DNA of 62,326 nt from Nemertoderma westbladi. Lineage: Eukaryota > Animalia > Xenacoelomorpha. The stretch is from positions 1 to 62,326 of the forward strand of contig JAUCBJ010007239.1 in NCBI GenBank assembly GCA_032718475.1, written 5' to 3'. The notes below the pieces were generated by a model. The model saw only the letters and a program-made list of their open reading frames with translations, did not search any database and was not told the origin of the DNA. Numbering within the stretch: position 1 is the stretch's first letter; the number at the start of each line of letters is the position of its first letter. This document shows, piece by piece, positions 1 to 62,326 of this stretch. The position numbers and the translations under genes are program-made.

Positions 1-173
1 ATTTTTATCTTATAACCAGTACGGTACATATACTAATTCGTTTATTGTTTTGGTTAGATTCAACTCTTCTTTAACCGGGGTCTTTAATGAAAACCTGGAA
101 TTTATCACATAAAAGGGATAAACTGCAATGTGAAATATAACAGCACATAGTCTGGTATATTTCACTTTGGCCC
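1..173. mobile_element. Right part of a MITE family also present at 51.7-54.3 kb and 58.7-59.1 kb
   Basis: Shares tactaattcgtttattgttttggttagattc and aactgcaa(t/a)gtgaaatataac..tctggtat..ttcac..tggcc with the copy at 58811-59108. Confidence 0.7.
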
Positions 174-664
174 ACTATGTTATAATTGCGTCGATCCTCC
201 CTGGAGTGGAACGGCTTTTAATTGCGTCCAGATTTACCACCGATCTGTCGACGGAATATTACGCTTACTATATTACTAGCGGATATTTATTATTGTTGAC
301 ATTAAATGCCTTCGGGCTTCGGCCTTTAGATATTTAAACACTATCACCTATAATAATTAATATCATCCAATATAATACCGGTTATGACATTTTGACAACA
401 ACCAATGGGAGTGCATGTACATAACATAACTACTACCAAAGGATCCTCATTCACTCTTTAATTCATAACTCGTAAGAATTCATATTATGAAAGATGATCT
501 TATCTGATCTGACCAGGTGATTTGAATAACTCCCGATATCTCATTCTAACGATATGGATGCTGAACATTTTCTCAGTAAGAAGGTAAAAATATTATCTCA
601 ATCTTAATATTTATATTTATGCCTAACCAACAATGATAAGCTTGAGTACAGTACAGTGCCCAAT

Positions 665-995
665 AACTAGAATTCGCCACATCCTTCAATTACCTCGGTA
701 TCCACAAAAAATGGAGCGAATGGTCACCATGATCATCTATACAATAAAGGTTTAGCAGTATGCGGGCGTCTAGCATTCAGAGTAAACCTAAGATTAATGT
801 CGAAAAACTCAGCACACTGTCTGTGGCGATCTATAATATTACCCGCTATCACATACGGAAGCTGTATCTTTGTAGACAATAATCAAGTGGAGGGTCTAAC
901 CCATGTTCAACGTCTCCGCGTGTTCCACTAGAAGTTATGGTGTGGCATCAGCCGATATTCCTCGTCAACAGCCATCCTATTTGCACTAGATGGTC
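665..995 (+). mobile_element. Decayed non-LTR retrotransposon RT C-terminal fragment
   Basis: Manual translation gives SFNYLGIH and, after a frameshift, LWRSIILPAITYGSCIF...KLWCGISRYSSSTAI. These are typical RT thumb/C-terminal motifs, interrupted by stops. Confidence 0.6.
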
Positions 996-1651
996 CAGCT
1001 AGTTGTCCTGTTGATCTACAATGTATTACTGGAAAACGCCGCCGGGCCGGAGCACAGCTAGGGTCGAATGGATGGCACCAAAAACTCTGCAGCGACCCAC
1101 GAGCCGGGCGTCCAACGGTCGGTTGTGTCTGCTGGTTTTGTGGCCATGAGCATTACTTATCAATTATCATGTATTAAAATTCGACCCTGCCGAAGCAACT
1201 TGAGAGTTACTCTGTTTCTTATGGGCTTGCAACGCCCCGACCCAACTTCGGGGGCCGCACCTTTGTAAATATATTGTAAAACTGACTCTTCACTTTTAGG
1301 TTCCTAAACCGTTTTTTAATTCAGATTTTAATTAACAAATGTTTTGGTTTGTTTTTTAATCTATAACAAATTTTACCATATGATGGAAATAAAGTTATCA
1401 ATTTCAAAATTTATATCATATAAGTCACGTTCTGTTCTAAGAGAGAAAGAGTTTACCGGTATATTGATTAATATCGCGGTTGCCACACCGTAGTCTTGGG
1501 TTATGAAAAATAAACCAACTTGAAAATAAGTATATTGGTTAACCTTGTTCAATAGATAGCGCAGTGAGGGTTCATTTAGTTTGGGATCTTAAAAGGGCAA
1601 AATTTGAGATCTTCGAACCCAAATAGAAGCCAACTTCGCTAAACTGTGTAA

Positions 1652-2129
1652 GGGGGCGTTCATAAAGTATGTCACGCAAATTTTTCCGATTTTTGACCCC
1701 CCCCCCCCCCCCCCCCCCTCTGTCACAAAGTGTCACACAAGCTCGACCAACCCCCCCCCGCCCCGACAAAAAATATTTTATTGTAATAATACACAATGTT
1801 TGTTATGCCAAAATACAATATAAATTCAATCACTATATCTACATTTTCCCACGGGCAAGTCAAGTGTTCTTATTCATATATTAATAACAGGTATTACAGT
1901 GTTGTTGGAGTCAATGGCTTCTATGTCCTACTCAATTTATCGATTATACTCAATGTTATTGAGTTTATTGTTTTCCTTAAAGTTACCCACTCTTCTACAC
2001 AAGTGTGAAAGTCAAAGCCAAGCTAACATTAAAGCATAGAACATCGCCATGACCGTCACAAAAGTCGACACCCCCTCCCCCCCTAGTGCGTGACATACTT
2101 TATGAAAAAAAAGTAAAGTAAACGCCCCT
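1652..2129. mobile_element. PIF/Harbinger-type MITE in the clu intron
   Basis: TIR GGGGGCGTTCATAAAGTATGTCACGCA pairs with TGCGTGACATACTTTATGAA..AACGCCCCT (right TIR interrupted by a short A-rich insertion). TAA lies on both flanks. Confidence 0.7.
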
Positions 2130-2200
2130 TAAAACGAACGATTATATACAATTATATAAATATAAATATTAAAATAATATATTTAAACCAACAAACTCAC

Positions 2201-4398
2201 CTGCGATCGTTGCCGATAATCCCCTTACAATCTACGGAGGAACCGATCGGGATCAACTCATTATCATCCCCGAGAACGCAATGCGGCTTAAACTTTAAAT
2301 GTTCCCCGATGGCCGACAGTTTATCGTAATAGGCCGAGTCGCTAACCGTTCGTCTCCCGAAGTCGAACGACCCGTAAACAACGCTGTCCTCCTGTTCGCG
2401 TTCCAGAATACCCGGGATTATAGACTGGCAAGCGACCCGGTAACCCCGGTAGTCGACGATAACCGTCCCGATAAGATGAGTCCCTTCTAAGTCGATCTCG
2501 CTGAAAGCTTTCAATCCTTTTAAATCTGCGTTACAAGCGTAAAATGCTGCGAAATCGCCCCCGAAATCTTTATAATGATCTTTAACATCGAATCCTAAAC
2601 TAAAGAATATATTATTCCAGATGTACATCTGTTGTTTCGGTTCGTCTCCGGGGTTTATCGCGAGAACGTTCCCGTCTACCACGTTCACGGCGCCGCGCGT
2701 GCACGCCGCAACGAAATCCGCGTGAACCTTAAACACCGATTGGTCGCGCGCGACGCGCTGCACGGGGGTGCCGCGCGGCATCTCGCGCGTCAACTGCTGC
2801 TCCTCGTTCCAATCCCGCAGCTGGCCCGTCTGTTCCTCCACCGAGGAGGAACGCTCGCCCCCGGTGTGGAACGCGTCGGTGCAGTGCTCCACGACGGGGG
2901 CCGCCCACGCGTACGTCTGGAATGTGGTGGGGAGTCGCTCGAATATGTGCTTAGCGGCGCGTCGCTTCATCAGCGCGGCCCAGTTCTTCTTGAACGCGGG
3001 GCTGATGAGTTGGAGGAGCTCGACTAGGCTGTGACAGACCGTCTTGGGGTTGGCGGCGCGCGGGTTGAATCGCTCCTCCTTTGAGAGATTCACGTAGAAA
3101 CCCCGAGTGGATGACGTCACAAACAATGACTTGTCCTCCACGGTAACTAAATGGATGTAGAGAAGATCGCCGTGGATACGGCGACACCCCGGGGGCGGGT
3201 TCCAGAACGTTGTCGACATGTGTTTGAGACACTCCTTACTCTTGGCCACATCCTTCGGGGAAGGAAGAAGATGCACCAACGGTCGTTCCTTCCCTAAAGG
3301 AAGTATATGGGAAGGAGGTAGACCTTCGCGCTTCCTATTAGGGGAATCATTACCTGTTTCCCCTTCTAAGATTAGCGGGAGACTTGAGATGCTCTTAAAG
3401 TCTACCCCGAGGTAACTATCAGTCGAGTCAATGCATTTAAGGAGGTCGTGGATGTGTCGCAGGTGGATTTTAGTTTCTCGCAGCGTGTAAGGAGTGTCGT
3501 ATGTCTCGATAACGCTGCCTTCCCCGATCTTCGCATAGTTTTTGAGTTCCGTGAAAAGGTCGAGGTTGACGCCTTCGTGACGGAGGCCGAAACAGGTTCG
3601 ATGACATGTCTCCTCTCGGTCTATCAGTACCTGGTAGAGCTCTTGGACCATGTCGGCCTTGGTTAGGGGCACCTCGAAGGGGTCAAACCCGTGGGGTTGG
3701 ACGGTGACGGTGAATGGGAGGAAGTCAGCGGGTTGTTGGGTGGATGGGTCAGCTGGTTGCTGGGTGGATGGGTCAGTGGGTTGCTGGGTGGATGGGTCAG
3801 CGGGTTGCTGGGTTGATGCGTCAGCGGGTTGCTGGGTGGAAGGGTCAACTGGTTGTTGGGTTGATTGGTCAGTGGGTTGCTTGATTGATGCGTCAGCGGG
3901 TTGTTGGGTGCCTGGGTTAGGGGTTTTTCTGTTCAACGAATCATTGGATTGCTGGGTTGATTGTGCTACCCCAGCTGATAATTCCTCATCTTCTGGGTCG
4001 GGTATGGCCTGATGGGTTCGATTATCTATTCCATTGTCCATTGCGCTTGCAGGTATATGATCCCCACTGGTAGCCATTGCCTCATCATCTATTGAAGGTG
4101 TTGTGTAAGAACGGTTTGTGCACTCGTCCTGACAGATATTGCCATTAACCGCTACCTGTACTGGTTCGTGATTAATCGCTAGGCCTATACCAATTTCGGC
4201 TGAATCCACTGAATTAGTGTTTATTGGTTTATTAGTACCGGTACTGGTAGGCTGATATGCCTTTGTGTGTAAACTCTCATTATTTGATGGCGCCACATCA
4301 GCAGTTGACATAGCAACGGGTTCAATTATAGTAACCGGATCAGATTCACTTCCATTAACATTAGAATAATCCAATGTCTGAGATTTATGTTCATCCAT
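2201..4398 (-). CDS. clu: Clustered mitochondria protein (clueless/CLUH), first coding exon covering CLU_N and CLU domains; gene continues beyond the left edge
   Basis: Motifs ETCHRTCF, WNPPPGxRRIHGDLLY, STRGFYVN, QLRDWNEE, MYIWNNIFFSLGFDV, DYRGYRVxCQSIIPGIL, CKGIIGND. The ORF ends at a consensus donor CAG|GTGAGT (plus-strand 2200-2195). An acceptor ttttag lies about 45 nt upstream of the ATG. Confidence 0.95.
3722..3910 (-). repeat. 24-bp coding tandem repeat (STQQPADP)n in the Clu N-terminal extension
   Basis: About 8 imperfect 8-aa units in the ORF translation. Confidence 0.85.
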
Positions 4399-5129
4399 AT
4401 TTCGTATTTAGATTTCAGGTCTACTTAATTATTTAACACACTATCTAAAAGGAACATAAAATCTAATAATGTAATACCGGTACTGTAATACTGTAATAGT
4501 AAACGCAAACACAACCATAAAATAAATTCCATAGGTCTATATGGTAAAAATGTATGATTACCGCAGTCCTAATATGCTAATTAACTTGTTAGGCAAATTA
4601 TTTATTCGCGCCGCACATGCTCAAATTTGCGTCACCTTAACTCAAAATTCACACCGAGCCATATCCAAAATCACTGTCTGTCTGTATCAATATTTTTTAC
4701 CGCGGCAGCTACAAAATGTAAATTAAAATAATGACCGTACGGTACAGTATGCGTATATTGGTCTTTCAGTATGTTTGGTAAATAAGATATATATATGTTT
4801 ACAAAATGCAGACAAATAAAATAAAGTACAGAAGTATAATAGATAGGCCTACATAACATATCTATTATCTATACCAGACCAGTATACTGCTATATCAGAA
4901 TGCCAGAAAGACAACGACTTCAATAGGCCTAATTATTATTTTTATTATTGACACCTCGTTTATTTTAAAATAGATGAGGGAGAAAATCAACAAGGTTACA
5001 GTACAGGACACGTAACACTAGTGTTACAACAGTGCGTTACACTAGTGATAAAACACATGATAAAACACATGATAAAACAATTAATTAATTAACTACATAG
5101 ATCTATTTAATTTACAATATTGTAACAGG

Positions 5130-5670
5130 TTTACCTCCTTTAGCTTTGAACTGAAGCTTTGAACCGTAATGTCCTTGCTGGCGGAGTTTACAATGGTAGA
5201 AGATAAATTGTTCCAAATTGAAACAACTCTATTTCTAAAGCAATATTGACTGATCTGTAGTCTCGAGCGGTGTCAGGGTGTTGAAATAATTTAAAATTGT
5301 GGCCTCTTGAACCTGAACTACTGTAATTGCACCAGTGAAGAAAGAATCTGAGTCTAAGTCAACACATTTATTATATAATAATAATATATATTACAAGTAA
5401 ATTTCAAATCAAAAATTAACCTACGCACTTCCAGCGGCTGCAAGTCCAAAAACTGTAAACGTTCTATTTAACTACGTTTATCCAATCCACATCGAGCAAA
5501 TAACCTTCGCGTGAAATAACGTTGCGCCCTTTCGATTAAATCAATACATCTCAAATTAAAGGGCGACCAAACTGGAGTACAGTATTCTACTAAGTTAAAC
5601 TAAAAGTATATGCGGAATTTTTAAGATCTATTGGTGACTGATGAGAAGCAAGAAGAGCTGAAATGAAATG
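5130..5670 (-). mobile_element. CR1/Jockey-group LINE 3' fragment
   Basis: The reverse strand encodes TPVWSPFNLRCIDLIERAQRYFTRRL, RGHNFKL and IWNNL, with stops and frameshifts. Confidence 0.75.
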
Positions 5671-5936
5671 TTCCTGAATAAAAAAATATTCTGACTGTCA
5701 GTACAAATTATTAGACCGCAAATACTTTTATGTTATTTTGGGTAGATAATGGCGGTATGACCAGACCAGCTGACGGTACCGGTAGCGGCAATGGATAACT
5801 TATAGGGCTAAAGTCTTTGTCTACTTCATACTGTCTGACTATTATACAGTTGCAGTAGGCCTACTGCAGTAATGGATAAAAATAATAGTTAAAATAACAG
5901 AATAAATGTATAGGCCTAAATTTTCAGCACCGGCTG

Positions 5937-6716
5937 ACCGGTGTATGCAGAGAATTTTCACTTCCCAGGCACCAGGCAAAATCACTCCCCGGTTAAAATT
6001 CCCTAGCACCTAGTGCAGTAGTGTATTCTCATTCCCGGGGTGTATTTTCCCCACCGGTCTGCCAGTAGTGTATTTTAACCCCCTCCGCCCTCCAGTGCAG
6101 CAGTGAAAACTCACCCCTGTATTTATCAATTTTCACTCTGTCAGTCTGTGCAAATCCATCACCGGTTAAATTTTACTAGTTGCTAGTCAGCTAGTGTAGG
6201 CCTAGTGTATTCTCACTCCCGGCTGCCCGCTCACCGCTGCCCGGTGTATTTTTTTTGTAGGCCTATCTTCTAAAGTAGCATAGGGCAGTAGGGCTGTAGG
6301 GGCCTACCTACTTTTGAATATATATAAAACCGTGATAACTAATCTGTGTACTACTGTCTGTACTACTTACTATCTGCAGATCTGACTATAGCTATAGCTG
6401 TATACTGGTATATCAGTATATAGGCTGATAGGTATCTGTGGTCATGTGTTCGCTTAATTGTAGGATTATACTGTTATATCGAATTTAAATTATATTGAAA
6501 TTTAAAATATCATGGGGGGGGGGGGGGTTAAGATAAGAATACACAGAGGGGGGTTAAATTTCACTAAAAAATCACCCAGAGTAGTTTCAGAGTTTCACGT
6601 CATCCCCGGTTAAAATATACCCCAGCAGTTAACAGGTTAATACTGAATTCTAACCGGGGGTGAATTTTTAGGGCAGTAGGCTGGTAGGGGGGGTGGAAAT
6701 TCTCTGCTACAACGGT
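5937..6716. mobile_element. Old non-autonomous TIR element with internal ccccggttaaaat repeats
   Basis: accggtgtatgcagagaattttcac pairs with gtggaaattctctgctacaacggt. No clear TSD. Confidence 0.5.
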
Positions 6717-8364
6717 ATAATGGTGAAACCATAAGAGATTTTAACAATGCTAAATGAAAAAGTAGGCCTACCGCGCCGTACTGACGTTGGGTGTTTTTCA
6801 CACAATTCCAAATTCCGCGAACCTTTATTTAATTTCCGCGCACAACAGCACAAGGCAGCAAGGCGTTGCGAGCAGCCTGGCTGCTGTACAACAGATACTA
6901 ATTCGTTTATTGTTTTGGTTTTTATTGTTACCGGTATTGTTTTGGATTTTTTTTAGTGAAAAACCTGGTAGGGGGCAGGGGCCTATTCTTCGTCTTCACA
7001 TGACTTCTGATGTGACATCAGCACATGGTGCGATGGACAGATGGGGGTATACTCTGATTACTCAGCTAGTACAATCAAATTATACCTAAATTCGAAAACA
7101 TCTAGGCCTAATGTCTAAACTGAATGTCACATGTAACATACTGACATAAGGCAGCAAGGGCTGAGGGGGGCATTGCTGCATTGCCAGAAAAAAATAATAC
7201 AATAAAAAAATAATACAATTTAATATGGTACCGGTACCAGTACACGTAGGCCTACCGGTACGACAAGTAAAAATGTCATGCCATTGCTGCATTGGGTTGA
7301 TTAGAGAGAATACTGGACTAGGGCGTGATTTTAATAGTGCTCTAGTATTAATTCAGGTACGTACGTCATCCTACCCTGACCAATGGGAGCCTCCAGCACT
7401 CCCAGTCGGGAACCAATTAATCCTCACAACACAACAAAATACTTATCCAATGGTCGAATGGCTTACTCCACGTTGCCTACTGGGTTCTCCTCTAAGTTTA
7501 ATGCAGTAACCATAGTGTTATCTTATCTTCGTTAGTACAGTATGAGTTAAACAACTATAAGGCCCTGTAAGGATAATCTGGGTCGACCTTCACTCACTGT
7601 ACAAACTGATTTCCCATTACCGCAAAATAATTGCCTTAGAAATTAGTTCGTTTCTTCCCGTCAGAGTTGAAAATTGGATTTTATCCACCAAACCATAACG
7701 ACATCTTTACATGTTAACGATATTAATCAACGTTCCCTCCCTCCAAAATTATCTTAGAGGAAATTGATTTATTAAAAATTAAACAAATCATATAAATTTT
7801 AAAATTAAAATTAACATATTCAAAATTAAACTAATTTAACCAACAACAGTAAGAATTTAGGCTTCAAGCAATGAAGTTAATATAATAGAGGGGAAAAACA
7901 TAAGCCAAGCCAAATTGCTTTTGATTAGATATTGGAGAGAGAAGAGGTTAACTTGAAATGGAGTGAATAACCTCGCCCTACTGATAATATAACGCACCAA
8001 CACTTACTTCCATTACACGGTAAGTATAGTAAGTAACTCTCTCCAATTGATCATTGATCGTAGTGTATTCATAAATCCAACAATGGCAATGATTGCATAC
8101 AAACTACTTACATTATTATAATACATTTTAGCTGTACATTTCTTAATTACTTTAAATACTCACACAATGGATGCACTACGACTATAATAGTTGGTTGATG
8201 AACTTTTTGATCATTGTGTGCATACTCATTGTCATCCGTCTGATGTTGTTACATGTTGGAAAGATCACCCGGCTGTGTTCTTGATATAGAGAACGTGATT
8301 TATACTCACCTACTACAGCAATTACAGTATATGACACTATAGATGATGGACGGCTTGCACTAAG

Positions 8365-9519
8365 GGGTGTTTGATAAAGGTGGACTGGACACAAAAAACA
8401 TGGACAACAAACAGACCAATCAGAAATGTGTTAAGCAAAGCAGTTTGTAGCGATGGGTCTGTCCACCCTTTTCAAGTTTTCGCTTTCTTAGTTACATAAT
8501 TGGGAATAAGATGTGTGTTTGAAAAAGGTGGACTGGACACAGGCACATAAAATATAGATAATAGTAAGCAATGCTGTTTTGTAGTGATTGGACTGTCTAC
8601 CTTTTTCAGGTTTCAATTATCTATCTATAATCGGCATGCTGGAAGCAACTGCATTAAGAATGCTGCCGGTGTCCTAGGCGTATCTAACCCCCCCCCCCCC
8701 CCCCCCCCCCGCGCGGATTGCCACCCTATAGATGACTTACAGTATAAAAATAGCAGGTCTAGCGTACCGTACAGCACTTTAACTTTGATTTATTGGTTTA
8801 TTTTTGTGGTTAGGTTAGTTGGTCAGGCCCAAACCCTAATTAAAACTGTCATTAGTAACCCTATAACCTTAGAGTCATGATGCTCTACAGTAATCTAAGT
8901 AATTTTGTGGAATTTAGGATCAGAAATATTTAAGGTTACATGACAGTTTTAATTAAGGTTTTGGGCCTCCATTTCCACTTTGAATTAGGGTTTCGGACCG
9001 CAACTCCCAAAATATGGGAACTTAATTTACCTCCCTCGCTGCACTCGGTCGTTTAATAACAGATCACGGGATGAACGGTAAATAAAGCATATTATATTTC
9101 CCTCACAGTACAATAGGTAGTTATTATAATTAACTTTATACTGTAATGCGTTAGAATATTGACGTTCCAATATTGATGCTAAGGCTCAGCTCACAGACTT
9201 CGTGGCTCGCCCCATATTATTGAACTATGCCTATTTTGACAACTTCGGTTGGTCACAGTTGGGATAATACTAACAATAATAATCCATAAAAACCTTCTGA
9301 AAATTTATGAAAAACGTGGACAGAGCTGCTATAATGTGCAAATCAATCTTGGTCAATTCATTGCCTGTTCTTTCTCAACCCAATCCACCTTATTCAAATT
9401 TGAAAAAGGTGGACAACATAAGCTGTTAAAGGTGGACATGCTGTGTGACGCAAATTGCCCGTGATTGGTCTGTGCATTGTCCATGTTTTCTGTGTCCAGT
9501 CCACCTTTTTCAAACACTC
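8365..9519. mobile_element. Mutator-like (MULE) non-autonomous element
   Basis: TIRs of about 60 bp (GgGTGTTTGA.AAAGGTGGACTGGACACA..CAGACCAATCA) and a perfect 9-bp TSD tgcactaag at 8356-8364 and 9520-9528. Confidence 0.8.
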
Positions 9520-9533
9520 TGCACTAAGGTGCG

Positions 9534-10141
9534 CAGTGCCGGTGGACCCAGCAACATAGTGCCCCCAGATCTCGCGGTCAGCCAAACACAGTGCCGGCGG
9601 ACCCAGCAACATAGAATCCCAAGATCTCACGGTCAGCCACATACAGTGCCGGCGGACCCAGCAACATACTGACATAGCGCCCCCAGATCTCACGATCAGC
9701 CCCACACAGTGCTGGTAGACCCAGCAACATAGCGCCTCTAGATTTCATGGTCAGCCATTCACAGTGCCGGCGGACCCAGCAACATAGCGTCCCAAGATCT
9801 CACGGTCAGCCACACACAGGGCCGGCGGACCCAGCAACATAGCGTCCCAAGATCTCATGGTCAGCCACACACAGGGCCGGCGGACCCAGCAACATAGCGT
9901 CCCAAGATCTCACGGTCAGCCACACACAGGGCCGGCGGACCCAGCAACATAGCGTCCCAAGATCTCACGGTCAGCCACACACAGGGCCGGCGGACCCAGC
10001 AACATAGCGTCCCAAGATCTCATGGTCAGCCACACACAGGGCCGGCGGACCCAGCAACATAGCGTCCCAAGATCTCACAGTCAGCCACACACAGTGCCGG
10101 CGTACCCAGCAACATAGCGCCCCCAGATCTAACGGTCAGCC
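9534..10141. repeat. 55-bp minisatellite, about 11 copies
   Basis: Unit gccggcggacccagcaacatagcgtcccaagatctcacggtcagccacacacagg; aacat recurs at 9781, 9836 and 9891. Confidence 0.95.
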
Positions 10142-10580
10142 TGTTAAAGCTATTGCGGTAAAAATGTGTCGTTTTGTGCAATTCTCGAACTACTCTAAAA
10201 GAGCCAGCATTATTTTAAAGTATTAGAGAATGGATAGACTTATGCCCTCTAGCGTTTGTTTTAGTACAGAGATACCATGACGAAATTAGCCAGCTGTTTC
10301 TTTATGCGTATGTTATATTTCGGCCAATCAGCGCGATTTTGGGTTTACTGCCTTTGTTGACATGAAAATGACGCAATGCGACAAAATACTGACTTTTTGA
10401 CTTTGCCCAGAGCATCAGTGGTCAGAGAAAATCATAGAACGCAAATCAATTAACTTTCCACTTTCCATTCTGACTTTCCACTCTCTGGACACTCTCAATA
10501 GCAACACATCCTGACATTCTGACACTGCCGGCACTGCATCCCTTATACTGTTTTTATACTGTTATTATATAATGTGTTTG

Positions 10581-11903
10581 CATCAGTCATGAATCGCATC
10601 AGGGATCCCATTGATTGAGAGACTGCTCCGTGGAAATCAGAATGGGTTCCGTAAATGTCGTGGGACCATGGAGCCCATTTTGGCACTTAGAAGAATAATT
10701 GAAGAGTTATCAAAAAAGAAAGACAGGCATCTGGCTGTTATCTTTGTTGACTTCTTCAAGGCCTTTGATTCAGTCTCTCGCTCACGTATGTTCAGCATAC
10801 TTTCATTATATGGGATTCCTGATGAAATTATTGCAGCAATCAGATCAGTATACGAAGGTTTGACAACATTTGTGTCTACTGTTGACGGTGACACAGAACC
10901 ATTTGAAGTGTTATGGGACGTCCTCCGGGGAGACACACTTGCACCATTCTTGTTCATAATTGTTGTTGACTATGTTCTACGCATATCCTTAGATCATCAT
11001 AATGATGATGGGGTGATGATAACTCCACCTACTGGCTCCAGAAGTCGAGGAAATCCTGCCAAGTACCTAACTGATCTAGACTTTGCTGATGACTTAGGAG
11101 TACTCTCAGAATCACTAGAGGGAGCCCAACGGCTCCTCAGCTCATTAGAACATGCTGCTTCTAGTGTTGGTCTTTTTATTAACTCCAGAAAGACCAAAAT
11201 TTTGACAGTTAACTTTGAAAGTCCTCAGCAAGTCTCTGATCGGATGAGCATAAGCTCAAAAGATGGTATGCTTGAGCATGTGGATGACTTCTGTTACCTG
11301 GTATCATGAATCCGGAAGTCAGGTGAGGACCTTCGAATTCGTAAGGGAAAGGCATGGGCAGCCTTGAATAGGCTTTCCATGATTTGGAAGTCACCGAGAA
11401 TTAATCGGAAACTTAAGGTCCGATTATTTAGAGCAGCAGTAGTTCCAGTACTCCTCTATGGGAGTCAATGCTGGTCTCTAACTGCTGAGGACACCAAATC
11501 TCTGGATGGCACATTCCACAAGAATGCTTCGCCGGGTTCATTGTGTCAAGTACAATGCACACATCTCCAACCAGACACTATATAACATTGTAGGTGTCTC
11601 ATTGGTTTCCCCAAGCTTGACACTAGAACAAAATCGCCTCCGCTTCGCAGGACATTGCTTTCGCCGTGAGGACCAGCCAGTGCATAATCTTGTACTTTGG
11701 CAGCCTCATGGAGTGAATAAGCATGGTGGACAGCCCATGACTTTCTTGAGACGCATCTTAAAGGATACTAGCCTTGAAGATGCGGATGATCTAGCAAATT
11801 TCATGTGTGATAGGGAGTTGTGGCGGTGCAATTTTGTCGATAAGCCAGCACAGCATTCTTAAAAATGCAGCTGCAATGCAGCATGCCGATCCTAGTAGTA
11901 GTA
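10581..11903 (+). mobile_element. 5'-truncated RTE-clade LINE with a frameshifted RT
   Basis: QNGFR, FVDFFKAFDSV, GDTLAPFLF, DLDFADD, RLRFAGHC and LWQPHG across three ORF pieces. (TAG)n tail and a 7-bp TSD gtgtttg at 10574-10580 and 11904-11910. Confidence 0.9.
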
Positions 11904-11929
11904 GTGTTTGTAACTCATTTAATCGATGC

Positions 11930-13440
11930 TTATATTTGGAGAATACTTATGAATAACCGATAATTACCTTGACTTTCTTGATTATTGAGGTAAGCAGAGG
12001 TGAACATTAGTAACAATTGCTTGGTTCATATTACAGTGGTTTGTATGAATTCATGCTATTTCATAACCTCCAACGTATGTGAGCTAAATTTCCCCTTATA
12101 TGTGAGTAAAATTGCTGACAGTTGGCAAATTAGCGTATTTCAGTACTATTGTCAGTTCCGGGAGTGTGAACGATTAATAATACATTCCTAAAGAATGTAA
12201 ACATTTGCATTATCTCATGACCATCCATTGTAATTAGTATAAGTCATAACTCTGTATGGTATTTAAAGCGCAGCATCTAGAGAAACTGCTGGTATTTCCC
12301 TGAAAATAAACATAGTTTTTGGAGATTATATAGTACAGATCAATCAAATAATACAAGGTAGCCTACCCCTCTCTCTGCCATAGCATTCAGTCTCCCACAC
12401 CCGGTGGGTCATACGCCGTGCTAGACTGACTTCGGCTGTGTTCATATTTTGTATGGGCTGTCAGACATTATAAGACACATAAATTAGCATGTGGGGCGAG
12501 CCACGAAGTGAGTGAGCCTTAGCGTAGTGGTACCATTAATCAACCTGTCGTTCTGTCGTTCTGTCGCGTTTTTTTTCAGTATTTTATTTTAAACGTTAAT
12601 AACTCGGCCAATCCTTGATGAAATCTATCCAAACTTGGTACACATGTTGTTTGGCAAAAGTTTGAAAATTTTCCAAGTAGAATTTGCGTGGGGCCTTCGT
12701 GCAGCATCAGTGTAACTGTTATTGCAGTTATAATAAATTTATTTATCCAAATTTAAAATGCGTTAAATTATTATTACTTGTTCGCGCTTTCAGACCTTTG
12801 GCAGTTTAACCCGCCAAATTAAGATGTCTTCTAGATATTAAATCGCTTTTTAGCCTATGACAAGTATTTGATTCACTACACTAGTCGAAACCAATCCGTG
12901 CGCGACCATTCACCCGCTGGATATTCCCGGGAGATTGGGTTCGACGGTTTAATTTTATTGCTATGTAAGCTTAATGTATTATTCGACTGACAGTATTATA
13001 TAATCTCTGACAATATTATTCACCTTCGGGAATATTAACAGTTCCTTTAGGACGTGGCGCTTTATCTATATAAACAGAGTTATGACTTAAACTACTCACA
13101 ACGATATGGCTTAATTATAATTCACATATATGGCGCATTCTTTAGGAATTGCTTCTTTAACAGACTCGCTCATACGCAATGCTGCACAATACTGCACACT
13201 AATCTGCCAATCTTCACTGATTTTAATCACATATAAAAGGAACACAGACTGACTCATGTAGGGTCTATCAAATAACATTAGATTCACTTCAAACCACTTT
13301 AACATAAGTCACAATCGTTATTGGTAACCTTTCTCTCTTACCTTCGGTATATCAAGAATATTGGGTGTCGGGGTTATTTCTCGTTATTCCAATATAATAA
13401 TTCATCAACAAATATAATGAATAACCGACAACAAATAGCA
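11930..13440. mobile_element. Old foldback-like element with long diverged inverted arms
   Basis: About 12095-12205 is an inverted, diverged match to about 13130-13237 (spurious ORFs YVSKIADSWQISV and YVIKISEDWQISV on opposite strands). Boundaries are approximate. Confidence 0.4.
12491..12706. mobile_element. Short copy of the Helentron-type (HINE/DINE-1/Pearl-like) family
   Basis: gtggggcgagccacgaag..gagccttagc end (as at 60318; reverse complement at about 9178-9215), (ctgtcgtt)n repeat and gtggggccttcgtgcagca motif. Confidence 0.5.
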
Positions 13441-14333
13441 GTATGCAGTATTCACAGATCAATCGTGCCAGTTTGTTTTGATATTTACAGAGTTTAAAGC
13501 CAGGTTGTTTGATGCGTAATTGCAGCCAGTTAAAGGATATATGTCCTTGTAATTAAACCTACTAGTGTTGAGCTAAAAAGCATAAAACATAAAACACTAA
13601 AAAGCCGTTCTTTCGTGGCTTTGAAAAACTCGTGACTACTGCTCTATACGAGGATACCAACTCCCTTATTCCACGAAGCTCCCGTTCAACACAGAGAAAG
13701 AGCAGTGAGATAGGAAATTTTCAGTTCAGTACTCTGTGATAGGTCAACATCAAGGATAACTCAAATTCTATTGGGAGATACAAAACAAGGCTATGACGCA
13801 ACCTCCCTAGGCTTGTTGGCCGATTAAACAGAGCCCAGATGCCTGCGTACAGCAAATCAGCCAATAAGCTGGTAACTTGCACTATTTTTAGCTGTAGATC
13901 ACTTTGAGAGTATTCTTAGCGACTGGGGGGGAACTGGCCAACAAGGCAAACGAATCAGTTATCCCACAAAAGCTTTTACATTACTGTAGGATAAATCAGC
14001 TGGGTTTCTTGACAAATTTTGCAATTCTGCATGTACCATGTATACCGGTACTGTCAGGCTGTACTCAATCCCTGAATCGAGAATCCTGCAATCAGTCAAT
14101 ACTGCAATACTGGTCAGCTGGTACCATACACTGCAGACATGCCATATCATGTAATCTAATTAAACAACGCAACCCTTGCGGTGATTATAGTTTAGGCCTA
14201 ATTAGCCCAGTACCGGCACCGGTAATAATAATATAATAGTTTAGATAGTTAGGCCTACCGCTAATCATTCAGTCATTGGCACGGTACACCGTATTGCTGT
14301 ACTGCCGTTGTAGTGCGCACCGTAGGTACCACC

Positions 14334-16180
14334 CATGGCCTACTACACACAGGCCATGACAAGGACTTTGCTGTGAAATTAGCATAGGCTGACTGTGCTG
14401 ATTATGGTACTGTCAGACTGTGGTACCTAAGCTATAGGCTATACTGTTAGGTATATTGCTGTATTGGGGTGGGGTTAGGAATAATCCATTTGTTTTAGCA
14501 TTGAACTGTTGAATCCCCTTATTTATTATAAAACCATTGGAAATATTCGCAAATGCCGCTCCATTACTGTCTGAAACGCTCCCGACAGTCCGATGTATCT
14601 GGACCCGAGCAGCCGAGTTGCTTCAAGAGGTGATTAACGGGGGAATACTACGGAATTGCTTGTTTGTCAGTACGATTCTATTTGGGTATTTACTACACTC
14701 AGACACTGGGAATACGGCGGTCGGTCAGATCGTAATGCGGGCCACTGCCAAGTTCCTCATGCCTCACTCCGGTCACCCACCTTGGAGTGCGGTGGGAAGA
14801 GTCCCACTTACTGACTTACGTCGACGACTGGACGAATCGACGAGGATTGCGATCTGGGTTTAGCGGCGGCCCGGATCCTGGGATCGCCTGGGGGAAATGG
14901 TTGAACGTTGGGCAGACGTTATCGCACTGGATTACGTTCTCTGTGACGCGAAAGTGTGAAGCGAATTCGTTGTCGAATTGGGTCGGAAGCTGCGGGAATT
15001 CTACTGTTCTACGGGAGTAAACCGCAGCGGTCCGGTGACTACGGACGGATACTACTGGGATAAGCAGGTATTTCGATCGAGTTTCTCGTATTCTCGATGC
15101 TCGAGGCGGATAGAGAGTTGGTTGTGTTGGGCGGTGTTGTTCAATTCTATCAAACATATTAAATAATTGGTAAAATAATAAAAACACACCAGATAAAGAT
15201 ACTGAGCTTATGGTAAAGAGATAGGCCGAACTTACAATTTCCAAATAGATTGTTCATATAATAAATATATTTTTGGTATTTGATTTCAAGATAGGGGGGG
15301 GGGGGGAACTGGACGCAATAAAAATTCATCCCTCTCCAGGGGAAATTGGACGCAAATAACAACAGCTGATTACTCTCAAAAATAAAACTGTAACCTGTTC
15401 TATTGTGTTTACTTTATTGTTTTGGTTAAAATAACGTGCCACTGTAACCTGCTCCTTTCCCAAAATTGAGAAATTAATATTGAGGCGGGATATTAATTCG
15501 CCAAGATGGGATTTGCGTCCAGTCCCACCCCCCTCCTATCTCTTGATTTCACTAAAAAATAGAATACATTGCATTTTACTGTTATAATTACTGTATTGAA
15601 TAAAATAATTAATTGATTGTTTATTAAACCGTGCTAAGCACGTTGAACTGGAGCTCTAACAATTCCCCACTAGCGGCAGACAGGAACTGTAAAAGTCTCT
15701 GTATAATTTCTAATTAAGCAATGCTCTTAGGTAACTACTACTAAATTTCAGATGAATCTGATCGTTGGTTCTATAATTACAGCTATTTTTACGTTTCTGT
15801 TAATTCGCCCCCTAGCGGCAGACCGGGGAACTGTAGAAGTCTGTCTGTGTGTAGAATTTCTAAATTTTTTATAGACTACATGTGTACCAAGTTTGGTTCC
15901 ATTTCATCCATGATTGACCGACTTATTAGCGTTCAAACATTCCTGCCACAAACATAGCCAGAGGCAGCCACAAACGAATAAAAGCTGCAGGAACTCGAGC
16001 GATAATTAATTTATTAATTATTAAATACTGTTTCAATTAAATTCTTTACGAAAATCTAGTCATCTTCTTTTAAATATGGACCCTGCATTCATGGAAAATA
16101 TAATATTTGATAATTCATCAGTCAGCCTACGCTAATTTCACAGCAAAGTCCTTGTCATGGCCTGTGTGTAGTAGGCCATG
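14334..16180. mobile_element. Non-autonomous P-element-like (or hAT) DNA transposon with cargo
   Basis: 62-bp near-perfect TIRs beginning CATGGCCTACTACACACAGGCC and an 8-bp TSD gtaccacc at 14326-14333 and 16181-16188. Confidence 0.85.
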
Positions 16181-16421
16181 GTACCACCCTACTACCGGTA
16201 CCGGCTGACCGCGTGACCGGTGGCAACTAGCACTTCAGCACTTGCACAGCAACAGCACTACCGGCGATACACAGGTTGAAATTTATGTAGAGTTTGCTCA
16301 ACAGTACAGATATAAAATAGTTATCTAAATTATATATATTACTATTGACAAGTATTGAAATATATACCGTTATTCGTGTTATCAGTATTTGCAACATCTG
16401 ACATTGAAGAGGTGAGAGAAG

Positions 16422-16760
16422 ATGAATACCGGCACTCAACAAAACCAACGCTTATCACAGGTCGGTATGGTTACCTCGAAACCGGCGCGACTGTCCACTC
16501 GAATACAACTTCAAAACACAAACGCCAACAATAAACTGAAAGCGAATCGAACGTCTTCAGAAGAATCTGTCATTGGGACGAAGAAAAGGAAGCCGAAACC
16601 ACGGGAATGGACCACAGCTAAGATTGAATGCTCCCATTGTCAGAGTTCCTGGACCGAAATTGAAACACCAATTGCCGATGGGCTTGATCTCTCAAACCAA
16701 AACTTCCTCTGCGGGGTTTGCGCGGCAGTAAAGATTGAAAGTCTGGAAGCTGGCATCCCT
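16422..16760 (+). mobile_element. Probable LINE ORF1 N-terminal fragment
   Basis: Basic N-terminus, then CSHC..FLCGVC zinc-finger-like pairs followed by KIESLE (coiled-coil start), as in CR1/L2 ORF1. Truncated. Confidence 0.4.
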
Positions 16761-18882
16761 AGGTATTATTATTATAAAGAGCGTCAGCCTGCGTTTAATA
16801 AATGTATTTTAATACAGAACAGGTCGAACGCAAAGAGGCTTATAATGAAGACGAGTACTGCATTGATTATATTCCTATAAACCACCTGGCTTTGCATATT
16901 GAACGTGCGTTTGGAAATAAGTTCGTGCTACCCTTCCGTGGGTGGTAGATGTCGCGGTTATGTATTGGTGGGTAGGGGAGGGGGGGGGGGGGGGTGCAGA
17001 TTAAAAGGGGTGAACACGTACTGTCCCCCTTTCTTTGATTAATTGGTGGTGTGGGTTAATCTCTCATAACCTGATTTTGTGATACAGTCGCACAATTTTA
17101 ATTTGTATCTCATAACTCCGCCTTGTGCTGCGCGAAGGCCCCACGAACGTGTAAAACTGTTAAAGGTCTAAAAGCTTGAACTTAATTGATTTTTTCTTAT
17201 TTTATTGTTCCGTAGGGACAATAAAACCTTACCATACTGGTCGGGTGGTAACTGTGGGCCTAGTGGTATCATATAGCAGTATTAATTCGATTATGACATA
17301 TTTATATATTCATAGGCTGTTAGGGAGATTTGGGATTGATCACCCCTTATTGCTTTTATGGTTTACATATATCTGTCAACTTTGTTTATCTGTAAGTGTA
17401 GTATTGAGCAGAAGGTGTATAATCCTGCTCAAATTGTAGAAGTAATTTGTAGGCTGAATTGTTGTCTGATTGTTGTTGGGTTTGAGGTGAATTGCAGTGT
17501 TATGGGTTATTTGTCCGATAAATGCTAGTTGGGAAGTGGGGGCTTCCATGTTTGTAAGGTAAATCCTCCACTAAAGAATAAGTCGTACCACGTAGTCTGG
17601 AATGTGTACTAACTAACAATTTCGGAAACTTCATTTACTGTAGTTTATTTCGGATTTAGCGGTAGTTTATCAGCATTTTGGCTTGTGTTTTATTTAAATA
17701 ATCTGTAAGGGTAGCGTAATACTTATTATTCAGAGTTTATTCAAGTAATGTACAACATTCATGTCCCTAAGTTTATTCCTACAGTAATTCTGCTAGTTGT
17801 ACATACCATAATAGTTAAATTAACCCCAGTACTACTTCAGGACTGCTTGGCGTAGGTCAACTGGTGATTTCTTTAGCATCGGATGAATAAGACTAAATAG
17901 TCTGGTCACTCCGGCAGATGCTGTGGTTCTTTTAGCTGTTCAAGTATATCTAACTGCGAGTTATATGTTGTACAAGTGTTAGTATCTAATCTAGGGTTTA
18001 GAGTACAACACTTTCCTGAAATTTAATTTAGTATGTATGTAGTATTTTAGTGTTGTAAAGTGGTTAATAGGTCCGTTAGCGTAGGCTACAATAATTAACT
18101 TCTAGGTATAGGACACTCCGGGTACGTTTGTTTATAGTGTAGACTATAAGCCATCAGATGGTGGCATTTCCTTATCTGAACAATGCGAATTATTGAATGC
18201 TACTTTATTAGTTTCAAAATTCCGTAGTAAACCCCCGTAAGAACCAGAAATTCGAAGTTCTGGTTAGTAATATTCTTGTAAAATTACCCTTATTAAAATT
18301 GTCCTTATAACTTTTGTTTATTGTTTATTTGGGAGATTGTGTAATCTCAACCCGTTGTATATACTTAAGTAATTTAGTACTGATAAGTAACTTAGTCAGA
18401 AGAAAATATTTGTATTTAGTGTCTAATAACTCCATTAGGAGTGTTAACCATCCTTATTGTGACTTCTGAACTTAGAAATAGTAACATATATTTCAATATT
18501 GATTAAACCCACTACGGGTATATATATCTTACATTATAAACTCAATTTAATCAGATTTATAAGCTCATAGGCCTGTTATACACCATTTAGGTCTTTATAT
18601 ATGCTGAAACTATTGCTTAACTTAAGCAATACAGTAAAGGAAATAATTCCTATAATCTGATATAATCAGTCATTATTTAATTATTGGTAATACCAGTATC
18701 TACACAGTAAGCTTATTATATATTTATATAATTTAGGCTGGACACATATACTGGTACCCAGTGATTAATATTGGTCTGCGGTAATACTGTTATATATACG
18801 ATATATAGTGTATACCAGTATTTAATAATTGTTATCTATCTATATTACATAGAGTAGCAAGTATTGACGGATTAAGACAAGT

Positions 18883-21105
18883 TTGGGATACACTCAATGT
18901 CAGGTATGGCATAGGACTAACATAGCTAGATACTTGTATGCGAAATTAGTAGCGCCCAGGAGATTCCCTAGTAATGGAATCATAGAGTTTTCCAATGAGG
19001 TTCAGGAGATCTGTAGACAGTTAGACTGGTTAGGTAAATCTCACAAGCACCAAAGTTCTATGGTCGTAAGAGCTGTAGCAGCATCTTTGCCAAAGGGCGG
19101 AGTAGGCACTCGTTGGGACAAATGGTTCTATACTTTGAGGACCAGCATAAGAGAGATCCTACAGTGGAAGGAAGACCTTATGTCTTTCCTAATAGGAGAG
19201 GTAAGATTACAGTTAATTAAACAGTCTAGAGAGAAGACTTCTGAAACTAAGGTAAGCGAGAAACCAGTTGCTAGAAGAAAGGTAACTCCTGTATGTTACA
19301 ACCTCATGAGTCAAACCTCATACGATGAGGACAGCGGACAAGATACTGCCAACATCTATTACACAAATAAAGGTAAGGACATGGGAAAACCCAAAATTCG
19401 GCATAATAACAACAAAGGAGAACAACTTAAGACTCCCCCAACGTCACCCAAGAGGATTCCTAGTAAGAAGCCCGAAGAAAGAACTCGTGTACAGAACACA
19501 GTCCAACAAAAGGTTACTAATCTTAAGCCTAAGTGTATGTTATGCGAAGGGCCCCATCATTTAAGTAAGTGTGAGGAATTCTTGAAGAAAGACCTTAAAG
19601 ACAGACGTAGTGTAACTTGGGATAAGAGGTTATGTTACAATTGTCTGATGAGAGGACATCAGAGGAAGACTTGCTATTCAGATGCTAAGTGCGCTAAGTG
19701 TGGAGCTAAACATCACTCATTATTACACAGAGAGTTTGATAAGGTAAGTGAACCAGAGTTGCACGTCCAACTCAGCGACGTGAATGACACAGACCAGAGT
19801 TCGGATTCTATACAGACAAGTTTTCTGATGAAAACGAATCTTGTACATGATCAACACAGCCGTAAATCGAGCCCTTATCCATGAGGCGATAACCACGGAG
19901 AGGAAATCCAACTTTCCATTCCGGATAAACATCTCTCGTAGAAGGTCCCACAACCACCTATCGGCATAAGATAATTTACCGTGGTGCAGCTCAGGATACA
20001 TGGACAAGGTAAGAGTTTAATTATTAACACCCTCCTTGATTCAGGTAATACAGGCACCTTTATCGACAAAGATTTAGCCGAGGATATATTTGCAGGCCAG
20101 GAGAAATTTCAAACCAAGCTTAACCTCTCTGAGATCATGCAGGTATGGAAATCTACAGTGTCGATGAACTTCTAAGTGGGATCACTATCTACCCCACAGG
20201 ATAAATCTGGTAAGGACAGTATTAGGTATATCAAGATGGTAGCTATTAAGAACTTTGCTGCCAGTCAGGTAGAACCTTATATCTGGGACAAGGACAGCTT
20301 TGTCCAGCAGTATAGAGTCCCCAGATTTAAGACTGACTATCCTGGAGTCCAGATGCTACTTGGACAGAATGCGCATGAAGCGCTAGAGACACTTGAGAAG
20401 AGACCTGCTCAACCACAACCTCTACAAACTTATGCGGGATGGACAAGATTAGGTTGGTACTTCACGGGACCATCCGTACACACTCTCAGAAAAAGAATGG
20501 AAAACGAACACATTAATCAGGTATATAAGAGTGTGGAAACCGTGAACGACAGGGTTATCTCAGCTGAGGAAACTCCATGCTCCTCAGATAACGACGACAT
20601 TCAAGTATTGTATGATGAGTACAATACGTTCAAACCCCTCACTGAGAATCAAACCTGGATAAACCAAACCGAACTGTGTCATTAAATACAACAGAACAAT
20701 GAGTTGTTGGCCTATGAGGATGATGAGCTAAATGAGGTAGTGGAGCGATATAATTCTAAACTGAGAGATGAACACACAGCGCGATTCTTTACCCAAGAGG
20801 CTGTGGAACCTAACTCTTACGATATAGCTCTATCCGTAGTGGAGGAGAGAGCTAAACAAATCCAAGCGACGACTACTCATTATATCAAGGAGGAGGGACG
20901 TTACGAGATCAGTTTACCTTTCCAGAGATGAGATCCTAGCTTCATCAATAATTGACCATTAGCCATCAAAAGAATCAAACAACTGCACCGACGGTAATCT
21001 TCGAACGATAAAGCTAAGGAAATGTACAAGACCCAATTGAAGAAGTTCATCAATAAGGGATACGCAGAGCGAGTTCCTATAGAAACACCCATAAATGCGA
21101 GCTAG
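18883..21105 (+). mobile_element. Decayed BEL/Pao LTR retrotransposon gag-protease region
   Basis: Three tandem knuckles (CMLCEGPHHLSKC, CYNCLMRGHQRKTC, CAKCGAKHHSLLH), protease LLDSG, MLLGQN, TRLGW, GRYEISLPF and FINKGYAERV. Stops and frameshifts are present; no RT or integrase is visible. Confidence 0.9.
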
Positions 21106-21588
21106 ACCCTTACAAAACTCATTTTACGGAATCCAAGATCACCCCTATTACATCCATTTAGCCCAATATTACATGGTGAAACCCGAAGATCCTACACACA
21201 GCCTAAGGTTTCTTCCTTTGATAAATCCCCTTGATCTTGTTGAACTGGAGCAGCTTCAAAAACATCTCGACCAATTAGTTAAATCAAACTCATTCAGAAA
21301 ACCATATAATGTTGCCAGAATAGAGAATGTTGTGCTCCCTCAGTACAACCTCGATGGATTCATCAAAACTCGATTAGTCCATTGGAACTTGGACGTGTTG
21401 TTCGAGGAAGAACGTATACAATGTTATGGAGAGGAAAATACACATACTACACATTATTTAAAAATAGAGTGATCTACCTAACGCCAGCGACAGACCAAGA
21501 TTATGCCGTCCTGTGGATATGACTTTAGAAAGAGCCACAGCTGAATGGAATGAAACTCGAAACATTATTGAAATGTATGGTGTTATGA
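21095..21588 (+). pseudogene. Unidentified decayed ORF, 5' part (continues at 26786-27270 after the LINE)
   Basis: 125-aa ORF, then a second frame ..MTLERATAEWNETRNIIEMYGVM that reads straight through the LINE insertion site into IMKAVFLLENSGLLD. Confidence 0.5.
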
Positions 21589-22082
21589 ATTAATTATTAT
21601 TATTATTATTATTATTTAATTCATCGGGCCAAGGCCCATTGTACCTACACGACACCTATTTATTAGCACACATAATAATATTAAGTAAGTAGTTCATTCA
21701 AGTTTACATTAAATCATTACAAAGGAGAAACATTTAACGGGGAATTACCAATCAAATATTGCAATATTAAACAGCACCAAGAACAATGTTCCAACGACAA
21801 TGTAATAAAGAATTAGTGATTGAGATACAGGCATGATTGAGTTCTCAAAGTTAGCAGTACGGCTAAGTAAGGAGAAAATATTAATTCTAAGAACTGCACG
21901 AAAGTTATTCACTCTTTACAATGACAATAGTTTATATAAAAGATAGACTAAGAATAAAACACAAAAATAATGTAGTTTAAGTAGAATAAAAATTCAATAA
22001 TTTTTACAACGAAAAAATATTCAAAAGATTTTACAGCGGAAAAAAATTCAAAATTTTTTACATAAAACACAAAATCAGAAAA

Positions 22083-24887
22083 TTAGGTTACCCCAAGCAC
22101 CACTAACCACCTCTTACGCAACACCGAGAGAGGAGAAACGTTAGCAATTACACGAATAATGATGTTTTGTGAAATATCAATACGTCGTAGCAAAGAAAAA
22201 ATATTACTTCTCTGCATAGCCCTAAAAGTATTGATCCTATTATTTACAAAAATTTCACTAGCGTCCTCAGTTCTAGAATATTTGAAAAGTGATCTAAAAG
22301 CAGTATTATAAGCTACCTTAACCTTGCGCAAATTCTCAACACGAAATATAGACCAGAGTGAGCAACAGTACATGCTGTAACAGTAGGATCTAAATAAGGT
22401 TAACTTTACATCATATGAACAATTCGAAAATAATCTAACAATCTGGTTACCCCTACAATACATTGAGCACATTATACGTTTCATATCTGATTCATCGCTT
22501 AGATCGCAAGTAATTGTATGCCCAAGGTAATTAACCTCCTTAACACAATGTAATGGTTTACCACAAAGATATACATCACCAGCACGGTTAATTCTATAAG
22601 GAAGAAAATACATACAGTGAGATTTAAGCGGGTTAAATTCAATATCAAATTCCACCCCAAACTTTTCACAAATAGCAATTAACTTACGTAGACCAAAAAT
22701 GCTAGGGGATAATAAACATAGATCGTCTGCATAAAAAAGATTATTAATAATAATGGAACCTACTTTGCAACCAACAAAAGAGTCGTTCAAGCGTCTACTT
22801 AATTCCGTCATATAGATATTAAAGAGAACAGGGCTGAGAAGGCTCCCCTGTCGTACACCATTAGAAACAGTGAAGACATCCGAGGAAGCACTTCCCCATC
22901 TTACAAAAATATATTGATTTGAATACCAAAAGGAAAGAATACGCACAATTGAAACCGGTACATTAATATCCAATAGCTGTCTAAACAATTTAAAATGATT
23001 TACCCGGTCAAACGCCTTAGACGCATCTAAGAACGCCGAATACACTGGAGATTCTCGACTGACATATAAATGAACAGTTTCTTTTAACGCAAAAATACAC
23101 ATTTCAGTGCCTAGAGCTGACTGAAAACCGAATTGATTATCAGTACACTTAGCACGACCCTTGATAAAAGGCAGTATACATGCCTCAAATACTTTCGATA
23201 TCGCGTTAGCAACAGCTATAGGTCTGTAATTAGTGAAATCAGAATAACTAGCATTCTTATTTTTAATTACAGGTAAAATACTAGAAGTAATAAAGCTATT
23301 AGGCAAATAACCATGAACCAAAAAAGCATTAAATAATAGGGCTAACATTACTGACAAACGCGGCCCTGCAAATATTAAACTTTCTGGAAAAATCCCATCC
23401 GGACCTGCAGCCTTTCCTTTAGAAAGACTCTGAACCGCCTCATAAACCATAGACGGAGTAATATGCACATAATTAGAACCATCCCAATTATCAAACACAC
23501 CTTTCACGTAGACAAAATCATCATCCTTACACGGCACTGAGTTAAAGATATGCTCATAACTACTCTTAAAAAGATCAGCTATTTCCGGTTCGGAATTAGC
23601 ACCACCAACATTATTGGAACGTTTAATTTTCGCGTTATTTCGCGATCGCACTGAACTCCAAAAATCGTTTTTACTATCAATAAAAGACTGAGCTAATTTG
23701 TCGTCTCTGATAGACTGCACAGACCGACGACAATTACGCAGGGCCAATTTGAACTGCGCGGTTGCACGCCGTTTCACGTCCCAAATAAAACCGAATCTCG
23801 GTCGCCCCTGCTCACACCATATATGAAAGGCCTCCTGCGCCGCTTCATATTTTTCTTTAACAAACTCGTTCCAACCGGGAACAGCATTAGTAGTCCTACT
23901 GTTATAACTACACTTAGAAGTAGGGATATACTTATCTACACTAGATTTAATAGCACCAATAACTTGGTCGTAAGATATTTTAAGACTGCTTAAATGTTCA
24001 GGGTTACTACAGTGAACATCACAGCAAGTAACAGAGTCCGGTAAATTAAACATAGATAAGCACTCATCTAAACCATTATGGTAAGCATCGATTACAGTAC
24101 TATCTACCTTCTTCCAATCGGAACGTGGAGAAGCTGGTTCTACGTGTACGTGCCTGGGAGATGAATCTACAGAGACATCGCACACAAAGGATAACGGGAG
24201 ATGATCATCAACCGAAACATCTGTAACTACTTTAAGACCAGAAATCTTGCCATGGAAACTTGGCGTAGAAACTACATGATCTAACCAAGACACCGTACCG
24301 TAAATATGACTTATATACATAAACGTTTCCCTTGGTAATAAAATAACATCTGATACTAGCAACGAAGAAAAATTACAGAAATTCTGTAATTCGGTTCCAA
24401 AATTCCGACCGGGCATAGCATTAAAATCGCCAATAACTGCACAAAGATTACCGGGGTGGTCATTAATACTTGTAAAGCACACTGATAATAATTCCAAAAA
24501 TAATTCGAAATTATCCGAATTATCGCACGGAAAATAGGCATTAATTAAAAACATCGTGGATCCATCCGAGCACTCTACAGTAACACCTAATAAACGATTG
24601 TTATTCAAATTAATTATTTTAACTTTATTATTCAACGACTTATGCCAGAGGATGGCTAGCCCCCCGTGAGGCCTGCCAACACGAGGACCATCACTTAGAT
24701 CTACACTTGCCACCCCACTACCAAAATAGTCGCCTTCAATGCTGTTTAAAGAATGCAGGTCCTGCTTGTATTGCCACGTTTCCTGGAGAAACAGTATATC
24801 GTGATTTTTACATAGCGACCTAACATGGTCCATATGGGAGGTAAGACCTCCACAGTTATACGAACATATCCGCAAATTATGACTCAT
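22083..24887 (-). CDS. LINE ORF2: AP endonuclease + reverse transcriptase (934 aa)
   Basis: APE motifs SYNCGG, LQETW, GDFNA, WLDH, DDHLP. RT motifs YRPIA, QFGF, LDASKAFDRV, GVRQGSLLSP, FYADD, YLGH. Confidence 0.95.
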   Translation of the reverse strand: MSHNLRICSYNCGGLTSHMDHVRSLCKNHDILFLQETWQYKQDLHSLNSIEGDYFGSGVASVDLSDGPRVGRPHGGLAILWHKSLNNKVKIINLNNNRLLGVTVECSDGSTMFLINAYFPCDNSDNFELFLELLSVCFTSINDHPGNLCAVIGDFNAMPGRNFGTELQNFCNFSSLLVSDVILLPRETFMYISHIYGTVSWLDHVVSTPSFHGKISGLKVVTDVSVDDHLPLSFVCDVSVDSSPRHVHVEPASPRSDWKKVDSTVIDAYHNGLDECLSMFNLPDSVTCCDVHCSNPEHLSSLKISYDQVIGAIKSSVDKYIPTSKCSYNSRTTNAVPGWNEFVKEKYEAAQEAFHIWCEQGRPRFGFIWDVKRRATAQFKLALRNCRRSVQSIRDDKLAQSFIDSKNDFWSSVRSRNNAKIKRSNNVGGANSEPEIADLFKSSYEHIFNSVPCKDDDFVYVKGVFDNWDGSNYVHITPSMVYEAVQSLSKGKAAGPDGIFPESLIFAGPRLSVMLALLFNAFLVHGYLPNSFITSSILPVIKNKNASYSDFTNYRPIAVANAISKVFEACILPFIKGRAKCTDNQFGFQSALGTEMCIFALKETVHLYVSRESPVYSAFLDASKAFDRVNHFKLFRQLLDINVPVSIVRILSFWYSNQYIFVRWGSASSDVFTVSNGVRQGSLLSPVLFNIYMTELSRRLNDSFVGCKVGSIIINNLFYADDLCLLSPSIFGLRKLIAICEKFGVEFDIEFNPLKSHCMYFLPYRINRAGDVYLCGKPLHCVKEVNYLGHTITCDLSDESDMKRIMCSMYCRGNQIVRLFSNCSYDVKLTLFRSYCYSMYCCSLWSIFRVENLRKVKVAYNTAFRSLFKYSRTEDASEIFVNNRINTFRAMQRSNIFSLLRRIDISQNIIIRVIANVSPLSVLRKRWLVVLGVT

Positions 24888-25038
24888 TATCTATACTAAA
24901 AGATTACTTTTTAACTAATTAAAACTGTTACTAAAAATAACAATGGGTACTGAAGCAAATTGGGTTACTTAGAAATTAAGTTGGATTATTTGATTAGAGT
25001 CTAGTATAATAGTCTCTAACGCTACTCCCATCCAGCAC

Positions 25039-26688
25039 TTAAACCCGAGACCCATCCATAGGGACCCAGTGCCTCTTCACAAGAATCCCCTGCGGCCAGG
25101 ATCTAGTGTCAATAAGTTTTTCATACACATCCTTACTCCGAGTTATTATAATAAACGAGCTATAGGTCTGGTGTAGTTGTTTCGGGTTAGCAACCACCGA
25201 ACCAACAGACAAATTATGCTGCGAGTTAATAAACTCCTCGACAACCGCTGCTGTTGTTTCGGGGGTGAAACGAGAAACAAAGATACGCAACTCTTGCGGC
25301 TCACGGGCAGCCGCAACTAGGCCAGGAAACTCAAAAGTACCGGTTCCAATCGGCGCCGGACGTTTCTTCCGCCTGTCGGCAGTGAAACCACCGGGGAACG
25401 CAGCACGGGTACCAGAAGCAGGAGGAACAGGACCGTCCGATGTAGCAGGTTGCTTGGAGGGACCTCCATTGACACCGCCGCCACCCCGGCGTCGTCCTCG
25501 TAGACCACGTAGTTTAGCAGATCGAGGACGTCGACTTGCTTCTTCACTGTCGGAAGCAGCCTGATCAGAAGTCAAATCAACCAGCGGATCAAACCGATTG
25601 TGAACTGCTGGCTGGGGACTGGGGAAGTAGGTAGGCATGGGACGCCTTGGGGGGTGGCCAGGATGGCCACGAACTGCACTCGCATATGAGTTGAGCTGGA
25701 TTTGATTAGAGACCCGAGCCCGATGGAAGTTGCCACTGGATACAGCTGTGGCTCCCTCCAGTCCGGTGTTCGCACCATGTTCGGAATAATCGGGATCCAG
25801 ATCTGCCCCGGAGGCGGAGACAAGGTCTGTAACTTCCTCCTCTTCATTACGGGTATAGTCGACGGGGCGAGGAAACTCCCTCCGGCACAGATTATTCGAA
25901 GAAACTCGATCAGAGACCCTCACGGAAACCAGATTAGCGACAATAGGACTGACCAATTCCGGCAGATCATCCTTCTTACAGTACGATTCCTTGAGCAGGA
26001 TGTCATGGCGTTCAATTGAGAGTTTCATTTCTAGGAGGGAATCACGAAGATCTCTAAAGTCCTCGCCGCGTACAGCCAAGTTCACAGACTGTTTATCCGT
26101 CGGCGGTAAACGCGCCGGATTTAGCGCGTAGAAGCATGGACAATTCTCTGAGTCTACAAAACAACTCTCGTTGAATAAATTATACATGTCAAGGACATGA
26201 TTTCTCTTCGCTTTATTGCCGATACGACCAACCCAGGAAGGCAACGGGCGATCAGGAACAGCACACTTAACTGCCTCAGCGAAGAGCAATTTCTTCGCTA
26301 AAACAATATCATCCAGCGAGTAAAAGTTCGCGATCGCAGCAGACAACTGAATTTTGTCTAGCGTGGAAATTCCAAACTGCAGAAAACAAAGCAGTTCCGA
26401 GTGAACGAGCCGACAGTCTGCTCCATGATCATCTAGGATCGGTGCCTCCTCCACCAGCCCCCGATCCTCAGTTTGAGAGATGGTAATCGAATCACTATCA
26501 TTACCGTCCTCCTCCACCGTAAACACGTCAGTCACCCTTGGAGTCATACTGTCACAACGCTTCAAGCAACAGCTTTCACATAAAAGCCTATTATCCAACA
26601 ATTTAAAGATCACAGATGGTTTACCGTTTACAGCACTAATTGGCAGCTCCACGGTCAGGCAATCTGCACACTTCTTTAGTGATGTCAT
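25039..26688 (-). CDS. LINE ORF1 (549 aa)
   Basis: N-terminal CxxC..CxxC, ELLCFL..FYS..I..AK..LF and NPARLPP blocks, coiled coil, and an RRM-like C-terminus IFVSRF..WPQGILVKR. Lies upstream of ORF2 on the same strand. Confidence 0.85.
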   Translation of the reverse strand: MTSLKKCADCLTVELPISAVNGKPSVIFKLLDNRLLCESCCLKRCDSMTPRVTDVFTVEEDGNDSDSITISQTEDRGLVEEAPILDDHGADCRLVHSELLCFLQFGISTLDKIQLSAAIANFYSLDDIVLAKKLLFAEAVKCAVPDRPLPSWVGRIGNKAKRNHVLDMYNLFNESCFVDSENCPCFYALNPARLPPTDKQSVNLAVRGEDFRDLRDSLLEMKLSIERHDILLKESYCKKDDLPELVSPIVANLVSVRVSDRVSSNNLCRREFPRPVDYTRNEEEEVTDLVSASGADLDPDYSEHGANTGLEGATAVSSGNFHRARVSNQIQLNSYASAVRGHPGHPPRRPMPTYFPSPQPAVHNRFDPLVDLTSDQAASDSEEASRRPRSAKLRGLRGRRRGGGGVNGGPSKQPATSDGPVPPASGTRAAFPGGFTADRRKKRPAPIGTGTFEFPGLVAAAREPQELRIFVSRFTPETTAAVVEEFINSQHNLSVGSVVANPKQLHQTYSSFIIITRSKDVYEKLIDTRSWPQGILVKRHWVPMDGSRV

Positions 26689-26785
26689 TCCGGTCAGTGT
26701 ACAGCAGTACAGCAGTATAACGCTAGGATTTAGCTAGGCTTCAGCTGTACAAAGTTAGCACCTTATAATGAAGGCAGTGTTATGA

Positions 26786-27270
26786 TAATGAAGGCAGTGT
26801 TCCTGCTGGAGAACTCTGGACTACTCGATTGATTCATATTCGAGGACTAGCCGGTTCTATGCACGTCTTCACTCACGCTTGCTCTGATGCAATCGACTAC
26901 TCTTTCGAAACCCTCACTGAGATCCAAAAGAGACTCTGGCATGGACAATTTGAACTCGCACAGCGTTATGTCTTTGACACAGAATGGAAACCAGCTATGG
27001 GAATAGATGGATCTATGCTTCCTCAACCCTTGCTCGAGATGTTATTCGATGAAAGAATTATTAAGCTTAGTGCCTCGATCTATGGAGATCTTCGGAACGA
27101 TTTTAGAAATAGTGAAAATATTCCATATCCATTTGTCGATACACAGTTGATAGCACCTTGGGCGGAAGGTTGATGATTTTTCCGAACCATGTATGCTACT
27201 ACACCGAGCAGGATCAATAAAGTCCAACGTACTTCCATCGGACATTTAGCATTCCAAGAATGTGGATGTA
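26786..27270 (+). pseudogene. Unidentified decayed ORF, 3' part
   Basis: Includes the 114-aa ORF at 26829-27173 and is continuous with 21469-21588 once the LINE and one TSD copy are removed. Confidence 0.45.
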
Positions 27271-27304
27271 ATTTTAAAGTGGGAAATCCACTTAATTATC
27301 AACA

Positions 27305-27850
27305 GGTGGGAGGTGTATTCTACAGACTAAGACGCATTTTCCCATTAAATATACTCCGAATAATTTTTCTTAGATTAGTTTATCCGTACTTATGCTACGG
27401 GATCATTGTGTGGGGAAGTACGTATAAGTCGATTTTAAACCCATTGAGAATTAAAATAAATAAGATAGTTCGTTGTATAACGTTCAGCCATTGGCAAAGT
27501 TCATCAACACCTATATATCAAAAACTTAACATCCTACCTCTTGATTCCTTGTATAGATATAACATATGTGGGTTAATGTACGATATTAGTAAAAACTCAA
27601 AGCACCCATTATCTCATCTTTTCTTTAAATCTACCGCGGCCCATGACTACAATACTCGTACAGCATCTAGGGGCAATTTTAACTTGCCCAGCGTGCGTTT
27701 GGAAGTCGCTAAAAGGTCCGCAAAATTTCAAGGGCCACTAGAATGGAATAAACTTGAGGACTCTTTAAGAGTTTAAGAGCTACAGCTAGTCCTTTAAAAT
27801 CAGTTTCCCTTAAGAGGCTAAGAAAATTGCTGTTGTAAAAGTTATAAAAA
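27305..27850 (+). mobile_element. L2/Crack/CR1-group LINE 3' fragment
   Basis: LVYPYLCYGIIVWGST, PIYQKLNIL, HDYNTR and FQGPLEWNKL are typical post-RT C-terminal motifs. Confidence 0.8.
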
Positions 27851-30725
27851 AAAAAACTAAAATTAAGTAACACATGGAATACTAAATATACACGGAACCG
27901 CATTAGTGTTATTTTTTCGGCCCCGAAATTTTTTTCAATAAAATGGTAGTATATGCCATAGAAACCTCAGAAAAAAAATTTAAGCAAATTTGACCGGAGC
28001 GTTTCCATGGAAACCGGGCAAACATAAAATTTCTAGGTTTTGCCATGAATTAATTATTTTTTCCATCTACTACCCTATTTATTTTTATCCTATTTATTTT
28101 TCTTTCTAGCACAGGTAACTATAGCAACGAGGTAAAATCTATTAATATATATATATATATAAGCTTTCCCACTATTAGGGCCACCTTTTAAAGGTCCAAT
28201 GGCCCTTAAATGGCCTTGGGCTTGGAGCAATGGCCCTAATCCTACTACGATGGCCCAAAAGGTACACGTCCTCTTAGGGCAAATATGGCCCACCTAGAAC
28301 AAAATGGCCCAATCTAGGCATAATGGCCCAAAATAAACAATTACAAGGAAATTGCCTTTAGTTCTTATGAATTTAACTTGCACCCCTAGCGGTAAACAAT
28401 AGTATTTATTATCAATTTAATTCTACAGCCAAAAATGCCTTTGCAGATATTTTAAAAAATATATATATCTACAATAACGCATACAATTCACTTTTGTGTA
28501 ATTTCTGATTATGAGTTGTACAATAAGTAGTTTTTAGACGATTTTAAGTCTTTCGTTATAGATAATTATTATCACTTATGACCGACAGTCAAAAACGCGG
28601 ATGTGATTTCTCGAGTTAATGGCGCAAAGTGACCGGAAACACAAAATATGTGTTTTTTAGATGATTTAAAAAATTAATTTATTTAAATTTCAAACATTAG
28701 TGGCGGTGTTTTCTACCCAAAACAATAAACAATACCTTTTCACTAATGGTCAATTTGCGCCACTATTTGGATGTCTCAGCCGTTTGAAGATCGAAACTTG
28801 TGCAAACAAAATATGTTAAATTGTAAATAACAATACTGTAAATAACAACAGGTTTTAATAAATTCTCACTGACAAGCGATTAAAATTTGTGCTTTTTTAA
28901 GAAATAATGTATGACCGTTCGGTACCTCTAGGAAGGATAACTTATCACTATTTCGCGTACTATACACTTCATTATTAACATTTTGTCATTGGTGGGGGAT
29001 TAGTTTATAGACTAGCCTAAATACATCTTACGACCCCTACGAATTCCATCCCCCACCAGTAATTCATATATTGGAGACATAAATGTAGACGTTTTGCCTC
29101 TTACCCTAATGTAACAATTATCTATAGGCCTATTAAATATAATGTGAATTTTATCCCGTATTAATTAAATCTAATAACTATTTACATCATTGTGTGCAAA
29201 GTAGCACTTTGCAGCGTTATGACCCGAGTTTATTTATGTACCGAGCGAGCGCAGCGAGGGAGGTTTACATCAATAAACAAGGGTCTTTAACGCTGAAAAG
29301 TGACCTTTGCAAGCAATGATGTATGTAATTTTGTTACATTATGTCAACTTATCAGCGTTCGGTTTGTGAAGAAAGGATTTTATGGTTGCTCATTTATACA
29401 TTTTAATCATGTACTATATCGAATATAAGTGAAATTTATTAACAGGTACACTGGTACACAGTATTAATTATACATTTAAATCTAATTAAAGTTTATTGGA
29501 AGTTATCTCCTGCTTGGATGTGATAAATCATTAATCCATCTTGACTATAGTCGACTGAAGCAAACTTATTCACCGTCTGTGTCCGTTCAGTTTTACTGAA
29601 CACTGTCGTCACTTTCTTTGGTTAATTTAGTGTCTTCTATTGGACGTTTCGCCATAATGGATTACAGTACATGTTAAACAATTATTTACATCCAGTAGCT
29701 AGTCCCGTCACTGCAAATTGGATAATAAAGCTGCAATCATTAACATAAATGGAAATAATACATTCTGGAATACGGTAATTGAAGTTGTTTCCATGTCATT
29801 GATTACTTTGCAACGTTCCGTCCTATAGGCCGCAACGCTGCAAAGTAGTACTTTGCAGCGTTATGAGTAATTCACCAGAACGCTGTTAAGTTGACATAAT
29901 GTAACAAAATATATTGTAACAAACATTTTATTTTTTTTATTTTTAGATAATCTAAATAATATTTGTCATTTGGGTGGCTCCAAGGGGACATTGTCTTGTA
30001 AGAACCATTATATTTTTTAGTGGCCCTTTATGAACAGTGACTAATTAAGGCCATTTCGAACTTTTGGCTCAAATGGAACATGGTCTTGCATGGGCCATTG
30101 CCTTTTCAAAGGCGTTTGATACAAATTGGCTAATATCGGGCCACATTATAGTTGAGTGGCTCCAAGCGACACTATCCAATATGGGCCATTTCAGATTTGA
30201 ATGGCTTTAAGGGAAAATTGCCTAATATATATGAAATATATTTCATATTTAAGTGGCTCTAATGGACAATGTCTTGTAAGAGCCATTTCATTTTTTGGTG
30301 GCCCTTTATGAACAGTGTCCAATAGAGGTCATTTTGAATTTTAGTGGCTCCAATGGAATATTGTATTGCATGGGACAATCCTTTTTAAAGGTTTTTATAA
30401 ATATATTCAAATTAAATTAAACAGTATTAGATAAAGCGGTTTTTTTGTGAGAGACATCCAGAAGTCCAATTTTTTCTTTTGAAAAATAGCTTTTATCATG
30501 AGGTTTTTATTCTAGAACATTTAACATTTTGACAGTAAGATTGTAGCTAGAAATTTTGAAAAACAACAATAAAACAACAAATAATAAACAACAACAATAA
30601 AAATTTAAAATTAAAAAAAAATTTCTTGTTGAAATTACTTTAATCATTGCTTTTATTATTTATTAGCTACCATAAATTTTACTAGATATCATGATAATTT
30701 AATTGAAAAATTTCAAAAATTTTAA

Positions 30726-31685
30726 GACCGTGTTTACACTACCGAGTCAAAGTCAAGGTCAAATTCAAAAGAAAATAAATATAGCTAGCTAGCAATAATA
30801 AATAATAATACATTATATAGGCCTAATATAATACATAAGTGCATTCTAGAAAAAATTAATTTCATGTGATATGTTTTACATTTTGTCTTTTAAAACCCTA
30901 TTAGTACCGGGCTATAAAATGATGTACAAATACCGGGGGGGGGGGGGGGGGGGGGGTAATATTGACCCTTCCCTCTAAAATCTACAAGTTTGAGATGTCA
31001 AGTTCGATAATTATATATTCCATTGAATTCAGAACAGCCATAAACTTCTAAAATGCAAGAAATAAATAGTCACAAGCAATTTTATCTATTGAATGGATTT
31101 TCAAAATTTCGTGCTAGCACCAAAATTTGCACACAGCACCGAAAAATACAAGTTTGATACGCTTGGTGCAACTCGTATATATTTCATCGAAACCAGAACC
31201 CCAAAAAACCCCAATTGCGTAAAAAACAAGTTTCAAACAATCAATTTACAAAATTGACATATTTCAAAATTTGGTGCTGGCACCAAAATTTGGCACCCGC
31301 CGAAAAAAACAAGTTTGAAATTTATAAATTAATTTATATGAATTCCATCCAATTGCTAAGACCAAAAAACCGCTGTAAATAAAAAATAGAGATGTAACAA
31401 TTCATATTTAATGATATGTAATTTTCAAAAAACGTTTCAAAAAAAGTGCCAAAAGTAGGGTTAAAAAATGGTGCTATAACTCGAAAACTACCCAATATTT
31501 TTGAAAACGGTTTTCACTACTAGGAATACAATAGATTTTTAGGAAAAGTCATACAATTTCAGATTCCCAACTACGTTTGTTTCAGAATTATAATAAAAAA
31601 ACCACGGGGGTGGGGGGGGTCATATTGGCCCCCTCCCCCCCAGGTTTAATAGGGTTAACTTTGACTCGGTAGTGTGAACGCGGCC
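30726..31685. mobile_element. Harbinger-type MITE with a nested piggyBac-like MITE (about 30896-31654)
   Basis: TIR gaccgtgtttacactaccgagtcaaagt pairs with actttgactcggtagtgtgaacgcggcc, TAA TSD. Inner CCCTATTA..TAATAGGG|TTAA. Confidence 0.7.
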
Positions 31686-31883
31686 TAAAAAGTTATTTTA
31701 TTCATTTTATATACGTATTATATCCATCGCGTTCTTTTTAAATACTAACCAGGCCTTTGTCTAAAAAAATATTTGTTCTAGGACATTAATTTTTTCAAAA
31801 TAAAATGGCTAAATTTCAAAAAAAGAAATTATCAAAAACTAGCTAGTATATATAATTTGGTGAGGGGTGTATGCATACTGAAA

Positions 31884-33789
31884 CACGAAGTGGGGCCTTC
31901 GCGCAGCACGTGACTTAAATTTAATTTAAGTACTAATTCGAAAGTATTACTGTATTAGCAAATTTTAAGCAGATTTCGCCTAATCACTTTTTACCTCTTT
32001 CATTTCTATTCAGACATTTCTGACTCTAGCGGTATAGTGAGAACTGAAGATGGATTAGGGTCTCCAGCCCCACAAAGACACAGCCTATGGATGAATAGTA
32101 CATACGTACATCGGCCAAGTTTCATCTTGAATAACGGATAACGAAATGAGAGACGGATCTCACTTTCAGAAATTTCGTCGTATAGCGGCAGACCGATTAA
32201 ATCTCCCCCCCCCCCCCCCCCCCCCACAAAGACGCAGCATGTGGTCCAGAATATATAGCAAGATTCAGCTTAAACTGATTAAAATCAATGAGACGGGAGA
32301 ATCTATTCACTTTCAGGCATAAAGTAGTCCTATAGCGGGTGACTGTTGAACTGATTTTCAACAAAACAAATTTTCAACTTGGCAGCTTTAAATTCGACAA
32401 AGTTATAAGCATGTCAATATCATAACGACGACAACGATTTCACTTTCAGACATTTGGCCCTCTAGCGGCAGACTGGAGAACTGCAGATGGATTCGCCTCC
32501 TTTGAAAGTCACAGCTAATGGTCTAATACATATCTGCCAGGTTTCAGCTTAAACGGATTAAAAGCAAAGAAATGGGAGGGCATTTAATGTTTAGACATGT
32601 GGCCCTCTAGCGGGAGACCATTGCACTGATGGTGTCTGAAAGTCTCTCAAAAATCTCAACTTTAGCTCATATTGATACCTACAAATTTTCAACTTGGCAG
32701 CTTTAAATCCGACAAAGTTATTAGCATGTCAAAATCGTAACGACGACAACGATTTCACTTTCAGACCTTTGGCCCTCTAGCGGCAGACTGGAGAACTGAA
32801 GATGGATTCGCCTCCTTTGAAAGTCACAGCTAATGGTCTAATACATATCTGCCAAGTTTCAGCTTAAACGGATTAAAAGCAAAGAAATGGGAGGGCATTT
32901 AATGTTTAGACATGTGGCCCTCTAGCGGGAGACCATTGCACTGATGGTGTCTGAAAGTCTCTCAAAAATCTCAACTTTTGCTCATATTGATACCTACAAA
33001 TTTTCAACTTGGCAGCTTTAAATCCGACAAAGTTATTAGCATGTCAAAATCGTAACGACGACAACGATTTCACTTTCAGACCTTTGGCCCTCTAGCGGCA
33101 GACTGGAGAACTGCAGATGGATTCGCGGGGTTCGCCTCCTTTGAAAGTCACAGCTAATGGTCTAATACATATCTGCCAAGTTTCAGCTTAAACGGATTAA
33201 AAGCAAAGAAATGGGAGGGCATTTAATGTTTAGACATGTGGCCCTCTAGCGGGAGACCATTGCACTGATGGTGTCTGAAAGTCTCTCAAAAATCTCAACT
33301 TTAGCTCATAGTGATACCTACAAATTTTCAACTTGGCAGCTTTAAATCCGACAAAGTTATTAGCATGTCAAAATCGTAACGACGACAACGATTTCACTTT
33401 CAGACCTTTGGCCCTCTAGCGGCAGACTGGAGAACTGCAGATGGATTCGCCTCCTTTGAAAGTCACAGCTAATGGTCTAATACATATCTGCCAAGTTTCA
33501 GCTTAAACGGATTAAAAGCAAAGAAATGGGAGGGCATTTAATGTTTAGACATGTGGCCCTCTAGCGGGAGACCATTGCACTGATGGTGTCTGAAAGTCTC
33601 TCAAAAATCTCAACTTTTGCTCATATTGATACCTACAAATTTTCAACTTGGCAGCTTTAAATCCGACAAAGTTATTAGCATGTCAAAATCGTAACGACGA
33701 CAACGACGACGACGACGACAACGACGACGACGACGACGACAACTATTTGCATAAATTGACCCACCCCCTAACAGTGTCAATTCGCTAAT
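31884..33789. mobile_element. Helentron-type non-autonomous element (HINE/DINE-1/Pearl-like) with an internal 315-bp tandem array and (GAC)n microsatellite
   Basis: ttttcaacttggcag recurs at 32371, 32686, 33001, 33325 and 33640; (gac/aac)n at about 33693-33743. The termini match the inverted copy at 60318-60836. Confidence 0.7.
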
Positions 33790-33827
33790 AGTCTATTAGG
33801 CTAGGGCAGCAGTTGTTATTTAGTTAC

Positions 33828-34365
33828 TGTGACGGGATCATCCGGAGATGAACCCGATTTATCCTGTTTTAGTTCACGCGTCCCCGCCGTGTGAAAGAGT
33901 GTAAGTTGAGGTTACTGTTGTTCGTTATATTGTGATCTTGAGACGTGATATAGATATAGATATAGATTGATGTTATACACTGACGTTCACAGGTTGACGG
34001 GATGACGGTAACTAAAATCCCGGTACTTCCCTAATTGTAACTTACTGTACCACCAGTAACACTGAGATAACTGAGGTAATATGATTACTGCTTACTGGTT
34101 ATATCGCACGGTGGCCTTATTGCTACTCAATCGGTGCCAGCCCCCCTCTGATTGGTTGCTACCCTTGTTGGCGCCCTTTGAGGTGTTCCCGTTCACCCCA
34201 GCTATTCTCTCCCTTGTCAGGATACTAACCCCTGACCCTTATTGTGTGCTTCTCCTTCCCATTCTGTTGGGGAGACACGAGTTGGTTTGGGACCTAATCT
34301 CGTGTCCCCCAATATTGCTTATTGGCTTAACTTTGTGGAGTATTGGCGGGATTGATTCGCTAACA
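33828..34365 (-). mobile_element. Possible solo LTR
   Basis: 538 bp with TGT..ACA termini, CCAATCAG and TATAA on the minus strand, and internal hairpins. No TSD or PBS is seen. Confidence 0.4.
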
Positions 34366-37298
34366 GTCCGTTTTGGGACGAACATTTCCTTCTGTAAGTC
34401 AGTCCGTTTTGGGACGAACATTTCCTTCTGTAAGTCAGTCCGTTTTGGGACGAACATTTCCTTCTGTAAGTCAGTCCGTTTTGGACGAACATTTCCTTCT
34501 GTAAGTCAGTCCGTTTTGGGACGAACATTTCCTTCTGTAAGTCAGTCCGTTTTGGGACGAACATTTCCTTCTGTAAGTCAGTCCGTTTTGGGACGAACAT
34601 TTCCTTCTGTAAGTCAGTCCGTTTTGGGACGAACATTTCCTTCTGTAAGTCAGTCCGTTTTGGGACGAACATTTCCTTCTGTAAGTCAGTCCGTTTTGGG
34701 ACGATCATTTCCTTCTGTAAGTCAGTCCGTTTTGGGACGAACATTTCCTTCTGTAAGTCAGTCCGTTTTGGGACGAACATTTCCTTCTGTAAGTCAGTCC
34801 GTTTTTGGGACGAACATTTCCTTCTGTAAGTCAGTCCGTTTTGGGACGAACATTTCCTTCTGTAAGTCAGTCCGTTTTGGGACGAACATTTCCTTCTGTA
34901 AGTCAGTCCGTTTTTGGGACGAACATTTCCTTCTGTAAGTCAGTCCGTTTTGGGACGAACATTTCCTTCTGTAAGTCAGTCCGTTTTGGGACGAACATTT
35001 CCTTCTGTAAGTCAGTCCGTTTTGGGACGAACATTTCCTTCTGTAAGTCAGTCCGTTTTGGGACGAACATTTCCTTCTGTAAGTCAGTCCGTTTTGGGAC
35101 GAACATTTCCTTCTGTAAATCAGCCCGTTTTGGGACGAACATTTCCTTCTGTAAGTCAGTCCGTTTTGGGACGAACATTTCCTTCTGTAAGTCAGTCCGT
35201 TTTGGGACGAACATTTCCTTCTGTAAGTCAGTCCCGTTTTGGGGCGAACATTTCCTTCTGTAAGTCAGTCCGTTTTTGGACGAACATTTCCTTCTGTAAG
35301 TCAGTCCGTTTTGGGACGAACATTTCCTTCTGTAAGTCAGTCCAGTCCGTTTTGGGACGAACATTTCCTTCTGTAAGTCAGTCCGTTTTGGGACGAACAT
35401 TTCCTTATTTATGTAAGTCAGTCCGTTGTGGGACGAACATTTCCTTCTGTAAGTCAGTCCGTTTTGGGACGAACATTTCCTTCTGTAAGTCAGTCCGTTT
35501 TGGGACGAACATTTCCTTCTGTAAGTCAGTCCGTTTTGGGACGAACATTTCCTTCTGTAAGTCAGTCCGTTTTGGGACGAACATTTCCTTCTGTAAGTCA
35601 GTCCGTTTTGGGACGAACATTTCCTTCTGTAAGTCAGTCCGTTTTGGGACGAACATTTCCTTCTGTAAGTCAGTCCGTTTTGGACGAACATTTCCTTCTG
35701 TAAGTCAGTCCGTTTTGGGACGAACATTTCCTTCTGTAAGTCAGTCCGTTTTGGGACGAACATTTCCTTCTGTAAGTCAGTCCGTTTTGGGACGAACATT
35801 TCCTTCTGTAAGTCAGTCCGTTTTGGGACGAACATTTCCTTCTGTAAGTCAGTCCGTTTTGGGACGAACATTTCCTTCTGTAAGTCAGTCCGTTTTGGGA
35901 CGAACATTTCCTTCTGTAAGTCAGTCCGTTTTGGGACGAACATTTCCTTCTGTAAGTCAGTCCGTTTTGGGACGAACATTTCCTTCTGTAAGTCAGTCCG
36001 TTTTGGGACGAACATTTCCTTCTGTAAGTCAGTCCGTTTTTGGGACGAACATTTCCTTCTGTAAGTCAGTCCGTTTTGGGACGAACATTTCCTTCTGTAA
36101 GTCAGTCCGTTTTGGGACGAACATTTCCTTCTGTAAGTCAGTCCGTTTTTGGGACGAACATTTCCTTCTGTAAGTCAGTCCGTTTTGGGACGAACATTTC
36201 CTTCTGTAAGTCAGTCCGTTTTGGGACGAACATTTCCTTCTGTAAGTCAGTCCGTTTTGGGACGAACATTTCCTTCTGTAAGTCAGTCCGTTTTGGGACG
36301 AACATTTCCTTCTGTAAGTCAGTCCGTTTTGGGACGAACATTTCCTTCTGTAAGTCAGTCCGTTTTGGGACGAACATTTCCTTCTGTAAGTCAGTCCGTT
36401 TTTGGGACGAACATTTCCTTCTGTAAGTCAGTCCGTTTTGGGACGAACATTTCCTTCTGTAAGTCAGTCCGTTTTGGGACGAACATTTCCTTCTGTAAGT
36501 CAGTCCGTTTTTGGGACGAACATTTCCTTCTGTAAGTCAGTCCGTTTTGGGACGAACATTTCTTTCTGTAAGTCAGTCCGTTTTTGGGACGAACATTTCC
36601 TTCTGTAAGTCAGTCCGTTTTGGGACGAACATTTCCTTCTGTAAGTCAGTCCGTTTTTGGGACGAACATTTCCTTCTGTAAGTCAGTCCGTTTTGTGACG
36701 AGCATTTCCTTCTGTAAGTCAGTCCGTTTTGGGACGAACATTTCCTTCTGTAAGTCAGTCCGTTTTGGGAGGAACATTTCCTTCTGTAAGCCAGTCCCGT
36801 TTTGGGACGAACATTTCCTTCTGTCAGTCCGTTTTGGGACGAACATTTCCTTCTGTAAGTCAGTCCGTTTTGGGACGAACATTTCCTTCTGTAAGTCAGT
36901 CCGTTTTGGGACGAACATTTCCTTCTGTAAGTCAGTCCGTTTTGGGACGAACATTTCCTTCTGCAAGTCAGTCCGTTTTGGGACGAACTTTTCCTTCTGT
37001 AAGTCAGTCCGTTTTGGGACGAACATTTCCTTCTGTCAGTCCGTTTTGGGACGAACATTTCCTTCTGTAAGTCAGTCCGTTTTGGGACGAACATTTCCTT
37101 CTGTAAGTCAGTCCGTTTTGGGACGAACATTTCCTTCTGTAAGTCAGTCCGTTTTGGGACGAACATTTCCTTCTGTAAGTCAGTCCGTTTTGGGTCGAAC
37201 ATTTCCTTCTGTAAGTCAGTCCGTTTTGGGTCGAACATTTCCTTCTGTAAGTCAGTCCGTTTTGTGTCGAACATTTCCTTCTGTAAGACAGTCCGTTT
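34364..37298 (+). repeat. 36-bp minisatellite, about 80 copies, made of an exon 3' end plus a 5' splice site
   Basis: Unit AGT CCG TTT TGG GAC GAA CAT TTC CTT CT|gtaagtc encodes SPFWDEHFL(L) followed by a GTAAGT donor. No spacers. Confidence 0.97.
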
Positions 37299-37767
37299 GT
37301 AATACATACCACACGAAAGTTTTTGGTTAATGAGTTCCGATTTGTTTGTGGGTATGTGTCAAAAACATTAAGTTACTTTATATTATCTATATTTTCCTTG
37401 GCGATTCTTTATTTACCTGTACATGTTGCCTTAAGTACTTTGGCGTTTCTTTATTTACGTCCATGTTACTTTATATTTAAATATAGACGATTCTCTATTT
37501 ACCTACTCGTTACTTTATTTCACAACATGTTTATTAATTCCAAACCCACTACTTTATTTACCTAGATGTTTCTATATTTAATTACATGTTTCTTATTATA
37601 CCCACACGTACATTATTTACCTACCTCGCCTCGGCCTTTCTTTTTTTCTTTTTTAATCACATTCACGTTACTTTTTTATACTTACATCCAACTCCTTTCT
37701 TTATCCAACCGCGTTTCTCTTTTCGCCCAACCTTACTTTATTATCCCACTTTATTTACCTCCGTCAG

Positions 37768-37963
37768 AGACCTCAACCGAAGATCCAAGTTCCTGAGTTT
37801 TACCGTGTTGGACCGGGACCGTCTGGGTACCGAGGTGGACTTTATGGGTCACGCCATCGTCTCTGTAGACGACCTCCGTAGGAACCCGTGCAGTCGCCAG
37901 ATTCTCCCGCTAGAGGGCCGTCCTCGGAAGAGAGACAATGTGTCTGGTTCTATAACCTTGGAG
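37768..37963 (+). CDS. C2CD2L: C2CD2/C2CD2L (TMEM24)-family exon, C-terminal half of the C2 domain
   Basis: Pyrimidine tract + cag acceptor; DLNRRSKFLSFTVLDRD..DFMGHAIVSVDDLRRNPCSRQILPLEGR..VSGSITLE; donor gttggc. Phase 2 in, phase 0 out. Confidence 0.85.
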
Positions 37964-38602
37964 GTTGGCCTTGGTTGATTTATTTTATTATTAATTTTGT
38001 TTAATTGGTATAGTACCTACCGGCAGGGACAGGATACGATACGAGAATACGATACCAATACGAATGCAATTTTGAGAAAATACGATACGATACGAAAAAA
38101 GTTTCGTATTTTTTTCGTATCGTATTTTATCCAAGAATTGATAAAATATATGTATTGTATCTTGTATTACACTTAGAAAATCATATAAATCTCTATTTAT
38201 ATATAATAGGCAAATATTTATTAATTCAAGGTTCCAGTATCATTGCTACAGCAATTAATAGTGTGTCAACTGCGACTACAACATCCATGAGGACGTAATG
38301 CAACACGGCCCAATAGTAGGCGTTACCATATTACCATGCCACTTTATGAATACTGTACTGATGTACCTACCTAGGCCTACATACTGCCGTTAGTAGCTAG
38401 AGTGTTTAATTAATCATTGTGGCCGTGATGGTTCATGGTTAATATACACTACCCTTTTATTGTAGCGAGTGGTTAAAGACTTCCAAGTACTGTAGGGTTG
38501 AGCACAGTGGCAGCATATGATGGTATTGACAGATGGGAGGCCATGATGGGGTAAATTGCGGACATACAAGGTATCAGGTAGTATTTCCAGGTCTATCTTT
38601 TA

Positions 38603-38678
38603 CCTGAGCCGCTAGCTGAATGGTTAGAGCGTCAGACTTCCAACTCGGAGGTCACCAGTTCGATCCCACCTGGACGTC
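38603..38678 (+). mobile_element. tRNA-derived SINE head or tRNA pseudogene (TCC anticodon-like loop)
   Basis: A box tagctgaatggttagagc and B box agttcgatccc; the acceptor stem does not pair. Confidence 0.55.
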
Positions 38679-39383
38679 ATTGCCGACTTTGCAAAGCTGT
38701 GCCCAACAAAAAGTTACAATGTACCAATATGGAATTCAAAATTTATAACTACAATTTCTCATAACAATACCTTGTAGGCGCTATTAGTTATCCTAAAAAC
38801 TTTATTTAAACTGTAATTATATTATATTTCAGTTGTCTTTTTATAATTATTCTACAGTTAATTACAATGTGATTAATTATCATCCTTTCTTACTAATTTT
38901 AATGACATAATAAAACTATAAGCTGCAACCTAATTTATACACCAATTCTGTGAAAAAAATGTAAAGAAATAAGTGGTGTGATCCTTGCACTGAAAAAACA
39001 AAGTACCGTTTTTACATAAAAAAAAACGGCGATTCTCGAAAACGAACGCCAATTTTTTTTTCACCAAATTGAACGCCGTTTATTTCGACAAATTGCGTTT
39101 ATTTACCAGAAGAAAAAGTTGCGTTTGTATTTTCAAAAGCAACCGCCGATTTATTGCATACTCGAAATATGCGTTTATTTGCGACTATAAACGCAGTTTA
39201 TCTTGGAAAAAATTGCCGCTTATTTAACAAAGAATCGCAGTTATAATTGAAATAAATGGCGTTCAATCATGATTATAATTTGCGTTTTTTTTCGAGAACT
39301 GACGACGCCTGCAATGCAGCTTGCTGACGTATGATAGAGTATAATTAGATTAACAAGAACTAGAATTAGATAGAACAAGATTT

Positions 39384-40677
39384 TGTGGGAGACGGAGTGG
39401 GAAGTACAGGAGGATCTGTGGAGGATGTGGAAGACGGAGTGGGAAGTACAGGAGGATCGGTGGACGGTGTGGAAGACGGAGTGGGAAGTACAGGAGGATC
39501 TGTGGAGGATGTGGAAGACGGAGTGGGAAGTACAGGAGGATCGGTGGACGGTGTGGAAGACGGAGTGGGAAGTACAGGAGGATCTGTGGAGGATGTGGAA
39601 GACGGAGTGGGAAGTACAGGAGGATCTGTGGAGGATGTGGAAAACGGAGTGGGAAGTACAGGAGGATCGGTGGACGGTGTGGAAGACGGAGTGGGAAGTA
39701 CAGGAGGATCTGTGGGGGGTGTGGAAGACGGAGTGGGAAGTACAGGAGGATCGGTGGACGGTGTGGGAGACGGAGTGGGAAGTACAGGAGGATCGGTGGA
39801 CGGTGTGGAAGACGGAGTGGGAAGTACAGGAGGATCGGAGGACGGCGTGGAAGACGGAGTGGGAAGTACAGGTGGAGGGGGTGGGAGACGGAGTGGGAAG
39901 TACAGGAGGATCGGTGGACGGAGTGGGAAGTACAGGAGGATCGGTGGGCGGTGTGGAAGACGGAGTGGGAAGTACAGGAGGATCGGTGGACGGTGTGGAA
40001 GACTGAGTGGGAAGTACAGGAGGATCGGTGGACGGTGTGGAAGACGGAGTGGGAAGTACAGGAGGATCTGTGGAGGGTGTGGAAGACGGAGTGGGAAGTA
40101 CAGGAGGATCTGTGGAGGGTGTGGGAGACGGAGTGGGAAGTACAGGAGGATCGGTGGACGGTGTGGAAGACGGAGTGGGAAGTACAGGAGGATCGGTGGA
40201 CGGTGTGGAAGACGGGAGTGGGAAGTACAGGAGGATCTGTGGAGGATGTGGGAGGCAGAGTGGGAAGTACAGGAGGATCGGTGGACGGTGTGGAAGACGG
40301 AGTGGGAAGTACAGGAGGATCTGTGGAGGGTGTGAGAGACGGAGTGGGAAGTACATGGGGATCTGTGGAGGGTGTGGGAGACGGAGTGGGAAGTACAGGA
40401 GGATCGGTGGACGGTGTGGAAGACGGTGTTGGAAGTACAGGAGGATCTGTGGAGGGTGTGGGAGACGGAGTGGGAAGTACAGGGGGATCTGTGGAGGATG
40501 TGGAAGACGGAGTGGGAAGTACAGGAGGATCGGTGGACGGTGTGGAAGACGGTGTTGGAAGTACAGGAGGATCTGTGGAGGGTGTGGGAGGTGGAGTGGA
40601 AAGTACAGGAGGATCGGTGGACGGTGTGGGAGAAGGAGTGGGAGGTATGGGCGGATCTGTGGAGGGTGTAGGAGAAT
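39384..40677. repeat. 42-bp purine-rich minisatellite, about 30 copies
   Basis: Unit gtggaagacggagtgggaagtacaggaggatc(g/t)gtgga(cg/ggg/gga)t with alternating variants and indels. Confidence 0.95.
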
Positions 40678-40849
40678 GAGAATTAGAATACGATTAACCT
40701 ACTATAACCATTTAATTCATATCGAAGTATGAACCGCATTATATATAACAAGTGAAATTGATAAAACCGAAGAATGTTAAAAACAAACAGAACACACACA
40801 ATATACAAGTATTCTGCACTGAAATTAAAACTCGGAACAATAATGATTT

Positions 40850-41460
40850 ATCAATATAAATTTCTCCATCAGAACCGCTATCATCGAGCAAAGTTTCAGA
40901 GATTTTTAATATTAAAACTGCTGGGTTGGATTTAGCGATTAAAATTCTAATTTCAGGAAGTTTTGGAAGCCAAGATCGTGCGTTTAAATGCAAAAAATGC
41001 AGACCTTTTTACGGTTTTCGACGTTTTTACGGTTTTTTACGATCTTCGGTTTCGATTCTAAAATCGTATTCGTAAAACTTGGCACAAGATTGCTTCTGGC
41101 TTCTGGTGGAGAATAAATTACTGATTTTCCTACCGGCACGGTAACATTTCAAATATACGATTGTGTCAGAACTCTCGCATTTGACGTTCTTACTCCGATA
41201 GTTTGTTCCCCGTTGAAAGGCGGGACAGTTGATCGTCGCCGTTGGTGCCCGCATCGGCCGCATCCGGCTCGGTCCCGGGTTGGTCTCAATATCCCCAGCG
41301 AGAGAGAGAGAAGACAGAGTTTAGCGATTAGGCCTCGAGTTCTTGGAGAAGTAGAAGAGCCCCATGATCTTCTTCCAGTCTTCCCCGTCGAGAACAGTAA
41401 AGGTTAAATTCGTTCGTCGCCCACATCTCCGTCGACTCGGCGCAGCAGCTCGAAAGCAGT
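40850..41460 (-). mobile_element. 5' fragment of a CR1/L2-type LINE ORF: 2A-like peptide, degenerate PHD-like finger, start of APE
   Basis: SLAGDIETNPGP (41270-41305), then CPAF..VKCESSD..YLKC, then HLNARSWLPKLPEIR..PAVL..ISETLLD..DGEIYI (APE N-terminus). Confidence 0.8.
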
Positions 41461-43158
41461 GGTGACAGGGAATCGGGTGGATTACACAGTTACCCCGCGG
41501 TTCAGATGGTTCTCCACAACAAAACAGCCCAGAACGATAAATACTGTGGAGATTGGAAGCGGGGACATTCTTATGTAGTCTAACTCAAGATATAAAAACT
41601 GTATAGGCCTACCGGTAGTACAGTTTGACTGCTGTAGTACCTGTATTTCTTGTGTTATTGTCGGCAGGTCTTCTGTAGGAAAATGTAGCTACCGGTAAAA
41701 AAGCAAAAAGTGACTGACAATCTTAATCCTCTCGGGTTAGCCGAGTCCAGTGCTGCTAGAAGGCACACGAACGTGTAGCATCTTTCACAGTAGGTCTACT
41801 GGTAACTCCTTATTTTAGCTGTAGTTTAGTCTCCACCGACAATCTTGTCAAATTGTATAAACTACTGTATAACATTCTACGGTAAGTGTAGTATGGGAGC
41901 TGAATCCGATTCTATGAGTGGTCACGATTCGCGATAGTATTAGTATGGGAGCTGACTTTTCTCCCGAACCCATGTGCTAAGACTGTACACAGTGTCATAC
42001 TTACCTCACCCACATTCACAAATTATGCAGATGAAAATGCAGATGAAATGAAATGAAAATGATGAACTATTATAATATTGGGTGGCCACAGACAGTCTAT
42101 ATTATATGCGATGACAACCCACATGACTTACCAATATCTCTATTTATTTTCTTATTTTTAAATTATTCTTATTATTAATTGTGAGTGGCCTATATACATT
42201 TGCCGAATTTTGCGTGACTCTTTACGTTTACTTGTTATTTTCTACAATATTTCAGGGAAATATGGCACTTCCACCACCGGATATTGGTTTGGAAAGCTGT
42301 TCAAACAATCTGTAAACCCCTGTGATCACACATCGGAAGATGCTGACGTCATCATAAAGATGTCGTTTCAGTCTACCCCATAGGGTTAATGTTAAATGAA
42401 TATTAAACAATTAGTACCTAAAAGTAAAAATTGTACTGTAAAAACTGTGTTCCTAAATTTTGTTTATTGTTTTGGTTAGAAAAGCCTGCCATTATGATCT
42501 GCTAACTTTCCTTTAAAAGGTACCTTAAATGGTGAATATCGAAATTTAATATTCGCGAAATTAAGTTAATAATATTTTAAAATAGGCTAAAACGACACCA
42601 AAATTTGTAATATGCAAACCGGTCTCCCATGCCAAAGTTTATTTGTTACTGAGTATTTAGAAAAACGCTGGTTTTTGACTCGGTGAATAAGCCACACTTG
42701 GAATTCTCCATAAACGCCGTTTAAACTTTTGAACGGTATTTATTTTTTGACTAAAAATATAAACGCAAATTATTTGTCAAATATAATCGCCGCTTCTTTG
42801 TCCATAAACGCTATTTAAAATTTTGAACGGTAGTTTGTTTTTTCAGTGTGGTTTAACTGTTAAAAACGATACAAAAATACGAAAAATATTTAGTTGTATT
42901 ATACGATACGAATAAAATACTGCGATACGAAATACGAAAATCCGTTTTCGTATCGTATCGTATCGTGTCCTGTCCGGCATACCGGTATGTTAATTTATTT
43001 TAGATTTTTGTTATTTTAAATTTCTCTCTAAGCCGGTTTAATCAATATATGGTTCAGTTAATATAGTTCCATACTTTCAGTTTCTCTCTTTGAGGTATCA
43101 TACAAACTGCATTAGTTACTTTCGGTTCCACTTTATCCCGCGCAACAACCGGTTCATA

Positions 43159-43533
43159 TTACTTTCAGTTTCTCGTTATCCTGCATAACTCCCGGTACAT
43201 TATTTACTTTCAGTTTCTCGTTATCCTGCATAACTACCGGTACATTATTTACTTTCAGTTTCTCGTTATCCTGCATAACTACCGGTACATTATTTACTTT
43301 CAGTTTCTCGTTATCCTGCAAAACTACCGGTAGATTATTTACTTTCAGTTTCTCGTTATCCTCCATAACTACCGGAAGATTATTTACTTTCAGTTTCTCG
43401 TTATCCTGCATAACTACCGGTACATTATTTACTTTCAGTTTCTCGTTATCCTGCATAACTAACAGTAGATTATTTACTTCAGTTTCTCGTTATCCTTGCA
43501 TAACTACCGGTACATTATTTGCTTTCAGTTTCT
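43159..43533 (+). repeat. 45-bp minisatellite made of a 3' splice site (8 extra copies before the real acceptor)
   Basis: tttactttcag|TTTCTcgttatcctgcataactaccggtacatta. AG ends at 43168, 43213, 43258, 43303, 43348, 43393, 43438 and 43482; the true acceptor ends at 43528. Confidence 0.95.
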
Positions 43534-43766
43534 GTTTATGGAGGCAGCTGCCGAGGACCACACACAGAACAGGCGGGATCGGGGTTACCAAGGCTACGGA
43601 TTGGGTTCCTCGACCCAGACGGCTAGTAAAGTGAAGGTGGTGGAAACCAACCAATCAGTGACCCCTACGGGCACCTTGGTTACCACTGTGCGGACCCAAG
43701 AGGGGGAAGGGGGCGGGGTAACAGCAGTCGAGTTACAGCAGGGGGAGGCGTCCCCCACATCTGTAG
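43529..43766 (+). CDS. C2CD2L: C2CD2/C2CD2L-family exon following the C2 domain
   Basis: FLFMEA..KVKVVETNQSVTPTGTLVTTVRT resembles the family block EF(S/L)(Y/F)ME..KIEKDRTVMPxGTVVTTVT (recalled, not searched). Phase 0 in; donor G|gtgggt, phase 1. Confidence 0.85.
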
Positions 43767-45912
43767 GTGGGTAACATTCGTTATTTAGTAATTTTTTTTA
43801 TAAAGAATACATTATTTTAAAACACTCAATGGTTGGCCAACAAGCTTCCACTCAGTGGTCGACTGCTATATAAGAGGATCGTGAGTGCAGTGACGTGCCT
43901 GTAGGGTGCAGCTGGGTTTTGTCAATAATTTACGACTAAACATTATCGAATGTAAATTTATCTTATTAACTATTATGGAACAGCATCCATTTTCATCAAG
44001 TTTTATCCAGTTTTTGGAATTCCTATTTTTCAGTATTTTTTTAGCAGTACAAACTAAATATGATAATTAATTCAAATTTTCTCAATAATTTTTATAATTT
44101 ACCGTAAAACATCCTTCCGCTAACTAACTATTTCTACATCCTCATCGCCGCCATTTATAGCGTATTCAGGCTCCAGTGTTCTAGAAACCGCTCTCGATAT
44201 TCTGGAACACAGAAGAGAAAGTGTCTCATCTTCCGGGGCCCCGGTTATAAAAACCCAACTGGTTATAACCGGCGTAAATAAGGTAATAAACTACCTCTTT
44301 TTATCCCGGCTAATAAAGACACTCTTTGTTTCCCGGTTAAGCTTCAAGATTAAAGGTTCCCTTTCTATCCCGTTTTTCTAAAGCGTACCTTTACCGCTCC
44401 GGAAACAAAGCATTGAATTGTGTAACCTTAATAAAGTTAGGTTTTATCTCCTCAGTAATAAAGTCAAGCTACTTTCCTCCAGTAATAAAGTAACTTACTT
44501 TATCCCCCAGACACGGTAATACAATTTACCGTTGTATGTCAGAAAAGTACAGCTTAAAATCATGTGAGATAAGAGATAATGTGTCCCTTTTAGTCTCGGG
44601 CAATAAAGTATGTCTTTATGTCCCGGCTATTTAAGTGTCTATGGTTATAAAGTATGGCTTTATGTACCGGTTTATGAATTTTCACTTTGTTGCAACTCTA
44701 TGGGCATGTCGTGTTATTTCCGTGACCATGATTGCTACGCTGTTATGTAAATTCAGATTTTCTACCGAATTTCGGACTTGGAAATGTTTGATCTGGTTTT
44801 TTGTTTATTTATCTTCAAAAAAATTGTAACAGAAAATTAAAATCCAACTCTCTATTATGAAAATTATTAATATTATTAAAGATTTATATTGAAGTTTTCG
44901 CATTCCGAAATATATCACACGAAATATACACCATGTATACTGGAATATAGTCTCGTTAATAGTGTATAAATTGTTTCTTAATGAGATTGTATGAAATTTG
45001 AAACAGATTGAATTTCACCTCCATCCTCTGAGGAGACAGAATTGTGATTTTCTCTTTCAATCTTTATTTTAGCTACAATCGTTTCAACAACTAAACCAAT
45101 CGACTATTATAATAATAATAATAGTTGTTTGTAGCTATATTAATAGATACATTAAGAAAATGTTCTAGAATATGGATGTATTTATTAAATTGAATAAAAA
45201 GCTCATCATATCTCAGCTGTTTTTCAACGAAATTCAGATTGTGTTACATATTTGGAATCCTTGCGCGGCCAGCTTTCCATTGGAACCAACATATCACTAT
45301 ATTGTTCAAGAATGGCGTTGGTGTAGTGGTAGTGTAACTGGTGAAAAGTGGACATTTGAGGGGGGGGGGGGGGGGGGGTGTCCAAGTTTCTGAATTACCA
45401 CACTATATTCCAGGTCATGGTGTAGTTGCGTAGCAATCATAAACAATCTGGGTTCTGGTTACTCTTACGCCATCTCGTGTTTCTGCATGGTATTTGTTTT
45501 CTTCATATCATTTGATCTTTCGATTGGGGCATATTATTCATAACTCTAAATGGTATAGTTTATATTGGTGTTATTGGATAACTTTATTTCTCTCCCCAAT
45601 CTGTATCCTAACTATCTAACTCTATATGCTTTATTATCCTGACTCTATAAAACTCTGTGAGTGTTGGGTAGGCCAGTGCGGATAGAACCAGGAATATGAG
45701 TCGCTAAGTTGGTCAGAATGTAGCGGTTAGAAATAGCTCTTACAGTTAGTTAGTTTTCTAACGGACGACAGTTTTAATAAGAAATTAACAGCTGGAGTCT
45801 TAAATAGCTAACCTCAGGGAAGCAGCACCTAAAACTCCCGCCAATCATGGTTCCGTACCGACTATGGACTCGTGTTCGAATATGTACAACACCACGTGTC
45901 GTTTATTTTCAG

Positions 45913-45953
45913 ACGATTCAGCTGACATTGTATTGGAGTCAGATGTTACACAG
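45913..45953 (+). CDS. 41-nt exon of the same gene
   Basis: ttttcag|AC GAT TCA..ACA CAG|gtaata. Phase 1 in and phase 0 out links the neighbouring exons (DDSADIVLESDVTQ). Confidence 0.65.
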
Positions 45954-46402
45954 GTAATACCTGAACCTGATATTAATAAGTAATAGTTTCAGTTTATAGT
46001 ATAGTAAGTTGTTGCCATGGAGTTCTACAGGATTATATAATCAGACATTAATTAAGTTTCATATCCTGTTTTCATTTGTATCCCGACGCATTATGTTTGA
46101 AGGATATTATAATTTTTGTTCTACTTAACATTGAATAGTAACAATATCTTATCGTTTTTACCCCACTTGCTAATTCAATGCTACTTTTGCCTAACTTATA
46201 TGAGTAACTCCATCTGCTTATACATTCGCGTAACATTGCATGGTTTATTTGCTTAACTTTCTAGAAAATGTTTTGAGTTGGAATGTTTTTTTTTATGTGT
46301 CTGAAGCTGAATCTACAAATTAGTTAATTATTTACTTTCAGTTCCTCTTAACCAGCATTACCATCGGTTGGGTAAATATAAAGATGAAAAGGAAGTGATG
46401 AA

Positions 46403-47270
46403 TTAGGGGATTGGGGGGGGGGGGGGGGGGGGGGTACGTACTGGCTTTTTAATTTTTTTCAAAATTATTTTTTTATTTCATTTAGAACAGATTTCTATCA
46501 AGATTCCAAATTTGAACACCATTTAGTAAGATCTTTTTTTTACGTCATACAGTATGGCTGTATAATGCAATAGTATTAAATATAAAGCATACTATTTATT
46601 TGTCTAAAAAAATCCCCTATATGGGATTTTCGGGGTCGGTGACTTAATTCCTTATGTCAGTATTCAAATTCGGCCTCGTCGTTTCTGTCTGTTTGCCTGT
46701 CAGTCTGTCCATCAAAACATATCCGACACCGACAGCCTTCAGACAATTTGGAAGTCCTCAAATGTGAAGACTGACACTCGAAATGAATTCTGCGACCAGT
46801 AAAACCCCTATAAAACTAAATTTTTAGCTAGATGGTGTGCGCTTTTCTTATATTTGACGGACAGATTATCGGATAGTCAGATAGACCGACAGACAGACTA
46901 ACTAGATTTAATTAAACGTAAAAACTGACCTCAGAATTGAAATCACGACCAGGAAAACCCCCATAGAAATAATCTTAGCCTCATGGTTTTGTGCTTTCTT
47001 TGTTTCTAGATATTGACAGAAATTCTTACATATTATTAGCAGACAATTTTTGCGCGGGAAGGTTCAAACTTTAAAGGCAATTATCTCGGCATCCCATTTC
47101 ATTCATTTTTAAATCACTACCCTTTCGCCATTTTTAATTTGTAAGTTTTTGGTATCAAATGAAAGCTACTATAGTGCTGTACTAAAGCGCACAAGTTCAC
47201 CCAAAATCGATCTTACGTTGACTTCCAAGCCAGTACCCCACCCCCCCCCCCCCCCCCCCCCTTCCCTTAA
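46403..47270. mobile_element. MITE with poly-G/poly-C termini; related inverted sequence at about 61260-61860
   Basis: (g)n-gtacgtactggc pairs with gccagtac-(c)n. The internal gcgggaaggttcaaactttaaaggcaattatctcgg is the reverse complement of about 61437-61473. Confidence 0.55.
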
Positions 47271-50200
47271 CCCCTTAACGAATTATCCCGAATAAACTCG
47301 GGTTCAAGAAAATGGATAATGCAGACTAACCCGAGTTAACTCGTGCAAACAGTTTTCTGTTGAAAACTGAAACCAAACTCGAATATAGCCGTGAATTATT
47401 TGATTGGATATCTAAAAATAGCTTACCTTAGCCAAGTGGAAAACTTTAACAATGATATAGATGCTGATTTGTGATTGGTTTTATGACGTAAATGGATTGT
47501 TTGTGGCCTCTATGAGAGACACAACTTCCAGCCCTGCAGATCAATTTCTTATTGGTTCTGTTCCAGCAATAATAACTTAGTCAGGTATGGGTAGTTACAA
47601 CAATAACATGCAGATCTATTGTATATTGGAGATTTCATTATTTACATTCTTCATTCTTTATATTTTATCCTTTATTTGTTTTGTTACCGGTACGTTGCCG
47701 AATTACTTTTTAGAATTATAATTTTATATTATTTCTAAATATATTTTTTCATTATGTCGGACTCCGACAGTCAATCTGAGAGTGGAGATACATTTAGTAG
47801 ATTTAGCAGTAGTGAGTACAATTCATCAGATTCGGAATTTTCACACTTATCAAGTGAATCAGACTCCACGGATAATGGGTTAGAGAGCTGTCGAGTTTGG
47901 AACGAGTTGAAGGATCCTCAACCGGCACCACCAAGGTATCCATTCACAAGTAAATCCTCACTGAATTTTACACTTACACAGGGTGGGGACGTGATGGAAT
48001 TTTTCAATCTGTTTTATGATGATGCTCTAGTAGATAGTATTGCCACTGAGACGAATCGGTATGCAGCCCAGAACAATCAGTCTTGGCAACCTACAACTGG
48101 GGCAGAAATTCGTGTCTTTTTTGCCCTAACAATGCTTCAAGGCATTATAAATAAACCGGACTATTGGATGTACTGGACAAAACGTCCGGTGATAGCTACC
48201 CCGATTTTTAAAGACTATGCTTCTAAATCGTTTCAAGGCTTTGAATAAAAATCTTCATTTTACAGATAATGAGACTTTTGACCCCGAGACCCACCCGAAT
48301 CCAAAACTCAATAAAGTTTGGCCAATATATCTAAACCTGAACGAGAAATTCCAGGCACTGTATACAATGGGACGTGACGTAACAATAGATGAAAGTCTAA
48401 TGTTATACAAAGGCCGACTGGGTTGGGTACAGTATATCCCCCTGAAACGTGCCAGATTTGGTATCAAGTTTTACATGTTATGTGAGTCTGAATCGGGATA
48501 CGTTTGGTCTTTCATTCTTTACACGGGTAAGGGTACAGTCCTAGATAATGAGTACAAGGACTGGCCTCTTGGTTCACAAGTTGTTATGACTATGATGAAG
48601 CCTTTATTGGGACAGGGTTATTGTCTCACCACAGACAATTTTTATACGTCACCAGCCCTTGCGGACTTACTGATAAAACATAAAACAGATACCTATGGGA
48701 CAGTACGAGTTACCCGAAAAGAAATGCCAGTACAAATAAAAAATAAAAAATTGAAGAAGGGTCAGATTATCGCTATGCAACGTGGCAAAGTGATAACGCT
48801 GAAGTGGAAAGATAAACGAGATGTCTCACTTCTGTCTACGATCCATTCATCTGACATGGTCGAGAAAGAACGGAAGAATCAGACTCTGATGATACCAAAA
48901 ATAGTTGAAGATTATAACAATACTATGGGTGGGACAGATCGTGCGGACCAGGGAATGTCCAGCTACAGCATAATCCGGAAACGTGGGAAGAAATACTATA
49001 AAAAACTCCATAGTCGCTTCCTTGAACTTTGCGTGTGGAACTCATTTGTTTTATTCAAAAAGTCGGGCTATGGACAAAAGCACTTGGAGTTCAGGTTGTC
49101 GCTTATTGAAAGATTGATAGAGACCTACAAGACTGACCCAGTTGCTAGACCAAGGGGGCGGCCATCTTTGTCTGATAATCCTGCCCGCCTTAGCGAACGC
49201 CATTTCCCTGATATAATACCATCCACAACGAAGAAAAATCCGACCAGAGTTTGTGTTGTTTGTTCCAAGAAGAAGGACTCCAGGGGGAAAAAGGTGCGCC
49301 GTGAATCCCGCTATTACTGTAAGGATTGTGATGCTCCACTATGTGTAGTTCCGTGTTTCCGTGAATATCACACAAAAGTTCTATAAGTTTTGAAAATCTA
49401 GATAGGCCCAGATCCAGTAGATAACTGGTATACAACTGGTACAACAGTTGCCAAGTTCGCGTTGTAAGCTACTGTAGGTGGTTAAGCTTATGTCAGATTT
49501 GTTCAATGAATTATTGTCTTATACTGAATAAATAAAAACGGTGGTATACAAATATTCATTCAGTTTCCACTGCCGAATAAATACCCTAAGTATAAAGTAA
49601 TAAATACTGAGAGTATAAATTACTGATTCGTTACCTAAATCGTGTAAGAGCTCGGAAGTAGCTGTAATGTTGTCAAGTTACAAATTATTTCAAAAACTGA
49701 CAATTTTGTCTGACAAACAGACAACCCTCAAATCAGTCTTACAAACAAACGAGAAAACACACTGGACAGAAAAGTGTGCAGTAAGCTTGTTTTACAAAGA
49801 GTCATTCGAGATGCAGTCCACAGATTTTCAAAAATTTCAGTAAATACTGATGTCTACACAAGCAAATGCACAGATAAACAGACCGACGGACAGACAAACA
49901 GACCGACGGACAGACAAACAGACTTTCAGACAACTAGACGAAGAGTAAACAGATCGACATACTTCAGAACAACTATTATAGAACTAGATGAAAGAAATAA
50001 AAATATACTGTATGTGCTTGGAAATTTTGTCATTGTGTGTAAAAAATACAAATAGTTGCACTTTTTTTGTTTCAGAAATCTGACAAATTTTGTCGGACAA
50101 CAACAGATGTACAAACAGACTTATAGTACAGACTTTAGTGTGAACGTTATATATCAAACCAATAATTATATGGTGCACACATTTTCATTATTATCATGTT

Positions 50201-50417
50201 ATTTTTTCGCGAATTTACATGATTATTTCATGCACGAGTTAACTCGGGATGAGTTCTTGATAGCTTATAGAAGGCTGGGTATTTCACTAAATAATGCATA
50301 TATTTTACTGGAAATATATTTTTTTTCATCCGCTAGTTATAGGCTATCGAAAATGACAATAAAAAAATTAGGTCATTTTTTGACAGGTTGCCGCTAAAAA
50401 AGTGGTTCGTTAAGAGG
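47271..50417 (+). mobile_element. Full-length piggyBac transposon
   Basis: TTAA TSD at 47267-47270 and 50418-50421; TIR CCCCTTAACGAA / TTCGTTAAGAGG; perfect 18-bp subterminal IR CCCGAGTTAACTCGTGCA at 47330 and 50231. Confidence 0.95.
47754..49386 (+). pseudogene. piggyBac transposase (PGBD4-like) split by one frameshift near 48215
   Basis: Acidic/Ser N-terminus, ETNRYA, DDD triad (TIDES, TDNFYTS, GGTDRAD) and C-terminal Cys-rich domain CVVC..YYCKDCDAPLCVVPCFREYH. ORFs 47754-48248 and 48217-49386 overlap. Confidence 0.93.
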
Positions 50418-51373
50418 TTAATAGGCTATTTTACTAATTGTTGGGTAACTCCCTCTCTGTTTACCATCGCGTAACATTGCATGATGTATTTGCCTAACTA
50501 ATGTTTTTTGTTGTACTGTTTTATCGACTTTGTTAAGCTATGTTCATTAATTTTTTAACCTTCTAGAATTTTTATTATAAGTTGTATTTTTACATACTTT
50601 ATCTACTCGAATTCAATATATCAAAAGACCTAGGACGGTTTATGGGCATTTACTGATGTGTAATGGACAACTAACAGGAAAGGACTGCGATGGATGTTAT
50701 GGACACAAACTGTTTGCATTTTTCGGATATACTGGACATGGACCAGCTTGACCGTTTTTTTTATCTTCATCAACTATATCTGCGGACACAGTTTCTGGAC
50801 ACTGAAATGATCAAGAATTTGACTAAAGGTGATTCAGTGATGTGAAATAGTATATGGACAACTATTATTATACTGGACATCGTTATGGACTAGTATAGAC
50901 ACAATTAGTGATGGACTACTGTTTCTTTCTATACAGACAGGTCCTGCACAAAGTTAATGGACTAGTTTAGTAATATACACTGAACGGACATGGATAAGAT
51001 AAGTTTTAGATGGATTTTATACAATATAGAAGACATATAGTTAATGGACGGATTTCATACAAATACCTCCCTAGAGACACATAGATATATTTATTGACTA
51101 AAATAATATTATTATTTAGGTGAAGAAAAACCCGACAAAAGATCATTCGCACAAAATAATAATATAAACAGAACAAATTCTAAAGGTTTTACTCCTACAA
51201 TTAATTTTTCAGCCCAATATAAGACATAAAAACGACACACTTTTGACACACCTTACAATTTTTTTTTAATTTGACTACCCAAACTGGTTAACCCAGCTTT
51301 CTCCAAATATTTATTGCATCTATTCATAAATACATTTATTATAACTGGTAAATAAATTTATCTCCCTCCACAG

Positions 51374-51641
51374 GCGGCTATAGACACCTCGGTACAGACG
51401 GTTGAATCGACCCTCCCTCACCGATCCGGCTCCGGCTCCGGCTCCGGCTCCGGCCGCAGTGCTAGTCGGGGTCGCGTCCGGGATCCGTCACCCGGACGAA
51501 TCCGTCGGTTCTTCAACCTCCGCCGCGAGCGCAGCGCCGACTCGCGGCCGCTAGGGGAATCGGCTAGTCCGCGGATTCTCGTTAAACTGCAGCCCAAAGA
51601 CGCCAGTCTACGTAGGAGTCCCAACAGTTTGTCCCCAACGG
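51374..51641 (+). CDS. Exon of the C2CD2/C2CD2L-family gene (Ser/Gly/Arg-rich, basic)
   Basis: cacag|GCG..ACG G|gttagt, a 268-nt open GC-rich frame AAIDTSVQ..RIRRFFNLRRERSADSR..SLSPT. Phase 0 in, phase 1 out. Confidence 0.75.
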
Positions 51642-51714
51642 GTTAGTTGGTCCCAACAGTTTGTCTCCAATGGGTCAGTTAGTCTCAACAGTTTGTCCCC
51701 AACGGGTAGTTAGT
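51620..51714 (+). repeat. 32-bp triplication of an exon end plus donor
   Basis: cccaacagtttgtccccaacgg|gttagttggt in three diverging copies. Confidence 0.85.
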
Positions 51715-51724
51715 AGGAACAGCG

Positions 51725-54283
51725 ACCATGTTAAGAATTCCACCAGGTTTTCACTTTTCGGTCGAAATTTTATTGAAATTTCGTCTATGACAAATTTGTT
51801 TTTTTTTCTCCTTATCATCATGTGTTTTATAGCGCTTATTTCTATCTTATAACCTGTACATATACGATTTCGTTTATTGTTTTGGTTAGATTCAGCCGTC
51901 TGTAAACTGGGTTTTTAGATTCAGCCGTCTGTAAACTGGGTTTTTAGATTCAGCCGTCTGTAAACTGGGTTTTTAGATTCAGCCGTCTGTAAACTGGGTT
52001 TTTAGATTCAGCCGTCTGTAAACTGGGTTTTTAGATTCAGCCGTCTATAAACTGGGTTTTTAGATTCAGCCGTCTGTAAACTGTGTTTTTAGATTCAGCT
52101 GTCTGTAAACTGGGTTTTTAGATACAGACGTCTGTAAACTGGGTTTTTAGATTCAGCCGTCTGTAAAATGGGTTTTTAGATTCAGCCGTCTGTAAACTGG
52201 ATTTTTAGATTCAGCCGTCTGTAAACTGGGTTTTTAGATTCAGCCGTCTGTAAACTGGGTTTTTAGATTCAGCCGTCTGTAAACTGGGTTTTTAGATTCA
52301 GCCGTCTGTAAACTGGGTTTTTAGATTCAGCCGTCTGTAAACTGGGTTTTTAGATTCAGCCGTCTGTAAACTGGGTTTTTAGATTCAGCCGTCTGTAAAC
52401 TGGGTTTTTAGATTCAGCCGTCTCTAAACTGGGTTTTTAGATTCATCCGTCTGTAAACTGGGTTTTTAGATGCGGCCGTCTGTAAACTGGGTTTTTAGAT
52501 TCAGCCGTCTGTAAACTGGGTTTTTAGATTCAGCCGTCTGTAAACTGGGTTTTTAGATTCAGCCGTCTGTAAACTGGGTTTTTAGATTCAGCCGTCTGTA
52601 AACTGGGTTTTTAGATTCAGCCGTCTGTAAACTGGGTTTTTAGATTCAGCCGTCTGTAAACTGGGTTTTTAGATTCAGCCGTCTGTAAACTGGGTTTTTA
52701 GATTCAGCCGTCTGTAAACTGGATTTTTAGATTCAGCCGTCTGTAAACTGGGTTTTTAGATTCAGCCGTCTGTAAACTGGGTTTTTAGATTCAGCCGTCT
52801 GTAAACTGTGTTTTTAGATTCAGCCGTCTGTAAACTGGGTTTTTAGATTCAGCCGTCTGTAAACTGGGTTTTTAGATTCAGCCGTCTGTAAACTGGGTTT
52901 TTAGATTCAGCCGTCTGTTAACTGGGTTTTTAGATTCAGCCGTCTGTAAACTGGGTTTTTAGATTCAGCCGTCTGTAAACTGGGTTTTTAGATTCAGCCG
53001 TCTGTAAACTGGGTTTTTAGATTCAGCCGTCTGTAAACTGGGTTTTTAGATTCAGCCGTCTGTAAACTGGGTTTTTAGATTCAGCCGTCTGTAAACTGGG
53101 TTTTTAGATTCAGCCGTCTATAAACTGGGTTTTTAGATTCAGCCGTCTGTAAACTGTGTTTTTAGATTCAGCTGTCTGTAAACTGGGTTTTTAGATACAG
53201 ACGTCTGTAAACTGGGTTTTTAGATTCAGCCGTCTGTAAAATGGGTTTTTAGATTCAGCCGTCTGTAAACTGGATTTTTAGATTCAGCCGTCTGTAAACT
53301 GGGTTTTTAGATTCAGCCGTCTGTAAACTGGGTTTTTAGATTCAGCCGTCTGTAAACTGGGTTTTTAGATTCAGCCGTCTGTAAACTGGGTTTTTAGATT
53401 CAGCCGTCTGTAAACTGGGTTTTTAGATTCAGCCGTCTGTAAACTGGGTTTTTAGATTCAGCCGTCTGTAAACTGGGTTTTTAGATTCAGCCGTCTCTAA
53501 ACTGGGTTTTTAGATTCATCCGTCTGTAAACTGGGTTTTTAGATGCGGCCGTCTGTAAACTGGGTTTTTAGATTCAGCCGTCTGTAAACTGGGTTTTTAG
53601 ATTCAGCCGTCTGTAAACTGGGTTTTTAGATTCAGCCGTCTGTAAACTGGGTTTTTAGATTCAGCCGTCTGTAAACTGGGTTTTTAGATTCAGCCGTCTG
53701 TAAACTGGGTTTTTAGATTCAGCCGTCTGTAAACTGGGTTTTTAGATTCAGCCGTCTGTAAACTGGGTTTTTAGATTCAGCCGTCTGTAAACTGGATTTT
53801 TAGATTCAGCCGTCTGTAAACTGGGTTTTTAGATTCAGCCGTCTGTAAACTGGGTTTTTAGATTCAGCCGTCTGTAAACTGTGTTTTTAGATTCAGCCGT
53901 CTGTAAACTGGGTTTTTAGATTCAGCCGTCTGTAAACTGGGTTTTTAGATTCAGCCGTCTGTAAACTGGGTTTTTAGATTCAGCCGTCTGTTAACTGGGT
54001 TTTTAGATTCAGCCGTCTGTAAACTGGGTTTTTAGATTCAGCCGTCTGTAAACTGGGTTTTTAGATTCAGCCGTCTGTAAACTGGGTTTTTAGATTCAGC
54101 CGTCTGTAAACTGGGTTTTTAGATTCAGCCGTCTGTAAACTGGGTTTTTAGATTCAGCCGTCTGTAAACTGGGTTTTTAGATTCAGCCGTCTGTAAACTG
54201 GGTTTTTAGAGAATACTTGGTATTGGGGTCAACTACAAAGTGAAATATAACAGCAGAAATGATATTTCACATGACATGTGGGC
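51725..54283. mobile_element. MITE (same family as 58674-59108) inflated by an internal 29-bp array
   Basis: The left and right flanks of the array align colinearly with the copy at 58.7 kb. Confidence 0.75.
51886..54209. repeat. 29-bp minisatellite, about 80 copies, with a 37-unit higher-order duplication
   Basis: Unit ttagattcagccgtctgtaaactgggttt; variant units recur at an offset of 1073 bp. Confidence 0.97.
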
Positions 54284-54383
54284 CTCGAACAGTCTGTTCG
54301 ACAGTCTGGGCGTCCCTATTCTAAATAGTCTACCGGTACCGGTTCATTTATAAAACTGAAATTGAAACTATTTCTACTTCCAG

Positions 54384-54608
54384 CGCTCCCTATTACTATT
54401 ACTGACCATGAGGGTACTGCTACAGCCTCGGTACCGGTACCCGAGCCAGTTCAACCCTCAGACACAGAATCCGCCCCGTCCCTCCCAGAATCAGCTCCCG
54501 CACTGCCAGAATCAGCTCCCACACTGCCAGAATCAGCAGAGCAGTCGAATTTATTGCCTCTGATTGCCGGTTCCGTTTCGGAATACAGTAATCTGTCGAG
54601 CCTACCAG
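54384..54608 (+). CDS. Exon of the same gene (Pro/Ser/Glu-rich, with ESAPxLP repeats)
   Basis: ttccag|CG CTC CCT (phase 1) gives ALPITITDHEG. It ends at CAG|GCAAGT, a possible GC donor; otherwise it reads on to the stop at 54652. Confidence 0.65.
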
Positions 54609-54870
54609 GCAAGTGGCATCGCCTAGAAACTAACCACTCACTCACTAACTAGGATTGTTTTCCGCTTGATTATAATTTGTATTAAAAATATTACATATAT
54701 TTTATTGTTAAAATTTACATTATTTATCGCTCAGTCAATGGGCTAGCGGTAAATAAGATTTAATTATTTACCTAGGTAAATGGGGATTATTGCTCTTCAA
54801 TCAGTCAACTTTGTACTGTTATTATAGGAAGACTGTTATTATAGGAATGTGTCTAGGGGTACGAGAAACA

Positions 54871-55537
54871 CTGAGAAATAGGCGTTCAAAGATTGCAAGA
54901 ATTATTGTTCGCTGCAAGCCATTTATTCTATTTAATAAATACGCAAAATTCTAGAACGTGTTATTCATTTTATGAGTTGGTAGGCAACAACGGTATCCCT
55001 ATACAAAATCTCTATAGTGTAGCTAATCATACATAAACAAATTGTTCCAGAACATCGTGCATTTATTAAATAGAATAAATGGCTTATAGCGAACGATAAT
55101 TCTTTCAATCTTTGAACGCCTATATCTCAGCTTATTATTATATAGGAAGGGATCTAGGGGTCTTAACCTCGAATCATAAATATTATTTTACCGAAAATAA
55201 CTTATCTTTCTTACTGGGTCTCATCAGCGTGGTGTCGAATTCGAACCGGGGACCTCGAGGTGGAAGCCGAGACTACAACCACTAGGCCACAGGTTCTTGA
55301 GATATGGAGTATTAATTTTAAAGCCAGCTGTCATTTTATTAGCCCCTGATTTCTATGGTTTGGAGAGATATGAGATTCAAGGAAAATTACGCGATTCCTA
55401 AATTTGTACACTACCCGGTTAAAAAGTACGCATGTGATGGGATTAGTCCTACAATTGCGCCAATAAAAGATAAGTTATTTTCGGTAAAATAAACTTATCA
55501 TTCCAGGCTAAGACCCCAAGATCCCTTCCTATAATAA
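54871..55537. mobile_element. Two adjacent MITEs (about 54871-55130 and 55138-55537)
   Basis: Long inverted arms ctgagaaataggcgttcaaagattg / caatctttgaacgcctatatctcag and tataggaagggatct / agatcccttcctata. Confidence 0.65.
55226..55295 (-). mobile_element. tRNA-derived SINE head
   Basis: Minus strand has A box tggcctagtggtt and B box ggttcgaatt. Confidence 0.5.
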
Positions 55538-56439
55538 ATGTATAATAACAAATACCTCGAAAAATACAGCTTGCCAACACATTTTTACTATATCTCAGCT
55601 GTTTCTCAACGAAATTCAGACATTGTTACATATTTGGAATCCTTTCAACGCAAGCTTTCTATTGATGTGAAAAAATTACGACTAAAGTGAAGAATGGCAA
55701 TGATACAGAGGGTGCGATCTCGCAAAAGACACTTTTTTAAAACGCTTATAAATAAAATGTTAAGGCGAAATCGAAAATTCCGGCTTCGTGGTAACAGCCA
55801 CGGTGAGTTGAACTAGTTGTGTTTCAAATTTCAAGCAATATGATAAAGATTTGTAGAAAAACCTGGGCGGTCCGTGTCATCCGAAAATGACATTGTCTTA
55901 TATTACGGGTCTTGGTGTAATTTCTTTGGATAATTTACTAACTATTTGTTCTAAACATTCATTGTTTTCTTTTCGATAACAACTAATTAATTTCATTTCG
56001 ATACCAAAGCAACTTTAATTAATAATATTTAAACTAATAAATTCTTTAATTTATTTAATTATTTAAAAAGTCATAATTGAATTGAAGTGATATTTAGTGT
56101 GAAAAATACAAAATTCGTTTAATTCTCAATATTTATTTAATTATATATGTCGAATTTTTTAAACTTCACGTGTAATAATATTTTACTCACAGTGCCTTAT
56201 TACTCAAAATCATTGGTCGCAAAGAAAACCTCTTCGATATATTAAAAATATGCTTAAATCTATATTTAAATACTGAATTAAATACTAAATTTTATAATTG
56301 ACATTCCAATTTGCATGGTTAAAAAGAGCCAGTAAGGTCAATATTCCGTTCCATATGTGATATAAAGTTCATTTACTGTACATTATATATTTTTTTACAG
56401 TCGGGGTGTGGGGGGCTGGGGGGGTCATTCCAATACCAG

Positions 56440-56835
56440 GGGGGTATTGCATAAAAAATATGGACTTGTAATATGTACTAATCAAGCAAACAGTCGGCCG
56501 AAGCCGGAGGCGACCCGAAGGCTCCTCTTTTGATAGCTGCTACCCGAGGGTAGGGGTGGGCGCTACTCCTATCCCAAGATTTGCTCCCAGTTATTTAACT
56601 GGTACTCATTTTATCGACCCCAGTGGATGAAAGGCTGAGTGGACCCTGGCGGGGCTGAACCTACAACCAGTAGATTGCAGGCCCGGCGCTCAACCAACTG
56701 AGCTACCCCGCCTTTCTATACTATATGATATATACTATATATGTATACTATATGGACTAATAATATTAGTTAAATATACTAGACCATTCAGACTAATATT
56801 ACAATACAAGCCCATATTTTTTATGCAACACCCCC
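56440..56835. mobile_element. Harbinger-type MITE hosting a SINE
   Basis: GGGGGTaTTGCATAAAAAATATGG TIRs with a 3-bp TSD cag. Confidence 0.7.
56495..56712 (-). mobile_element. tRNA-derived SINE with a Meta-like central domain
   Basis: ggcggggtagctcagttggttgagcg..ggttcagccc head followed by gggtccactcagcctttcatcc..ggtcgataaaatgagtaccag. Confidence 0.75.
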
Positions 56836-58605
56836 CAGATCTGGTTACGTGCCTTGTAATATATTGAGCTATTTCTGGTACCGTGTGGGTTCAGTTCTTC
56901 TTCCATTAACCATGTTGGATCTAGTTTGTTAAATCAATTAATTGTTGGCCTGTCTGTCTGTACGATTAGTTATACATTTGGTATTCTAAAACTTAATTTA
57001 TTGTTGACACAATAATTGTTTTAGCAAAAAACTGTACAATACGCACTAAAATTCACACTGAATTACGACACAACATATTCCATGACATGGATGTACAATA
57101 TTTCATCCCTCTCCAGGGGAAATTCGATGCGAATATCAGTGATTAGTCCCAGAAATATAACTGTAACCGGTTCAATTGAGTTTCGTTTATTGGTTTGGTT
57201 CGGAACGCTACACCGCGCGGTGTACCGCTGAGTGTGAACGACCCTGCGGTATACGAGAGGTGTCTGTGCGGTAAATGATTCGATTACCGCTGACTGTATG
57301 TGAACGACCCAACAGGTAGTTGTGCGGTACACCGCGCGGTGTAACGCAGACCATTGAAATAATCATAATAATGATGTCTAAGCTGTTGGTAAACAGATCG
57401 ACATCAGTTACCGCAACTCTATCGTTGAGTGTGAACGGGTGGTGTACCGCAGGCACACCGCTTCAATACCGCAAGACTAATCCATTGGATCCAAACAACT
57501 AATGGGTAGTTTAATTAATTAATTTGTGTTTTTAACATTCCACCAATTGTTATGGGTTTCTTTCTTTCCTTTTTTTTTCTTTCTATTTTACATATTGTTT
57601 ATTTTTCTGTGTAGTTTCGGATTCCAGAACTTCGAATCGTTTAGTTTTGCTCCCAGGCGAGTATTAAATAAAAACAAACCACCCCCATAGTTAGAGAAAT
57701 AGAGGGTGTTCATAAAATTGTGATACTTTTTTTTCCATATATGATTATAACTATATGTCCTGTAACATCGAAAATTATAGTTATTGGTATCAACTGAAAG
57801 TTAAAGTACAAACTTAAACATCTGGCATGCGGTTTATAATAATTCTATTATAGATAGTTCCCATAGAAACACTAAATCACTTTGAAATCTGGTATGATTT
57901 GGGATCATTTAACCGAATAACACACAAATAAAAATTGTTAGCCTGTTGTTTCCTTACCTTATAAAATAATTTAGAAAATAACTATTCCAAAATTTGATGT
58001 TTGTCATTATCTGCTGAAGCCTCATTCCCAATATATTTTTATTTTTATGATAAAATGAAGCGAATTTGTACTAACTAAGTGAAATTATGGGCTCCAGTAT
58101 TAATTTTTTTCATGTATAACTCTCGAGTAAGATTTAATTATTGTATTACATACTGTAATTCATATTACTTGGCCCCACTACAATACTGTATTGTATTTCC
58201 AGTGAAATTAAGTAGATAAATACAGTATTAAACTGTAAGACTGTATTATATTATCGACTTTATAACTGAGGATTATTTTTAGGGATTTGGCGTCAATTTA
58301 CCATTTATATCCTGTAACAATACAGTTAGTACGGTAACCAAGGTAACTAAACAACAAAACAACATTCCGAGAGACATTCCAGTCATATAATATGGTTTAT
58401 TTATGGTAATACAATACTGTACATGTTATATATCATAACTACGTGTGAACTCTTGGTATTATTTAGTTATTATAATACAGGCAATATTCAACTGAATTTA
58501 TTATCACTTTTCAAAACTTATTAATAAAGAATTTAAAATATCAACCAAAACCAACGTTATTTTATTTCAAAATAAAGATATTTTTAAGACAACTACTGTA
58601 GTTCC

Positions 58606-59205
58606 TACGGAGCCCCTAAAGGGACATTTTGAAAAAAAAATGTATCTAGTGCGCACTAGATATTATATTAAGCGCCCATGTGAAGAATAGCAGGATTTCA
58701 CTTTTCGGTCGACTTTTTATTGGAATTTTATATATGAAGATTTTTAATTTTTTAATTTATCTTTATTAAGTGTTTTATAGCGCTTATTTCTGTCTTATAA
58801 CCTGTACATATACTAATTCGTTTATTGTTTTGGTTAGATTCAGCCCTTCCGTAACCTATGTTTTTGGTAAAAACCTGGTATTCTTCACATGGGGGTAACT
58901 GCAAAGTGAAATATAACGGCAGAAAGTCTGGTATTCTTCACATGGGGGGTAACTGCAAAGTGAAATATAACGGCAGAAAGTCTGGTATTCTTCACATGGG
59001 GGTAACTGCAAAGTGAAATATAACGGCAGAAAGTCTGGTATTCTTCACATGGGGGGTAACTGCAAAGTGAAATATAACGGCAGAAAGTCTGGTATACTTC
59101 ACATTGGCCTTATTAAGTGCGCTCTAGGTAAATATTAAGAGCGCTCTTGATAATTACCTAGAGCGCTATCTATTTTTTTTCCAAATGTCCCTTAAGGACT
59201 CCGTA
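58606..59205. mobile_element. IS3EU-like non-autonomous element
   Basis: TACGGAG(c/t)CC.TAA.GGGACATTT TIRs and a 6-bp TSD agttcc at 58600-58605 and 59206-59211. Confidence 0.75.
58674..59108. mobile_element. Nested MITE with four 53-54-bp terminal repeats
   Basis: ccatgtgaagaata / tattcttcacatgg TIR; unit ctggtattcttcacatgggggtaactgcaaagtgaaatataacggcagaaagt x4. Confidence 0.75.
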
Positions 59206-59258
59206 AGTTCCAGGTCCAGCTATAACTTTGCGGCTTTTTCACCTATACGCTATACAAC

Positions 59259-60287
59259 ATGGCCCATCAAGGTGTTTATAGTGACACAGAACTTCCAATG
59301 GATGAAATACCGTCCCCGGAAGGAGACTATGACGTCATAGCGGACAATGTAATCCCTTCAATTCCGTCACGTGATATTAAAGATAGCAATAAAGCAGATA
59401 ATGCGAGTCGAGTTGTTTCAGTTAGAAGATGGTGGGTTGGAGTTGTGGGCGGAATTCTTATTGTGTTGTTACTGGGGGGCGGCATTATAGGAACATTGTT
59501 TGTTATGATGTCAACCGACAAAGAAGAATTAAAAAACCAGATTAAAATTCAAATTAATAATGTTTTGCAACGTATTGGGAAATTCGATGAAAGTATTGGT
59601 GATCTTACGGTAAAGAATACTCATTTGGAAGTATTGTTGCAACTTCACCCTGAGTTTGTCTGTTTAATTTCTCAAGTACATACCACCTCATTCGTTAGTT
59701 ATATTTATGGATTGAACGGTGTCATCAGATGCGACAACACCGACCCTGGTGGGCCTTCGGTAGTGATACAGAGGCGGATAGATGGGTCACAAAATTTCCA
59801 ACTAAATTGGCAACAATATGTTTCAGGATTCGGTGATGTAAAGAGGGAGTTTTTTCTGGGTTTAGATAATATATTCAAAATTACCTCCAAAAGCGACGTT
59901 ATATTGAGGGTTGATCTGTGGTACCAAGACCAATACAAGTTCGCTGAGTACCAAAACTTCAGAATTGGTGGTTATGATGATAACTACAAGCTGCATATAT
60001 CTCAGTACAGCGGCACTGCAGGCGACTCTATTCTATACGGGGATCCCGAGGGCAACGACTTTCTCAACGGGTCGTCTTTCTCTACAGCGGATCGCGATAA
60101 CGACGATTGGTCCGAGAACTGCGCGGTCAGTCGTACAGGTGGTTGGTGGTATCGGGAATGCTCGAACTCCAATATAAACGGGGTCTACGGAGTTGAAGGT
60201 GTAGGGGGACCTTATTGGTTAACATTTACTGACCCTGAGCGATTAGTACCGATGGACAAAGTTGAGTTGAAGATTAGGTTTAATTGA
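59259..60287 (+). CDS. Intronless type II membrane fibrinogen-related domain protein (FIBCD1/ficolin-like)
   Basis: Cytoplasmic N-terminus, TM WWVGVVGGILIVLLLGGGIIGTLFVMM, coiled coil, then FReD motifs VIQRRIDGSQNF, GFGD, EFFLGL, YSGTAGDS, FSTADRDND, GGWWY and SNING. Confidence 0.92.
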   Translation: MAHQGVYSDTELPMDEIPSPEGDYDVIADNVIPSIPSRDIKDSNKADNASRVVSVRRWWVGVVGGILIVLLLGGGIIGTLFVMMSTDKEELKNQIKIQINNVLQRIGKFDESIGDLTVKNTHLEVLLQLHPEFVCLISQVHTTSFVSYIYGLNGVIRCDNTDPGGPSVVIQRRIDGSQNFQLNWQQYVSGFGDVKREFFLGLDNIFKITSKSDVILRVDLWYQDQYKFAEYQNFRIGGYDDNYKLHISQYSGTAGDSILYGDPEGNDFLNGSSFSTADRDNDDWSENCAVSRTGGWWYRECSNSNINGVYGVEGVGGPYWLTFTDPERLVPMDKVELKIRFN

Positions 60288-60317
60288 TCTATTTTAGTAA
60301 ACAAGGCCTAACTACTG

Positions 60318-60836
60318 TGGGGCGAGCCACGAAGTTGGCGGAGCCTTAGCGAATTGACACTGTTAGGGGGTGGGTCAATTTATGCAAATAGTTGTCGTCG
60401 TCGTCGTCGTCGTCGTTGTCGTCGTCGTCGTTGTCGTCGTCGTCGTTGTCGTCGTCGTTACGATTTTGACATGCTAATAACTTTGTCGGATTTAAAGCTG
60501 CCAAGTTGAAAATTTGTAGGTATCAATATGAGCAAAAGTTGAGATTTTTGAGAGACTTTCAGACACCATCAGTGCAATGGTCTCCCGCTAGAGGGCCACA
60601 TGTCTAAACATTAAATGCCCTCCCATTTCTTTGCTTTTAATCCGTTTAAGCTGAAACTTGGCAGATATGTATTAGACCATTAGCTGTGACTTTCAAAGGA
60701 GGCGAATCCATCTGCAGTTCTCCAGTCTGCCGCTAGAGGGCCAACGTGACTATTTGCATAAATTGACCTACCCCCTAACAGTGTCAATTCGCTAAGGCTC
60801 TGCCAACTTCGTGCTGCGCGAAGTCCCCACTTCGTG
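60318..60836. mobile_element. Short inverted copy of the 31.9-33.8 kb Helentron-type family
   Basis: (gtc)n microsatellite, about one 315-bp unit in reverse complement, and 65-bp subterminal inverted repeats. Confidence 0.8.
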
Positions 60837-62326
60837 TATATAATAGTATATAATATGTCAGATATTTGTCGACTTTTTAATGAGTCTGGCATGGGAGTTT
60901 AATATATAGTATATTTTATGGGCTGTTAAATCCGCTATAATGACGCCGCCAGCAGCTCCATCGAGATTTCTCCGAGATTCGCTATGCATATCCACTGATA
61001 ACATTAATATAATAATATAACATAATATATATAATAACAAATAATAATATACATATAAATAACCAATATTATTATTATTATTATTAACATTACAGTATCG
61101 TTAAAAAAACATTTATATATAAAAATATTTTAAATAAAAATAGATTCACACACAGACTCATATTGTTTTAGGTTGTGGGGTGGTCATATATGTAATTTGA
61201 ACGTTCTACCAGTTAAATTGTCATTTTTATGTTATTTAGTTAATTAAAGTGGGTTTAATTAAGGGGGGAGTACTCCCCCCCCCCCCCCCTGAACACTTAT
61301 TTTAAATGTCTACAATTTCTACTGAAATTTTAACCAAAAATTTTAACAAATTTTTGGCTTTAATCTGACAAGTTGGCTGTAAAAACAGAAATTTAAAAAG
61401 TGGCGGAGTAGTATTTTGAAAAATGAAAAATGTCATTCCGAGATAATTGCTTTCACAGTTTAAACCTTCCCGCCAAAAGTGGCTGTCTGTGGTCTGGTTG
61501 GTAAATCATTTCTGGCACGAAGGAAGCACATCACCGAGGTAAAACTTTCATTATGGGGGTTATCGGGGTCGCTGATTTCATTTCGTGTCATTATCGCTTT
61601 TTCGATGCCAGTTTTAAATTTTGGTGCAATTTAGTCAGTCTGTCGGTTGTCTGTCTGTCTTACAATTTGACTGACAGACCGTCATAAAGAAAAATAGCGA
61701 TAACTCGAGAACTAAGAGAGGTTTTGCTAAGCGGATTTCAGATTTGAAATCCTCATTAAATTATTTACTTTTAAAATAGTTTACGTTTATTTTAATTAAA
61801 ATTACAAGAATTGAATTTTGAAAAATAATATTTAAGGGGGGGGGGGGGGGGTACACCATTTTGGTCCAAAATATGTCGAAATTTTTTTTATGATCTCTTA
61901 TAATGCACGACTAAATGCTGTTTCCAAATCTGAAAACTGCTATTTAATAGCTCTTTTAGTTTTCAAGTTATAACAATTTCCATTTAGGGAGACCTATTGA
62001 AATTACTATATGGACTACATAGCCAACCTGCATAAAAGCGGCAGATTAAAAATTTAACACAATTTAACAAAATACAACTCAAATTTAAACCATTAAACGC
62101 GATAATGAATAATCAAGGTTAACACGATGTTGGGGAGTTATTAGTCTTTTTCATTCAATGTCCCGTTTAAATTTATATAAAATTAAAATTTAGTGATAAA
62201 TTATTGTAAAGTGATGAATATCACTACCATTAGCCACATACCACAGGTATTACTGAATATGAAAGTTATTCTCCACCAACTTGTCGGCAAAGCCTTCAAT
62301 TGATCACCCCCCACCTTGACATCTCA

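What the first reader, a model, noticed from the sequence alone, without database searches (positions are those of the whole stretch)
34364..37298. A satellite made of about 80 copies of an exon end and its 5' splice site
The 36-bp unit reads SPFWDEHFL-CT|GTAAGT. Joining CT to the phase-2 exon at 37768 gives PFWDEHFLLDLNRRSK, the expected C2-domain continuation in invertebrate C2CD2/TMEM24 proteins (family knowledge). The unit is bounded by the 10-bp microhomology cagtccgttt. The intron therefore begins with about 80 near-identical strong U1 sites, and use of any downstream donor includes an in-frame TAA (CTG TAA). Two further junctions of the same gene are amplified, so this looks like a systematic splice-site-seeded satellite process. 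It could act as a copy-number rheostat for splicing/NMD, a U1 sponge, or a trace of splicing-coupled DNA repair (inference). I cannot confirm it is undescribed.
Basis: partly seen in the sequence, partly recalled or inferred. Interest (0 to 1): 0.88.

Follow-up and report, generated by a model that had tools for sequence, protein, structure and literature searches.

The report
Splice-donor 'mirage' minisatellite in C2CD2 gene
The last 30 bases of an exon of an animal C2CD2/TMEM24 gene (a predicted lipid-transfer protein) and its splice signal are repeated 81 times head-to-tail, a repeat type already known from lancelet and human genes; a contig that likely comes from RNA is spliced normally with a single copy, so the spare signals are likely ignored, and in this window the rest of that exon is missing and a probable retrotransposon end sits in its place.

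Summary
The array is real: 81 copies of a 36-bp unit plus a 10-nt partial copy; 53 match the consensus exactly and 75 end in GTAAGT. Three public DNA runs (two samples) hold it, joined to the true exon body. A 3,310-nt contig that behaves as mRNA has one unit spliced GT..AG to 37768, then to 43529, so the upstream-most donor is used. The gene is a C2CD2/TMEM24 homologue. This is a known kind: lancelet 'mirages' and the human F7, CBS, 6-16 and ABCA7 repeats. The scan's own unchecked notes report the same thing on other pieces of this genome (12 distinct notes). I found no evidence for a rheostat or U1 sponge, though contigs cannot show rare isoforms. Why such arrays cluster at splice junctions stays open.

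The parts
34364..37298 (+). 36-bp minisatellite: 30 nt of exon end (SPFWDEHFL-CT) plus GTAAGT; 81 units and a 10-nt partial unit
   Evidence: the unit is present in DNA runs X1-X3
34364..34393 (+). Exon-derived part of the first unit in the window; identical to the 30 nt found once in the spliced contig
   Evidence: X4 record of 3,310 nt matches 34364-34393 with 0 differences and stops before GT
37289..37298 (+). 10-nt partial unit or microhomology, followed by unique intron sequence
33828..34365 (.). 538-bp high-copy dispersed repeat with TG..CA ends (LTR-like) that abuts the array where the exon body should be; its terminal CA coincides with the first two bases of the unit
   Evidence: depth in the hundreds to >100,000 in X1-X3; contigs of X2 and X3 begin exactly at 33828; ends shown, no second copy in the window, flanks differ
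33790..33827 (.). 38-bp flank shared with multi-copy contigs that continue into other sequence; joins a truncated element upstream
   Evidence: X1 record 1 and X3 record 17; self-BLAST
37299..37767 (+). Remainder of the intron, with decayed copies of the pyrimidine tract that precedes its own acceptor (about 37407-37622)
   Evidence: 5 copies of the 12-mer at 1 mismatch or fewer, against a mean of 0.03 and a maximum of 2 in 2,000 shuffles
37768..37963 (+). Exon, second half of the C2 domain (196 nt, phase 2 to phase 0)
   Evidence: 52% identity to P0002; Pfam C2 E 0.0023, below the curated cut-off; covered by the spliced contig with 0 differences
43110..43528 (+). 45-bp array, about 9.5 copies, of the intron's last bases, the AG and about 5-10 exon-like bases (acceptor-type mirage)
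   Evidence: the spliced contig continues at the last, true acceptor
43529..43766 (+). Next exon (FLFME...); 5' end supported by the spliced contig, 3' end predicted
44170..44282 (+). Predicted exon
   Evidence: weak similarity to orthologues; AG/GT ends and compatible phase
51374..51641 (+). Predicted exon
   Evidence: weak profile hit, iE 0.44; AG/GT ends; no RNA check
51617..51714 (+). 32-bp x3 repeat spanning the predicted donor at 51641 (donor-type mirage, predicted)

Best explanation
The array is a 'mirage' minisatellite, 81 head-to-tail copies of a C2CD2/TMEM24 exon end and its splice donor, which likely began as one short tandem duplication between two 10-bp direct repeats, likely grew by ordinary slippage and unequal exchange, and likely persists as a tolerated passenger because the spliceosome uses the copy next to the exon body. 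Shown: the unit is the true exon end plus donor; DNA contigs of two samples join the exon body to a unit; a transcript-like contig has one unit and a normal GT..AG joint. Inferred: (1) the seed duplication used the 10-nt homology. (2) Expansion is ongoing, since rough depth ratios differ about 5- to 20-fold between samples and a 40-bp variant unit is shared by the window and three runs. (3) The first donor wins by exon definition or 5'-to-3' scanning, as shown for human F7; read-through products would stop at the TAA in the first unit and be removed by NMD, so selection against growth is weak. Separately, the piece in this window lacks the exon body and the gene's 5' half, so it is either misjoined at the LTR-like repeat or a disrupted or duplicated allele.
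For: Spliced joint from a unit's CT to 37768 (GT..AG), continuing at 43529, in one 3,310-nt contig; the same 30 upstream bases precede the unit in all four runs X1-X4. Those bases translate by hand to HRTNTIKST, in register with KHKT..RNT.N before PFWDEHFL in the orthologues. Unit contigs have depth 25,000 against 27.3 and 13.4 for the flanks in X1, and 857-873 against 5.2-17.4 in X3 (rough, not true copy numbers). The TTTA-insertion variant is 1 of 81 units in the window and is present in X1, X2 and X3. Donors are unpaired in the predicted fold, z +0.98, so structure is not predicted to hide them. Precedent: lancelet mirages do not disturb splicing (PMC3087553, PMC3902484), and human F7 uses only the most upstream of 5-9 identical donors (PMC1557585).
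Against: There is only one transcript-like contig, from a third sample whose own array is unknown. Run X4 is listed as 'DNA?' and is taken as RNA from its behaviour. Contigs drop rare variants, so leakage to downstream donors is not excluded; it occurs in human 6-16, CBS and ABCA7. The 10-nt homology may be a truncated last unit. Junction-seeded arrays look more common here than neutral seeding predicts, which this account does not explain. I saw no listed contig bridging the LTR-like repeat and the array (tables cut).
Confidence: 0.72

Rival explanations
1. Copy-number rheostat: longer arrays divert a growing share of transcripts to downstream donors, or cause exon skipping, and the in-frame TAA sends them to NMD, tuning gene output.
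For: Read-through hits TAA at once. Rough depth suggests large length differences between samples. Precedents for leakage: ABCA7 one-unit retention with a premature stop (PMC5954066 passages); 6-16 and CBS use further sites (PMC1557585 introduction).
Against: The only record of X4 laid on 37120-38010 is the normally spliced contig, 1 of 1. In the precedents, leakage is to the first one or two downstream copies, which would not scale with 80-900 copies (inference). NMD substrates would however be invisible in contigs.
Confidence: 0.12
2. Splicing- or transcription-coupled seeding: junction DNA is duplicated preferentially, for example at co-transcriptional R-loops, polymerase pauses or nucleosome edges at exon borders, so junctions are mutational hot spots for the first duplication. 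This is compatible with the best explanation for later growth.
For: 3 of 7 arrays in the gene span contain a junction in their end unit (2 of 6 without the focal one, P 0.005-0.013), plus decayed acceptor-tract copies in the same intron. Unchecked scan notes report the pattern in many genes of this genome.
Against: One of the two extra junctions is predicted and was noticed because of its repeat. Arrays also grow in non-junction DNA here: 29-bp x80 inside a dispersed repeat, 42-bp x31 in mid-intron. A survival filter also gives enrichment near junctions: duplications wholly inside exons are purged, whereas those that spill into the intron leave the mRNA intact (inference). The units hold intron bases, so they are not copies of spliced mRNA.
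Confidence: 0.2
3. The window's copy is not a working allele: an LTR-type insertion, rearrangement or 5'-truncated duplication has cut the array from its exon, or the assembly is misjoined here. My split of this separate question is misjoin about 0.45, real rearranged or duplicated allele about 0.4, intact gene with the 5' half beyond a very long nested block about 0.15.
For: The exon body is absent. An unrelated gene with an intron (Clu family, minus strand) lies at the window's left end. The LTR-like repeat ends exactly at a unit start. In X1 the contig upstream of the array has half the depth of the downstream one, 13.4 against 27.3.
Against: X3 shows the opposite depth ratio (17.4 against 5.2-7.6). 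There is no target-site duplication and no partner LTR in the window. The exon at 37768-37963 differs from the spliced contig at 0 sites, so this is not an old pseudogene.
Confidence: 0.85
4. The array itself is an assembly artefact.
For: Unit variants are often homopolymer length changes (8 units with an extra T, 2 lacking one base), which suggests some consensus error.
Against: Unit-to-unit junction contigs occur at very high depth in X1, X2 and X3, from two studies, and share variant units with the window.
Confidence: 0.02
5. U1 snRNP sponge: the nascent intron titrates U1.
For: 75 GTAAGT sites per transcript in the window's version.
Against: The sites lack the exonic consensus. Tens to hundreds of sites on a few nascent transcripts are small against a U1 pool of order a million per cell in vertebrates (recalled, not measured here).
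Confidence: 0.03

Closest known systems
Lancelet 'mirage' minisatellites (Adh3, globins BflGb6 and BflGb9, troponin C, PGBD5). Seen: 7 passages of PMC3087553 and 9 passages of PMC3902484; the Adh3 and troponin C papers only as cited there; supplements not opened.
   Same: Tandem units spanning an exon-intron boundary, at donors or acceptors, several per gene; unit 10-160 bp; most units keep AG/GT; normal splicing; length unstable; edge units diverge.
   Different: Copy numbers in the passages seen are 2-7; here 81, and roughly 900-fold depth in one run. Here the unit is mostly exon (30 of 36 nt).
Human minisatellites whose first monomer spans an exon-intron boundary: F7 IVS7 (37 bp, 5-9 copies), 6-16 (25 pseudo-sites), CBS intron 13 (15-20 repeats), LAMIN B2, PDGF. 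Seen: abstract, Discussion and 8 passages of PMC1557585; 5 passages of PMC2630376; the primary papers not read.
   Same: Identical donor reiterated into the intron; the upstream-most donor is used.
   Different: Fewer copies; the F7 unit is mostly intron (4 exon bases); 6-16 and CBS leak to two further sites, which I could not test here.
ABCA7 intron 18 VNTR. Seen: 6 passages of PMC5954066.
   Same: Array starts at the donor, each unit carries GT, alleles reach about 9.7 kb, and retention of one unit gives a premature stop.
   Different: Units hold no exon sequence; a length effect on splicing is reported there and untested here.
Recursive splicing sites (recalled, no paper read)
   Same: AG and GT signals repeated inside a long intron.
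   Different: Recursive sites are AG directly followed by GT; here 27 nt separate them, and no intermediate was seen.

Membership tests
Mirage minisatellite | Tandem unit spans an exon-intron boundary of the host gene | tested here: met
   30 exon nt plus GTAAGT; boundary fixed by the spliced contig
Mirage minisatellite | Minisatellite-size unit (10-160 bp in PMC3087553) | tested here: met
   36 bp
Mirage minisatellite | Many but not all units keep the splice signal | tested here: met
   75 of 81 end in GTAAGT
Mirage minisatellite | Regular mRNA is still made | tested here: met
   One 3,310-nt contig with a single unit and a GT..AG joint; rare isoforms not visible; its sample's array unknown
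Mirage minisatellite | Length instability between alleles | tested here: inconclusive
   81 units in the window; depth ratios about 900-1,900 in X1 and 50-170 in X3; contig depth is not a copy number
Mirage minisatellite | Homogeneous interior, divergent edge units | tested here: met
   Units 79-81 diverge progressively at the 3' end; the true 5' edge is not in the window
C2CD2/C2CD2L (TMEM24) | C2 domain whose closest relatives are C2CD2-like proteins | tested here: met
   Best hits 46-52% to proteins named C2CD2-like or C2CD2L-like; 10 of 14 top homologues scanned hit SMP_C2CD2L
C2CD2/C2CD2L (TMEM24) | N-terminal SMP_C2CD2L domain in the same gene | tested here: inconclusive
   No exon for it in the window; the spliced contig has 1,465 nt upstream of the unit that I could not read
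C2CD2/C2CD2L (TMEM24) | C-terminal C1 domain (10 of 14 homologues) | tested here: inconclusive
   Not found in the window; it may lie beyond the right end
LTR (33828-34365) | TG..CA termini and high copy number | tested here: met
LTR (33828-34365) | Target-site duplication or partner LTR | tested here: not met
   Flanks differ; no shared 14-mer elsewhere in the window; no AATAAA or ATTAAA on either strand. Hence only 'LTR-like'.
Recursive splice sites | AG immediately followed by GT | tested here: not met
   27 nt lie between CAG and GTAAGT in the consensus unit

The most novel reading that the evidence does not exclude
This genome has a mutational process that targets splice junctions themselves, coupled to transcription or splicing in the germline, and turns them into satellites of hundreds of copies across many genes. 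The animal would then be a natural, genome-wide test of how a spliceosome picks one donor among hundreds of identical ones, with array length acting as a heritable dial on expression at some loci.
Probability: 0.15. Interest if true: 0.75.

Novelty: new member of a known kind. Interest (0 to 1): 0.27.

Why it matters
As one locus it is an ordinary, large example of a known repeat type. It adds a case where the upstream-most of about 80, and perhaps several hundred, identical donors is used, well beyond the 5-26 copies in the human donor cases cited in PMC1557585, and where each unit is also a potential in-frame 27-nt mini-exon that is not seen in the mRNA contig. That makes first-site selection testable with natural length alleles. 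The open question of real interest is genome-wide: why arrays cluster at junctions. Practically, such arrays mislead gene models and assemblies; this window has lost the gene's 5' half exactly at the array edge.

Tried and rejected
No whole genome is held, so neither the genome-wide enrichment test nor a search for the gene's 5' half on another piece could be run. No RNA holder was listed among the 6 runs; X4 is read as RNA only from its behaviour. I considered the first unit as a 27-nt micro-exon with an acceptor at 34366: rejected for the intact allele, because the exon body joins the unit directly in DNA contigs of X1-X3. I considered the DPYCV-like reading at about 34230 as the missing C2 exon: rejected, because it is in another frame, at the wrong distance, inside the high-copy repeat, and has no Pfam or profile hit. 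I considered the 29-bp x80 array (51886-54210) as one of the 'further junctions': rejected, because its flanks match a dispersed repeat at 58671-58944 and 1-145. The joint reported at 37174 marks only the consensus unit present in the laid stretch, not use of unit 78. X4 as a processed pseudogene in a DNA run is unlikely (no intron or array cover) but not excluded. No listed contig bridges 34363/34364 (724 pieces and 51 loose ends not shown), which proves nothing. Rfam at gathering thresholds gave 0 matches in the window. Folding of five units showed no unusual structure. Scan notes gave nothing near this place, for this sequence, or for the gene name. Six paper searches listed no title on a genome-wide junction-satellite process or on this gene's array; two searches were seen as listings only (20 of 53), and subscription journals are mostly missing.

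Full report
Observation. Tandem Repeats Finder gives a 36-bp period, 81.3 copies and 96% matches at 34364-37298. Splitting the array gives 81 full units and a 10-nt partial one; 53 of 81 equal the consensus, and the commonest variants are homopolymer length changes. 75 of 81 end in GTAAGT, and read-through from the first unit stops at CTG TAA. The last three units diverge progressively. The array is not an assembly invention: contigs made of unit-to-unit junctions occur at very high depth in runs X1, X2 and X3 (two samples, two studies), and a 4-base insertion variant seen once in the window is present in all three.

The gene. The exon at 37768-37963 found 1 relative among 37 candidates, a Saccoglossus C2+C1 protein at 52% identity. 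A search with that protein returned 1,304 hits. Of 14 top hits scanned, 14 have C2, 10 SMP_C2CD2L and 10 C1. Several are named C2CD2-like or C2CD2L-like in hemichordates, lancelet, starfish and a spider; others are unnamed.

The splice. Run X4 is listed as 'DNA?' but covers only exons. Its single record on 37120-38010 is a 3,310-nt contig that matches one consensus unit up to CT, jumps GT..AG to 37768, covers the exon with 0 differences and continues with the bases at 43529. Upstream of the unit it carries 30 bases that translate by hand to HRTNTIKST, in register with the orthologues' KHKT..RNT.N. The same 30 bases precede a unit in genomic contigs of X1, X2 and X3. So in those samples the true exon runs straight into a unit, and the mRNA-like contig uses the donor next to the exon body, with one unit only. 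Contigs drop rare variants, and X4 is a third sample whose array is unknown, so minor leakage is untested.

Those 30 bases have 0 matches in the window. tblastn with 35 homologues hit only 37769-37963 at E 0.05 or better. A profile of 31 homologues over 2,930 six-frame segments of the masked window found profile positions 382-503 clearly and 521-648 weakly, and nothing credible for the SMP domain, the first half of C2 or C1. What abuts the array is a 538-bp TG..CA repeat (33828-34365) with depth from hundreds to over 100,000 in the DNA runs; contigs start exactly at 33828 and other copies diverge within four bases of 34365. It has no target-site duplication and no partner in the window. Further left lie LINE fragments and a Clu-family gene on the minus strand. 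The window therefore holds only the gene's 3' part. A misjoin and a real rearranged or duplicated allele both fit; flank depth ratios point in opposite directions in X1 and X3.

Other junctions. The 45-bp array at 43110-43528 repeats the intron's last bases, the AG and about 5-10 exon-like bases, and the spliced contig uses the last acceptor. A 32-bp x3 repeat spans a predicted donor at 51641. The intron after the focal array holds decayed copies of its own acceptor's pyrimidine tract, 5 against 0.03 expected. Of 7 arrays with period 20 or more and at least 3 copies in the gene span, 3 have a junction in an end unit; without the focal array 2 of 6, P 0.005-0.013 under random seed placement. 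I left out the two-copy 26-bp repeat and the short array at 49870. This is suggestive only, as one junction is predicted. The 29-bp x80 array lies inside a dispersed repeat and the 42-bp array in mid-intron, so large arrays also grow away from junctions.

Mechanism. Most likely a short duplication between the two 10-nt direct repeats seeded the array (inferred; such a match arises at about 2% of random positions, but could be a truncated unit). Slippage and unequal exchange likely expanded it; depth ratios are about 900-1,900 in X1 and 50-170 in X3, rough figures only. The mRNA is unchanged because the first donor is used. The donors are unpaired in the predicted fold, so position, not structure, is the likely reason, as shown for human F7. 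The donors are perfect at +1..+6 but TCT at -3..-1. The TAA applies only to read-through: 62 of 81 units could instead be in-frame, stop-free mini-exons, none seen in the contig.

Comparison. Tandem repeats spanning exon-intron boundaries are termed 'mirages' in lancelets, vary in length and do not disturb splicing (PMC3087553, passages; PMC3902484, passages). Human F7, 6-16, CBS, LAMIN B2 and PDGF carry donor-reiterating minisatellites in which only the first, or the first three, sites are used (PMC1557585, abstract, Discussion and passages). ABCA7 has a donor-containing VNTR with alleles up to about 9.7 kb and a one-unit-retention isoform with a premature stop (PMC5954066, passages). I opened no supplements. 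The term 'mirage' and the PGBD5 paper came to me from the scan's notes; my reading of a tolerated array with first-donor use was recorded before that. Twelve distinct notes report the same pattern on other pieces of this genome; I did not check their loci.

Verdict. Real, correctly identified and of a known kind; new member, interest 0.27. The remaining value lies in scale and in the unexplained clustering at junctions, which needs a genome-wide test.

Noticed in passing
window 37309/37310: Runs X1, X2 and X3 all leave the window's sequence here with loose ends; the two X2 ends are reverse complements over about 26 nt, as for a terminal-inverted-repeat element inserted 11 bp after the array. 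The window lacks it.
   Followed up: partly
window 37916: X1 reads T for G at the first base of a Gly codon of the C2 exon; an allele difference.
   Followed up: partly
window 51886-54210: 29-bp x80 array that has grown inside a dispersed repeat; another copy of that repeat (58671-59104) has amplified a neighbouring 54-bp piece about 4 times.
   Followed up: partly
window 39384-40669: 42-bp x31 strongly G/A-skewed array in mid-intron, flanks unique in the window.
   Followed up: partly
window 32366-33789: 315-bp x4 tandem amplification inside an element with a trinucleotide tail; a one-unit copy lies on the other strand at about 60330-60840; the copy here is cut off at 33789.
   Followed up: partly
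window 2197-4407 (-): Large first coding exon of a Clu (clustered mitochondria) gene, with a 24-bp coding repeat at 3724-3925 and a GT donor near 2200; the gene runs off the left end.
   Followed up: partly
window 47739-49386 (+): DDE_Tnp_1_7 (piggyBac-like) transposase in two overlapping frames, inside an intron of the C2CD2 gene.
   Followed up: partly
window 22083-26733 (-) and 10593-11862 (+): Non-LTR retrotransposons: one with a 935-aa endonuclease-RT frame plus an upstream 564-aa frame, one fragmented RT.
   Followed up: partly
window 18868-21500 (+): Broken frames with three Cys/His knuckles and an LLDSG motif, recalled as BEL/Pao-like gag-protease; no convincing Pfam hit.
   Followed up: partly
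window 59226-60287 (+): Single open frame of 353 aa with a hydrophobic segment and a fibrinogen C-terminal domain.
   Followed up: partly
window 9534-10141: 55-bp x11 array, not near any exon I identified.
   Followed up: no
window 38000-38120 and 42870-42980: Inverted ends rich in GATAC/GTATC repeats flank most of the intron 37964-43528, like a terminal-inverted-repeat element (read).
   Followed up: no
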